Origin: Amphiscolops sp. MND2022
Lineage: Eukaryota
DNA length: 64,000 nucleotides
Direction: 5' to 3'
Assembly (NCBI GenBank): GCA_964187785.1
Contig: OZ076421.1
Location: 21,018,001 to 21,082,000 of the forward strand
The notes beneath the pieces were generated by a model. That model searched no databases. It had not been told where the DNA came from and was given only the letters and a program-made list of their open reading frames with translations. Positions 1-64,000 of this stretch are shown in pieces; the first letter of the stretch is position 1; the number at the start of each line of letters is the position of its first letter. Both the position numbers and the translations under genes were made by a program.

Positions 1-46
1 TCAGAAAATTGTTGGAATTTGTAAATTGATGATTTTTTTCAGATGA

Positions 47-2132
47 TGTTACGGTACACATGGTGTCCGCATTCTCGTCGCTTTCAAAGCGTACCGTTTT
101 GGACGGTGAAAATACTAACCTAATATGAGTTTCTACACTTCCAACATTAGTGCAGATTCTATTTTCCAAACTAGAGGACTTTATTGCTGAGATGAGATCT
201 CTCTGAGACTGTGCCAAAAGTATCTTCATCTAGGTTATTTCTCTCCTTAACGAAGTTTTGAGATTTTCTGAGCTAGAATCGAACCCAAGTACAGACTCCT
301 TTGTAGAAGTACTTGCCTCAGTGATACTCTCTTCCCCTATAACTACGCTTTGAACTCTCGGGTAGTTCGCGTCGGGACTATTCTCTGACTCAGTGAAGGA
401 AGCTCCTGCCTTTCTCTTCTGATTCCTTGTACGCATCCTGACTGTGAGATTGGGATATCGAAAAATTTAATTTGAGATAACGAAACAACAAAGAAATTAT
501 TCAAACGTTGTCAAAACAGTTGCAGCAAAACTTAATGAATCATCAATTAAATCACTTCATATTTATACCTTTCAAGCATCATTTGTTCACAAGCGCGTCA
601 CAAAGGTCGACGACTAAATTCTAAGACTTCAGGTGTTATCGCAATTGTATCATCACGCCCGGCGTCCATACGCCGAAGCTAAAACTCAACAAAACCCAAT
701 GTGATCAATGCGTTTTTATAAATTCCAATTATAGTAGGAAAATTCCTTGGGAGGAGACATTTTAATTGAGCGAAGAACGTTATCAAACCGGAAGTGGGAG
801 TTTACTAAACTTCGTTTTCACCAAAACAAACCGCTTTCAGTATTGTAAATTGCGGGAAATCAGGAAAACGCGGAAGAATAATCGTGATTTGTCGCGGCAA
901 AGTGAGAAAAAAACTAGTTACTCGCGAGATAGGAAGCGCTCGACAGTGATTCATTCGTTTATTTGATGCTATGAAAAGAACTAAAGTAAGAGAATTTATG
1001 ATGTTACATGAGTTATTTCTTTTAGAAAAAAACCGGTTTTCATATTTGCAATAAGGCTACAAAACACAAAACAAAAAAAAACAAACAAAAATATTGCACC
1101 AAGCTCTTGGTAAGTGTGACGTTGACTATTCGTTAATATTTATTATTCAACACTACATATAAGTGACATCCGTTAGACGTTTACTGCTCAGCAACTTCAA
1201 CAGGTGAATTATGTTTAACTATTATCAAATATTAAGCATCAGAATGTTATTTATACTGCGAAACACTTGGGAAGCTCTCTTACTTTATACTCTTCAGAGG
1301 AATTTCTCTGCTAAGCTTTATTCGTATTCTGGTCACATCGACATAGCGTTGACGTAAATCTAAATTCTCATTTTAATCATCTTGCGACGTAATGTTGACG
1401 TAAATTCTAATTCAGTCCCAGCAAACAATTCGATTTTAACATCAACTTCATTCATTATATGCGCGGTGTGACGTAGTTGTGACGTAAACTTCTTTACTTT
1501 TCTGACGCGAGTGATGACGTAGTAGCGACGTAATTTACTATTTTCGAGCAAGCGACACTTGTGTTAATTTAGTGTAAACATTACTCGCACGACCACCGCT
1601 TTGTTCAATTAATTGCAGAAGGCTTTTTTGAAGTTGCATAATCTGAACGACCATTTTTGACATTTCAGTCACGCGACGGAGCGAGGGGCACGCTGAAGCA
1701 TTATTTGGAGTGTTTTCACTTAAATCGTTTGTTCAACTAAGTCAATGTGTGCTAATTATTCGTGGCATAATATGCCAATTTCGAAAAATCATTCTTTAGC
1801 GTAGTTGGATGTTGCGCGTATTATTCCAAATGGAAGTCAGACAAATGATTCTTATTCCTTGTTGAATCTTTACTGCTCATTAGTTCAGTGGTTCATTTGC
1901 GTTAACGTTTTTACGACGTACAAATTTTGGTCCTTTCGTTTTAGTGTTTTAATGTTAGATTGAGAGATATTCCCAAGTTATATCGCAATTTTAACCATAG
2001 TCTGTCACAGTTTGTTTAGTTTTGTTTGAGTTGATTAATTCCATTCGTACATAGCTTTCATTAGGCATCCGTGTCTTCTTCCGAATTGAAGTCGTCGACA
2101 TGAACATGCCCGTCCAGGAGGGGACTGTCACA
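47..2132 (-). repeat. 3' LTR of Gypsy A
   Basis: Colinear with 18517-20567 over its whole length, with many substitutions and small indels. Starts TGTTAC and ends TGTCACA on the + strand. Confidence 0.85.
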
Positions 2133-3303
2133 GAGCTACTGTCATGGGTCGAAACCGTCGAGTTTGAGTTGGGCAAATTGGAGAAACTTGCTGCTAAGTT
2201 TGTCGAGATATTCCGCTTTTAGTTTTGTGCTGAGTTGGGGAAGAATTCGTCTGTCTCGGGTCAGCCAAATCGTTCAGTGAGTTGTTTTTTAACACCATTC
2301 GACGTAATAGTCCCGGAGGAGTAGTGAAAAGTCCTGGTGACTTTGAATTTCCCTGGTTTCTTTTATCTAAGTTTCTTGTGTCTATCACACTCCCTTCCTC
2401 TTCGTAATATTCTTAAGACGTCAGCGGCCCTGTCCTTGAACTATGAATTTTGATTGGCTTGACGGGCTTCCCGGATTAGACGGGGGAATTTTTCATTCGA
2501 TAATAGTGAATTGAAACTGTACACTTTACTGTTGAGTTTCATTCTTTTGCAGTTCTCTTGCACCACTTCCATAGATTAGTCCAATTCAGAGTCTTTCCTT
2601 ACTGCTATGTCCAGCGAAAAAATCGATGAATTGCATATTTCTCTTCTTTTAATTCCGTTTGGTTTTGGTATTTGAGAGGATTCACATTCGGTTTCCTTCC
2701 CAGTTTTACAGGGTGAGACTAAGTCCATTAGTTCAATGATTTTCATGACGGGATTATATTCCGTTATGACTGACTATTTCTTATTTTAATCTCTAAATAA
2801 TGAATTTTTCGTTAGTAATGATTTCCTTAGGTCTGGATTTCCCTTTCGTTGTGATTGGTTATTCACATTTCTAAGCCGTTGTTAAATTTTACAACGCCTA
2901 TTGGTTTGGATTTTTCCTTTTTGACGAACACTTGACGTTAATGTTTTGCTTTTCTGGGTTTGCTATTTGATATCTGATGAAGGTCCTGCCTCTTTTATGC
3001 CAACGTTGCATAATATAGCCAGTGGAGAGGAGACTCAAAATAGTTTTTCAGAAGCTGACATTATAGATAGTAAAGCTGTGGCGCCTGGTATTACAGTTTG
3101 CCTTGTTAGTAAAATGTGAAGTCCATCTAGCCCGAAAACATCGTACTTTCGTCGATTGATCAGATCGCTATTCATACGCGTTGACTAGATAATTAGCGCC
3201 AATATACTTCTTTCTTTCCAGGCCCTACTGTGGTCTCAGAGTGTGCCCTACGTTCTACTCCTAGCACCCCTTTAAAGTCTATCTCGTCAAAAACTGGAAG
3301 TGA

Positions 3304-6300
3304 GGAACCTTCTCGGATTCGCGAGGAGTTATTCCCTCGGGTGATTCCGACTTCCGTCCCGAGACAGATAAGGAAGCTGGTGCTGACAGTCAGAGGGAGG
3401 GCGTGACAACAAACGAGAGTGACGAGGAAGGTACTAGCCAGGACAAATTTGGATACCTACCTCAGTCTTCAAAAAGGAAATCCAAACTTTCTTTTTTTCT
3501 TGACCGTTGGAAATATCGGATCCTGGCAATTGTTATAGGTTTCGCCGATTTTGCTTCCATGATTGGTGATTCTATGGAGAATTAGGGGGTGAGTCCTAGA
3601 AAGAAGACGAAGTACAGTTCTCGTAACCATTTTCGTAAGGATATGATTGCTGTCGACTAGATTCTGAGTGAGTTTCTGTCTGGAACAATAAACGGTCAAT
3701 CCACGTACTTCTTTTGTACGATGTGTGAGCGGGACGTGTCCATGATAAGCCGTGGAGCGGGTGAGCTGGTGCGTCATTTTGGCTCAAACCGGCATTGGGA
3801 GCGCGACATAAAATAACGCGTTCACAAGGGGCTCCCAATCTTTAATCAGATGCGTCAGCCTATTGCTTTGACTGATGAGCAGTTGGGCAATTATCGCAGT
3901 CGTCCTTTCAAGGAGAAGGCTGTGGGATACCTTTTTCCGGAAGATAGGCTCTCTAAGCACAGTCAGATTACTTCGAGGGTGCCTTTGTTGACAATGGTTA
4001 GCTGTTTGACGGAGGTCTTGCGTGGAGGCGGCAGTTACACCATGCTTCGTCGCTTGTGGAGGTTTTTCTGTGCGTCGTTGTCAGAGACTGATCCTCGATA
4101 TCGTGTGGCGTGGAATAAGTCTGAGACTTTGGTTAGTTTTCATTTTGATTGATTTTACTGTTTTGATGAGTACTGCTTTGTTTAGTATCAGCTGTTTATT
4201 TTTTTCTTGTTGATCAAGTGGTTCAGGTTGATTGCTTGTAGGCTTTAGTCTGTGATGCTCTGTATCCGCGTGTGCTGCATTTCGTCTTCGGTGTCCTTAA
4301 TCGATTCAACAGTTACAGTCTGGAAGTCAAAGAGCGGACTGAAGGTCTCTTTTGTTATGAACAAACTTGGGACGGGATTCGATTGAAACGCGTGTGTCTT
4401 CTGGGGAAGATCACGATATCCGGTTTCCTCATGCTGAATTTTTGTGTTTGAGTCGAGTCGTGAGCAGTGTCAGAGGATCCTCATACCCTGTTGCACTTGT
4501 GGGAGTTCTTCTTCAGTTGTCAATTGCTTGACCGCATGTCGTGACGATCGGATGGTCTTTGTCCCCTATCGTTCATTAACCTCCAGTGTTCACCTGAAGT
4601 GTATACAGCAGGCGCATCAGGACGTGTTCCGCTTGTTGGACATCATTACTGTCATTGATTATTTGATGGTGCGATTACGTAGTGCTCTGTATGAGGAGTG
4701 GATTGATGGACACGTGGCTCTCCAGCGTTGTGTTCGAGCTGGGCAAGTGTCGTTCGATGATTTGCGTGCAGTAGTTGAGGAAATTCGTGCTCTGTGGCAG
4801 CCCATTCAGCTATTTGTGCGATAGACTGGACCTGCTCATCTTGAGGAGAAGCGAGACGCGGTAAAATGTGGTTAGGAGGTTTGTCTTTCCTGTTGACTCT
4901 AGTTGTTATTTTTATACTCGCGGTACTAATTGGCTGATATTCGCCGATAAGCTAACTCCCATGAGTTTCGGCCTTGTGCAAATGGTCCTTGAGTCCTGTA
5001 AGTATTTTGTTGAGTCTGATGGATTGTTCCTGTTTGATTGATTATGTTTGTCGTCTAGTTTTTGTGTTCTGGTTATGTTGGATATTCTTCTTTCGTGTTG
5101 CTTTGATGTTGCAATGAGTGTTGTGTTCTAGTCCACATGAACTTCAAGAAGATGGCACAGCGTCGTGATCACTACGCGCTCCACTGTTACGGTGAGCTGT
5201 GTCACTTCGTGTACTGTTTGTTGGGTAAATTCGGGCAGTCGGAAGTCTTCCCAGTAATCACTAGTGGGACGCATACATGCGCATTGATCCAGCAAGTGAA
5301 GAAGATGGCCTCTATATCTGATGACTTGTTTCTGGCCAATCATTCTTTCCGAGAGGAGTTGTTGCAGGCGAAGATGAGTGGTTCGAAAGATTTTCGTCTG
5401 GACTGTCGCAAATTCTTGGATCAGCTTGTGGAGAAGGTTCATAAGACCGTGTATTATTCTTCTCCAGTGGCCCAGGGACTTTACTCATTCTTTCCAGAGT
5501 TATTGTTTCAGGGCGATGACGTCGTTGTGTTTGACCTCTTTACAAAACTTGTGAATAGTCTTGCACGATGTAGCACGTTGTCTGCTGATGAGGTTGCGAC
5601 AAGTAAGGCTGAGTTCCTGTCCTTTGTTGTGGAGGTCCGACGACATCACACAGATAGCGGAGTTGCCATTAGTGACACTAAGGATATCATGGTGTATCTG
5701 TTGCGTCAGTTTTCGTTTCAATCACGTCATTGTTCGGCTCGAGTGTTTAAGTTGTGCTGTCAGTTTATAGATTTTACTGATGTGTCTCCTGCTGCTATTG
5801 AGTTTGACTTTGGTGAGTGCGTAGTTCGTCCTGGAGTGTTGACGTCGCGTTTCGTTATGAGCAGTCTGCATTTTTTACTTTTACAACTGTGTACAATTGC
5901 GACGTTCTCTTGACGAAGCTGTGGTTTTTATGTCAAATTCATCATTCAATACCTGGGACGGTATTTGTGTTGAAGACACGTCAGCTTTATTTTTTCGATT
6001 GAATACGGCTTACAGCTCGTATTTACTGTAACGAGCGGAAGTTGCTGAATCTCACTATAAGACTGCTAATGTGACGAATTGTCAAATTATCGTTGCTGCT
6101 CCCCTACTCGAGAGTGTCACTTCGCGTGTTCCGTCAGTTGGGGGGTTCTGTGTGCACTGTTAGTTCATCTGGCGCAAAGGATGATAGAGGAGCTTTGGTG
6201 CGGTCTGTGTTTGGTGAGAGTGGAAGTGTTGTCAGACGTGGGAGTCTACGAAGTAGAAATTTGTTGGTTGAGTACACATTTGTTGCGTTCATGGTATTTG

Positions 6301-6320
6301 ATGTTGATGATTTGTAATTT
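3304..6320 (+). pseudogene. Degenerate multi-exon gene antisense to Gypsy A, with a CxxC-x16-H-x5-H zinc finger (hAT-transposase-like N-terminus, tentative)
   Basis: Frame 1 from 3304 to 4131 reads through three stops and includes FFCTMCERDVSMISRGAGELVRHFGSNRHW. Further ORF pieces lie at 4242-4450, 4444-4824, 5137-5913 and 6093-6317. GT-AG intron candidates at 4132-4241 and 4998-5131 keep the reading frame. Confidence 0.55.
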
Positions 6321-6411
6321 TGATTGTTACTTGAAAATCAATTAAACGTAGTCAAACTGGTTCAACTTGGACTCTTGGTTTTGTTTTGTTTTTGTGTAGT
6401 TGTCACAGCTT

Positions 6412-6661
6412 TCAAGGCGTCGGGAATCGGGTTTTGTATCGGGGTTGGGTTTGGTCGTAGGTTATGATTTGCAATTTTTCTGGGATTAAATCCGACGTGG
6501 GTAGGGGTATTTGTGGGTGATGCGTGTGGGCTTTCAACAGGTGGGGATTAGTTATGAAAGGGTTATTCCGGACGTCCATGTTTAGATTAGTGAAGTCTGG
6601 ATCAGACGTAGCCTCTCGTTGTTTGCATTGGTATTCTCGTGAGAACTTTTTGGAAGAAGGA
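6412..6661 (-). pseudogene. pol: C-terminal tail of Gypsy A pol, separated from the rest by the nested insertion
   Basis: The low-complexity post-integrase tail (...QPRYKTRFPTP*) resumes right after the AAGGA TSD of the nested element. Confidence 0.55.
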
Positions 6662-7557
6662 TGTAACGGCTGCTTGATCCCTTCAATTGACCAAACTTTA
6701 CGCCGCCCTGAATTCGGTGCTCGGCACTGCGGATCGTTACCGAACACTGCTTGCTTCGTAGATTAAAAGGACTGTATCTTGACTTAGTAGGATCCAATGA
6801 TCCCGAATTGCACTTCTTCCTTGTCTCTTAACACGTCCAACTCTCCACAAGTTGAGAGTAACTAACTTAGTCGCCCTAAGTCTTTGGCGAAAAGTCGAAA
6901 AGAGGTGAAGAAATGAATTGAGAATTGAAATGGTCCTAAGACCCAACTTGACTACAGCTATTCAGTCGTTAAAATCTCTCTCTAATACAGGTATACATGT
7001 GGTTTACAATTCTACAGTAAATATAGAACAAATATCAGATGAAATATGTGGTATAAATAAATGACATTTAAAGCATAAAATGAAGTTATTGGCTAAGTAA
7101 ACAAACAATGTGGTGGTTTTGGCATGTTGGTCAGGTGGGTTAGAAAGTATGTTTACACAATGTAAATATCATTAATTTCAACAGAGTTACATTTCCTTCA
7201 AGGTCACATGAGAAAATCATATAATAATTAATACATCAAAAATTGGGTAATTCATGGGGTCCGACCTAGGTCACTTTGGGTGTTAATAGCTCTGAACCCA
7301 GGGGAGATACGGGGTAGCTTGTTAAGAGTAAAAAGTTAGTGAATCACCACCACTATATGTGTGCCAAGTTTCAAGGTGATTGAATGAGTGGTTTACCGGG
7401 ACGGGGGGGTGGCCCTTTTTTACATAGGGTCATTTTTGCTTAGACTTGTATTTTTCCATCTAAAATCTTGATAAATTTTCTAAGTCTTTTGAGTTGTAAG
7501 TTTCATCAGTCACGTTCGAATTTGAGTTTCTGATCTCGCAATTGACTGGCGCCAACA
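6662..7557 (-). repeat. 3' LTR of the BEL-derived element
   Basis: Near-identical to 11956-12851. Preceded on the - strand by the purine-rich tract GGGAGAAAAACAGGGCCGGCAA. Confidence 0.95.
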
Positions 7558-8105
7558 TTGCCGGCCCTGTTTTTCTCCCGAAAAACACTTTCATAGAACA
7601 TGGGTGCCAGTCTCACTACTGGTGGTCTGAGATTGTCATCAGTCATCGTTGTCTTTCTGAGAAATTCTGTACCGTAGTCATGTTTGCCAGTTGTTTGCTG
7701 TGTTCTTTCTCTACTGCAATGCTTCTCCAGCCCATAATCCATTTCACTGACCATACAGTTGTTTTCGACAAGTTGACATAACACAAAATATTTCCAAAAA
7801 ACTGTTGTCTCATTTGAAGTGATAGTTTTCCCTATTATCCCAATCTTCGCCATCAACGTCCGACATTTATTGTGTTCAACCAATTCTTTTTCTCTTGAAC
7901 CTTTAACAGGTATGATAAAAAATTGCTTCAGTACATTTAACTCGACTTCCATAATTACTTCAACATCCAAAGAGTATATTTCCAGATAAGTCGAAAATGT
8001 CTCCAGACAGCTTCCCAAGATTTGCTCTGCTACATATTTCCTCATCAAAGTTGACTGTCCGCGGGGGAGATATGTCAAAGAGAGTTCGTTCTCTAATCGT
8101 TCCAT
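7506..8105 (-). CDS. ORF2 of the BEL-derived element (~199 aa), ending in a BEL pol C-terminal remnant and reading into the LTR
   Basis: First ATG at 8105, 2 nt after the ORF1 stop. The C-terminus resembles the end of BEL integrase. Confidence 0.5.
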   Translation of the reverse strand: MERLENELSLTYLPRGQSTLMRKYVAEQILGSCLETFSTYLEIYSLDVEVIMEVELNVLKQFFIIPVKGSREKELVEHNKCRTLMAKIGIIGKTITSNETTVFWKYFVLCQLVENNCMVSEMDYGLEKHCSRERTQQTTGKHDYGTEFLRKTTMTDDNLRPPVVRLAPMFYESVFREKNRAGNVGASQLRDQKLKFERD

Positions 8106-8107
8106 AC

Positions 8108-11044
8108 TCAAGCTTTCAATTTGGCGTTCGGAGAGATTATTGAATCATCCATTATCATCATCAAAAGATAAAGAGAATTTCCAACATTACGGCGACTGGA
8201 GTTTTTTTCTTTGTGTTCAATGTTCTCTTTGCATCCAATAGGAGGGGATTTGTATGGTGAACTCAGTCGCTGCGCTGCATTTTGCTCTTTGCTTACAGAC
8301 ACGTCGTTTTTCGTAGCTACATCCGAGTTTTCTCCAAACAACTGCAATGCCGTGGAGTTTTGCTTCCGCTTCTGTTTGTAGAGATTCACTGTGCTTCTCT
8401 CACTACAAAACTTCAATTTCTTTTCATCTAGGTTTCTAACCGGCTCCGATAGATCAGCAAAAACTTCCAATTTACCAAAAGACCCATGCCGAGTCCACAT
8501 TGTCTTGAAAAGTGCAGCCGGCCCATTGCAAGACCCGTCGCTCCAACTTGCTGTGGTTGGTACTTTCAAAGAACACATTTCCATTCTTGACACTGATGAG
8601 TTGTCTCTGAACTCACGTAGCCAAAGTGTGTCATCTTGTGGTGTTCCATTCATGTTCAACTGAGCTCCTTCCTCCATTCCATGAATCAGGTTCCAGTTAT
8701 GTTCAATCTTCCAAATTCTTTTCTTCAGTTGCTTGCGGTGGCCGTTGCTCAATTGTGTTTCGTCAATGTCGTTAGCCTGTGACACTGCGTCCATCCCTGA
8801 GTTTCCATTACCAATCCAATGGTTCCATACATTTCTATGACTCAGGTTAGTTTCTTCTGAAAGACTTTCCTTGAAGTCGAAATCCGTTTTCTTTCCAAAG
8901 GTTGCATTCACGACTTGTGTTTCCGTTTTAGCATTGCTTTTCGCGGGTTTTTCATGTTTCATTGCAACGTGGCATAGCTTTTGATACATGACGATTTCAT
9001 TCAAGTCTTCTGGCAGTGTATATCGTTGCTCATTCACAAAGTCATAACTTTTGACAAATTCATAACATTTGTTTCCTTCTTCAAGGAGTAGAGTAATGTC
9101 ATAGGACACTGTCACTTGGAATAGTTTCCCCTGTCGCACGTCCTGTAGTACGGTCGAAACTTCTGCCATCTCTTGCAGCAGTTCCAATTGCACACTCATT
9201 TCTTCCGAAGTTTCATTGTTTGATGCGAAGGCTAAGCTTCGATGTTCTTGCATTGTTTCAGTCATTCTGTAATCCAAAGTCTCCTCTGTTTGCACTACCA
9301 AGTGCTCACTCATGACCAAGTGAATCTCTTCTTCCAAAACTTGTTCTGTATCCACGAGGAGGATTTCTGATCGGAAGTCTTGCCAGCCATTGTCTACAAA
9401 GAACGTTTCTGGCCAGTTCCACATCCATTCTGCGATTAGATTTTTCGAAGTTCCTTTGTTTGCATTGCTTTCAATATTTGTCATATTTGAATCTTCATGT
9501 GCTTCACGTTTGATAGTTTTGTCTTGCAACTTTCCATGGTTTGGACACTTGTCTGAACACTTCATCTGCTCAGGTTTCCATTTTTTCACTGTACACTTTC
9601 CTTTTGTTGTACAGTCAAGAGCTTTGAGCGAAGCCCTTTCTTCTTGCTTGCCCAAAAGTTCGTCTTTTCTTCTTTTCAGCGATTCATTGCGATCACCTGA
9701 ACTTTCTTTGCTTGAAGTATGCCTTGGTTGAGTTTGCTTTACAATTGTCATTGTTGAACTACTTTCAACGCTTTTATGGTTCGAGCGCCAATGTGATCCA
9801 ACAATACTCTTTGAATCAGTTCGCCCAAAACAGGCTTCTTTGTTGTTTCTCAGGTGTGACTCTTTGTTCGCCACTTCATTCATGTTGTTCCGAGAGTGAG
9901 GGTTTTGCCCACGCCGTTCAGTTCCTGTAAGAGGCTTCCTTGAGGTCGAGGATGCCTTGAAGGTCCGATAACATTTCTGAGGGCCTTTACTTGGTTGCAA
10001 TTGCTCTGTCACTTTCTGTGATTGTGTCAGTTTTAGCTGCATTTCATTTCGCGCTAAATCCATGTCGTTTTTTAAGACTTGCTTGGCTCTAGCGGTTTCT
10101 TCTTCGAGTTTAGCAGTTTCTAATTCTTCTGCGAGTATCCTCATGTCCATCTCCTCTTGTTTCTTTCGGATCTCGGCTTTGCGTCTTGCTGCAGCTAACT
10201 GCTCATCAATTTCATCTTGTTTCTTCATTGCTTCCAATTCTAGAAGAAGTATTCGTTTTGCATTTGATGACTTAGAACTAGCTGTTGTTCTGTTGCTCTT
10301 TGAGGTTGCTTTGACTGACCCTTTGTTGCTTTGTTCGGGTAACACTTTCACATCCCAGATTGATTTAATCACATCAGAGGGGTTGGATGCTCCAACAACG
10401 CGTCGTTCCTCTTCAGTTACCCTGCTTGATTGTGCCAGTGATTTCATTTCACTAGCTACTTCCAATGAGCAATTGCGTTTTGTCGGGTTGAAGCTACTTT
10501 GCTTGAGCTTCCTCGTTTGAGTGCATCTCATTGCCGCATTTGTGGAGGTTCCACTTGCCTCTTGGCGAAGTTTCGTTTTGTCTGTCTCATCTTTTGGACC
10601 CTTCATCAATGTCTTTACATCTGGGAACCAATAGCCCCAGCTGGCTTCTAACTCAGCAAAGAATTCTTTCCATTCAGTCACACTTCGACTGAGCTGTCCT
10701 TGCTTTTCTTTATTTGTGAGGTCCAACATGAGATCTACGTTATGCAACAATGCTTGTTTATTCTCGCGATATTCGAATACCCAATAATTCAATTTACCTT
10801 TGCAAAGACTAGCGCCCTGCTCGTCAAGCTTGTCATCCAACTCTTTAATCAGAGTCCGTAGTCTTCCAACTTGGGTGGCCACGGCGTCCACATAAAAGCG
10901 CCACACGTACCAGTCGGAATCATTTTCCAAATCTCTTGATCTGAGGTCCATCAGTTCTTGACTCTGATTTGTTTTTCTTTGATCAAATACATTTGTCATT
11001 CGAGGATGTTGCACCTCGAGCATTTCTTTCTTTCTGGCTTTCAT
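8108..11044 (-). CDS. ORF1 of the BEL-derived element, 978-aa uncharacterised protein with a charged coiled-coil segment
   Basis: Uninterrupted 2.9-kb ORF with an ATG start. Coiled-coil-like stretch LELEAMKKQDEIDEQLAAARRKAEIRKKQEEMDMRILAEELE. No enzyme motifs recognised. Confidence 0.7.
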   Translation of the reverse strand: MKARKKEMLEVQHPRMTNVFDQRKTNQSQELMDLRSRDLENDSDWYVWRFYVDAVATQVGRLRTLIKELDDKLDEQGASLCKGKLNYWVFEYRENKQALLHNVDLMLDLTNKEKQGQLSRSVTEWKEFFAELEASWGYWFPDVKTLMKGPKDETDKTKLRQEASGTSTNAAMRCTQTRKLKQSSFNPTKRNCSLEVASEMKSLAQSSRVTEEERRVVGASNPSDVIKSIWDVKVLPEQSNKGSVKATSKSNRTTASSKSSNAKRILLLELEAMKKQDEIDEQLAAARRKAEIRKKQEEMDMRILAEELETAKLEEETARAKQVLKNDMDLARNEMQLKLTQSQKVTEQLQPSKGPQKCYRTFKASSTSRKPLTGTERRGQNPHSRNNMNEVANKESHLRNNKEACFGRTDSKSIVGSHWRSNHKSVESSSTMTIVKQTQPRHTSSKESSGDRNESLKRRKDELLGKQEERASLKALDCTTKGKCTVKKWKPEQMKCSDKCPNHGKLQDKTIKREAHEDSNMTNIESNANKGTSKNLIAEWMWNWPETFFVDNGWQDFRSEILLVDTEQVLEEEIHLVMSEHLVVQTEETLDYRMTETMQEHRSLAFASNNETSEEMSVQLELLQEMAEVSTVLQDVRQGKLFQVTVSYDITLLLEEGNKCYEFVKSYDFVNEQRYTLPEDLNEIVMYQKLCHVAMKHEKPAKSNAKTETQVVNATFGKKTDFDFKESLSEETNLSHRNVWNHWIGNGNSGMDAVSQANDIDETQLSNGHRKQLKKRIWKIEHNWNLIHGMEEGAQLNMNGTPQDDTLWLREFRDNSSVSRMEMCSLKVPTTASWSDGSCNGPAALFKTMWTRHGSFGKLEVFADLSEPVRNLDEKKLKFCSERSTVNLYKQKRKQNSTALQLFGENSDVATKNDVSVSKEQNAAQRLSSPYKSPPIGCKENIEHKEKNSSRRNVGNSLYLLMMIMDDSIISPNAKLKA

Positions 11045-11830
11045 TTGTTCAGATTTCAGTTTGTCGTTTAACTGGGGGTTTTTTGACTACACAATAGTTT
11101 CTTGACGTCTTTGTCACTTTTCCCAAAAACAGCAATTTGATAGATCTGAGGTGTCAACTGCTCAACCCAGTAATCAATCGCCAATTCTTGAAGAATCAAC
11201 CCAAAATGTCAATTATGCTTGCCTTCTTTGACGGATTTGATTGTTTCGGTGGACCTCGCCCAATGACTCGATCCTTTTGCTTTACTTGGTGGATATGCTT
11301 GCAGCGACGTCTTAGTTCAAACCTTTGCTTTCATTTAGGAATACGTTTCCCAAGGATACAACTCGTCCCAAACTGGAATTGAAGCACACTTGCCTCCAGA
11401 GTGCTGCTAAAGCCCAACTCCCAGAGTACACAACCAATCCAGTTCCAAATCGCCCAATAGTCCAATATCAAAGCCCCAGTGTACACTTTCCCAGAGTTCC
11501 AGTCACCAACTGTAGACCCAGTCTCCACAGTTCTCGTTCGTCGTGAATAGTCGTCTCAGCTACTTGTCGCGATTCCGTTCGAATGCAATACTTTTCGATT
11601 GCTGTGCGAACAGGATCACCTGCTGCCACTTCTAGGTTTGGAAGGTCCCTACGAATAGGCTTGTCCTCCCAGCTCTCTGGTTTGCCACAGAAACCAGCAC
11701 GGAAGCTCTTCCAAGCTTCGTGTCACTTGAACAGATAGATGTTGTGCCACCCGTTTGATGACTCTAACTGCTCACGTGTCTTCCACCACGAATGCAATCC
11801 ACCCACGATGAAGACGACGTTCCTCTTGTA

Positions 11831-11940
11831 GTGTCCACCCAGACTGATGTCCACTCCAACTGTTGATGTCCGCCCAATGTGTTGATGTCCGCCCAATGTG
11901 ATGTCCGCCCAATGTGATGTCCGCCCAATGATGATGTCCG
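11831..11940. repeat. Leader tandem array, ~7 units of 16-19 bp (GATGTCCGCCCAATGT core)
   Basis: Directly visible repeats abutting the PBS. Confidence 0.9.
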
Positions 11941-11953
11941 GGTCGGCGGACCA
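11938..11953 (-). promoter_or_regulatory. Primer-binding site TGGTCCGCCGACCCGG (tRNA-Tyr-like)
   Basis: 2 nt downstream of the 5' LTR. Resembles the TGGTCCTTCGAGCCGG type of PBS common in BEL elements. Confidence 0.65.
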
Positions 11954-11955
11954 AA

Positions 11956-12851
11956 TGTAACGGCTGCTTGATCCCTTCAATTGACCAAACTTTACGCCGC
12001 CCTGAATTCGGTGCTCGGCACTGCGGATCGTTACCGAACACTGCTTGCTTCGTAGATTAAAAGGACTGTATCTTGACTTAGTAGGATCCAATGATCCCGA
12101 ATTGCACTTCTTCCTTGTCTCTTAACACGTCCAACTCTCCACAAGTTGAGAGTAACTAACTTAGTCGCCCTAAGTCTTTGGCGAAAAGTCGAAAAGAGGT
12201 GAAGAAATGAATTGAGAATTGAAATGGTCCTAAGACCCAACTTGACTACAGCTATTCAGTCGTTAAAATCTCTCTCTAATACAGGTATACATGTGGTTTA
12301 CAATTCTACAGTAAATATAGAACAAATATCAGATGAAATATGTGGTATAAATAAATGACATTTAAAGCATAAAATGAAGTTATTGGCTAAGTAAACAAAC
12401 AATGTGGTGGTTTTGGCATGTTGGTCAGGTGGGTTAGAAAGTATGTTTACACAATGTAAATATCATTAATTTCAACAGAGTTACATTTCCTTCAAGGTCA
12501 CATGAGAAAATCATATAATAATTAATACATCAAAAATTGGGTAATTCATGGGGTCCGACCTAGGTCACTTTGGGTGTTAATAGCTCTGAACCCAGGGGAG
12601 ATACGGGGTAGCTTGTTAAGAGTGAAAAGTTAGTGAATCACCACCACTATATGTGTGCCAAGTTTCAAGGTGATTGAATGAGTGGTTTACAGGGACGGGG
12701 GGGTGGCCCTTTTTTACATAGGGTCATTTTTGCTTAGACTTGTATTTTTCCATCTAAAATCTTGATAAATTTTCTAAGTCTTTTGAGTTGTAAGTTTCAT
12801 CAGTCACGTTCGAATTTGAGTTTCTGATCTCGCAATTGACTGGCGCCAACA
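11956..12851 (-). repeat. 5' LTR of the BEL-derived element
   Basis: 896 bp, TG...CA ends, followed by a PBS on the - strand. Confidence 0.95.
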
Positions 12852-15800
12852 AAGGATATGGTTGGTTTTTTGTCGGTTTCCCGTCGAGTCTGTATTTTCT
12901 GGCATTTGAAGGTTAGGTTCCCATGCTTGTGCATACAAATCATTGTGGTGTTTTATGACTTCTGGGTCGGGTAAATAGTCTGTTGGTTTGACTGTGACCT
13001 CAGGTAGGCGTTGTTCTGAATTATACATCCGTGGGTGTATTCTGTGGAGCGTTTGGGTTTAGCGTGTGCCCGAACATCGTATAGTGTAGTTGTTTTTTGA
13101 TAGTGTTTTGACTACTATGAATGATCCTGTCCAAATGCATTCAATAAATGCAACTTTTGTGGATTGGTTATCTGCTTTGGGGTTCACTATATAGCAGTAG
13201 TCGTATACATTCAAGGGGGTTGCATCAGCTTTCCAGTCATAGTAACGTTTGTATTTGATGTAGCATACCATAAGATTTTCTTTTTTTGTTGCGACTTTGA
13301 TTTCCTCGATTTGTTTTAGTAATTGGTCTGCTAAGGCAGTATTTTGTTGGCGGTTCCATTGTGGTTTTAGACCAAGTTTGAGGTCAAGTACGTTGTACGG
13401 GATGCGTCCGTAAAACACTGTTGACAGTTCACATCCTAAGCTTTCGTGATAAGTGGTTTTGTAATTCACAACGGATTTTTGTACGTAGTTGTGCCACATT
13501 GATTTCCTTTCTCCCGTGGATATTTTTAGTAAGGTTTTGAGTAATGAGTGTGTCTTTTCAAGGATGCCAATCGTGTGGACAAAATTTGTTGTAGCATGGC
13601 GTTGTTTGATGTCTAATACTTTGGCAATCTCTTGCATTTTTTCCGCTCTGAAATGTGATCCTTTATCAGAGATTATGCATGTCGGTAGATAGGCATGTGT
13701 GGCCATAACGTCTATAATATATCGTCCTTCTGTTTGTGCTGTCATGCTTTGTACTGGGTACGCGAAGAGGTAGCGTAAGAAGACATCGATTATTGTTACT
13801 ATGTGTTGGTATCCCGCGGAGCTTGGTAGGTTGGTCAATATGTCGATTTCAAGTATGTCTTCAGGTCCATGTGAGAATTAATTTTGCTTGATCATTTTGG
13901 GGAGTATTTGTCGTGAGTTAATCTTTTTTTATTTGATGCAATCCTGGCAGCTGGTGACATTGTTCTGTTTGAGTGGCGAGCTCAGGGTAGTAGTGTTTCC
14001 CAGGGCATTGGTAATTCATATTTGTTATGCCAGGGTCTTTTCTGTGGTTCCATGTAGCGTTTTTAGTAACTCTGGTAATATATGGGTTGGAAGGATGATT
14101 TGGCTGTGGATGACTTGTCCACACTCGCCGCAGTATTTGCGCATGAGTATTCCTTCCTTGAGGGTTATTCTGGTATCATACTTGAGAAGGTTCTAAGCGT
14201 TTGGGTCTGTTTGTAGTAGGTGTGCATCGTATTCTTCTGGTATTAATTTTGCCTTTATTGTTTTTAGTACTGTATCGGCATCCTGTTCGTTTCTGATGCG
14301 GGCATGTTCATTGGGTGCTCTAGAGATCAGGAGAGTTTGTTGATTGGTATTATGGTAGCTTCTTTTATTGTTGCTGTAATTTCGTTCTGTTTGGTAACTT
14401 GTCCTTGTTGTTTGGCGTTTTGTTTTCTTAGTAAGATTTCTTCTTCCAACGGTAGCTGTTCGTCTGGGGGAAAAATTGTTGCTCGTCATCTGCTACGTTA
14501 GTTGATTGCATATTTATTTGTATCGGATTTGTACGTATATCTTTTGTATTGTAAGTTCTATCTTTTCTTTGGGTGTTACTTCAAGGCTGGGGAGGAAATC
14601 TGCTGCTGTGTTAGTGTTCCTGCTACGTGCATATTTCTGAAATTAAATTGCAACACGTAGTCGCATGCATTCAATGAGGTTGGTGATATCGCCTTGGTTT
14701 GAAAAGAATCGTGTGACTAATCGGTTGACCGACATGACGAGAGGTGGTAGCGTGGCTTCCCATAGTATGTGGCTGTATTCTAGGAAAGCGTGGTATATTT
14801 CCAGGAATTCATTGTAATATTTGGACATTTTGAGTTGTTCTGGTGAGAATACTTTTGAGCCAAATACTACTGGGACGACTAATTTCGTTTTGGTTAGTTT
14901 TTGTCGTGTTTTTTTTTCGATCATAGGTGCGTATCCTGATGTTCTGAAACAAACTGGCGTCGGCCATGTTGACGTATTGTAGTCATTTGAAAGGTTGTTT
15001 GAGGGTGAGACCGCAAGCTTATGCCAGGCCTGTATTGGTTGCTTTATAATCATCTAGTAGGTCTTCTGTTATTATTTTGTTTTCTATCTTCAGGAGTTCA
15101 AAGTATCACCGGAGTTTTTCAGATAGTCTGTGTATGTAAATTCTGTAGTAGTTTACAAATCCGATGTTTCGCTGGACCTGTTTTTTGGCTTTTTGGAATC
15201 TGACATTGGCTAAGATGGTTTTGTTTTTATAATCCTGTGGGGCTACTTCTTGTGTTGTGATCGTTCTTCCTAGAACTTCGACTTCTGTGACGCCAAAATG
15301 GCATCTTTTGATTGTTAGTTTCAGGCATGCTTGTCTGATGCAGTCAAAAACAGCTCGAATGTTGTGTATGAGCTGTGTCACGGAGTTGGCGCGATGCCAA
15401 TCTTGTCAACATATTGTCCGCATTGGTCACCTTTTATCACCTTATCGAGGCATTCTCTCATGAAGCTTGAGAAAGCTTAGGGGGCTCTGCTGAGTCCTTG
15501 TGCAAGTCGTTTGTAGGCAAAGGTTCTGCTGGCGAAATTGAATGCCAGTAGTTCTACTGATCGCTGGTCTCCCATTCGGAGGCAGTGGTATGCTTGTGAG
15601 CAGTCAAGCTTGCAAAATAATTTTTCCCTGCTAAATGTTGGGCTGCATCGGAGAGTGTGCTATTGGGGTGATTATTGTTGATATAGTCGTCGGATATCAA
15701 GGCGTTTATTTTTCGTAAATCCACAATAAGTCTGAGCTTGCCGTTGGGTTTGCGTTGTGCAAATATTGGACTCGCGTATTTGGAAAACGGCAAAGTTGTG

Positions 15801-17050
15801 AATATACCACAACAGTGCATAAAAGCTAGTGCCACCGTTAGGTCCTCCTTGAGGTTGATCGGTACAAGCAGGCTTTGTGTATACACTGGTGCGTCAATTC
15901 TAGGGGTTATTTTGACTTTGAAATTATTATTAATGCCTATGTTAAGGCGATATCTTGCGAAGATGTCGATGTATTCGAAAATTACGTTCTCGAGCCGTGT
16001 ATTAGTCATCCATCTCATCGGAACATATTCAGAAGCTTTTCTCGGGATTGTTGAAGTGTTGTGGATCTAGTTTATATTTTCTGCTAGTTCATTGATTTCC
16101 TGAGTATTCGATGTTGTATGGAAGTTTGTTCATATTTTTCTTTTTCGTTGCCCGTGTTCTCTGGTGTTGGGAACCAGACTTTGAGTTCATATTGATCGTC
16201 TTCCGTTTTCATTAGTTCTGGTACATACGCTGTTGCGTCATCGCTGTCTTCAAAGTATTTGAGGGCAGCTACGTTGATCGGACGAATGTGCTTTGTATCC
16301 TCCGTGGTGAGTATTTGCATTTTGGCCACTTTCGTGTTGATGGGTATAGTATCCGGGGTTTCGGTTGTATTGATGGCTCTGATCTTGATTCTTTTGATAT
16401 TGGTTGAAGTTTTTGCAGGTGCGATTATAAATTGAACATTTTCGCCAAATTGGCGTAGTGGTTCAAAGGTGCCGGTCATTGGGTGTTCCGCGTTTGTTAT
16501 GACGATTGCATTGATAGTAGTGGCTTGCTGTGCTGGTATTATTTGTTTCATTGGTTCTCACTTGCATAGTTTGTGGATTGCATTTTTTCATTTCGTCTTT
16601 CATGGTTAGAGTCACTTCGAAATGGAGAAATGTGATTGTGCCGTTTGCTGTGTCACGCAGTGCCTAATGGTTTTGCATGCAATTGAGCCCGATTATGGGA
16701 TAGGATGTTCTCGAGAGGACAACAAACGTTTCAGTGAAAGTGTAGGAGCCGATGTTGAATTGAAAGTCGGCGATTGCTATTGGTTGTTCTATCGTTGCAT
16801 TTGCACATTCGATTTTGAATGGTGGTTGTGGGTATTGCTTGATGATGCAGTTTTCGGTATTATTGCGGATCATGGTATAAGCAGACCATGAAATGGCCTT
16901 TAAGTACGCACCAGAGTCGACAAGCCCATAAAACGTGATTTCTCCAAAGTCTAGGGGTAGGTAGAGCATACGTCGTCGTTTCTTTAAACAGATGGTGGAC
17001 ATGAGTGGTAAGTAGTGGTGGTCGCCTCGGGAGGTTATGAATTCCTTCAT
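12852..17050 (-). pseudogene. pol: Gypsy A pol remnant (protease, RT, RNase H, integrase), frameshifted with stops
   Basis: Protease motif FYGLVDSGAYL (16664-17050). RT motifs ASPIFAQRKPNGKLRLIVDLRKIN (15554-16018) and KRCHFGVTEVEVLG (15106-15381). Integrase core IIDVF...ISDKGSHF...LEKTH (13059-13838). Confidence 0.9.
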
Positions 17051-17399
17051 CGAGTTGAGTGATACTGGGAAATTATCAGTGCTTGAGTGGGGGTTTTCCT
17101 CGGGGAGATATGTATTTGCTGTTTCACTAGCGATTGTCTGGTTGTGTTGTCATGGACGCGTCATCGATGTTATTGCTGTGATCAAAGAGTTTTGGTATCT
17201 TTGGTTGGGTTTCTTCTGATTGTTCTGCGGTTTTGGGCAGGGGGCGTTTAGTTGTCTTGTACCTGTCGTCGGCTTCAAGGATCCATGGTGAGTAATATTT
17301 TTGGTCTGAGTGTTTCGAGTTGTATTTCTTGATGGCTGTTACTTCTCTACGGCGCTGCCAGTCTTGGGTAGTGTAACCTTTTTACACTCTGTGGTGGTA

Positions 17400-18914
17400 T
17401 CACTTGTGTATGAGGATGGCGGGTCTTGGATCGTATATGCCCTCGCGACTACTGTTTCCCCAAATCGTAGTCGCGGCGCAATGAGTTTTTTGGGTCTTCT
17501 ACTTCTATTGCAGATTCCGTTTTATCCAGTTTTGTTGTAGCGTTATGTTGACGTTTAGGTCTTGGGTCATTTGCTGCTTTGGCACTATTTCAGCAGTCTT
17601 CTGTCTTGTGTTGTTTTCAGCAGGTGGCGCATTGTGGTCTGGGGGGCGTGTATTGGTGATTTGACAGTTTTGATTTTTTGTTTCCTGCCATTTATCTCTT
17701 TTTAGTTTTCCGAGTTGGGCTTTGTAATGTCCGTATTGGGAGCAGTAGAAACAAAATCGTCGTTTAGTTTCCTTGTTAATGGTGGTAGTTGTCGTTGGTG
17801 TGACGTTGTTGAGAGGCGCAAGTTTTATATCATCTGGCGCTCCTACCGCCGTTGAGTCGCATGTCTCATACGAGGTGGAGAACTATTTCGTTGTAGGATT
17901 CGTCGTCTAAGTATGATCGATGTGGGTTCTTTCGGACGTGATCTGGCATCTTAGCACAGATCGTTTTATCAATAAACTGCTGTGCTTCTGTGCTTCAGAT
18001 CGGAAGGCTTCCTTCGCTGTTTTTTGGAGCGCCTTTAGAAATTCATGTAATTTTTGTGTTGATGAGTCAAATTTAAGGACGTCACATTCGCAGCGAGCTT
18101 TTGCTGCTGATAAAAAGTCCCTAAATTGTCGTTTGAAAACTGTCATGATGTCTTCTAAATTGTCTTTTTGGCATCATCAAGGTTGCTAAAAACTTAGGTT
18201 GCGTGGTAGGGCTTCGCCTCTCAGGAGCGAATGGAAAAAGTTGATTCTTTTTAGTTCTGTTAAGTGCGGGTGCATCCTGATAATATTTCTGAAAAAATTC
18301 GAGTAATTCGACTTTCTCACTTTTGCCGTCGACGCTAGGTAGGGACGTTCTAAGCGCTTTAAGCATTGGGGTTGTCGTGTTGGATTCAGCTTGTTTGGAT
18401 GAGGATGGGACATTTTGAGGTAAGTTAATTCGTTCGTTGAGTGATGATTAACTCTGAGTGCGGTTTTTAGATTTTTTTTACGGGGATCAATGGGATAGGT
18501 AAGGACTCCGTCACCATGTTACGGGTACACATGGTGTCCGCATTCTCGTCTTTTTCAAAGCGTACCGTTTTGGATGGTGAAAGAACAGACCTAATTGGAG
18601 TTTATACATTTTCAACATTAGGGCAGGTTCTATTTTCCGAACTAGAGGACTTTATTACTGAGATGAGTTCTCTCTGAGACTGTGCCAAAAGTGTTTTTTT
18701 CATCTCCTGGTTATTTCAATCCTCAACGAAGTTTTGAGATTTTCTAAGGTAGAATCGAACCCAAGTACTGACGCATTTGTAGAAGTACTTGCCTCGGTGA
18801 TACTCTTTTCCCCTATAAGAACGCTTTGAACTCTCGAGTAGTTCGCTTCAGGACTATTCTCTGACTCAGTGACGGGGAAGCTCCGGCCTTTCTCTTCTGA
18901 TTCCTTGCAGACAT
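17400..18914 (-). pseudogene. gag: Gypsy A gag remnant, initiating inside the 5' LTR
   Basis: ATG at 18914 (MSARNQKRKAG; the 3' LTR copy reads MRTRNQKRKAG from 436). Continues through the LTR end and PBS into LPSVDGKSEKVELLE, KINFFHSLLRGEAL and AKARCECDVLKFDSSTQKLHEFL. The 3' boundary is approximate. Confidence 0.75.
18503..18516 (-). promoter_or_regulatory. PBS-like site TGGTGACGGAGTCC of Gypsy A
   Basis: TGG start immediately after the LTR-terminal CA. Primer tRNA not identified. Confidence 0.6.
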
Positions 18915-20567
18915 CCTGACTTTGCGATTTCGAAAACATTAATTTGAGATAACGAAATAACAAAAAAATTATTCAAACGTTTTCAAAACAGTAGCAGCAA
19001 AATTAGTGAATCACATCTTAATTCACTTCATATTTATACCTTTCTACCATCATTTGTTCACGAGCGCGTCACGAAGATCGACGATTAAAAACTTGGACTT
19101 CCGGTGTTAACACAGTGGTATCACGCCTGGCGTCCATACGCCGAACTTAAAATTCAACAAAGCCCAAATTCATGTGATCGCAAATTCCATCTACAGTAGG
19201 GAAACTCCTTAAGAGGAGAAAATGATTGAGCGACGGGCGTTATGGAACCGGATGTGGGAGTTTACTAAACTTCGTTTTCACCAAAACAACCCACTTTTGG
19301 TCTTGTAAAATGAGGGAAATCAGGAAAACGCGAAGAATAATTGCGATTTGTCGCGGGAAAGTGAGAAGAAAAATCTAGTTACTCGCGATATAGGAAGCGC
19401 TCGACAGTGATTCGTTCGTTTATGTGATGCTATGAAAAGAACTAAAGTAAGGGAATTTATGATGTTACACGAGTTATTTCTTTTAGAAAAAAACCGATTT
19501 TCATTTTTGCAATAAAGCTACAAAACACGAAACAAAAAAAACAAACAAAAACATTGCACCAAGCTCTTGGTAAGTGTGACGTTGAATATTCGTTAATATT
19601 TATTAATCAACACTACATGTAAGTGGCATCAGTTAGACGGTCATTGTTCAGCAACATCGACAGGTGATTTATGTTTAACCATTATCAAATATTGAGCATC
19701 AGGTTGTTATTTATACTACGAAGTACTTGGGAAGCTCACTTACTTTATACTCTTCAGGATAACTTCTTTGCTAAGCTGTATTCATATTCTGGTCAGATCG
19801 ACAAAGGGTTGACGTGAATCTAAATTCTCATTTTAGTCATCTTGCAACGTAATGTTGACGTAAATTCTAATTCAGTCATAGCTAACATTTCGATTTTAAC
19901 ATAAACTTCATTCCTTACATGCGCGGTGTGACGTAGTTGTGACGAAAACTTCTTTCCTTTTCCGCTTCGAGTGATGACGTAGTAGCGACGTAAATTACTA
20001 TTTTTGAGTAAGCAGCACTTGTGTTAATTTAGTGTAAACATTACTCGCGCGACCACCGCTTTATTCAATTAATTGCGGAATGATTTTTTGAAGATGCATT
20101 TTCTGAATGACCAATATTGACGTCAGTCACGCGACGGAGCGAGGGGCACACTTAAGCATTGTTTGGAGTGCTTTCACTGTATTCGTTTGTTCAACTAAAT
20201 CAATGTGTGCTAATTATTCGTGACATTAAATACCAATTTCGACAAATCTTTCTTTAGCGTAGTTGGTTGTTGCGCGGATTATTCCAAATGGAAATCAGAC
20301 AAATTATTCCTTTGCTTATTGATTCATTCCTCTTTATTTGTTCAGTGGTTCATTTGCGTTAACGTTTTTACGACTTCCTAATTTTGGTTCTTTCGGTTTA
20401 GTGTTTTGAAGTTAGATTAAGAGATACTCCCAAGTTATATCGTATTTTTAACCACAGTTTGTTTAGTTTTGTTTGAGTTGAATAATTCCAAGCGTTTAGG
20501 CATCCGTTTCCTGTTCCGAATGGTACTCGTTGACATGAACAAGCCAGTCCGGGAGCGGCCTGTGACA
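18517..20567 (-). repeat. 5' LTR of Gypsy A
   Basis: Homologous to 47-2132, with TG...CA ends. Confidence 0.85.
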
Positions 20568-20679
20568 GTTGAATTGAAGATGTTTTTTTAGTTAGTTACG
20601 CAGATGCGTTTTGTAAATATGCTCCTCAAAACGAAGATTTTTTCTACCCCGGTGTTATATATATCGTGGGGGGTTTTCA

Positions 20680-21560
20680 AGTCCAGATTTCAGACAACCT
20701 ACTGATCACTGAGGAAGCAGTAACGAATGAACTGGAGTCATTGAACATTACTAAGACAATGAGACCAGTCAATTCGAATCCTCGAGCTCTACACGTGACA
20801 AGCCAGCCGATAAGTTCAATCATGGCCAAAATTGTAGCAAAATGTTGGCAGTCTGAATTCTCAAATATTCAGAACAAAAACTAAAAAGACCCCTATAACT
20901 ATCAACCTAACAGCAACCTGCTGCAAATGTTTGAAGAGAATAGTCAAAAAGCGCATAGTTAATAATACTGAATCCGTATCATTCCTGATCAGCAGTTTGG
21001 CTTGGTTCCGGGACGTTCGACAATCTTACATACGTCAGAGGATTTGAAGACCCGACAGCAGAAACGATCGCAAAGTTCTCTGCATATCATGGAGAGTTCC
21101 AATATCAGATGGAAAACACTGGATTGGACAACTACTTTCCTGACAGGTCGGAAACAACGACTGGTCAAAGAGTGATACTTTCAGTGGACAGAAGTGACAG
21201 GTGGCGCACCCCAATGATTAGTCCTGGGACCGATACTTTCTTTAAATTAATTTCATGGCAAACTGCGTGGCGTTCGAAAAGCTCATGATGATGGCGCTTA
21301 AATTCAACAAGTAATCAAAAACCTAGTGTCACATGAATGGCCAACTACAAACAAATCTCTGCAAATTGAAGAAGTGGTCCCTTGGCGGTGATCTGCAATT
21401 CACTTTGTTAAATTGTCACTAGCTCATAACAGCCTAAAACTGACACCACCAGGTCGAACTCATTCTCTGGACGGTAAAACACCTTTGAATTTTGTCAATG
21501 GCGAGAAAGATCTTGGGTAGTAATCGATTCAAAGCTCTTCTACATAACATATTAAAAATC
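20680..21560 (+). mobile_element. Degenerate CR1/L2-like LINE reverse-transcriptase fragment
   Basis: Broken reading LESLNITKTMRPVNSNPRAL...YRPISL-like...QFGLVPGRSTI. Boundaries approximate. Confidence 0.55.
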
Positions 21561-21879
21561 AGCAAACATCAGTCTTGAAATCATCTATAGAATGTGTTTC
21601 ATAAAAACTAATGCAGACTTTTTGTACAGCTCTTTGTGAGACCAAACTTGGAAGATTTCAAGCAAACGCGGAAACCGTATCCAAAGGAGCACAAAATGAT
21701 GATTACAAATGTATAAAGGCAAGCAACAGGGCTCATACCAGGCTACAAAGTCAGATTGTGAGCAATAACTACACCTACATCAGAGTACGGAAGATGACGC
21801 TGTGGTCAGAAGATCAAATCGGTGTTCCAAAGCAAAACAAATGCTATGACAAAAAATATCGAAGATTAATTTAATATAA

Positions 21880-24800
21880 ACGAAAGACCAGAGGAAACCG
21901 CAGTTGGAACTCTGACTCGGACTCAAAATTCTTAGAAAACTTAGATGAGAATTTGATGGAAAGTCAAGGTTGACCCAACTGGAAACCCCTTTTGGTTTTC
22001 CCGACAGTTTTTAATTGTAGAGACTTGAAACTTGGCACACATGTGCAGGTTTCCAACACGAACACCTCGACGAAAAGTCAATGCCATTCAACCGTTATAA
22101 CCTCCTTTACCCATCACATGTGTGGTGTCCGTGGTCATTCAACCAAAATGTAAACATTGTTATTTACCAATATGTCCTCCTTAAAATGAAACTCTGTTGT
22201 AGTTGGTGATGTTTACATAGTGTGAACATACCATTTGAGCCCACCTAACCAACAATCAAGACCCACCGTAGAGTTTATTTACATAGCCAATGTTTTTAAT
22301 AAATCACTTTGATATCATTTACTTACACTACATTGTTCGACTTCTTTTTATTGAAGAATTGTAAACCAGATAGATACCATTTTTGATTAGCGAATTTAAC
22401 GACTGAATAGCTTCAGTCCATGTGAATCTCAGGCCCACTAGATCAAGTAACTTCTCATATCATTACTACCTTTCGTTAGAAGTCAGAGCGAACAAATTGC
22501 AACTCTCGTAGTTGGAGAGTTGAAGCGCGTGAAGATACAGAGCGGGAAGTTTGTGATATTCCAATCGAGAGCAAAGCGGGATCGCAGGAGAACCAACGGG
22601 TCACATGGACCGACGAGCCAAAAGATACAGTCTTTTGAAACACGAAATCCAGGATTGTTTAGGGACGGTCCATAGTACTAACCAACTGATCAGGACGGCA
22701 TAAGGCTCTCCAAACTTCAGCGTAAGATAAGAGCAAGCGGTTGTTACAATTGTTCGGCCGACCTGGACAAAGACGAACAAGACAACTCGTTTATGGACAT
22801 GACTGAAAAAGATTGCCCACATAGAACAAAAGTCTGTGTCTTAGAGCCTTGGTTTTTGTGTCTCTGCGATATTGGGCTATTGTGTCTCTGGGAAAATTGT
22901 CTATTTCGTCTCTGAGAGATTGCGCTATTGGGGTTCTGGGACATTGGTCTATTGTGTCTTTGGGAGATTGGCCTCTCGTGTCTCTGGGTGATTGACCTGT
23001 TTTGACTTAAGAAATTAAAATCAATCGCTGAAAAGATGGCTGAACCTAAACATCCTGAAATAAGCAAATTTGAAGTATTCAGACAAACTCAGCTGAAAAA
23101 CCCAAATTGTGAAAGACTGGGATAGATTTCTCGAGCTGGGTAGGGCTGTCACAGAATTGGATGATAGATTAGCTCGCAATGACGACAACAAACAGTTAGC
23201 AAAGGTGCTCTTACGACAAACAGATACCATAAATAGGCGAGAACGGTTTAACAAGGCAGTCAAAAATGCAATGAAACTAAATACCACCCGCAGATACCCG
23301 AAATGTTTGAAATGTTTGCAGCAAAGAACAAAGCAATGCAGAACCCATTTGTTGAGTTGCAGCAGCAAAACTTTATCATTGCGAGGTTCAAAATACTGAT
23401 GTCAGGATTGCGCAATGAAAATGTGATACAAGGCTACTCAAAAGTGCTTTTGAGAAAACGCGGGAAAACAAAGTCGCAATGAGCGAAGACGTCGACGAAG
23501 CAGACTATGCTGCAGCATCCGAAGAATTGCTGCGAAAAACGACTGTCATCCAAACAACGATTGAAGCTCTGCTGGAATCAGGAGACGAAGGAGCCATTTT
23601 GCGAAGACTTGATGACTTTGAACAAAGACTAACGGCTGTTCGGGTGAACTCGGCAGCAGTTAAAACCGGTAAAACGGAACCTCACCACAAAAAGGTGCCA
23701 GATTTGACAATGAGCGAAAGAAACAAAAAGGTCACATCGCGGATGACAACCACACGCCAAGAATTCAAGCTAGATCAATGCCAACAGACGAATTGGGCAT
23801 ACATTCGCAATGTCAAAAAACGAATGCAACAACACCTCTGTGATCTCGAAACCAACACGTGCACGACGCGTTATGAATTCGGAGCTCAACACTTTGAACG
23901 AGCAAGAAAAAATGCAATCCAGTCTGGAAAAGGGAGGAACGTGAAGGAAAACATTGGGAAACTGAAGACTTCCATGAAAATTCGTTCCACAAAGCTGGAA
24001 CTGCTGAAAAAAGAAATGGAAATGGCGAAAGCTTCTATCAGTTGTAGTTCTAGCCTTCGAAGAATCTCACCGATCTGCTAACCAGACGGCCGTTTGACGA
24101 ACGTCTTAGTATGGATTGAATAAACAGAAGAGTCTCAAAACGTCGTTCAGTCCATCAACGTGCCACCTGTACACCCGCAAACGTCGGTTTCAAACTCAGT
24201 GAATACTGTACAATCAACCCACAGGTGACAATCCCCCGCGCAAGCAAGAGATTTGACACCCTCAATGAAACCGATCACATCCTTAGAAGTCGCACTGCGA
24301 GACAGCCAAACGGACATAACAAAGAGTGATCACGGAGCTGGCAGTCAAAGAACAACAGTTCATTCGCCTATAAATGGAGGCAATATGAGTAATTGCATGT
24401 TCGTGAACACGCAAAAGCAGTATTTGCCGAGTCGAGGACCAAATTTTCCGCAAATGCAAGAAACGACTATTACAAAAAATCAAGCTTGCCAAAACCAAAG
24501 CTGTCGGACTTTTCCGGTGATCCCTTGGAGTAGCCAGAATTGTCACAATCATTTTAGGCAACCATCGACGCAGATACGCAAATTTTGGACGACAATTTGA
24601 AGATGAATTGCCTGAAAACCATGGTAACGGGCAAACGCAAAGAGGCTGCTGTTAGTTTGGGATACACTGGTAAGATGTATATTGTAGCGTGGAACGTGCT
24701 AGTTAGTAACGTTGGGAAATCTCAAATGGTTGTGAACCTTAGGTGATACGAAATTGCCTGTTTTAACTATGAAACCTTATGACGCATTGATCAAGTATGT

Positions 24801-25830
24801 AAAAACAGTGTCTAGATGCGTGAATGTTTTGACACAATCCAAATACGTAGGAGATCTAAACTCAGGTGGAGTTCTGGGTAGCGCCACATGAAAGATAACA
24901 CAGGACATGAAAACGAAGTGACTCACTTACCATTAACTTCGAAGATATCAGGTCTATTTTGGGCCAAGGCTGCTATCACTTGCATAGAGCCACCACGTAT
25001 AGAACATGTGGTAATGCTAAACTTGGACAGTACAAACGAAGTTGGGATGGATGCTCAGAGGAACCTGTCCTCTGCAAGAGACTGCAAAACTTGCAACAGT
25101 AAGCCTAGTTGCACCAGTGGAGGACCGATTGGCGGATCAATTGAAGTCTTGGTGGAATATGGAAACGTATGCTTCCATCTGCAACGTATCCGGGAGGTCC
25201 AAGGAAGATTAGAGAGCCCTTGAGAGAGCTGAGGATAGATCAGTCGCGCTAAGCAAGTCAATCGAGTCAGAACACTTGGAAAACTTCATCTTGAAACTTT
25301 AATGGAATGTGAAGTCAGAGAGTCTTAAGATCTGCCGCGGTATGGGAAAAGAAGTGCCTGCTAATTCCACTCAGCGAATTGTTTTAACTCTCGTTTCCTC
25401 TGTGTTTGACCCGTTGGGGTTGTCATTCCCTCTCAGTGAGAACGAGATTGTTGCTCAAAGGAATCTGGAAAAAGCATGAGCAATCGTGGGACAAAGAGTT
25501 GTCCCAAGTAGACAAGATAATGTTTAAACTATACGAATTTTTTTGGACGGATTCCACAACTGTTTTGCAATGGTTGCATAGAGCTGACAAAAAACAACCG
25601 GTGTTTGTGGCAAAGAGAGTCGCCGAAACCTTGGATAGTTCAACCATTTATCAGTGAAGACTAATCGAAAAAAAACTAAACCCTTCAACGCAACAAGAGC
25701 AAAATCTGTTAAATAAATGGAGAAGACCGAGTGGTTCGGCATGGTTTCGTGAGAAAGAAGATATTTGGCTACAAACCTCTCCACAGACACATCTAGCTCA
25801 GCATACACAACCCGATGAAATCAAAAGATT
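21880..25830 (+). mobile_element. Decayed BEL/Pao LTR retrotransposon (5' LTR to ~22748, leader repeats, gag and pol fragments)
   Basis: ~21.9-22.75 kb is a diverged reverse-complement match to the 896-bp LTR, ending GTTACA and followed by a PBS-like TTGTTCGGCCGACCTGG. BEL pol motifs: DRLADQLKSWWNMETYASICNVSGRSKED, SVFDPLG and FWTDSTTVLQWL...VFVAKRVAE. Confidence 0.75.
22857..22998. repeat. ~24-bp tandem array (~6 units) in the leader of the decayed BEL copy
   Basis: TGTGTCTCTGGGAGATTGGGCTAT-like units. Confidence 0.8.
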
Positions 25831-27008
25831 AAACTCAGATTTCTTGAAAAAAAAGTTAGTAAAAACTTGTCTCAAGAAAACCAAAAATCTAAATTTTCGC
25901 CGTTCAATTTGTAAAATTATTTTTATTCACAGTTCCTGCCATTGTATCTATAACTTCACTTCATGAGCTTGCTTGAAACCACTTGGCCCGGATGTTGATG
26001 CGTGTGTCTCTACGTGGTGGATGAGTTCCTGTGCGGGTTCGTGGTTTCGAATCCAGTGTTTTACAAAACAGTTTTATGCTTGCCAAGATACAGGAAAAAA
26101 TAAGGTCCACCCTTTGGGGGTTTCGACACTATGCGTCATTTCCCATTTTTTTAAAATACTGAAGGTTGCTTCATACAAAAAAGATGAAAGAAATCTGAAA
26201 AATGTTGAAAAAAAGTCTTGTAACAGTCCTTCAGCTGTTCTGAGATTGTTCGAAGAGACACAATGAAAAGTAAGTTGAAAAACTTGAAAAGCAATTTGGA
26301 TGTCATTTTTTTGTTTGGAGTCGGGAAGTACCCTTCTGTGATCTTGCAGCTTTTCATCAAGACAGGTATGAATACTATATCGGCAACGACAGCCTTCAAT
26401 CAAATCAATTGTATTGATTTGGATACATTCAAGACAGAAGGACGCTGAACTGGAACTATTTTGAACCAGTCCAAAGGTATATAGTCAAGACTGTTGTTTC
26501 CATGATTTCAGGGTTGAAAGAGTTGAACAGATGACACTGCGGAGATAAACAGCCACCAAAAGTGTTCAAAAGAAGATCCTTTGGGCTTTTAATTGGAAAC
26601 ATCAGATAAAACAAAGGACGGACGTTTTGGTCACTTTCAGACCCTATGGACTTCAAAAAGACAATACCATTAAACTGTAAAAGTCGGACATTTTTTCTTT
26701 CAGAAAGCGCTGGTTGAAGTCAGTAGAGAAATCATTTTCTGAGTTTTGGCTGTGACTTTTTCTCATGATAGAGAAGTTCACAGATTCCAAAAATGATGAG
26801 AATGAATACCATTCAAACAAGTATTCAGATTGCAAAGATTAAAACAAAGGTCCTGATTCAAATTTTGACCAGAACTTCTCTGGTGTCATTTTATGATATT
26901 TATTCTGACAACATTTTTCAGCCTTGTTCATTTTCATGCCATTTGTCATTTCATTCATTTGAAACATTCCATCACTCGACTAAATCAATTCAGTTGCACT
27001 GCATTAAA

Positions 27009-28360
27009 ATGACTAGTTTGAAACTACTTCTTGGAGCTCTGTTGATTTTGGTGTTGCACTACGCCACCTTCAACAATGCAATGGCAGTTGGTGACTACAG
27101 TGCTGAAAGAAAAGCAGATCAACACGTGAAAAATCTTCTGAAACACGTCAAACATCGGATTGAGATCAAAGAGAAAAGGTTCAGATCGTTCCAGTTTTAG
27201 AACTAAGCCTCACTCCATTATTAGGCTCCTGGTGGCCAAACGTTACGTCATCATCGCAGTTTCCGTCATTAGGAGCGACTGTGTTTCATCAGCATGTTAT
27301 CGATGTAAAGGATTGTTTTTGTCTTTGAACTTAGTCGAAATGAAACTTTGTGACTGTTTGCAAAAATTATTGATAATATTTTTCTTATACTTGTGTTTCA
27401 ATTCATGAAATAGAATCATTGTTATTAGCATAAAATGCATAGGGGATAAGGAGATTTTTTCTGCTAGAACCACTTTGTTTCTCCAATCACTGCTGTGTCC
27501 AGAAACGAAAATAATTTATCACATGCACCGTATGGTTCCATGTGCTGAGTCTCATGGAAATGCAGGATGCCTTTTATCCATGCTTTACAGCATTTAAAGA
27601 AAGTTAATGGAGTACTTGCGGTGCAGATTCATTCAGTCAACCTCTAAAATTGCTCAATCTTTCATTCCTCAGTTCAAATCCACCCTAGCTTAGTGGCCTG
27701 GTCAGTGACAAGTAAAAACACATTTGGTGAGAAAACAAAACAAACCTTTTTGATCTGGAGCAAGTTACTTTGAAACCGCAGCTTCAAGCCCGCCATGGCT
27801 TGACCACTTGGTTGCAAGTATGGTACCATAGCTTGCTATGGGGAGATATTATCCAAAAGCGCGCTGACTTTGAAAAGCAGAACTGCTCATTCGGCGTCTA
27901 TTTCGCGGAATTGAGGAAATTAACTTTCTTCTTTCTTCCAACATTTTTTCTCAGGTTGCCCGACCGCATGTGTAATCTGTCTTTTCTGGTACATTTTTTT
28001 GGAATTTTGAATATTGTTTTGCGCAAAAAAAATTCTTGCAGCGCTGAAGTCAATGATGGTGAAGAATATATTCATCAAGTCTTTATTGTTCTCGAGGACT
28101 TTGCTAAAACTGGAACAACTTTGAGGTTCTATGACACGTTCGAAGCTGTTACATACCGAACCCAAATTGTTTTCGGAACCAACTACCTGATCAAAGTCAA
28201 AACTGATGACGGGTACATGTTGGTCCGAGTATATGAGCCCCTTCCCGACTCAAATGAATTGCCTTCCCTTTTGGAATACAAGAAAGTGAAAAGTTTGGAA
28301 AAACGATTCCAAATCGCCTGGAATATTGTTGGCTCCGGGAATGCAATGGCTGATGCGTAA
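27009..28360 (+). CDS. Putative secreted stefin (cystatin A/B-like) gene; exons 27009-27178 and 28126-28360
   Basis: Exon 2 reads YDTFEAVTYRTQIVFGTNYLIKVKTDDGYMLVRVYEPLP, with the QxVxG motif and a stefin-like C-terminus. Exon 1 encodes a hydrophobic leader (MTSLKLLLGALLILVLHY) and AVGDYSAERKADQHVKNLLKHVKHRIEIKEK. The phase-2 GT-AG join is in frame, but the acceptor is weak. Confidence 0.65.
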
Positions 28361-28608
28361 TGACCCGAGTCGAAACGCTACAAATGTTCCAAAAGCGTAT
28401 TCTGATCAATTTTGTTAAATTCGTTATGATCTGACAGCAGCTGCAAGGATATCAAGACATATGTTTTTGATCAAATGGGTGTTATGTTGCCATTTTTAAC
28501 TGGAAACATATAGACTTGGACTTCGAGACTACTCATCTCGGGTCAAATTCAATTAGCGGTGAGAGATTTAGAACGCTAGGATCATTCCAAATAGATGGAA
28601 AATGGCAA

Positions 28609-29476
28609 CCCGGGTTTCCCGACCAGGCCGATCATAATCTGACCATATTATGGCACCATACAAATCATACAAATTTCCTCACTATGATCTTGCCATGATC
28701 GGCCTGGATTCATATATGGTCCAGAGTATGATCGGCCTGGAATCATATATGGTCCAGAGTATGATCAGCCTGGAATCATAAATGTTTGTCCCAAACGCGG
28801 GTTGACGTGACATTCAACCCAAACAAAAAATTTCAAATATTGAGAACAGCCAGCTTTACAGGCTGAGGGCAATAGAGCCACATTCGACATTTTGTATCTG
28901 CGAACGATAGATACATTGCAGGTCAGAACTCCTTTAAGCTCTAAGCGGAGTTAAAGACAAAGTACAGCCACTCCTTAGTTAAAAACTAACTCTTTTGTTA
29001 TAGCAGTACCCATTTTGCAGTGTGATTTTCAATTATTTCCAGAAAAATTACCAATAATTCAGCAAAAGCTGCCAAAAATTGATGATTGCTACCTTGTTTT
29101 CAATTTGGTGATTGTATTGAACCTTTGGTTGAGGAAAATCTTGTAATTTCATTAGTGTATGCGTTAATTGACTACATTATCCTAATTTTCTTTTTATGTC
29201 TCCAGGCTAACCATACTCTGCGCCACAAAGGTTTATGGTTCCAGGCTGATCATAGACTGAACCATATATGGCTCAGAATATGATCAGGCTGGAACCATAA
29301 ACTTTGTTTTTTTTTATGGAACATGGCGTACCATAGACTGAACCATATATGTCCAGAGTATGGTCAGCCTGGAACCATAAACCTTTATGGTCCAGAGTAT
29401 GATCAGCCTGGAATCATACTGTGAGTATGATGGCAGAGTATGATTGACCTGTTTTTGTATGGGAGGGAAACCCGGG
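28609..29476. mobile_element. Non-autonomous DNA transposon (MITE) with 12-bp TIR CCCGGGTTTCCC and subterminal repeats
   Basis: Perfect TIRs with AA on both flanks. Internal arrays of GATCAGCCTGGAATCATATATGGTCCAGAGTAT units in both orientations. Same family as 52302-52498. Confidence 0.75.
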
Positions 29477-30290
29477 AAATCCTTAATTGAACTATTCTAC
29501 CAAAGATATTCCCTAACTTTTTTCTCAGATTTCAGCCATTAGTAACAGAATTACAACGAAAAAGTTGTTTTGAAATCGAATTAGAAATACAAAAACCATA
29601 TCATGCAGTTTTCAGGAGTTTTAGTTTTTCTCCGAACATATTGTGCTGTTTCGGGTATACTTCTGGTCATAAAAAAAAACATTTTAGATAACTTTTGTGG
29701 TGTTGACTTTCTTAAATTTTACTTCGCAGATTTCTTTGAAACGTTTTCCTTGAAAAGTTCGAATATGTTAACTCTCGGAAAAACAAAACTATCAAATTTT
29801 TGTTATTTCCTTCAGATGTCAAAACAGAATTTTGAAGTGTCGTTTTGGACTTTTTCGTTTTGCATACACGACGAAATATTGTGCTTACAAGTTTCGCTTG
29901 CTATTCAGCTTTTCGTAGCTTTTGGTACTTACCATATTGTATATCGATTCTCTCAGTACACAGTGAGAAAATTAAAAGTTGCAATGAAGATCAACTTCAA
30001 TCAATTTCCGAAATGGTAAATTATGACAATCCCAATAAATCTACCTGATAATGAAAATGTTAGTATCTGAATTAAATTCGACTCGGGACTAAATTAAATT
30101 CCCAAACCGAGCAGTTTCTCCCATTGAGAATAATGGAACTCAACACAGTTATTATCGACCTACAAGAGGAGTTTTATCAAGATTTCATCATCAGTCAGCA
30201 ACTTGTATTTATTATTGACTCATGTTCAGAATATTGTATTCAGCAAATGAACTTATTCCAGAGTTGGATTAAATCTTTCTTTTAGCTTTT

Positions 30291-30715
30291 TCATAAGAAA
30301 AGCTAGACCTCTCACGCATCGGGGCATCCAACTCCCTCTGCGCAAACCACAACTGAAATTTTGTTAAATTAGGTGCCAAAGCATAAAAAAAAGAAGAAAA
30401 CTGTTTTACAGAGTATGATAAACGACTTGTGAAACAACACCATTTAGGATCCTCAGAAACTTTGTGTTGAAATCACAAAATGATGAACAATCATTCCACA
30501 AAGGAAGGAAAATTCACGACTTTCCTATGTGACCAAAAATGACCAGACAAAGAAACATGGGATGTGGTGCTTCTCTTAGTACCACTGTCATTGACTCCAG
30601 AAGAACGGAAGGATTTGAACCATCTAGATTCCAACATTTTTGGACGCATATGGGTTGAATGCTTTATCAACAATAGTACGGGATGTAAAGATGAGAAACT
30701 AAATAATGTCGATTA
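30291..30715 (+). repeat. Segment duplicated at ~33242-33713
   Basis: Colinear diverged copies, bracketed here by a 49-bp perfect direct repeat (30253-30301, 30713-30761). Confidence 0.8.
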
Positions 30716-30974
30716 TTCCAGAGTTGGATTAAATCTTTCTTTTAGCTTTTTCATAAGAAAAAAATTGCCAGATTCGAATATATTTTCTAACAGCTGAAAG
30801 CTTTTCAATTTACTTATTCGTGGAAATTCAACGAGTTACGTAACTTTGAGACAAAAAATGTCGGACGACTGCATTTAAAAGTGGTTTTTGCTAAGTTCCG
30901 GAGTCAACCCATGTGTTTTGAAAACAAGACGCCCGCTGACCAGCGGGATATTTTCCGCCCCAAATCTCTTCGAA

Positions 30975-31700
30975 AAAGACTACTGGACAACAAATTTGTT
31001 CCTTGTTGACTCTTTTCAACATTCCAATCTACGAAGTCTGTCGAAAATTTGACAAAAATTGCATAAAAAACTTTTGGAAAATTTTGGGTTTTTTGTCATT
31101 TTCGGTTTCAATTTGATATATTTTTCATTTAGAAAACAGTCATTATCTCTTCGGAAAAGCATACTGGACAACGAATTCCTGCCATTCCTGTCACGTTAAG
31201 CGTTTTCAACATTCAAATCCGCGAAGTCTATCGAAAATTTGACAAAAATTGTTGCATAAAAACGTTAAAAATCGAAAAATTTTGGAATTTTTTATCATTT
31301 TTGGGGTAACTTTTTTTTGAAAAAACGCATTTATCTCCTTAAAAAATACTATTGGACAACGAGTTCGTGCCTTGTTGAACGTTTTCAATATTCTAATCCA
31401 CGATGTAGATCGAAAAAATGACAAAAATTGCATTAAAACGTTAAAAGTCGAAAAATTTTGGAATTTTTGTCATTTTTTTGGTAATTTTTCTTTTAAAAAA
31501 CCGCATTTATCTCTTCAAAATACTATTGGACAACGAATTCGTGCCTTGTTGAACGTTTTCAACATTCTAATCGACGATGTTTATCGAAAAAATGGCAAAA
31601 AATGCATGAAAACGGTGAAAATTGGGAAAGTTTTGAATTTTTGTCATTTTCGGGGTCATTTTGGGTCATTATGGGGTCATTTCCGTCATTCCCAAAAAAG
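30975..31700. repeat. ~180-bp tandem repeat, ~4 diverged units
   Basis: The anchor ACTA(C/T)TGGACAAC recurs at about 30980, 31161, 31347 and 31522. Confidence 0.75.
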
Positions 31701-33241
31701 TCCAAAAATCTTTACAAATACATATCGCATGGAACTAAATTTATGTCAGTTGAATTCTGTGAATGTACTTCTTCATATTACGTAAACAATAATAATTCTT
31801 GGCAAATTTTGTAAAAAAAAAACCCGTTTGATTTAAATATTTTCCTTTCCCATATGAAATATGGGCGGAAAATAACAAGATACGTTTAATTAACTGTCAA
31901 TTGTCAAAAACCATGAAGTGTGAAGTGTTGAGAGACAGCGCATCTACAGTAGCCCAACTTCTAACTCGCTCAATCAACAGTTTCATAGCTGAGTTTTCTG
32001 ACTTCCTTCGAACTTTCAAAAACAGCAACTGCTGTATTGTTTTACATTTTTCTACTGCAGACATGGGATGTATTACGAGATGTTTTTTTTATTTTTAAAA
32101 AAGTGAGACGCCATCTTCTTACACACAGTTCAGTTGCTTCTGGCAAACAATTCAGTTGCTTTTGACCTATTATGCAAACTTCTAATTAAACTCAGATTTT
32201 CTAACTGCATGCGCTGAGCGCATTCTCATTGCTATGGTGAAATCTGCCATCAAATCTCTACAGCAGAAAATAAAAGATCTTGAAAATCAAATTGATCAAT
32301 TGAAAGAAGACCTTTTAGTTACGAAAGATGAATTAGAAAATATAAAATATCTATAAGCGCCAAGTGGCGGGCAGCTTTCATCCCATGGCAACCAATCATT
32401 TACAACAATCAATCAATGCGAATGACCCGAAAGATAGTTAGGTTAGCCGAATATCGAGGTCATTCCAGGTTATACTTTTGCAACAAAAAAACTAGTAAGG
32501 CTTTGGTTTCGGGCTTATCTCGAGTGAAGCGAATCAACACTAAATGTCTCTGTCAAACAGATGCTCTTTATTCATACCCGAATGAATAGATACATGTAGA
32601 TCGAATAGATAGGGGCAACAAATAGAGAACTGAAAAAGATTGTACTTTCACACGAATGTCAAGCAAACTAAACTGTCTTCATTGTTGCTGAGTTCAATGT
32701 GGTAAGAAGGATACTACATCAGACGAGTGGTACCAACTAATCAAGAGATTGTATGAGACGTTTAAGCCGGAAAGAATTGTTCGACCGAACACAATCTCCA
32801 CCCCCATTTTCCTATCACCTGTAAAATAAATGAAAATACCTCTGCCCTGCAAATAGCAATCCAAAAATGTACAAAAGAAGACATTATTACAACAAATCCG
32901 AGTTTATAAGCAATGCCCTGAGTTTTAACGGAATGTTCATTGATAAGTTCATCAACAATGATTTTGTGCATTCGTCCCGAATTGGAAATAGACGTGTTTT
33001 CACTCTTTTGTGGATACATACACAATTTCCAAACTTATACATATATGGGAGAATGATGTTGATTTTCATTAGCTAGCAGTTACAGAGTTGTGCAATACGG
33101 GTTCTTGTTGTTAAGAATTATGTCTTGGGCTACCCAAACAATATTAATTTTACTTTCGGTTCATACTTTATACACATTCGTTGCTCTCGAAAAGAGTAAC
33201 ACTTTGTGTCCCCGTGATGATGGCGATGCGATCAACATAGC

Positions 33242-33713
33242 CATAAGAAAAGTAGACCTCTCACGCATCGGGCATCGGCGACATCCAGAAAATCCTGGCC
33301 CGCAGGTAGTTCTAGTAACATTTGAGCAACTTTTTTGTCAGTCGACTCGCTCTGTGCAAACCACAACTGAAATTTTTTCGTATTAAGTGCCAAAGCATAA
33401 AAAAGAAGAAAACTGTTATTCAAAGTATGATAAACTACTTGTGAGACAACACCATTTAGGTTCCTCGGAAGTTTTGTGCTGAAACAATCATTCCACAAAA
33501 GAAGAAAAATTCCCGACTTCTCGATGTGACCAAAAATGACCAGACAAAGAAACAGAGGATGTGGTGCTTCTCTTAGTATCACTGTCCTTGGCTCCAGAAG
33601 AACGGAAGGATTTGAACCATCTAGATTCCAACATTTTTGGACGCATATGGGTTGAATGCTTTATCAACAATAGTACGGGATGTAAAGATGAGCAACTAAA
33701 TAATGTCGATTAT
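33242..33713 (+). repeat. Second copy of the 30291-30715 segment
   Basis: Shared sequence from CATAAGAAAAG(C)TAGACCTCTCACGCATCGGG to TAAATAATGTCGATTAT. Confidence 0.8.
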
Positions 33714-34460
33714 AATCGATATTGTATACAACCCTCATAAGAACATACTTCTGTTTTTTTGGCGGAGATTTCAACGAGCACCGGTTTCGATGTCACCGTG
33801 AATAAACCAATCACATTGATGGGGATTATAAGATAAATCTTTTCGATCACAACGAAAAAACACGACTAAGACACAGTTAACTATTGTCCCATGTGATTTC
33901 CACAACCGTAACGGAAATATCCCAACTCGAATGAAAAGTGAAAAATCATCATTAATTGATTATTAACTCATCACATTGATGATAAGCCTCATGAAAGTTT
34001 CGTTTCCGACACGCCTCTAAGGACTACAAAACAGACTAACATCGATGACTGAGCAGAGACTACTCTGATAACCAATCATTTCCTGGGAAAAATCATCCGT
34101 CGTTAGGAAAATTCAATTCAGCTAATTGACTTATGAAACCGTTTTTTTTTAAAAAATAAATAATCAGAAATAGTTTTTGGGTAGATATTTATGCTCAAAA
34201 TTAAACTGTATGAAGGTTCATTGTCTTCACTTCGATCCTGGGAAATTGTCCTGGGAGATACGGGCAAAAGAAAAATGTTATCATACGTACCGATAGACGC
34301 TCTATGACAGTTCATTCGAATAGTGTCCAGAAAGTCAATCGTAGCCGTACAAAAACTATGCCAATGACAACCGCTCGACGATCCATCTTATCAAAACACG
34401 AAGAAATACTTCCTCATTAAACTAGCTCGAGATAATTTGATTCTCCCAACTAATACCTAC

Positions 34461-35040
34461 TGTCGTAACCATCATCACTATCCTCAGAGTCAATACAGGC
34501 TTCTCGTCTATGATTAGATTGCTTACTTTTTTCAGAATTCAATTTAGGCCAAGTTGGGTTTTCCCATTGCATCAGCGTTTGAATTTTGGTGCGGTCCGCC
34601 TTACCTAAGGTCCATTTTAGCACTTGATTTCTCATTTTGTGACTTAACAGTGTTTTGTATACTTGGTAACACCTTTTCCACAATCGCACAGTTAATTGCT
34701 TAAACTATGTGAGCGTTAAAGTCAGATTCGATCACTTCGAGTCTTCTAGATATTTGTGAAGTGATCCCAGAACTAATCATTCTACTCGTTTACACAGTTA
34801 CTCCGCTATTTTCACTGAGGTTTGTAATTAACAACGATCTAAAATCCTCTCTTTCATTTGTATTTCTTTGCAGTCCTCTTGACCCTTGGTCAATGCCAAT
34901 TTCATTTTCTCCTTCTTGCTCATCAAATTCAATGTTAGAAACAAATCCTAACGTCACATCTACATTCTCAATATCTGGCCTCACGTCAGACTGACTTAAG
35001 CGTTTATCTTCTGCTTTCTGCTTTCTAGTTGAAGGCATAA
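34461..35040 (-). mobile_element. Gypsy LTR remnant carrying a gag N-terminus (solo-LTR-like)
   Basis: MPSTRKQKA... reading (35038 downward) ends at DSDDGYD, exactly at a TG/CA boundary (34461), with no pol following. The distal boundary was not found. Confidence 0.5.
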
Positions 35041-35750
35041 TACGGGTTTTGATAACTTTTCAAGACTAAATTCAAAGCTGATCATTACAAGTTGACACCC
35101 AGAACGAAAGAATGATTGTAATCAGTTGCAGGCAAGTTGTACTAAAAATAATCGTTCTATCAAAAACAAATTCCCACTATACACAGCTTCCACACCATGA
35201 CATCTATAATTTAATGTGTCATGTGTTAAAAATAAACATGACATCACCATGATTATTAATAGCAACTTGATAACAATTACGTCATATTACGTAAGCTACT
35301 AAAAACAGAAATCAGATTGCATCAGAGTAACAATGGTTGAATATTTATATAAATATTTACACGCAAGCAACAGTTCATGTCGTTAAAATAGTCCTAAAGA
35401 AATACTTGACCAAGCGTCAAAATGACTGCACTAAAGGTTTAACTAGTTACATGTAAAAGAAAGTGGATGCACCGTCCTTCTAGGTATAGTAGGCAACTGA
35501 ATGTACAAGCACTGTGATCGCATGATAGCTTGTACGACCACGCGTTAACTGGACTGCAGCATTGTTCCTAGTTGAACGCGTTTCCTTTCTTACGAATACT
35601 GACACCTTTAAATAGTACATTACTGCACGCAAAACAATATCATTTAGCATTTCATTGATTATTATACATTTGCTCATTGAATCCTCAATACTAGTTCACT
35701 ATCAAAGTAATGTATCAATCTATCTAATTTTATAACAGTTGGTGAGTAAA

Positions 35751-36470
35751 ACACAAAAATATTCGTATGCGATCAATCTGAAGTTAAAACAAGATAGCAA
35801 ATGAATGCAATTTCCGGTCTAAATAGGCACAATTCAGCATAATTGGATAATTCATATACAACATTAGTAGGCTAAGTATGAAATTTTAATTTTGGAGAAT
35901 ATTTTAGGTTGGTAGTTCACAGGGGGCTAAAATTGTATTGTTCGACGACGGAGAGAAATTAATACCAAAAATGACTATCAAGTTCCTCTACAACTCATGA
36001 ACAGTATACGGCATCTTTTGACATCAATATTAGAAGCATTGGAAATCGTGCACAATGAATTAACTTTGCGAATAAAGTAACAACATGAACTTTGATATTT
36101 TCATGCTGACACGAAAAATATTCGTAGGCGATCAAGCTGAAGTTATGTCAATATGGTAATTGAATGAAATTTCCGGTCTAAGTACGCACAATTCAGCGCC
36201 ATGGAATAATTCATGTACAAAATTACTAGGCTAAGAATGAAATATTAGTTTTGGAGTTTATCTCAGGTTGGTAGTACACCGGGGGCTAGAATCGTATTGT
36301 TCGACGACGGAAGAGAAATGGATACCAAAAATGTTTACCAAAATCCACTACAACTCATAAACAGTATACGGCATCTTTTGACTTCAAAATTAGAAGCACT
36401 AAAATAGTGCACAATGAATTAAATGTGGGGATAATGTAAGAACAAAAACTTTGATATTTTCCGGCTGACA
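35751..36470. repeat. Tandem duplication, two diverged ~358-bp units
   Basis: Units begin ACAC(G)AAAAATATTCGTA at ~35751 and ~36109. Confidence 0.8.
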
Positions 36471-36499
36471 GAAACATTGTTACATACTTCAATCGTAGA

Positions 36500-38650
36500 T
36501 GGTGAATTAAACTTCCGGAGTATAAATTCGACTATCGGAACGAATGGCTAATTTAAATGTCTCAAAATATGGAGGAGTCTTGGTGCGGTCTGAGTTGGAC
36601 AGCAAAGTAAGAAATCTTGACAGCCAAATGCTCGGAGCTACTGTAGTTGCTCGTTAAACTACCACAATTTTCCTATTTTTTCAGTTTGTTTCTATCATCC
36701 ACATGAAACTGAGAAAAAACGAAGTCCGCGTCACATATCGATTGACAGAGTGATATTTACAATAGTCATTGTGATTGGCAAGACCTATCGCTCTACATTC
36801 CTGAAAGAATTTTCAACCAGAAGCAAGTTTAATAGAATGACTACTCGACCAAAGATTCGAAAGTGCAGCAATTACTGGTTTTTATCACACAAAACGTTTT
36901 CCAACAAATTGTTTATTTACCCACGGCTGCATCGGGAACTTTATTTCTACCCTTCATCAACTCAGAAACTCAAACTATAACGTGGAAACTAATCGGTACA
37001 AATTTGAACATCTTTTCAAATCACCGGAATCGATCTGAAAGTTCCGATCACTACAAGATAAGTACATTAGAAGAACAACCCATCCTGTCTAAACTTGAGT
37101 TATTGTAATGCAAACTTTTTTTTCATGAGACTAAAGGTAAAGGAGCTTTCCGTTCCAGGGGTTTGCTGGAGTAATAAAAATGTCTTTCTCGATCAGTGGT
37201 ATGAGTGGCACAAACGTATAATTATTGGATGCGTACCATATCGTAACAGTCACACAGCTCATTTAGTACCCTGCCTAAAACTTCCAATTGGCTCGAAAAG
37301 CTTCAAACAGCTCGCAATAATTGTTCAAGCAAAATTTCTAGAAGTTCAAAAAGACTTGAACTGACAAAGGATGGTTCAACAAATATTCAAGATGGCAAAG
37401 ATTATTTTGAAAGAAAATTAGTCAACAACTAACCTCTTCAGATATTTCCGTATGAAACTACACATATACATGTGTCTGTCAAACACAAAATTAAAACTGC
37501 CAGCGATCCTGAATCACAAAGTTCCTCGATCTCGGAAAACCTCTCCGAAAACTTCGAGAAGTTATCTGTTGCATCAAATAAGGAAGAATCAGATTAAAAA
37601 GTCGAACATTTGCATGATTTCGATACATCCATATTGACAATTGAAAACAGTTGCAGCAGTCTATCAACAAGCACCGCTGCATAACCTGATGAGATTCCAC
37701 CTATCTTTTTCAAAAATGTGCCAAGGGTCTCAATAAATCACTATGCCAAGTCTTTGGAAAAATCACGCAAACAGCAGTCTACCCCGCAGCGTTTAGGCAA
37801 GCAATTGTAAAACCTACATTCAAAAAAGGCACAAAATCTGACGTATAAAACTAGACGTTTTATGGTTTCCGTACTAGAGGTTTTCGTATTATGGTTTCTA
37901 ACAGTTTCAAACGCATTCTCTTCAACGTCCTTTACGAATATCTGCAGCCTATAACGAGTCCCTCTCAATTTGGTTTCCCCAAAGAACGATCACGCATTAT
38001 TTGGAGGGTTATCTATATGGAAATCCTTTACAATGCAAACGGATGCGTTGGTCATATCAACGTCATTTACACAGATTATGAGAGGGAGAGTTCGATAAAG
38101 TGGACCTTGGGTTACTCTTACAAAAACTACACAAAATTGGTATCAGATGCTTGTTGAAAATAATCCAATCCTATCTGAATGAAAGATCTCAATGCGTATT
38201 CAAGGTTCGCGAAATTGTAATCATGGTTGATTTTTTGATGAAATGCCAGTCTCCAGCGGCGTTCTCCACGGATCTTAATTAGCCAGTTTCCCGTTCCATA
38301 TCTATATTAAGGACTTTCCTGCTTTATGTAAATCAGTTTTTCCACTTTTGTGCACAGATGAGGCTAAATCCATTGCTATAAAGAAACCGGAAATTGCAGC
38401 ACAAATTGACCTTTCTCTGGTAAAAAGACGGATTGATTATCATGGTTTTCCGTTGAATACTGGAAAATGTCACGACTATTCCCTTTGTTAAAGTAACAGC
38501 AAATATTGCTTAGCTAAATCACCTATTTTGAAACAAGACTGCATTGTTGTTGACCACAAATTTGAACTCATATATGTCTGGGGAATGTACAGAATCGCTG
38601 CACCGAATGGATCAGTGAAGATTGGAAGAATAAATACAAGCAGTTGCCCT
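36500..38650 (+). mobile_element. Degenerate CR1-like LINE ORF2 (endonuclease end and RT)
   Basis: SDHY motif and broken RT motifs FKKGTKSDV, SQFGFPKERS, VIYTDY..FDKVDLGLLLQKL. Boundaries approximate. Confidence 0.7.
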
Positions 38651-39241
38651 TGAAAAGTCGGTTTTTACCATTATCTTTCTACTTACGGCTACAAGATGTC
38701 CTATTGCTGTAAAGGTTTGAATAGTAGATTTGATTACACTTTACAGCAAAATCTTTGTTTGAGAGATCATCCTTGTCCATTAAGGTCAGATAATTGTCAA
38801 ACAATCGATAACCGAAAACCACATTCGACAAACTGAAAAAAAGGTTTCTCCACTCGGCTGTAATCTCATATGGCGTCCCATAATAGCGTCGAATTTTGAT
38901 CTGTCGAATTCCTAACGTCGAATCATTAGAATCGAAGAACGAAGTCAAATCTAGTCTAACAACCAATGTCGAATTTGTGTCGAAACTATCTCGAAATTCA
39001 GTCGAATTATTCTTGTTTGTTTCATATTAAAACAGCTGATAATAACGCTAATAACTACACCAAACAAGCCTTTCCCCGCCTAATATTAGATCATATATGG
39101 TGTATGCACGCTCGACCTCACCGTCGCAAAGACCAGCTCCCACTACGAACGCCTCCGCGATCTCCAATATCAATAGGTCGTTGCTCCTGTTCGACCTCGC
39201 TTTGCAAGATGTGTGGCACTAGACGAAATGGGGGCATATTC

Positions 39242-39441
39242 NNNNNNNNNNNNNNNNNNNNNNNNNNNNNNNNNNNNNNNNNNNNNNNNNNNNNNNNNNN
39301 NNNNNNNNNNNNNNNNNNNNNNNNNNNNNNNNNNNNNNNNNNNNNNNNNNNNNNNNNNNNNNNNNNNNNNNNNNNNNNNNNNNNNNNNNNNNNNNNNNNN
39401 NNNNNNNNNNNNNNNNNNNNNNNNNNNNNNNNNNNNNNNNN
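39242..39441. other. Assembly gap (200 N)
   Basis: Run of N. It hides the outer end of the 3' LTR of element B and its TSD. Confidence 1.
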
Positions 39442-39991
39442 AAAAACGATTTTTACTGATCTAAAATGTTAAATAACAAACACAACTTACATTTGGCTTG
39501 ATGGATGAAGTTATGGCTTCGATAATTTTCTGCTTCTGAAGATATTTCTGCAGGTGCAAGAAACTTATAAATAATTAATCCTGCACTGGGTAAGAGTGGG
39601 GTTTTTGATGAATGTTAAATAAAAGAGCAGCTGAATTGGGCGCATAAAATAATAAGAGCAGCTTTAAATAAGGGGCAGCTGAAAAAAGGGGAAGTTGAAT
39701 CAGACTCAACAAAATATTTATTACTGCAAGGCAGCTGAAATTTTAGAAACGACCACGAGGCTTTTTAAATTGCACACTGCTTGGAACTGCCTGGATAATT
39801 GTTTGTAAAATTTGTTTAAAAAGTAAAATGTGCGCACCCATTGTTACAATGTATATTAAGCAACGCAGTTAATTTTTTTTAATATATAGATGTGTATATA
39901 GCAACAGAGTGTATACGTGTACACTGTATTTGTATTAAGCAGTATTCATATATAAAAGTCATTTCCTGTTTGCTTAGCTCTGTATGCTACA
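39442..39991 (-). repeat. 3' LTR of element B (truncated by the gap)
   Basis: Matches 51432-51981. Begins TGTAGCATAC on the - strand. Confidence 0.9.
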
Positions 39992-40003
39992 CTGCCCTCC
40001 CCC
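39992..40003 (-). promoter_or_regulatory. Polypurine tract GGGGGAGGGCAG
   Basis: Immediately upstream of the 3' LTR TG. Confidence 0.85.
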
Positions 40004-40031
40004 GTGTGAGGCTGCGTCCTCGCCAGCCAGT

Positions 40032-41103
40032 TTATTCGAACCAGTCTGACATATGGGAGTCGCAATCCATGCAAGTCCGTAGTTTGCGACGAGCCCGGCG
40101 GACACCTGACATACCGCAACATTGATATATTTTATTCAATTGGGGATCGGTGAGGATGCTCTTAGCTTCTTTGAATCAAGGAATAAGTTGGGCGACATCT
40201 GCTGGATAGGATGGATTCTTGTCGGGGTGGACCAGGCGCAGGAGATGCCGAGCATGAATGTTTATCTTGGTAACATCTGAGGTTGGTGTCAGTCCGAGGA
40301 CATCGAAGAACAGGTTGTCATCATTGAAATCCAGGTCAATTGCATATGTTGACAGCTGATGGATTAGCATTTCTGTAGTTAGATGGGCATCTGAAACCCT
40401 GTTGGCGGCGAGTTTAAGGTTAGAGAGTTCTTCGCTTTGCTGCAGACTGTGTTGGAGCAAAGAGCTGTTTTCGTCGCTTAGGGCACTAAGGCGCGTCTTC
40501 AGGGCTGCTATTTCACTGTCTTTCTCGGCGAGGGCGACGACTTGAGAAGCAATGTTGGTTTGTAAACCAGCGAGCTCGAGTTTTGCTGTATGAATTTCCT
40601 TTTCCTTTGCCTTCCGAAGAGTCATTTCCTCGCAAAGGAGGTCGAACGTATGCTCACACTCGATGCGAGCCTTATTAGCTGCTGCACGGGCTTCTTCAAA
40701 ACCCTTATTGAGTTCGCCAACCGAAGAAAACTCTGATACTAAGAGTTCCATGCTGTCGTCAGCGTCGAGGGACGCATCCACCGCTACATCGCAGGTGTCC
40801 ACTATTAATTTAGGGGGTACTGGCGAGCAATCACAGATTGCTGGAGGGGGAGGACAGTCCACTTCCACGCTCAGGCTGTTACTGCTTGGAGGAGGAAGCC
40901 AGATTTCCGTAGCTGGTCGAGCAAAGCAACGATTACTTGAATTAATTTTTTGTAGCACAACAGTTTGTGTAGCGGGGTTTATTCTCTTGATACGATAATC
41001 GTCTTTGTCCAACAAGCGGACTACATATCCCTCTGCCAGAGGCTGCACGCGGCCGCTGCTGAGGAGGAAGGGCGCTGGAACTGGAGCTGCTGGAAACTGG
41101 AAC
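40032..41103 (-). CDS. 3' accessory ORF: coiled coil plus C-terminal DnaJ J-domain, with one in-frame TGA (40176-40178)
   Basis: FFDVLGLTPTSDVTKINIHARHLLRLVHPDKNP...AQLIP*FKEAKSILTDPQLNKIYQ. The frame is open from a splice acceptor (TTTTTTTGTTGTTTCAG|G) at 41103. Confidence 0.75.
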
Positions 41104-41224
41104 CTGAAACAACAAAAAAACTGATTGCACCGATTACACTTTGTACGAAAATCCTACTTAGGATGCGGAAACGCATCTGCTAGACACTAATTGTTTAAAC
41201 AATTAGGAAAAAACTTAATTGCGG

Positions 41225-41533
41225 ACACGGAAACGTGTGTTGTGAGGCACTAGTTGCGTAGCGAAGCAACTAGGAGAAAAAGACAGCTTAGCGAAAAGAG
41301 ATTCACCACGGAAACGTGTATCAAAACAGGCGCTAGTTGCGTAGTGAAGCAACTAGGAAGGAAAAGACAACCTAAGGGAAAGTAACGGAACACGGAAACG
41401 TGTAAAACAGGCACTAGCTGCGTAGTAAAGCAACTAGGAAGGAAAGGCAACCTAGAGGAACGTAAGTAACACGGAAACGTGTAGAACAGGCACTAGCTGC
41501 GTAGTAAAGCAACTAGGAAGGGAAATCCTAAGT
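41225..41533. repeat. Four ~80-bp tandem units, each containing two hairpins
   Basis: ACACG-GAAA-CGTGT and CTAG(T/C)TGC-N8-GCAACTAG recur in each unit. Confidence 0.85.
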
Positions 41534-41588
41534 AGTTGATAAAGAAGCTGAAATTGACAGTGAGACAGAAATGTGCTAAGCAATTAAA

Positions 41589-44015
41589 TCAGGTCGAAGT
41601 AGACTCATAAGTAGGCGCACTAATATTAGGATAATCACGTGGTGGAAGTGTAGGGGCGTTGGGTGCAGTGTAATTGGATGGTTTCGGTTCAGCTTGACGA
41701 AAGGTTTCGCGAGCCAGCAAAATCAGTGCGCGGAATTCAGCGTCCGTCAAATACAAAAATGGAGAATTGGTCAAATCATACTCCGCGGTAATTGATTCGA
41801 CTATATTAATGAATCTACCGGAAGTAGCCCGGAAAAAGCGTTGAGGATTGGTAAAAAGACGCTGCCAATGACGTCTAAACAAAGTAAAACTTATAGAAAA
41901 TGTTAAAATAGACATTGTAATGGACAATGACGAAAGTAAAAAAGCAGTACGGGTGGGTAAATATGACTGTAAAGCTGCTGATGTGGCCGGCGAGATCGAA
42001 GAATAATACTTAGCGATTGGCTCTGTCAGTTGATCTAGAGTCTCCGGCGACATGTGTTGGACGTCAGGTAGTTCGGCTAGTTCCATTCGTAGACTGCCAA
42101 GAACTGACTGACGAGCTTCACTAGTAGAATATGCCTGAAATTCGGCGCTACCAATGGCGGGTACATGCGCGAAGACTTGATTCAAAGACGGTGTCAGCTC
42201 AATCGACGCAAGAAAAGGCTCCGGTCGGGTCTCACAAAAATCCATGTCAGGGTGAAGAACCAGTTCACCCTGGTTGAAAGACAGTGTACTCGAACAGCTA
42301 GGGCGTATGACACACGCCTGACAGGTGATAGTAGAGATAGAAAGGCCGTCAATTTGGCTATCGTTTTTGAATTTGAGGGTGGGAGACCGCGATATGACGT
42401 GGTACATTCCATCCGCCAAATAAAAAGCCTGAGGAGCGTCGGGTAAAAGTACTGCGCGGACTTCGCAATTGCGTAAGGCGGGAACATCGTAGTTATAGAA
42501 CAAGGATCCTAAGCAAAGAAGAGTTTCATCGGTTGTTGTCGAGAAGCCTTTTCTACATAATTTAATACGATTGTTACCCGAACATTGCTGCAGCGTATTA
42601 GCACCGAGTTCTGCAAATCTACTATTGTCAGTAGATACGGCCAAAAAAGGGTTCGCAAAATTGAAGAGCGACGCAGTCTTCTGGTCATTGTTGGGCTGAT
42701 ACAGAGGCGTGGCATGGTAAATGTGAAACGTCGACGACTTTGAATTCATTGGGATCCCAAGAATGACAGATATACCACGTGGTATCAAAGTTACTTCGAG
42801 TACTAATTGTATCTCATAGTATATTGCCTCAAAACCAGGTCGAATAGCTGGGGACAGTTTGGTGCCTCGCTTTACTTCGTCATCTGCTAAGTCTTTGACA
42901 ATTTGCGCCACTTGTTGAGGCAGAAGAAACTGAGGTGTGATGTAGCCACTAGCTAACGAGGAAATGGTGGAGTAGAGCGAAATGCGGTAAGCGTAAAACG
43001 CTGCACGGTACGACTTGAGATGAGTGTAAAGTGTCCCTAGCTGATAGACGTATTTTCGCAAGAATTGCTGAAGGCTAAGGTGACGAATAATCACTCTATC
43101 ACACTCAAGGCTAGTCGCAGCCAAGTAGCGAGTAGCATTAACTAGGTAAAACTCCATTTGTTGGAAGCGGAGACCGACACTTTCTTTTAGTTTCTGGACA
43201 CTTTCCTGGGTCTGTTTAATCTCGTTTCCTAGAAGGAAGAAATTCTTGTCGTTTCGAGTTTGAACACGCTGCAGTGTATCAACAATTTCTTGCTGTGTGC
43301 TCATTATGCGTTCCACGTCGCGACTCAGATCTTCATTGGTGTGACAGAGGTTAAATATAGAAAGCGCACTACAAGCGGCGTCTTTGATTGGTTCACCCAA
43401 GACCATTCCGGCACCTGCTGCGATTGCAGCAATAGCGGCAATTGCTCGACGTGGTCGTGCGATGTCATCAGATTGTCTAACAGCTGGTGGAATGAAAGAA
43501 TTCACAACTTCCAGAAGAGTGTCTTCCTCTTGTTGAGCTGCTGCCAACTCTGTTTGCAGGAAATTGACTCTTGTCACAAGTTGTTGCAGGAGGAGGTCAT
43601 AGGTGTCATTAACGTCTGTAAACTTGCAGTTTGTATTGATGTACATACTTCCGATGCTTCCAGGGGCTGTCTGGAAGGCATTGATCATGTTAATGGCATT
43701 GGTAATGTTGATTAGAGGCATCTTGGGGAAGGGAGAGAACACGCGGACTTTGCTTTCGCTCTCCGAGGTAACAGCTTGGTATTTGAACACAAACGCTGCA
43801 CCTTTCTTGAATACGGGTTTTTCCAGGTCATCGTTGAGGTGTGTTGTGAACTGCACATCCGCAAAGATCAGGACCGACCAACGGACAAACAGAAAGAGAA
43901 ACCAGAAATGTTGAGAGTTTGGAAAGTAGGAAATCCTGAAAAACAGAGGAGCCTTGTTAGGCCATTGGTGATGGGAAATGACCTGGAGAGAGAAATAAAA
44001 TGCAACTACTTGAAG
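41589..44015 (-). CDS. env: Envelope glycoprotein (class I fusion, F-like); no in-frame ATG before the signal peptide
   Basis: Signal-like HFWFLFLFVRWSVLIFA just upstream of the listed GTG. Furin site RPRR followed by hydrophobic AIAAIAAIAAGAGMVLG, then a heptad-like helix, Cys-rich ectodomain, several N-X-S/T sequons and a TM segment AFLLSSLSITMSILTFSISFTLF. Confidence 0.85.
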   Translation of the reverse strand, partial: LQVVAFYFSLQVISHHQWPNKAPLFFRISYFPNSQHFWFLFLFVRWSVLIFADVQFTTHLNDDLEKPVFKKGAAFVFKYQAVTSESESKVRVFSPFPKMPLINITNAINMINAFQTAPGSIGSMYINTNCKFTDVNDTYDLLLQQLVTRVNFLQTELAAAQQEEDTLLEVVNSFIPPAVRQSDDIARPRRAIAAIAAIAAGAGMVLGEPIKDAACSALSIFNLCHTNEDLSRDVERIMSTQQEIVDTLQRVQTRNDKNFFLLGNEIKQTQESVQKLKESVGLRFQQMEFYLVNATRYLAATSLECDRVIIRHLSLQQFLRKYVYQLGTLYTHLKSYRAAFYAYRISLYSTISSLASGYITPQFLLPQQVAQIVKDLADDEVKRGTKLSPAIRPGFEAIYYEIQLVLEVTLIPRGISVILGIPMNSKSSTFHIYHATPLYQPNNDQKTASLFNFANPFLAVSTDNSRFAELGANTLQQCSGNNRIKLCRKGFSTTTDETLLCLGSLFYNYDVPALRNCEVRAVLLPDAPQAFYLADGMYHVISRSPTLKFKNDSQIDGLSISTITCQACVIRPSCSSTLSFNQGELVLHPDMDFCETRPEPFLASIELTPSLNQVFAHVPAIGSAEFQAYSTSEARQSVLGSLRMELAELPDVQHMSPETLDQLTEPIAKYYSSISPATSAALQSYLPTRTAFLLSSLSITMSILTFSISFTLFRRHWQRLFTNPQRFFRATSGRFINIVESITAEYDLTNSPFLYLTDAEFRALILLARETFRQAEPKPSNYTAPNAPTLPPRDYPNISAPTYESTST

Positions 44016-47000
44016 TTATGTCTTTTTTGTATACTTTTTGGAACGTTTGGTGGAATGTGGCATGCTGTGCAGTGGCGGCGAGTTGAAATCGGTTAGTTCA
44101 GAAGGTATTGAGGAATTACACAGGGGTTCCGCCAATCGCTGTGTGCGTGTACTTGCGCGGAGATTGTATGGTCTGTTTATCATATCTCGAAACTGAACAG
44201 CAGCGTTTTCAACGATGTTTCGGGATTCGTTTGACAAAGGTGTATGGGATGCTGGTGCTTGACGATAACTAGGGTTGTCGACTGAAGGAGTTGCGGGAGT
44301 GGCCATCGTCTGAACGCCAGGAGATTGAAAAGATTGGGAATGCTGATTACCGGAGAGGAAAGCGGGAGTTCGGGTTTGGGTCGGTGACTGAGCATTGTGG
44401 CTAGTTGATTGTGGCGTTGGAGTAGTCTGGTGGTTCAGGTGAGCAGGGCTGTGGAGATTCATAGGCTGCAGTGGTGGCTGTTGAAAATGCATGCAGCATC
44501 GATGCGAGGTTTCAGGTGGTGTGGTGTTCAAGTCGTTATTCCGTGTTGGGACATTGGAGTGAACTGGTTTTGTGGGCTGGGTTGAGCTAGTATTTCGAGT
44601 AGGCACATTTGAAGTAGCTGGTTTTTCGCAAAAAGGTTTCAACCTATCGTAGTGAACGATCAGCTCTTTGGACGTAGACAATTCTCTTATCTTGTATGTG
44701 ACCTCATTGAAACAGTCAAGTATCACATATGGACCACGCCATGGGTTGTGGAACTTGGTTGTTTGGCCAACTGGGACCACCGGTGTGTGGAGCAACACTT
44801 TCAGTCCCTGTTCGTAGGTAGGACCATGGATCTTCTCGTTGTAAATTGCGTTGCGACGTTTTTGGTTTTTATTAATGTTGGCTCGCACTAGTTCGAAAGC
44901 TCTTTGGAAGGCCAATTTTCGATTGTATACAAAATCCGTAGGCGACATTGTTTTTTCGGTTTCAGGTGCAGGGTGCATCAAATCGATTGGCAAGGAAATT
45001 TCTCGCCCATGAACAAGAAATTGAGGCGAATATCCGGTTGATTCATGTACAGATGACCGGTAAGCCATCATTACGTAGGGTAACTGTTGGGACCAGTTAC
45101 TTTGTTCAGCGTTTACGCATTTTGCTAGCATGTTCTGGATTGTTCGATTCATTCGCTCGATCACTGCATTAGACTGGGGCCTAAAAGCAGTTGTTCTTGT
45201 TTTGTCAATGTGAAGGCTTGTCATGAGCGTCTGGAACAACTTGGACTCAAAATTACGTCCTTGATCACTATGTATGCTGTAGGGACAACCAAATCGACAG
45301 ATCCAATGTTCGATAAGAGCGGTAGCCGTTGTTGTAGCTTGCTGATCTGGCAAGGGAATTGCTTCATACCATTTTGTGAAATGATCCCCGATCAACAGAA
45401 TTACTTTGTTTCCATTCGAGGCCGGCAATGGGCCCATGAAATCGATTCCAATGTGGTGAAAGGGATAACTAGCTTTCCACTCTACAAGGGAATGACGATG
45501 TGTTTTGGGAGGGTCCGAGCGTCGCTGACATTCGGAACAACGTTTTATGAAAAGTTTGATATCCTCTTTGAAACCAGGCCACCAAAAACGCTGTCGAACT
45601 TTCTCCATCACCTTGGCTAAACCTAGATGTCCACTGGTAGCGGAAGAGTGCAAGTTTGTTAGGATATGTTCTACCAAGGTACGGGGAACAATTTGCTGTA
45701 GGTACGGAAGTTCACTTCCAACTGGTTCATACCGTCGACAAAGGACGTCATTGGCCAGATATAAACTGTGGAATTGATTGTACAGCTTCCATGCTAACTC
45801 GGGACTTCCTTGTAGGTTGTTATTCCGCGGCACACGACCCCTGCGAACCCATTCTTTTACGATCTTCAGGGCCTCGTCCTCATCTTGAGCACTGCGGACA
45901 TCAATGTGCGCATGCACTGGTTCATTATCTTTAGCGGTTTCTACGGGTGGGCCTTCGCTCTCAAGTGAAATTGATGGAGGCAAATAAATAGTTATACATA
46001 CATTGGATCCGTCAAAGACTTCTCGGATGAGTCTGCGAACCAAATCCCAGTCAAGTTTATCATTTCCACAGCCTATTTGAGGCATACTAATCTTTAGGAC
46101 GTCGTTCGTTTCAGCATGGCTACGCATGTGTTCCAGAGAAGCTCGAAGTGAAGTATATGTTGGCTTTTGGTAGTAACGTTCCTTAGTCAGCAAGTGATAC
46201 AGGAAACGGCCGTCACCAGGTAATGGTTGTACCCATAGTGGCACAGTTTGCTTCGATATGTCCTCTGGATACTGTGCTGGGAACTTCCTTTTGAATGATC
46301 GGGCTATTCCAGAACTCATTTTAAAATCAGCTGAGATACAGTGAGCTAGGGACTCAGAAGAACTGAACAAATCGCCCTTCACCTCGCGATACTTGACAAT
46401 CCCTGTTTCTGTAATGACTAGTTCTTCTTGTAGAGGCTTTTCTTGTGGTTGCTCATGTTCGAGAAGATCGCCGGTTTTGTCCTTGCTGTGAATATTAGTT
46501 TTTGCGTTGAGTTCAATGACAGCTTGGAGTGGTATTGATGCTGTATCTCTAGGCAATAGATGAACACTGTAGTTAGATTGTGCGTTGGGCCACTCCTCGT
46601 CATTGTTGCAATTCTTCATTTTTGTTGCACCTGGGACTCCTGTTCGGCATTCTTGCGTTAATTGGACGGATTCAGTTGGTATTCTGGACAGACTGTCGGC
46701 ATGTCCGATAGATTTGCCTGGTCTATGTTGCACTTCGTAATCGAAAGCTGCTAGTTTTTCCATCCACCGTGCAATGAGACCGTCGGGGTCCTTGAAATTG
46801 TGTAACCAGCGAAGTGCACTATGGTCTGTGACAATTTTGAATTTTCTTCCGAGTAGGTAATGTCGGAAGTACCGAGTGAAGTGGACCATTGCCAGAAGTT
46901 CTCGTCTCGTCACTGAGTACTTTGATTGGGATTTGGAGAATGCCTTTGATGCATAGCAAATAGCACGTTCCTGGCCATTTTGTACTTGGGCTAGAACGGT

Positions 47001-48956
47001 TCCCATTGCTAGTTGGCTGGCATCCGTGTAGAGGATGAAAGGATCTTCCATTGTTGGGAAGGCTAAAATTGGTGTTGTGAGGAGTCGTGCTTTTAGATCT
47101 TCAAACGCTTGCTCTGCCTCGGTTGTCCACTTAAAAGGCGAGTTGGTTTCACTCGCTTTATGCAAGGGACGAGCAATTTCAGCGAAATTTTTGATGTAAC
47201 GTCTATAGTAGGAACAAAGGCCCAAGAATGACTTCACCTGTGTCTGGTTAATTGGGACCGGAAACTCTTTAACAGCTGCGATTTTTGTGGGGTCGACTTG
47301 AAGGCCTTCTTTGCTGATGACATGGCCCAAGAAGTGGACTTTGTTGCGAAAAAATTCGCATTTTAGGGGGTTTATTTTCAAGTTGGCTTGTCTAAATCTG
47401 CCTAGAACTTCCCTTACTCGTTTTAAGTGTTCCTCCGGTGAAGCGGCAAAGATGATACAATCGTCAAGGTAGGGGACTGTTGTTTTCCAGATAAGTTTCG
47501 CCAAAACGATTTCCATTAAATTTTGGAACGTCGGTGGACTGTTCGTGAGTCCCATCGGCATTACAAGCCATTGGAAGGAACCAAAAGGCGTGCTGAATGC
47601 AGTATACTCTTGACTGGTTTCGTCCAGGGGCAACTGGTAGAATCCCCAACTCATGTCTATAGTGGAGAAGACAGAACTTCCATCTAGAGTATCGAAAATT
47701 TCTTCAATCGATGGGATTGGCCAGCACGACTTGATTGTTTGACTGTTCAATTGCCTATAGTCAATGACCAGGCGGAGTTTGCCGTTTTTCTTCGGGACCA
47801 GCATGGCTGGAGCACTGTAGGGGCTATGACAAGGAGCTATCAATCCCTTGTCCAGAAAAGCGTCTAATTTCTCTTGGAGATCCTGTTTATAGTGGAGAGG
47901 CATTCTTCGATTGGGAATTTTAATCGGCTTTGATCCTGGGTATAAGTTTATTTTGTGTGTTGTGGCTTCGCAACGACCAATGTCCCATTGGTTTTGCGAA
48001 AACACATCTTCGAACTCGTAAACAAGTTCTGCAAATTTCTGTTTTACTTTGAATGGAATTTCCGGGCTAACTCCATCCACGACGTTTTTCAAATCGTACG
48101 ATTCGTCTTTTTCGTCTATTTTAGACTTCAAGCTTTTTGTTTCGGTTACTATATTTTGTATGGGTAAATCAGGGACTACTTCTGAAGTACCCAAAGTCGT
48201 CTTCTCATACAATATTAGTGGCTCTTCTCCGGAGTTTTCTATCGTTACCGGGATGTTTTCTTCACCGATGTTGAACACAATGCTTGGGGCCACTGCATCT
48301 TTACAGCCATCGAACCGTTCGTGCGGCTCGAAAATTGCTACACCCTCATTCATTGGGCGGTTCCAGTCCTTGATGTGCGCAGGCACTATCATTGTATGTC
48401 TTGGCGGTACCGAAACTGTCTCCGACACCACCACTCGGAACACTGTTGTCGTAGCGTCAGTGAGCTGACGATGATACAGGGGGACTGTCGTCTTTTCATC
48501 AAGACGCAGTATATCTTGGGAAAACAACGGGTCACATTTATGAGTTCTAAGGAAGTCTAAGCCGAGTAGACAGTCAGCTTCTGCTTGCTCCAGAACGTGA
48601 AACGCATGTTCGTAATGTCTCGGACCGATTTGCAAAGGTAGTTGCACAATGCCGCGTGTTACTATAGGTTGTTTGTTGGCTGCTACTAGCTTCGTGTCTG
48701 ACGGTTTTAGCTCTAATTTCTTCCCGTTCTTCAATTTCCCAAATGCATCAGAACTCAGGCAAGACACACTTGCTCCACTATCACACACAGCCTCAATCAC
48801 CGTATTAAAAATAGATAATTGGACAAATACACTTCTGTGATCCACCACAGAGTTAAGAGTCTGAATTTGTGGGCCTCGGTTTGTGGTCTTGTCTGCGCTC
48901 TGACCCGCTAGCGTAGACATTTCTAGTTTAAATGTTCCCTTTTGGCAGCCTTGCAT
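44016..48956 (-). CDS. pol: Pol polyprotein: protease, RT, RNase H, macrodomain, integrase
   Basis: Motifs AVCDSGAS (protease), YLDD (RT), LYTDAS...TDHSAL (RNase H), H-x6-H...C-x2-C and IGIDF...HSDQG...ERMN (integrase), and a GPY-like RGPY motif. Confidence 0.97.
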   Translation of the reverse strand: MQGCQKGTFKLEMSTLAGQSADKTTNRGPQIQTLNSVVDHRSVFVQLSIFNTVIEAVCDSGASVSCLSSDAFGKLKNGKKLELKPSDTKLVAANKQPIVTRGIVQLPLQIGPRHYEHAFHVLEQAEADCLLGLDFLRTHKCDPLFSQDILRLDEKTTVPLYHRQLTDATTTVFRVVVSETVSVPPRHTMIVPAHIKDWNRPMNEGVAIFEPHERFDGCKDAVAPSIVFNIGEENIPVTIENSGEEPLILYEKTTLGTSEVVPDLPIQNIVTETKSLKSKIDEKDESYDLKNVVDGVSPEIPFKVKQKFAELVYEFEDVFSQNQWDIGRCEATTHKINLYPGSKPIKIPNRRMPLHYKQDLQEKLDAFLDKGLIAPCHSPYSAPAMLVPKKNGKLRLVIDYRQLNSQTIKSCWPIPSIEEIFDTLDGSSVFSTIDMSWGFYQLPLDETSQEYTAFSTPFGSFQWLVMPMGLTNSPPTFQNLMEIVLAKLIWKTTVPYLDDCIIFAASPEEHLKRVREVLGRFRQANLKINPLKCEFFRNKVHFLGHVISKEGLQVDPTKIAAVKEFPVPINQTQVKSFLGLCSYYRRYIKNFAEIARPLHKASETNSPFKWTTEAEQAFEDLKARLLTTPILAFPTMEDPFILYTDASQLAMGTVLAQVQNGQERAICYASKAFSKSQSKYSVTRRELLAMVHFTRYFRHYLLGRKFKIVTDHSALRWLHNFKDPDGLIARWMEKLAAFDYEVQHRPGKSIGHADSLSRIPTESVQLTQECRTGVPGATKMKNCNNDEEWPNAQSNYSVHLLPRDTASIPLQAVIELNAKTNIHSKDKTGDLLEHEQPQEKPLQEELVITETGIVKYREVKGDLFSSSESLAHCISADFKMSSGIARSFKRKFPAQYPEDISKQTVPLWVQPLPGDGRFLYHLLTKERYYQKPTYTSLRASLEHMRSHAETNDVLKISMPQIGCGNDKLDWDLVRRLIREVFDGSNVCITIYLPPSISLESEGPPVETAKDNEPVHAHIDVRSAQDEDEALKIVKEWVRRGRVPRNNNLQGSPELAWKLYNQFHSLYLANDVLCRRYEPVGSELPYLQQIVPRTLVEHILTNLHSSATSGHLGLAKVMEKVRQRFWWPGFKEDIKLFIKRCSECQRRSDPPKTHRHSLVEWKASYPFHHIGIDFMGPLPASNGNKVILLIGDHFTKWYEAIPLPDQQATTTATALIEHWICRFGCPYSIHSDQGRNFESKLFQTLMTSLHIDKTRTTAFRPQSNAVIERMNRTIQNMLAKCVNAEQSNWSQQLPYVMMAYRSSVHESTGYSPQFLVHGREISLPIDLMHPAPETEKTMSPTDFVYNRKLAFQRAFELVRANINKNQKRRNAIYNEKIHGPTYEQGLKVLLHTPVVPVGQTTKFHNPWRGPYVILDCFNEVTYKIRELSTSKELIVHYDRLKPFCEKPATSNVPTRNTSSTQPTKPVHSNVPTRNNDLNTTPPETSHRCCMHFQQPPLQPMNLHSPAHLNHQTTPTPQSTSHNAQSPTQTRTPAFLSGNQHSQSFQSPGVQTMATPATPSVDNPSYRQAPASHTPLSNESRNIVENAAVQFRDMINRPYNLRASTRTQRLAEPLCNSSIPSELTDFNSPPLHSMPHSTKRSKKYTKKT
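45980..46400 (-). other. TARG1/OARD1 (Poa1p-like) macrodomain embedded in pol
   Basis: VKGDLFSSSESLAHCISADFKMSSGIARSFKRKF...FLYHLLTKERYYQKPTY...ISMPQIGCGNDKLDW closely follows the TARG1 pattern as I recall it. Confidence 0.9.
48885..48932 (-). promoter_or_regulatory. -1 ribosomal frameshift signal (U UUA AAC plus downstream stem-loop or pseudoknot)
   Basis: Slippery heptamer at 48932-48926 directly before the gag stop. After a 7-nt spacer comes the stem GTCTACGCT/AGCGCAGAC; loop GGTC can pair with downstream GACC. pol is in the -1 frame. Confidence 0.8.
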
Positions 48957-50143
48957 TCATTCTGGAAATGACCGACTCTCAAACAATTGAAACAAACTTT
49001 GCACTCCTTCGTTGTATGATTTTTGCGTGTGCAACGCTCGCACGGCTTCCGATTGTTTTGCGTGTTGTTATTGTTACCTTGTTTCTTGGGATGGGGGGAA
49101 TCTTGGCGATACTGTTGTTTTTGTGTTTTGTCAGATCTGCCTGCGTTATTTGGTCGTTCGCGTCCTTGTGACGACTGAAATCGTACTGACTGGCCACTCC
49201 GAGTGGAATCATTACTCTGCGATCTCGAGTGATCATATCTGTTTGATGATTTTGTGTCTCCTCGTTGATGGAAATCATTATTGGACCGATACGTTGACGA
49301 CTGAAGTTCAGTTTGTAATGATCGAACAAAATCAGCCATAATTTTGGACGCTGATGGCTCCGCTTCAGAAGAAGTACTAACTCGGTTAACTGTTTGAGCG
49401 GCTTGGGGGTTTCCGTTCTCAATCTCCAGGAACGAATTCAGCTCCATAGCCAAGGACAAAGCATCATCCGCTGTGGCTAGCTTGGCTTTTCGGAGCTCCC
49501 ATCGAAGCGTTTTGTCGCTTAACCCTTCAATGAAGCACGTCAGAACTACCGGATCAATCATAGCAGGATGATCCCGATATGCACGACGCGCCAGCGTCCG
49601 AACGTCACATAGGAAAGATGAAATATCTTGGTTGGGTTGCTGCTTCGCGGCTTTCAATCTTGCTTTCAGAATATCGCCATTAGTTGTGTAATTCTGGCGG
49701 AACGCGTCAACGAGCATATCGAAGTTAGTTTGTTGTGATGGAGACAACGTAGTGTAGAAATGCAAAGCATTTTCTCTCAATCGCAACGCAAAATAATGTG
49801 GTCTGTTATCGTGTGCGTTCGAATACCAGCCTGAGAGAAGTGCTGCTGTGTTAAATTGTTGCAGGTAATCTTCGAAATCACCTTTTCCTGTGAAAGACTC
49901 TGGCATCAGACATGACGGAAGCGGGGCTATGTATGGAACACTTGTTGGGTTTTGTCTACCGCCAGGCAGAGTGAAAAAGGAAGCTGTTGGGGTTGTACTA
50001 GTGTTAGGAGTTGTAGAACCCACGGTGGGTGCTTGTGCTGGTGCTTGGGAGCTACTTGCACCACCACTAGTAACTGGGGTTGTAATGGTATTGGTTACCG
50101 CTGTCGAGGTGGCCGTTGTGGGGGTGCTTGGTTGAGTGCTCAT
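48923..50143 (-). CDS. gag: Gag (406 aa from the first ATG)
   Basis: Capsid-like region (PESFTGKGDFEDYLQQF) and C-terminal zinc knuckles CERCTRKNHTTKEC and CFNCLRVGHFQNEC. Confidence 0.93.
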   Translation of the reverse strand: MSTQPSTPTTATSTAVTNTITTPVTSGGASSSQAPAQAPTVGSTTPNTSTTPTASFFTLPGGRQNPTSVPYIAPLPSCLMPESFTGKGDFEDYLQQFNTAALLSGWYSNAHDNRPHYFALRLRENALHFYTTLSPSQQTNFDMLVDAFRQNYTTNGDILKARLKAAKQQPNQDISSFLCDVRTLARRAYRDHPAMIDPVVLTCFIEGLSDKTLRWELRKAKLATADDALSLAMELNSFLEIENGNPQAAQTVNRVSTSSEAEPSASKIMADFVRSLQTELQSSTYRSNNDFHQRGDTKSSNRYDHSRSQSNDSTRSGQSVRFQSSQGRERPNNAGRSDKTQKQQYRQDSPHPKKQGNNNNTQNNRKPCERCTRKNHTTKECKVCFNCLRVGHFQNECKAAKREHLN

Positions 50144-50184
50144 TGTATTTGAACGCTTAAAGTCTACGTTAGGTCTAGAACGTT

Positions 50185-50583
50185 TCACATGCGATCCATT
50201 CGCAGCGGACCAAAATTGAGACTAGGTGGTTTGCAGTCGGGATAGATCAAATAGAATGGATTCGTTACGTGTATTGCTAGAAATTGATAATGAGAAGCCC
50301 AAATATTGGCTAATTGAGGGAAAAAGGACGCACAGGAAGCTTTTACACTTGCATTGTTATCAACACGACCATACGGGAAAGTTGAACAAACGTTTCGATG
50401 TTGCCAATTGTGGATAGCCTCAAGACGCAAATGAATCGACAGTTCATGTGCCGTAAAACGACGTTCTGGTTGATGCGATAATGGAATTTTGAAAAGTTTC
50501 ACTTGGCAGAAGTAGCAAGGAATAACGAAGTTTCGAGGCGGTGTGTTTGACAAAACGGAAACAGGTATGCTAAAAGTATACAT
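50185..50583 (-). CDS. Leader ORF-B, 132 aa, Cys/His-rich (possible zinc binding)
   Basis: ATG start, CYFC...HELSIH...HNWQH...C. Its stop lies 42 nt upstream of the gag ATG. Confidence 0.45.
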   Translation of the reverse strand: MYTFSIPVSVLSNTPPRNFVIPCYFCQVKLFKIPLSHQPERRFTAHELSIHLRLEAIHNWQHRNVCSTFPYGRVDNNASVKASCASFFPQLANIWASHYQFLAIHVTNPFYLIYPDCKPPSLNFGPLRMDRM

Positions 50584-50593
50584 TAGGCCGCTC

Positions 50594-50863
50594 CTACAGA
50601 GACGTATAGTCCACTCTTTGGGTTTGAAGTTCTTTACAAGTTATATTTATCTTGTTGATTTCGTACGACATCGCACAAAGGGCTAAAACGGTCAAGAGAA
50701 GCGCAAAACAGAGGATCAAGAGTAGAAAACTTAAAAAACAGGGCGTGAATATCGGTCTTTCACGTGTTTCGCTGTAAGAGGGCGGAGGACTTGATGGTCG
50801 AAGCGGTCGTTGGGGAAAAACGTACAACGGTAGGTGAGAATGCGTATTGTGAGCACAAGGCAT
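50594..50863 (-). CDS. Leader ORF-A, 89 aa, PPxY motif plus a single transmembrane segment
   Basis: ATG start, SSPPPSY, then CFLSFLLLILCFALLLTVLALCAM. Confidence 0.55.
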   Translation of the reverse strand: MPCAHNTHSHLPLYVFPQRPLRPSSPPPSYSETRERPIFTPCFLSFLLLILCFALLLTVLALCAMSYEINKINITCKELQTQRVDYTSL

Positions 50864-51093
50864 ATCAACAAAAAAAACTCGCGGCGGTTATTAGAATTTA
50901 GGTTATCAAAAAGAAAACGGAACTATTTTGATAGAAATGTTACAAAAAATTGGCTACTGTTTGTTTTATGACAAGCACTTACCGTGTAACTTCTTAAAAC
51001 TTAAGGGCATTGGGTCAAATGTGCCATTTTAAAGCCTGAGACACGCCGAAGCGGAAAGACACAGCATTGAGCTGGAAAACTAGGCACGGACCA

Positions 51094-51981
51094 TGTCCGG
51101 ATTGGGAATCTTATGGGCAACACTGGCGAACCAGGAAATGGCACATTTCAAAAAAAAATTTTTGGATCGGGTCTAGGACTAAGAATGTTTTGATGGGGGT
51201 TCTAAGTTACTTTAATTTTTTTTGTAAAAAAAACTTCTCTTTTTACAAATATCCCACTCCTGTCACCATTTTAACAATCGCTTTTTACTAGATTTCTATT
51301 CGTTTCAACTTTCGATGGGCGGGGCGATTGTTAGGGTAAATGGATATATTTTGTTTTCAAAAATGACTAGTGGATATTTCTAAAAAAAGGACAAGAAAAA
51401 AGTCTATAAGAATATGAAAACTCAATGTTAAAAAAACGATTTTTACTGATCAAAAATGTTAAATAACAAACACAACTTACATTTGGCTTGATGGATGAAG
51501 TTATGGCTTCGATAATTTTCTGCTTCTGAAGATACTTCTGCAGGTGCAAGAAACGTATAAATAATTAATCCTGCACTGGGTAAGAGTGGGGCTTTTGATG
51601 AATGTTAAATAAAAGAGCAGCTGAATTGGGCGCATAAAATAATAAGAGCAGCTTTAAATAAGGGGCAGCTGAAAAAAGGGGAAGTTGAATCAGACTCAAC
51701 AAAATATTTATTACTGCAAGGCAGCTGAAATTTTAGAAACGACCACGAGGCTTTTTAAATTGCACACTGCTTGGAACTGCCTGGATAATTGTTTGTAAAA
51801 TTTGTTTAAAAAGTAAAATGTGCACACCCATTGTTACAATGTATATTAAGCAACGCAGTTAATTTTTTTTAATATATAGATGTGTATATAGCAACAGAGT
51901 GTATACGTGTACACTGTATTTGTATTAAGCAGTATTCATATATAAAAGTCATTTCCTGTTTGCTTAGCTCTGTATGCTACA
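51094..51981 (-). repeat. 5' LTR of element B (inner boundary inferred)
   Basis: The outer end is certain from the match to 39991. The inner end is inferred from ...GGACA followed by the PBS-like TGGTCCGTGCCTAG (51093-51080). Confidence 0.65.
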
Positions 51982-52301
51982 AAAATTTGGCATTGCAGTC
52001 AAGAATGGTGGAGAAAAATAGATTTCAGCATATTTTATTCATGTTTTGAACACAGGAAGAACATACAATTAAAGTTGTTTGGAAAAGTATTTCTCTGAAC
52101 AAGTACTCACTAAGTTATGGCCACGTGCCTACGCCAAGTCCAAATCATTGTGAGAAAAAAATAAGGACTTCAAGTTGAAACATTCATGCTAACCTCAGGA
52201 TGAAAATTTTGAGAAACTAATAGTTTTCCGATCAAAAACACAAGCTAGTTTGTAGACTGGGAAAACTTTGAATCGTTTTGGAATAGATGGGTTGTTGGCT
52301 T

Positions 52302-52498
52302 CCCGGGTTTCCCGACCAGGCCGATCAAATTCTGACCACATTATGGCACCATAGAAATCATACAAATTTCCTTACTATGTTCTTGCCATGGTCGGCCTGG
52401 AATCATATATGGTCCAGAGTATGATCAGCCTGGAATCATACTGTGAGTATGATGGCAGAGTATGATTGACCTGTTTTTGTATGGAAGGGAAACCCGGG
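52302..52498. mobile_element. 197-bp MITE, TIR CCCGGGTTTCCC, TT flanks
   Basis: Same ends as 28609-29476 with the interior deleted. Confidence 0.8.
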
Positions 52499-53139
52499 TT
52501 ATGCAGCTTGGAAACTGCTCTTTAACAATGCATGTATATTTCCACGTTGCATGTAAAATAACCTTATAGCCTCGACTAGGGTTTTCTATCAACGACACAG
52601 GACGCATTACAGCTATAGGATACTTGGTAACTCCATTAGATCAAAAAAGTTTGCATTTTGCTCTCATTTCCTACTTGATAACGTCAACCTTTTATTTGTC
52701 AACCTTGAATTAATCAGGCATGGTCCTGAGACTACTCGATTGATAATCGCAAAACAAAAAGAATGAGTTGGAAAAGTTTGATTTCGTTTTTTGTTGCATT
52801 GTTGTACAAACATGCAAACAAAATTTTCAAAATATTTCAACACTGATGACACATCAACAGAAAACGAAAAAGGGATTCATGTTTTTATTTAGGGAGCAAA
52901 TGTCTTTGGACACGAAGCTTCGTTTACCATGCGTTTCTATGAGAAACAGCTAGAGGTTATCTTCCCTAATCAGTGGTTTCTCACAATTTCTGAAAGAAGT
53001 CAGGGAGAAATCTACATGTTTCAACACCAAAACTGGAAATGAATGATCAACTACACCTGAGTATTTCATCTGAGATTGAAAACAGTTTCTTGGAACTGGC
53101 TGGGTTGCCATCTGGGTACCTGTGACTCATTGATGGTAT

Positions 53140-56100
53140 TTAAGACTTGGGTTCAATCAAGCTTCTAAAAGTCTCTCTGAAAGTCTGGCTCCCGATGACG
53201 TAGAAAAAGAAGTTTGCGGAGTGATTCACGATCATAGAGAACTCCTGGAAGTAAAATGCATGTTATGTCAGAACATTTTCTCTAATTTGGTTTTAAAAAA
53301 CCAACAAATATTTCGAAATATAAATTCTAATTGAACGAGATGAGCGCTTTGAGTCATCAGTTTTAATGATATGAAGCATAGTTTACAACAATAGTATAGA
53401 TGCAAGTGTTATAGATGCCTGGCATAAGATTGAAGCATCTAGCAGGTGGAACTATAACTAGAACAAGTTGAACGGACGGAGCACAGATTCTTATCAGAGT
53501 GTATTATAGGAAAAAGAATCCCTTTTAAAGGTGGAACTCTTTCAACTACTTTTTTTCGAGTTAGCCATAAGGTTTTTTATTTCTTGAAACAAGGTTGAAG
53601 AATGAAAATATCAATTGAAAAAAACTAACCGCTACCAGAACGAGCAACTTGCGCATTTTAGTGTTGAATTCTGATTCTCCTGCGTAGTTACCGACAGCTC
53701 CAAATGTCACTCCCAGAGACACTATCACCAAGAGGAACAAGGTCGACACTAGCAATAGCGCAATCGCGGCGTCCTTCTCGTGGCGACCCAATTCCCCCCT
53801 TAGATTGCGCAACTTCCAAACAATGAGAACATTGAAAACGAAAACGGTCCCGAAAAATAGAAGGTCGGTCATAGGAGGAACTATTTGGATATAGGCTTCC
53901 AATGCGGCTCGTGGGATGAATTTGTTTGAAGTGTCAGATGCCAGACATATCCCTCCCTTTTGTTCCATCATCGCCATGGCCGGAGCATTTGAGATGAATG
54001 CGAAGAGAATCAAGGGCAGCATGATCAAAGTAGCCCTACGAGGTGTCGCACGTTGCCTGTAATCATGAGGCTTGGAAACTGCCCACAATCGGTCGACTGT
54101 CAAGGCAGTTAAATTCAGATTAGCTGAAACACATTTTTAAACGATTTCTTGAACTAAAATTTAATTTTGAAGAGGGAATTGCGAATTACTCGATTGTAAT
54201 TTTAATCTACTAAACAGTTAACTCTAAACAAGAGATACACCCGCTATGCACCAGGATATTTTGTGCCGTCAAATATTCAGGTCTAGCTCACAAAAAAAGA
54301 AACCAGTCTCAACCCGGGTTCGAACGCATGATCTACTACTTCCTGGCAGTCCGGTGTCCTATCAACTGGAACTCTTAACCAACTAAGTGGATTATCACTC
54401 AAGCGGTTTTTTGGCAGTATTTGGAAATAAACGCTACGCAAATGGTGATTTTCCTCCCCCGTACACAATAAATTATGGGGACGGGAAAACAAAACGATTG
54501 AATTTCCCTATAAAAAATAAAACTGTCACGCAGCGTATCTTTTGGACACTTTTGCGGGTTTTCGACATCAATAGAACAATATGATAAAAACGACAGGAAA
54601 CCTATAGTGAGTAAACCCCTTTGTCAATGTTCAGTTTCATACTTTTTCAAACGTAACACATCTAAACTATTCAATTTATTCTTTCGAGCACTTCGAAAGT
54701 AACTTCTGAAAAAAATTTTGATACGCTCTGAACAACTGTTGGTCAACATATATGACAGTTTCTGGTCCTGAAGTACCCTTGTTGAAACTGCTTGAACGTT
54801 TTGCATGGACATTCTTACGAGCAACTTTTAATCTGATTTTCTAAAAATTTTACGGGAAATTTCATGAATAAACGTTTCGCTGTTGTATTTTGCGGCAATT
54901 TTAGGCTTCGAAACTTGTACGTTTTATTAAGAAACAATCCTAATTTTAGAACCAAATAAGTTTCTATCAGCTTTACCGCTAAGTAAATCTAAAATAACTT
55001 CAGTCGCGTAATAAACAGCAACCCATGTTGAGCACACCCAAGTTTTAAAAAAGTTTCTGTGCGAATCTGTACAGATCTGTACAGATCCTTGCAGATATTC
55101 CAGGATTTGTTAAAAATTAACAATACGAAAATGACCAATAAATTACTATAACGTATTCCTAGTTTCCAGCATTTACTAAAACTACTCCAGCAAACCATGT
55201 TCCCAAAATATTACAACTACAGCACTTTATCAACACCTCTACCAACCCAGAAGATTGGCACATGTCAAATTTCATCCGTCAAAACGAAGTCAATATGGCA
55301 AACGAGCCTCTTAAAATTGAAAAACTACTTCTGGAAAGTTCAAGTGAAATGGATAAATTACCGTGTAAAACCAACACCGAACATTCCCCAGACACCAAAA
55401 TTACCGTGATGGGGACACGATTTCCTGCTCAAGAATTTTGAGCGATGGAGAGTTTCAACTGACTGAGCCTTGGTCAGCGAAAATATTTTTTGAAGAAGCC
55501 CAAAAATGAAATACATAGTTTCACTAGAAGGTCTGGAAAAATTTTCCTGAAAAATCTGTACAGAAAATCTTTGAAAATCTGTAAAGATCCTTACAGATCT
55601 GCAGTTGTCCTTACGTAGCAGTGGCACGATCTTTACAGATCCTCAAGGAAAATTGACTCACAGATCTGTACAGATTCTCAAGGAAAGCTCAACATGGGAA
55701 ATTAGCGTCTTGTTTAGCATCTTATTTGAGCAACAGTGATCAGATGAAAAGTTGAGAAAACAAAGAGTGAATGCAAAGTGATCGTGCCGGTAATGAAATG
55801 AGATTTACTTTCAAATTTAGTTACAGCATGTAAAATTCCGGCAGTCTCAACTATGGTAACCTCAACTGCGCAAAAATGTAATTTAGAAGTCGATACAAAT
55901 ACAAAATTTGCAAAAAAAAGATATTTAGTTTCAGTACATTTGAGCTTCAACGAAAATTTTCAGTATTTAAATCTTGAAAATTTGTTTTGAAGCTCAATTG
56001 TACTGAAACTAAATATTTTCAGAAAAGCGATGAAACAGTAACTTTTCTACAAATTTGGCATTTTTCTTTATTACTTGATAACGAACAATTTTGACGTGAA

Positions 56101-57021
56101 AATTGTGGCATGTTGAAAGAAAAGTTTCGGCTGAATCAAGTTGGTCTAGAATGTTTCAAAAAATTAGGTTGGTTTTTTGCTGTCCAGATTTTTAACCAAA
56201 ACTGAAAAATTCAACGCAAAATTCCTGGATAAAAACACATACGAAGACTTTCCATGCCAATAGTCTTTGAACATTGAAAATGCGCAGGTTCTCTTTTCAG
56301 TAATTTACAAAAAGTTGTGAAATTATTACTGTGCCAGTCTCTCTAAAATTGAATTACAGAAAAAACAATCTCAAATTCCAAGAACGTCAAGTTTGAATTT
56401 AATGTCAGGGTTTTTTAGTAGAATCCAATAGAAAAAGTTGAACAGTGGCGTGTTCACACATTGACTCAGTCGTTGAGCCATTTCTAAGTTTTAATAAGTT
56501 CCTGTAAAAATTATTTCTACATTCGAAGCTGTTCTACATTCCTGGAATTTGAGATTGTTTTTTTTGGAATTCATTTCAAAAGAAACCTAAGTTAGGATTA
56601 TATTTTTACTGTCTTCAACTTCTTTTCCTAAACTTTTTCTAGGCAGCCATCTATTTAATTCAAAATGAAACTATTAACCTGCATTTCTGAACGAAATACC
56701 CAAAGACCTCATCACCATACAAGTGTAGTCATTATTGACAACATTGCTCCACTGGAACCATCCGAACATAGCGCTCTGGACTGCAGTTGTGGTACTAGCC
56801 AGCGAATCGGTGACAGCCAGGTACTTCATGAGCCCAGTGCCAGTCGTTTGGTTCCTCAGCCGGGAAGCTGTGACGAAAGCGAGAGCGTTGCCTGCTAGAC
56901 TCAAGGTTGCCAGTCCAACATTGACCCAGCTCATGCCAGATATGGCTAGATCCAGGTCCACGTCTGCTTCTGGCAATAAAGTTGTGTTACTATCGAACAC
57001 GTTGATCACGTCAAGAGACAT
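53140..57021 (-). CDS. Rhodopsin-like (class A) GPCR, peptide-receptor-like; exons 57021-56679, 54123-53630, 53244-53140 (313 aa)
   Basis: GN in TM1, LAVTD in TM2, TVDRL at the TM3 end, TM7 NHSANFFFY plus helix 8 GSQTFRETF. Canonical GT-AG joins are in frame (942 nt total). Confidence 0.88.
54290..54390 (-). mobile_element. Possible tRNA-derived SINE head in GPCR intron 1
   Basis: Box A-like TAGTTGGTTAAG, box B GTTCGAACCC and a T-rich tail. No clean cloverleaf. Confidence 0.35.
55022..55698. mobile_element. MITE with TIR CCCATGTTGAGC, AA flanks and ACAGATCTGT subterminal repeats
   Basis: Perfect 12-bp TIR with identical 2-bp flanks. Confidence 0.75.
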
Positions 57022-58777
57022 TTCAGAGTTTTTGGTGTCTCTATAATTTGGGAAAGTAGTTGTAGCAGTGGTTTATGGATTCAAAACATATATCACTTAG
57101 TTTTTACTCAATGAAAAATTTTATTTTTAAATTTCGAATTGAGGCTCTACTTTGAGATTCATCTGAATCTTGGAACAACTTGAGACCGACAGAAAATTGG
57201 AATGGAATGATAATGCACACATAGTAATATAGAAACATTTCATTGTTGGTATTTTTAGTACTTTTTCGACAGAATTCTGCTTGAAAACAAAGTGGCAACA
57301 TAAAAACTAGCATTCAACTCGTTGTTTTCGACAAATTCCTGTTTCCCAAATTTCCGAAGCGAAGTAAGTAAAAGTGTTTTTCAGAAGGTAACTTATTGAC
57401 TGATTTCTGGAGAATGAAACAAAAAATGAAGTCGAAACTAGAAAATTGAAAAAAAAACAAAGACTGGAGACACAATTATGAATGATTTGTATTCACAATC
57501 TTTGAGGCCGTTCATCTGCATTTAAGCTTCAATCATGCTGTTCATTACAGCTAAATTGCATTCAAACATGGTGAAACAAAATAAGCTTTTTGTTTCAGCT
57601 ACTATTATCTTTATCTTGACAAACCCGTAAGCTCCAAACGGTCAAATTAATTCACGATAACTACGACTTTGTTTCTCTGGCGACAACTTTCTGTGATTTT
57701 TGTTGTGCAGTAAAAAGATCTACCTTTCATTTAAAAACTTTGCATCAAAATTTTCCTATCACCTGAGGGCTCAGGTGATTTTTTGTTATCGATTTTTTTC
57801 CTGGCCGACCGCCGATCATTGCTTAAACACTTGGCTGCAACTATGGTCAAACCAAGAAGAGATAGTATTCTAAAAACGGCGCCAACTAAGAAAAGCAGAA
57901 TATTTTATCCGATATCCATGTTGTGGAGATGGGCACCCGAAAATATCTTTTTCTTCGGTTTTTGCCGTAAGGAAAACTTTTGCATCTATTTGACTCAATA
58001 TGAAGTTATTGTTTCAGGAAATGGCTGTGCCCACTTAATGAGAAAACATCGATGAGGTTTTTTCAGATTGACTTCAATTACAGTCTGCTTCAAAAAAGAG
58101 AAAAATTCACTATTGACATCAGCAAATAAACGAAACAACAAGAACAATTTATTCAATTGTTCAAAACTAAACAAGCAAACATAAAGAATTTTTTCCTTTG
58201 AATAAGTATATCCAATTAAGATGCCAAGCTAAAAAGAAGAAAAAACACCAAACAGTCACATTTCACGGAGCAAAAAAACAACGAATTTCAAACCAACGAA
58301 AAGATAGTGATGAGATAAATTTCGAACCAAGGTTGCTCCAAAGATTCTATCTTGTCTAGGAAAGTTAGGTTCAATGTTGATGTTGTAATTTTTCGGTGTT
58401 ATCCACAGAATGGCTTCCTCAGCTACGATTGTTACATTCGCTCCATGCAAAAATTTTTTCATTACAACTGTAACATGTCAAATTTCTCCGAAGTTGAAGT
58501 CTCCTAGGTTTAAAATTCTGAAGTTAAAATTCGCCCCTGCATTCAGGGCAGTATTGGTATGTGAACGTAGATAATCATGATTCCAGAAAATGGGAGATTT
58601 CAACTTACATTCGAACCTGATACCCATTACAACACTAAATGAAAAATGTTTGTGCTCGGCATTCTGAGACATGCTATCCTTGCCAAGATCATGCGAAAAC
58701 ATGGAAAGTTTGACATGATTCTGTAAAAACATATTTGATACCCTAGTCAAAATTTCATCATGACTAGCTAGAGTGTC

Positions 58778-61700
58778 TGTGACATTATTATGCATTACGT
58801 CACAATTAGGTTCAGACCATAGAGGTTATCATTGTACTTAGACAGTCAAGAACCTGTCAGCATTTGAGTTTGATACCGCTTGTACATGTATATTATTACT
58901 ATAGCATAACGTTCCTATGAAAGTCAGTTGAGATTAGAACGGAATAGGAATACATTGTTACAAGCTGATTCTCCTTCACCTTACCATTACGAAGATATAG
59001 AACATGGCGCAGTCAGATTGAACAAAATGGAAAATAGCAAAATTTTGGAGAGCACAAGCTCTTCAAACGGAGAAGCCTCGGAACGAGGAGACACAAAAAA
59101 TGAGGAAACACATCGAAAGATTTTCCTACCCACTTTCGAGAAAAGGGGAATTCAAGAAGCCAAACTGTGCTGGCGCATTTTCACACAGTACACAAACATG
59201 AAACAAAACATTGATCTGAATATAATGACCACCGACAGAGAAAAATTGGAAAAAAATCGAGCAGAACTCGAACAACGTATTAAAGACATATTTGAATGGG
59301 CACTGTGTGAATGTGCCATCACCGAAATGACCAGGACCGTTCGAGACAAGGATCCAAACAGAATGGATATAAACCAAATATATTCATTAATCAGACTACA
59401 TTTCATCCCAGAACGCAACAAGTTTCACAGCCGAGCCGATTTTTTCGGTATTTAAAGAGAGAAAAATGAAACAGCTGAAGACGTCTGGACACAACTTCTA
59501 CAAGTAGAAAAGAATTGCGAATTCGAAAACATGACCCCGACAGAATTAATCGCCTCAAAGTTTCTATCCCTGATCGGAAAATCAACGGAGGATTATGAAT
59601 TGAAGAAGAAAATACGAAAGAGCGACATGACCATTGAGACAATTACGGACGAGATACAGGAGTTATCTACAAAAATTTGAACGAGTCACACATTTCGAAC
59701 GATGGCAAAGAGATAAACACATTCAAGAACTACAATACAAACAATAATGGTCTGATAAATCCAGTTACAAAAGACCCAAGAAGAAACCGGACAGTCAAAA
59801 ACCAAAATACAAAGAAAACCGATGCGGACAATGCGGCGCACCAAAATGGTCAAGAATGCACAACTGTCTGGCAAAATCAGCCGAATGTCGTAAATGCAAA
59901 AGAAGGGGACATTACGAGAAGATGTGCAGATCACTGAAGAAAATACAACACATCGAATGAATGTCATCATCAGCAGAAGAAGACGATTGGAATTACAACA
60001 AACTTCAGAAGATAAATGGTAACGATCACAAAATCTTTTACAAACAACACAAGTGGTTAACGAGAGGCAAACCAAATTCATTAGAGACAGCGGCTCACCA
60101 GTCACACTAATCCCAAATTGCTTATTCAACAGAACAACTGAAGTGGAACCACTAATTACCACTTATAGAGATGAAAAGAACCATCAGATTTAATCCAATG
60201 GACAAACAAAAGCACTGGTGAAAACAAACAACAAGACGATAAAAATACCACTACTGATAACAAAAGCAACATCACCGTTGATGGGATTAGACTTGATGAA
60301 ACGGCTGGGAATACACCTCAATGCAGCAAACAGCGAAATACAAATAAACAACGTCAAACTGGATGACACCGAAAGTAAAACAGCCCAACTTAAACACGAA
60401 TTCAAGGATCTATTCTACAATAACAAAGAGAATAAAGATCTATCAGTGAAAATCAATGTAAAAGAAGGGGTACAAATTATACAACAGAAAAGACGACCAA
60501 TACAAACACACTTACAAAAACAAGTGGCAAAAGAACTTTAAAACGATTGATAGAAAATGGACATCTGGAAAGAGCGACCAAAATAACTGAAGACTGTTTC
60601 GTGAGTCCCGCAGTAAAAACAGTAAAGAAAGAGAAGTGAGTCAAAATAGCACTAGATTCACGAATAATGAACGAAGTAACATTAAAACGAAAAGCACAAA
60701 TGCCATACACGGAAGAACTAATTTTAAGGTTTTCAACAAAATTATCAGAAGGAGATGACGGTGAAACTCTGGCAACAAAACTAGGTTTCGAGTATGCCTA
60801 CGGACAAATTAAACTAGACGAAAAGACAAGAAATCTATGTATATTTACAGTTAAGGGTAGAGAATTCACTGACTACTACCGTTTCTTGAAAAGATTTTAT
60901 GGTCTGGCAGGTAACCCAACAATTTTCCAAGAACGGATCAATAGAACACTGGAATACAAACATCCGGAAGGGCTTCACTATATAAAATTAGTAACGAAAG
61001 GAGATGTAAAGAAACACGAAGCAGAAGTAAGAGAAACGATGAAACAACTCGAAAACGCTGGTTTCAGACTAAACCCAAAGCAGTGCGAATTCTTTGACCG
61101 AGAAATTGAATGGGTGGGTCAAAAATTTGACCAAATTAAAAAAGATCGAACAATTGGAAAAAGAAGAACCAACAGCAGAAACACTTGTCTTAACAAATAG
61201 ATGGAAAGAACTGGTCGAAGCGAACGGTTATAAAATGACGAGTGGAGTCTGGAAGAAATATAACACCGCCAGATTTCACCGAATGGAAATTAAACGATAA
61301 TGAAAAGGAACTAGACCAAAAAATGAACAGATAAAGAAACCTGGCAAAGAATGGAACAACATAGTAAAGAAACCCTGGAAGAACGAGAACTGTTCAGACA
61401 GACAAAACATACGAGAAGAACTGTTCAGAGTCATTGAAAAAATCAGAAACACACCAATCCAAAACAATACGAACGAACAAGGGACCAGTAAAGACACGAC
61501 AACAGAAGAAACGGATGATTACAGCGAAGAAACAACATCAAACAATTCAAACGACTCAATGGATGTACCGGCGATAAATTTCGAACAGTACCTGGGAGTA
61601 CGGGAGCCAGGTACATTCGAATGGGCCAAGCAAGTCACGTCCATGAAAATAAGGAATGTAACCTATAAGAAACAAAAAGGCAGGATCAACAAACAATATA

Positions 61701-64000
61701 GGAACCTTAAGAAGAAACAAAAAGGCAGGCTGAGCAAAAGTTTTCAACAGATCTAAAGATGATCGCAATGGAAACAACAAACGATGACAAACTGTTAAAA
61801 ACATAAGTCTGCATGAAACGAAAAACAACAGCACGAATCCCCGACGACTACAAACAGTACATCAAAAATCTATTACCATGATTCGGGGCAATGATCTACG
61901 ACGACAAGATAATACTGCCAAAAAGACTTAGAAACACTCTAATCACCCTACTCCATGAAAGACATCCTTTGACTGACAAGATGCCGCACGCAGCAAAACC
62001 ATTTTGATGGCCAAGGAAGAGCGAAAAAATTCAACAAAAAAGCGACGAATGTATACCCTGCAAAGTGACAGGTAAGAACATTAAGCCTCAATTACCAATG
62101 ACAGAGGTTAATTACTCACCACCAATCGAAAAACCAAACCAAGAAATTCAATTGGATTTCATTGGACCAATAGGATTTGAACAAAGACGATTCTTCGTAT
62201 TAGTATCAATATATTGATACAGTAGGTGGCCTGCAGCGTGCATCTGCGAAACACCTACATGCAAAACGGCAACAAGTTTTTTGGAACAAGACATAATCCG
62301 TAATGGATGACACCGAAAGAAAAACAGCCCAACTAAAACACAAATTCAAGGATCTATTCTACAATAACAAAGAGATTAAAGATCTATCAGTGAAAATCAA
62401 TCCAAAGGAAGGGGCACAAATTATACAACAAAAAAGACGACCTATACCAACACACTTACAAAAACAACTGGCAAAAGAATTTTAAAACGATTGATAGAAA
62501 TTGGATATCTGGAAAGAGCAACCGAAATAACTGAAGACTGTTTCGTGAGTCCCGCAGTATTAACAGTAAAGAAAGACAAAAGAGTCAAAATAGCACCAGA
62601 TTCACGAATAATGAACGAAGTAGCAATAAAAGGAAAAGCACAAATGCCATACATGGAAGAACTAATTTGAAGATTTGCAACAAAATTATCAGAAGGAGAA
62701 GACAGTGAAACTCTGGCAACAAAACAAGATTTCGAGTATGGTCTGGCAGGTATCCCAACAATTTTCCAAGAACGGATCGATAGAACACTGGAATACAATC
62801 ATCCGGAAGGGCTTCACTACATAACAGTAGTAACGAAAGAAGATGTAAAGAAACACGAAGCAGAAGTAAGAGAAACGACGAAACAACTCGAAAACGCTGG
62901 TTACAGACTAAACCCAAAGCGGTGCGAATTCTGTAAACGAGAAATTGAATGGGTGGGTCATAAATTTGACCAAATTAAAAAAGATCGAACAATTGGAAAA
63001 AGAAGACCCAACAGCAGAAACACTTGTCTTAACAAATAGATGGAAAGAACTGGTCAAACCGAACGGTTATAAAATAACGAATGGAGTCTGGAAGAAATAT
63101 AACACCGCGAGATTTCACCGAATGGAAATTAAACGAGATTGAGAAGGAACTAGACCAAAAGATGATCAGACAAAGAAACCTGGCAAAGAAGGGAACAGCA
63201 TAGTAAAGAAACACTGGAAGAACGAGAACTTTTCAGACAGACAAAACAAACGAGAAGAACTGTTCAGAGTAATTGAGAAAATCAGAAACACACCAATCCA
63301 AAACAATACGAACGAATAAGGGACCAGTAAAGACACGACAACAGAAGAAACGGATGATTTCAGCCAAGAAACAACATCAAACAATTCAAACGACTCAATG
63401 GACGTACCGGCGACAACTTTCGAACAGTACCTGGGAGCGACGGGAGCCAGGTACATTCAAATGGGCCAAGCAAGTCACGTCCATGAAAATAAGGAATGTA
63501 ACCTATAAGAAACAAAAAGGCAGGATCAACAAACAATATAGGAACCTTAAAAAGAAACAATAAGGCACGCTGAGCAAAAGTTTTCAACAGATATAAAGAT
63601 GATCGCAATAGAAAGAACAAACGATGACAAACTGTTAAAAACATAAGTCTGCCGGGAATGAAAAACAACAGCACAAATCCACGACGACTACAAACAGTAC
63701 ACCAAAAATCTATCAACACGATTCGGGGCTATTATCTACGACGACAAGATACTAGTGCCAAAAAGCCTTAGAAACACTCTAATCACCCTACTCCATGAAG
63801 AACATCCCTTGACTGACAAGATGCCGCACGCAGCAAAACCATTTTGGTGGCCAAGGAAAAACGCAAAAAAATTCAACAAAAATGAGACGAATGTATACCC
63901 TGCAAAGTGACAGGTAAGAACTTTAAGCCTCATTTACCAATGACAGAGGTTAATTACTTACCACCAACGAAAAAACCAAATCAAGTAATTCAATTGGATT
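58778..64000 (+). mobile_element. Decayed Ty3/Gypsy element C (short LTR, PBS TGGCGCAGTC at 59005, gag and pol fragments), running off the window
   Basis: gag-like LHFIPERNKFHSRADFF, protease-like DSGSPVTLIP, RT VSPAV...ALDSR, and integrase QEIQLDFIGP. Many stops. The LTR start is tentative. Confidence 0.75.
60361..64000 (+). repeat. Tandem duplication of ~1.94 kb of element C pol (60361-62303 and 62304 to the window end)
   Basis: Both units start GGATGACACCGAAAG and are colinear. The second unit has a deletion in RT near 62740. Confidence 0.85.

Follow-up and report, generated by a model that had tools for sequence, protein, structure and literature searches.

The window (the whole stretch of 64,000 nucleotides analysed here) carries on its minus strand a Ty3/Gypsy element of ~12.7 kb with the layout LTR-gag-pol-env, and behind env lies a fourth gene, ORF4, which encodes a J-domain protein (Table 1). 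The element has an LTR pair, a primer-binding site and a polypurine tract; gag is followed by protease, RT, RNase H and integrase in this order, and an env of the F-type stands behind pol. The two LTRs are 99.1% identical (550 nt compared), and the target-site duplication of this copy is hidden by the N gap at its 3' end. We take the primer-binding site to be of the leucine tRNA type. In the overlap between gag and pol, TTTAAAC stands directly before the gag stop (48923-48932, minus), presumably as a slippery heptamer for -1 frameshifting.

Table 1. Features of the J-domain-encoding element in the window
Feature	Position	Strand	Details
5' LTR	51269..51981	-	about 713 nt
Candidate splice donor in 5' LTR	51476..51486	-	exon ends AT (51482-51481), intron starts GTAAG (51480)
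Primer-binding site	51251..51268	-	starts TGGTGACAGG...
Leader ORF, 89 aa	50594..50863	-	proline-rich stretch with PPSY, then one strongly hydrophobic helix
Leader ORF, 132 aa	50185..50583	-	conserved PCxxCQ...H
gag	48923..50143	-	zinc knuckle; 34-nt overlap with pol
pol	44016..48956	-	protease, RT, RNase H, macrodomain, integrase (Pfam)
TARG1/OARD1-like macrodomain	45984-46385 (approx.)	-	E 3e-34 (human OARD1); lies after RNase H and before integrase
env acceptor	43936-43943	-	TTTTTCAG/G, phase 2, exon from 43935
env exon, F-type	41589..43935	-	frame of 808 codons
Four tandem repeats, ~81 nt	41225..41524	-	family D18; between env and the ORF4 acceptor
ORF4 splice acceptor	41104..41120	-	T-rich tract, TTTCAG, G; phase 2; exon starts 41103
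ORF4 coding exon (J-domain accessory gene)	40032..41103	-	357 codons, including an ATG probably made by splicing
N-terminal five-stranded beta barrel, KOW/Tudor/SH3-like	40899..41075	-	AlphaFold2; barrel alone pLDDT 74
Long helix, predicted coiled coil	40395..40721	-	model residues 128-236, pLDDT 85-97
J-domain	40125..40310	-	Pfam, PDB profile, fold; HPD at 40221-40229
Premature TGA	40176..40178	-	private to the window copy
Cysteine-rich tail	40035..40121	-	[C/H]CG-x(10-16)-CxxC; pattern in 19/25 sequences
Polypurine tract	39992..40007	-	from sequence; adjoins 3' LTR
3' LTR	39442..39991	-	runs into N gap 39242-39441

The env product has a signal-peptide-like start, RPRR (a furin site) followed by a hydrophobic peptide, and a hydrophobic segment at its C-terminus. 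Pfam gave no match for the env of the window itself. Among its relatives, the env of copy L033 reaches 23 bits on Baculo_F, below the cut-off of 24.1, and PF12259 matches the env relatives P0221 and P0233 (48-50% identity); a comparison of env with the PDB returned a weak 'fusion protein' match (E 0.001). The two leader ORFs, for neither of which Pfam has a match, sit between the primer site and gag, a position that recalls the sORFs of MDG1-group elements, and both are kept across subfamilies at about 25-50% identity. Throughout the subfamilies the 89-aa ORF carries PPxY or a variant of it and a single membrane helix; the 132-aa ORF is duplicated in L054/L060, followed by a third ORF. Over the stretch of the macrodomain, Pol of a second family in this genome (described below) has no match, and our literature search found nothing on a macrodomain in Gypsy Pol.

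Elsewhere in the window, two 897-nt direct repeats, 99.8% identical, stand around a minus-strand frame of 992 codons (8108-11086) for which Pfam has no match, and this region (6661-12851) is a young LTR-like element. A 2.1-kb duplication (46-2133 and 18516-20568) is 86% identical, and tandem units of about 1.84-1.94 kb (92-95%) occupy 60360-64000.

An interrupted J-domain frame and its predicted protein

In the window copy, ORF4 is interrupted after codon 309. The frame is open for 325 codons (40176-41153, minus) and ends with ...HPDKNPSYPADVAQLIP at a TGA, past which it goes on for 47 codons to a TAA at 40032-40034; the 3' LTR starts at 39991, 40 bases beyond the last base of this TAA. A sequence-only reading of the locus had proposed a retroelement-encoded DnaJ J-domain whose helices III-IV lie in the same frame behind the stop. 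Both parts of this proposal are borne out by Pfam. Read through with X at the stop, the product matches DnaJ (PF00226) at 32.7 bits over model positions 2-62, or at 36.0 bits for the domain alone, and passes the cut-off of 27.8. The truncated product reaches 21.7 bits over positions 2-37, below the cut-off, and helices III-IV thus sit behind the stop.

The J-domain is divergent, its 32.7 bits comparing with 60-99 bits for host J-domains; open genomic copies of ORF4 score 33-47 bits. DnaJ is matched by 13 of 16 ORF4 members at E<=0.01, and the other three miss the family. Of 24 aligned relatives, 20 retain the HPD motif, even at identities of about 25%, and four lack it. A PDB search with a profile of 16 relatives returned J-domains, the best being that of DNAJC5 (E 9e-10), which points to a cellular source as the ultimate origin of the ORF4 J-domain. 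Because the J-domain is C-terminal and none of the 16 members matches DnaJ_C or DnaJ_CXXCXGXG, we assign the protein to class C rather than to class A/B (Hsp40). Its product has no membrane segment (highest hydropathy 0.84).

For the stop itself, the sequence-only reading had offered two explanations, a nonsense change specific to this copy or a read-through site. Comparison of the codon across copies upholds the former and speaks against the latter. The genome searched (1.07 Gb) contains 137 ORF4 matches, and the 30 loci listed correspond to 28 distinct places. All 28 cover the stop codon, and 27 are open there, the stop being present in the window copy alone; a further 11 divergent copies are open at this codon in the alignment, and two more rows are gapped by frameshifts. 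Among 12 close copies, the window ORF4 shows four private codon changes (one silent, two replacing and the stop), ten sister copies show 0-5, and L009, which is the single member of its sublineage, shows 47. About 3.4% of random changes in the ORF4 frame yield a stop. Judged from this distribution among copies, the TGA is ordinary nonsense decay after insertion, or an assembly error. It is true that the frame is clean for 47 codons beyond the TGA and that the 90 nt behind it are foldable (-16 kcal/mol, a value without a shuffle control), as might be expected of programmed read-through, from which two products of different length would arise. We nevertheless hold such a site to be very improbable: the stop is found at one of 28 places, the 11 further divergent copies are open, the four private changes lie within the range of the sister copies at a rate of 3.4% stops per random change, and to our knowledge TGA-TTC is not a known read-through context. 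As a feature of the family, read-through is rejected, since the stop occurs in no other copy.

AlphaFold2, run on 16 ORF4 sequences, gave a model with a pLDDT of 79 and a pTM of 0.33, the latter too low for domain packing to be read from it. In the model, a disordered linker containing CxC joins the N-terminal beta barrel to a helix of 109 residues, behind which come the J-domain and the cysteine tail. The long helix, whose structural neighbours are coiled coils, agrees with the long coiled coil that had been noticed from the sequence, and the J-domain is modelled with the four helices of a J fold (Z 8.8, rmsd 2.6 and 73 aligned residues to ERdj5 J). Consistent with this, the top rows of a Foldseek search are all J-domains (best E 0.002), and a viral structure library returned J-domain matches only. 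The N-terminal barrel is a middling match to Spt5 KOW (VIA Z 7.2, rmsd 2.2, 56 aligned); its best neighbours are Spt5/NusG KOW domains (Z 7.2-6.9) and, in effect tied with them, Tudor (6.7), with chromo-like folds within 1 Z unit. Identities are 12-19%, and the match points to no particular ligand. Pfam gave no match for the barrel, and the ESM Atlas gave no usable one. A match of the barrel profile to HTLV-1 capsid (E 0.003) was set aside, as the model is all-beta there and the matched capsid domain is helical. The tail carries a basic patch in the window subfamily, which is absent from other subfamilies. An LxCxE at residues 172-176 was also discarded: it lies inside the coil, occurs only in the closest relatives (3/25 sequences) and has a chance of 0.1 per protein.

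For docking, the J-domain plus tail was taken from a database relative with an open frame and modelled together with a cytosolic Hsp70 of this genome, ATP and Mg. The resulting model scored 0.68, against 0.09 for the best of three controls, with 97% contact agreement between runs and a partner pLDDT of 79. In it, helix II, HPD and helix III are predicted to touch the linker of Hsp70 and the surfaces next to it. In the calibration, 51 of 78 solved pairs and 2 of 108 mismatched pairs reached the mark, but the present job (with ligands and a eukaryotic pair) was unlike those pairs. Because like complexes of J-domains with Hsp70 have already been solved (5nro) and the model may reproduce them, we take the docking as a sign of likeness rather than of binding. 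Recruitment of host Hsp70, which the sequence-only reading had suggested, is supported by motif, fold and docking model as a prediction.

Probable splice sites and a splice-made start codon

ORF4 has no conserved ATG near its start in the alignment of copies. The strong acceptor that had been noted at 41103 is real and conserved, its AG/G being found in phase 2 in 18 of 20 copies (the frameshifted L049 was left out). Behind it only phase 2 is long-open, with 308 codons to the stop versus 53 and 26 in the other two phases. Likewise, only phase 2 is long-open behind the env acceptor, and env in two other subfamilies lacks, by eye, a methionine of its own before the signal-like segment.

A donor for both genes may lie in the 5' LTR. 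An AT/GT stands 194-244 nt before the primer-binding site in all 20 copies with a recognised site (one further stretch has no match to the site); among the 20, the donor is GTAAG in 16, GTTAG in three and weak in one (L062). The strict donor motif occurs once each in five of the six subfamily LTRs, at a chance of 0.4-0.5% per LTR according to shuffles, which is to be read in the light of the motif having been picked after the data were seen. At the donor spot these six LTRs share no alignable sequence. Joining a donor exon that ends in AT to an acceptor exon that begins with G gives an in-frame ATG for both ORF4 and env. From these sequence features, the start codon of ORF4 is probably made by splicing from the LTR donor, which would also serve env.

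Other donors were considered and set aside. The window contains a second good candidate donor at 50982 (G/GTAAGT) with a 9-codon upstream ORF in phase 1; its ATG is in phase 1 only, and a number of subfamilies lack the site. Some other subfamilies have donor-like sites about as far from the primer-binding site. Donor sites internal to gag are not conserved.

Conservation, age and wider occurrence

ORF4 is not a one-off host-gene capture, the outcome against which the sequence-only reading had been staked: besides its many matches in the genome, it follows env within about 1.5 kb at 29 of 30 env loci. At the remaining locus (L160), an insertion has probably separated env from ORF4, which stands as an orphan at a distance of 29 kb. 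Conversely, of 20 stretches picked because their ORF4 matches are divergent (29-81% identity), 19 have env upstream and 18 have pol. Directly behind env, ORF4 is missing in two far F-env lineages (L140 and L174, 23-24% env identity), so that ORF4 marks one clade and is not needed by every F-env element.

Within this clade ORF4 is old, conserved and under purifying selection, and it codiverges with integrase. Of 21 pairs compared, the nine unsaturated ones between sublineages have dN/dS of 0.11-0.24; nine more are near-identical (0.08-0.75) and three are saturated. The J-domain alone has dN/dS of 0.10-0.29 where computable. Shared ORF4 variants are synonymous in 54 cases and replacing in 26, against a neutral expectation of 23:73. 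Trees of ORF4 (13 rows) and integrase (20 rows) give an identical unrooted order of five subfamilies, the ORF4 tree carrying a long-branch warning and both trees holding elements of this genome only. ORF4 diverges much faster than integrase, with about 31% versus 66% identity. In L002, L007, L009 and L013 the gene is mosaic. Its barrel, coil and J-domain differ strongly there in synonymous distance, which between L002 and L007 is 0.04 in the barrel and saturated in J; such sharp differences along ORF4 suggest that modules have been exchanged by recombination. In 15 of 18 copies the two LTRs match each other at 98% identity or more, which indicates that the clade was recently active, and 4-bp target duplications are visible in several copies.

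A further J-gene subfamily, 65% identical to P0083, is represented by a frameshifted gene in L136 (1256-2295, minus) with the same TTTCAG/G acceptor. L136 also retains a remnant of env and has a direct repeat of 349 nt around the J gene, and it is possibly a deleted non-autonomous copy. Tandem arrays of env-ORF4 or ORF4-end segments are found in L140, L050 and G000:C5:72380000-72387000.

A DnaJ search of the genome also recovered another repeated set, L107-L118 (e.g. G000:C3:17348000-17358000). This is a second Gypsy family, whose Pol is about 40% identical to that of the window element and whose LTRs measure 510-540 nt; its env is gB-like (63-67 bits on Monjiviricetes_fusion). Two tandem genes, each preceded by an AG, stand between env and the 3' LTR, and each encodes a J-domain (49-61 bits) after a short N-terminal domain and a predicted coil. 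Between the two families only the J-domains are detectably related, as the whole-protein match covers J alone, and HHalign detects no homology between the N-terminal domains (probability 0.2%). In the ESM Atlas, the best score for the protein of the second family is 0.81. The copies of this family have decayed neutrally (private synonymous:replacing changes 17:47 and 16:63). A quick tree places both element families on one side versus the host with a support of 61, which fits one or two J-domain origins. In two trees, the J-domains of the window clade cluster together (support 100/98 in one and 98 in the other), separate from 14-15 J-domains of the host, and the host DNAJC5-like row L087 is not sister to them with support.

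Relatives exist outside this assembly as well. We found 141 cluster representatives at E<=1e-10, most of them probably from the same or close species. One cluster, P0102, whose six members come from NCBI and ENA, shows every part of the ORF4 architecture, but its best full-length identity to a sequence of this genome is 27%. One of its members and an F-env relative are records of equal size (3,477 nt), which suggests that ORF4 and env are linked in another organism too. JGI metagenomes hold one relative, on a 1.5-kb contig.

Proposed function and known systems

We think it likely, from sequence and structural models, that ORF4 is a spliced accessory gene whose product is a class C J-domain protein that takes a client bound by its barrel to cytosolic Hsp70. 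Splicing of a subgenomic RNA in working copies would join the 5' LTR donor (AT) to the acceptor at 41103 (G) and make the ATG, and the same LTR donor would serve env. The 357-residue product, free of membrane segments, would bind its client through the barrel, while the coiled coil would oligomerise and act as a spacer. The J-domain would then bring in cytosolic Hsp70 and trigger its ATPase, and the client would be remodelled or dismantled. In the window copy, ORF4 would have been lost through an ordinary nonsense mutation after insertion.

If Hsp70 is indeed recruited, the leading candidate for the client, at somewhat short of even chances, is a host restricting or silencing complex, because ORF4 diverges fast, is absent from other F-env lineages and shares its element with a TARG1-like macrodomain. 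Less probable, yet a serious candidate, is the element's own capsid or RT-RNA complex. It is favoured by the uses that SV40 T makes of its J-domain in capsid morphogenesis and replication (PMC3486835) and by the hepadnaviral RT, which is activated by Hsp70 and needs it (PMC2094093); some other client is the least probable of the three. The host-directed case can be widened into a counter-defence kit, in which a Tudor/KOW-like barrel would hand a silencing or restriction complex to Hsp70, beside a TARG1-like ADP-ribose eraser and two leader proteins, with J-domain genes behind env recurring in F-type and gB-type elements and in more than one animal. We regard this wider picture as speculative and rather unlikely.

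Other roles for a selected gene have to be weighed against client delivery. The J-domain might be a decoy that occupies the J-binding site of Hsp70, damping chaperone-dependent silencing or stress responses of the host, or it might be a plain interaction module. Helices II and III are divergent and Pfam scores are low, docking cannot separate an activator from a competitor, and in plants host J-domain proteins act with Hsp70 in transposon silencing (SILENZIO; PMC8616336). We judge such a role improbable, however, since HPD is retained in those 20 of 24 relatives to about 25% identity, the models preserve the four J helices as well as the complete interface, and a dedicated N-terminal binding domain seems to fit client delivery better than titration. 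Slightly less probable again, in our estimate, is a transactivator of transcription or RNA export of the kind encoded by the 3' accessory genes of complex retroviruses, whose KOW-like barrel would bind RNA or the Pol II elongation complex and for which the J-domain would be secondary. The Spt5/NusG KOW domains are the best neighbours of the barrel, the tail of the window subfamily has its basic patch, and the spliced gene adjoins the 3' LTR; but Tudor and chromo-like folds lie within 1 Z unit, identities are 12-19% only, and the patch is missing from other subfamilies. A transactivator would also be compatible with client delivery.

That ORF4 is a host DnaJ fragment, captured once and passively carried, is scarcely credible. 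The match to the DNAJC5 J-domain speaks for it, but purifying selection and co-divergence with integrase, the well-supported separation of the clade's J-domains from those of the host, and the presence in public assemblies of a relative that reaches just 27% identity to its best match in this genome all argue against it. We conclude that delivery of a client to Hsp70 is the likely role of ORF4. If the protein works as modelled, it would provide a handle on which life-cycle step or host defence is chaperone-limited. It is known that both retroviruses and retrotransposons make use of chaperones of the host, and DNA viruses encode J-domain proteins of their own.

None of the three ingredients is new by itself: Gypsy elements with an envelope gene, additional ORFs in LTR elements and J-domain proteins encoded by viruses have all been described. 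The unusual part is a conserved J-domain gene in a retroelement, and its being hidden behind a stop is ordinary. The N-terminal barrel, the putative splice-made start codon and the wider family go beyond what had been read from the sequence alone. A literature search to which Repbase, most subscription journals and preprint supplements were external found no retroelement-encoded J-domain protein in the texts accessible, and a prior mention is possible.

Among cellular proteins, DNAJC5 (cysteine string protein) has the best-scoring solved J-domain; the match reaches past helix IV, and cysteines follow the J-domain there too. In contrast to ORF4, however, its J-domain is N-terminal and it has no barrel or coil. 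Virus-encoded J-domain proteins include those of polyomavirus T antigens, Molluscum contagiosum virus and the RB43-type phage protein Rki (PMC3486835), and the viral structure library adds those of giant viruses and baculoviruses. As with T antigens and other viral J-domain proteins, ORF4 would supply its carrier with a class C J-domain that redirects the Hsp70 of the host, but the viral carriers named are DNA viruses, whereas the carrier in the window is a retroelement. T antigen has an N-terminal J-domain followed by Rb-binding, origin-binding and helicase parts. ORF4 differs in having its J-domain C-terminal behind a barrel and a coil, with no helicase and no conserved LxCxE; Pfam finds no origin-binding or SF3 helicase domain in ORF4 members.

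LTR elements with captured ORFs offer a second comparison. Extra ORFs of bdelloid LTR elements encode a DEDDy exonuclease, a GDSL esterase and ORF3s with coiled coil and TM segment (PMC5408684), orchid LTR elements carry AlkB (PMC12786077), and MDG1-group elements have sORF1/sORF2 (PMC11952523). To judge from the accessible parts of these papers, in which the keywords DnaJ and J-domain are absent, such elements likewise place cellular genes, often spliced, either in the leader or downstream of pol, ahead of the 3' LTR, and their extra genes are common to distant element types, as here; in the window, by contrast, the extra gene comes in addition to env. The proposed start codon has a precedent in Drosophila endogenous retroviruses of the springer subclade, whose env is spliced from an upstream exon and donor ending in the same AU dinucleotide (PMC12992720), but the AT donor of the window element is within the LTR itself and seems to be shared by two genes further downstream.

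The closest known systems are the envelope-carrying Ty3/Gypsy elements, errantiviruses in the wide sense, of which Chary and Hayashi surveyed 1,512 (PMC13524379). In its available portion, the main text of that survey contains none of the terms DnaJ, J-domain, chaperone, macro, accessory and ORF4, and its seven supplements, as far as accessible, contain neither DnaJ nor J-domain nor Hsp40. With those elements the window family shares the LTR-gag-pol-env layout and the many near-identical copies, and its F-type env and the gB-type env of the second family are both env types of errantiviruses. To the elements of that survey, as available, the window family adds the J-domain gene behind env, the two leader ORFs and the TARG1-like macrodomain. 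With three or more accessory genes, and with two spliced genes that would start from one splice-made ATG, it indicates that invertebrate envelope-carrying Gypsy elements can match complex vertebrate retroviruses in gene richness.
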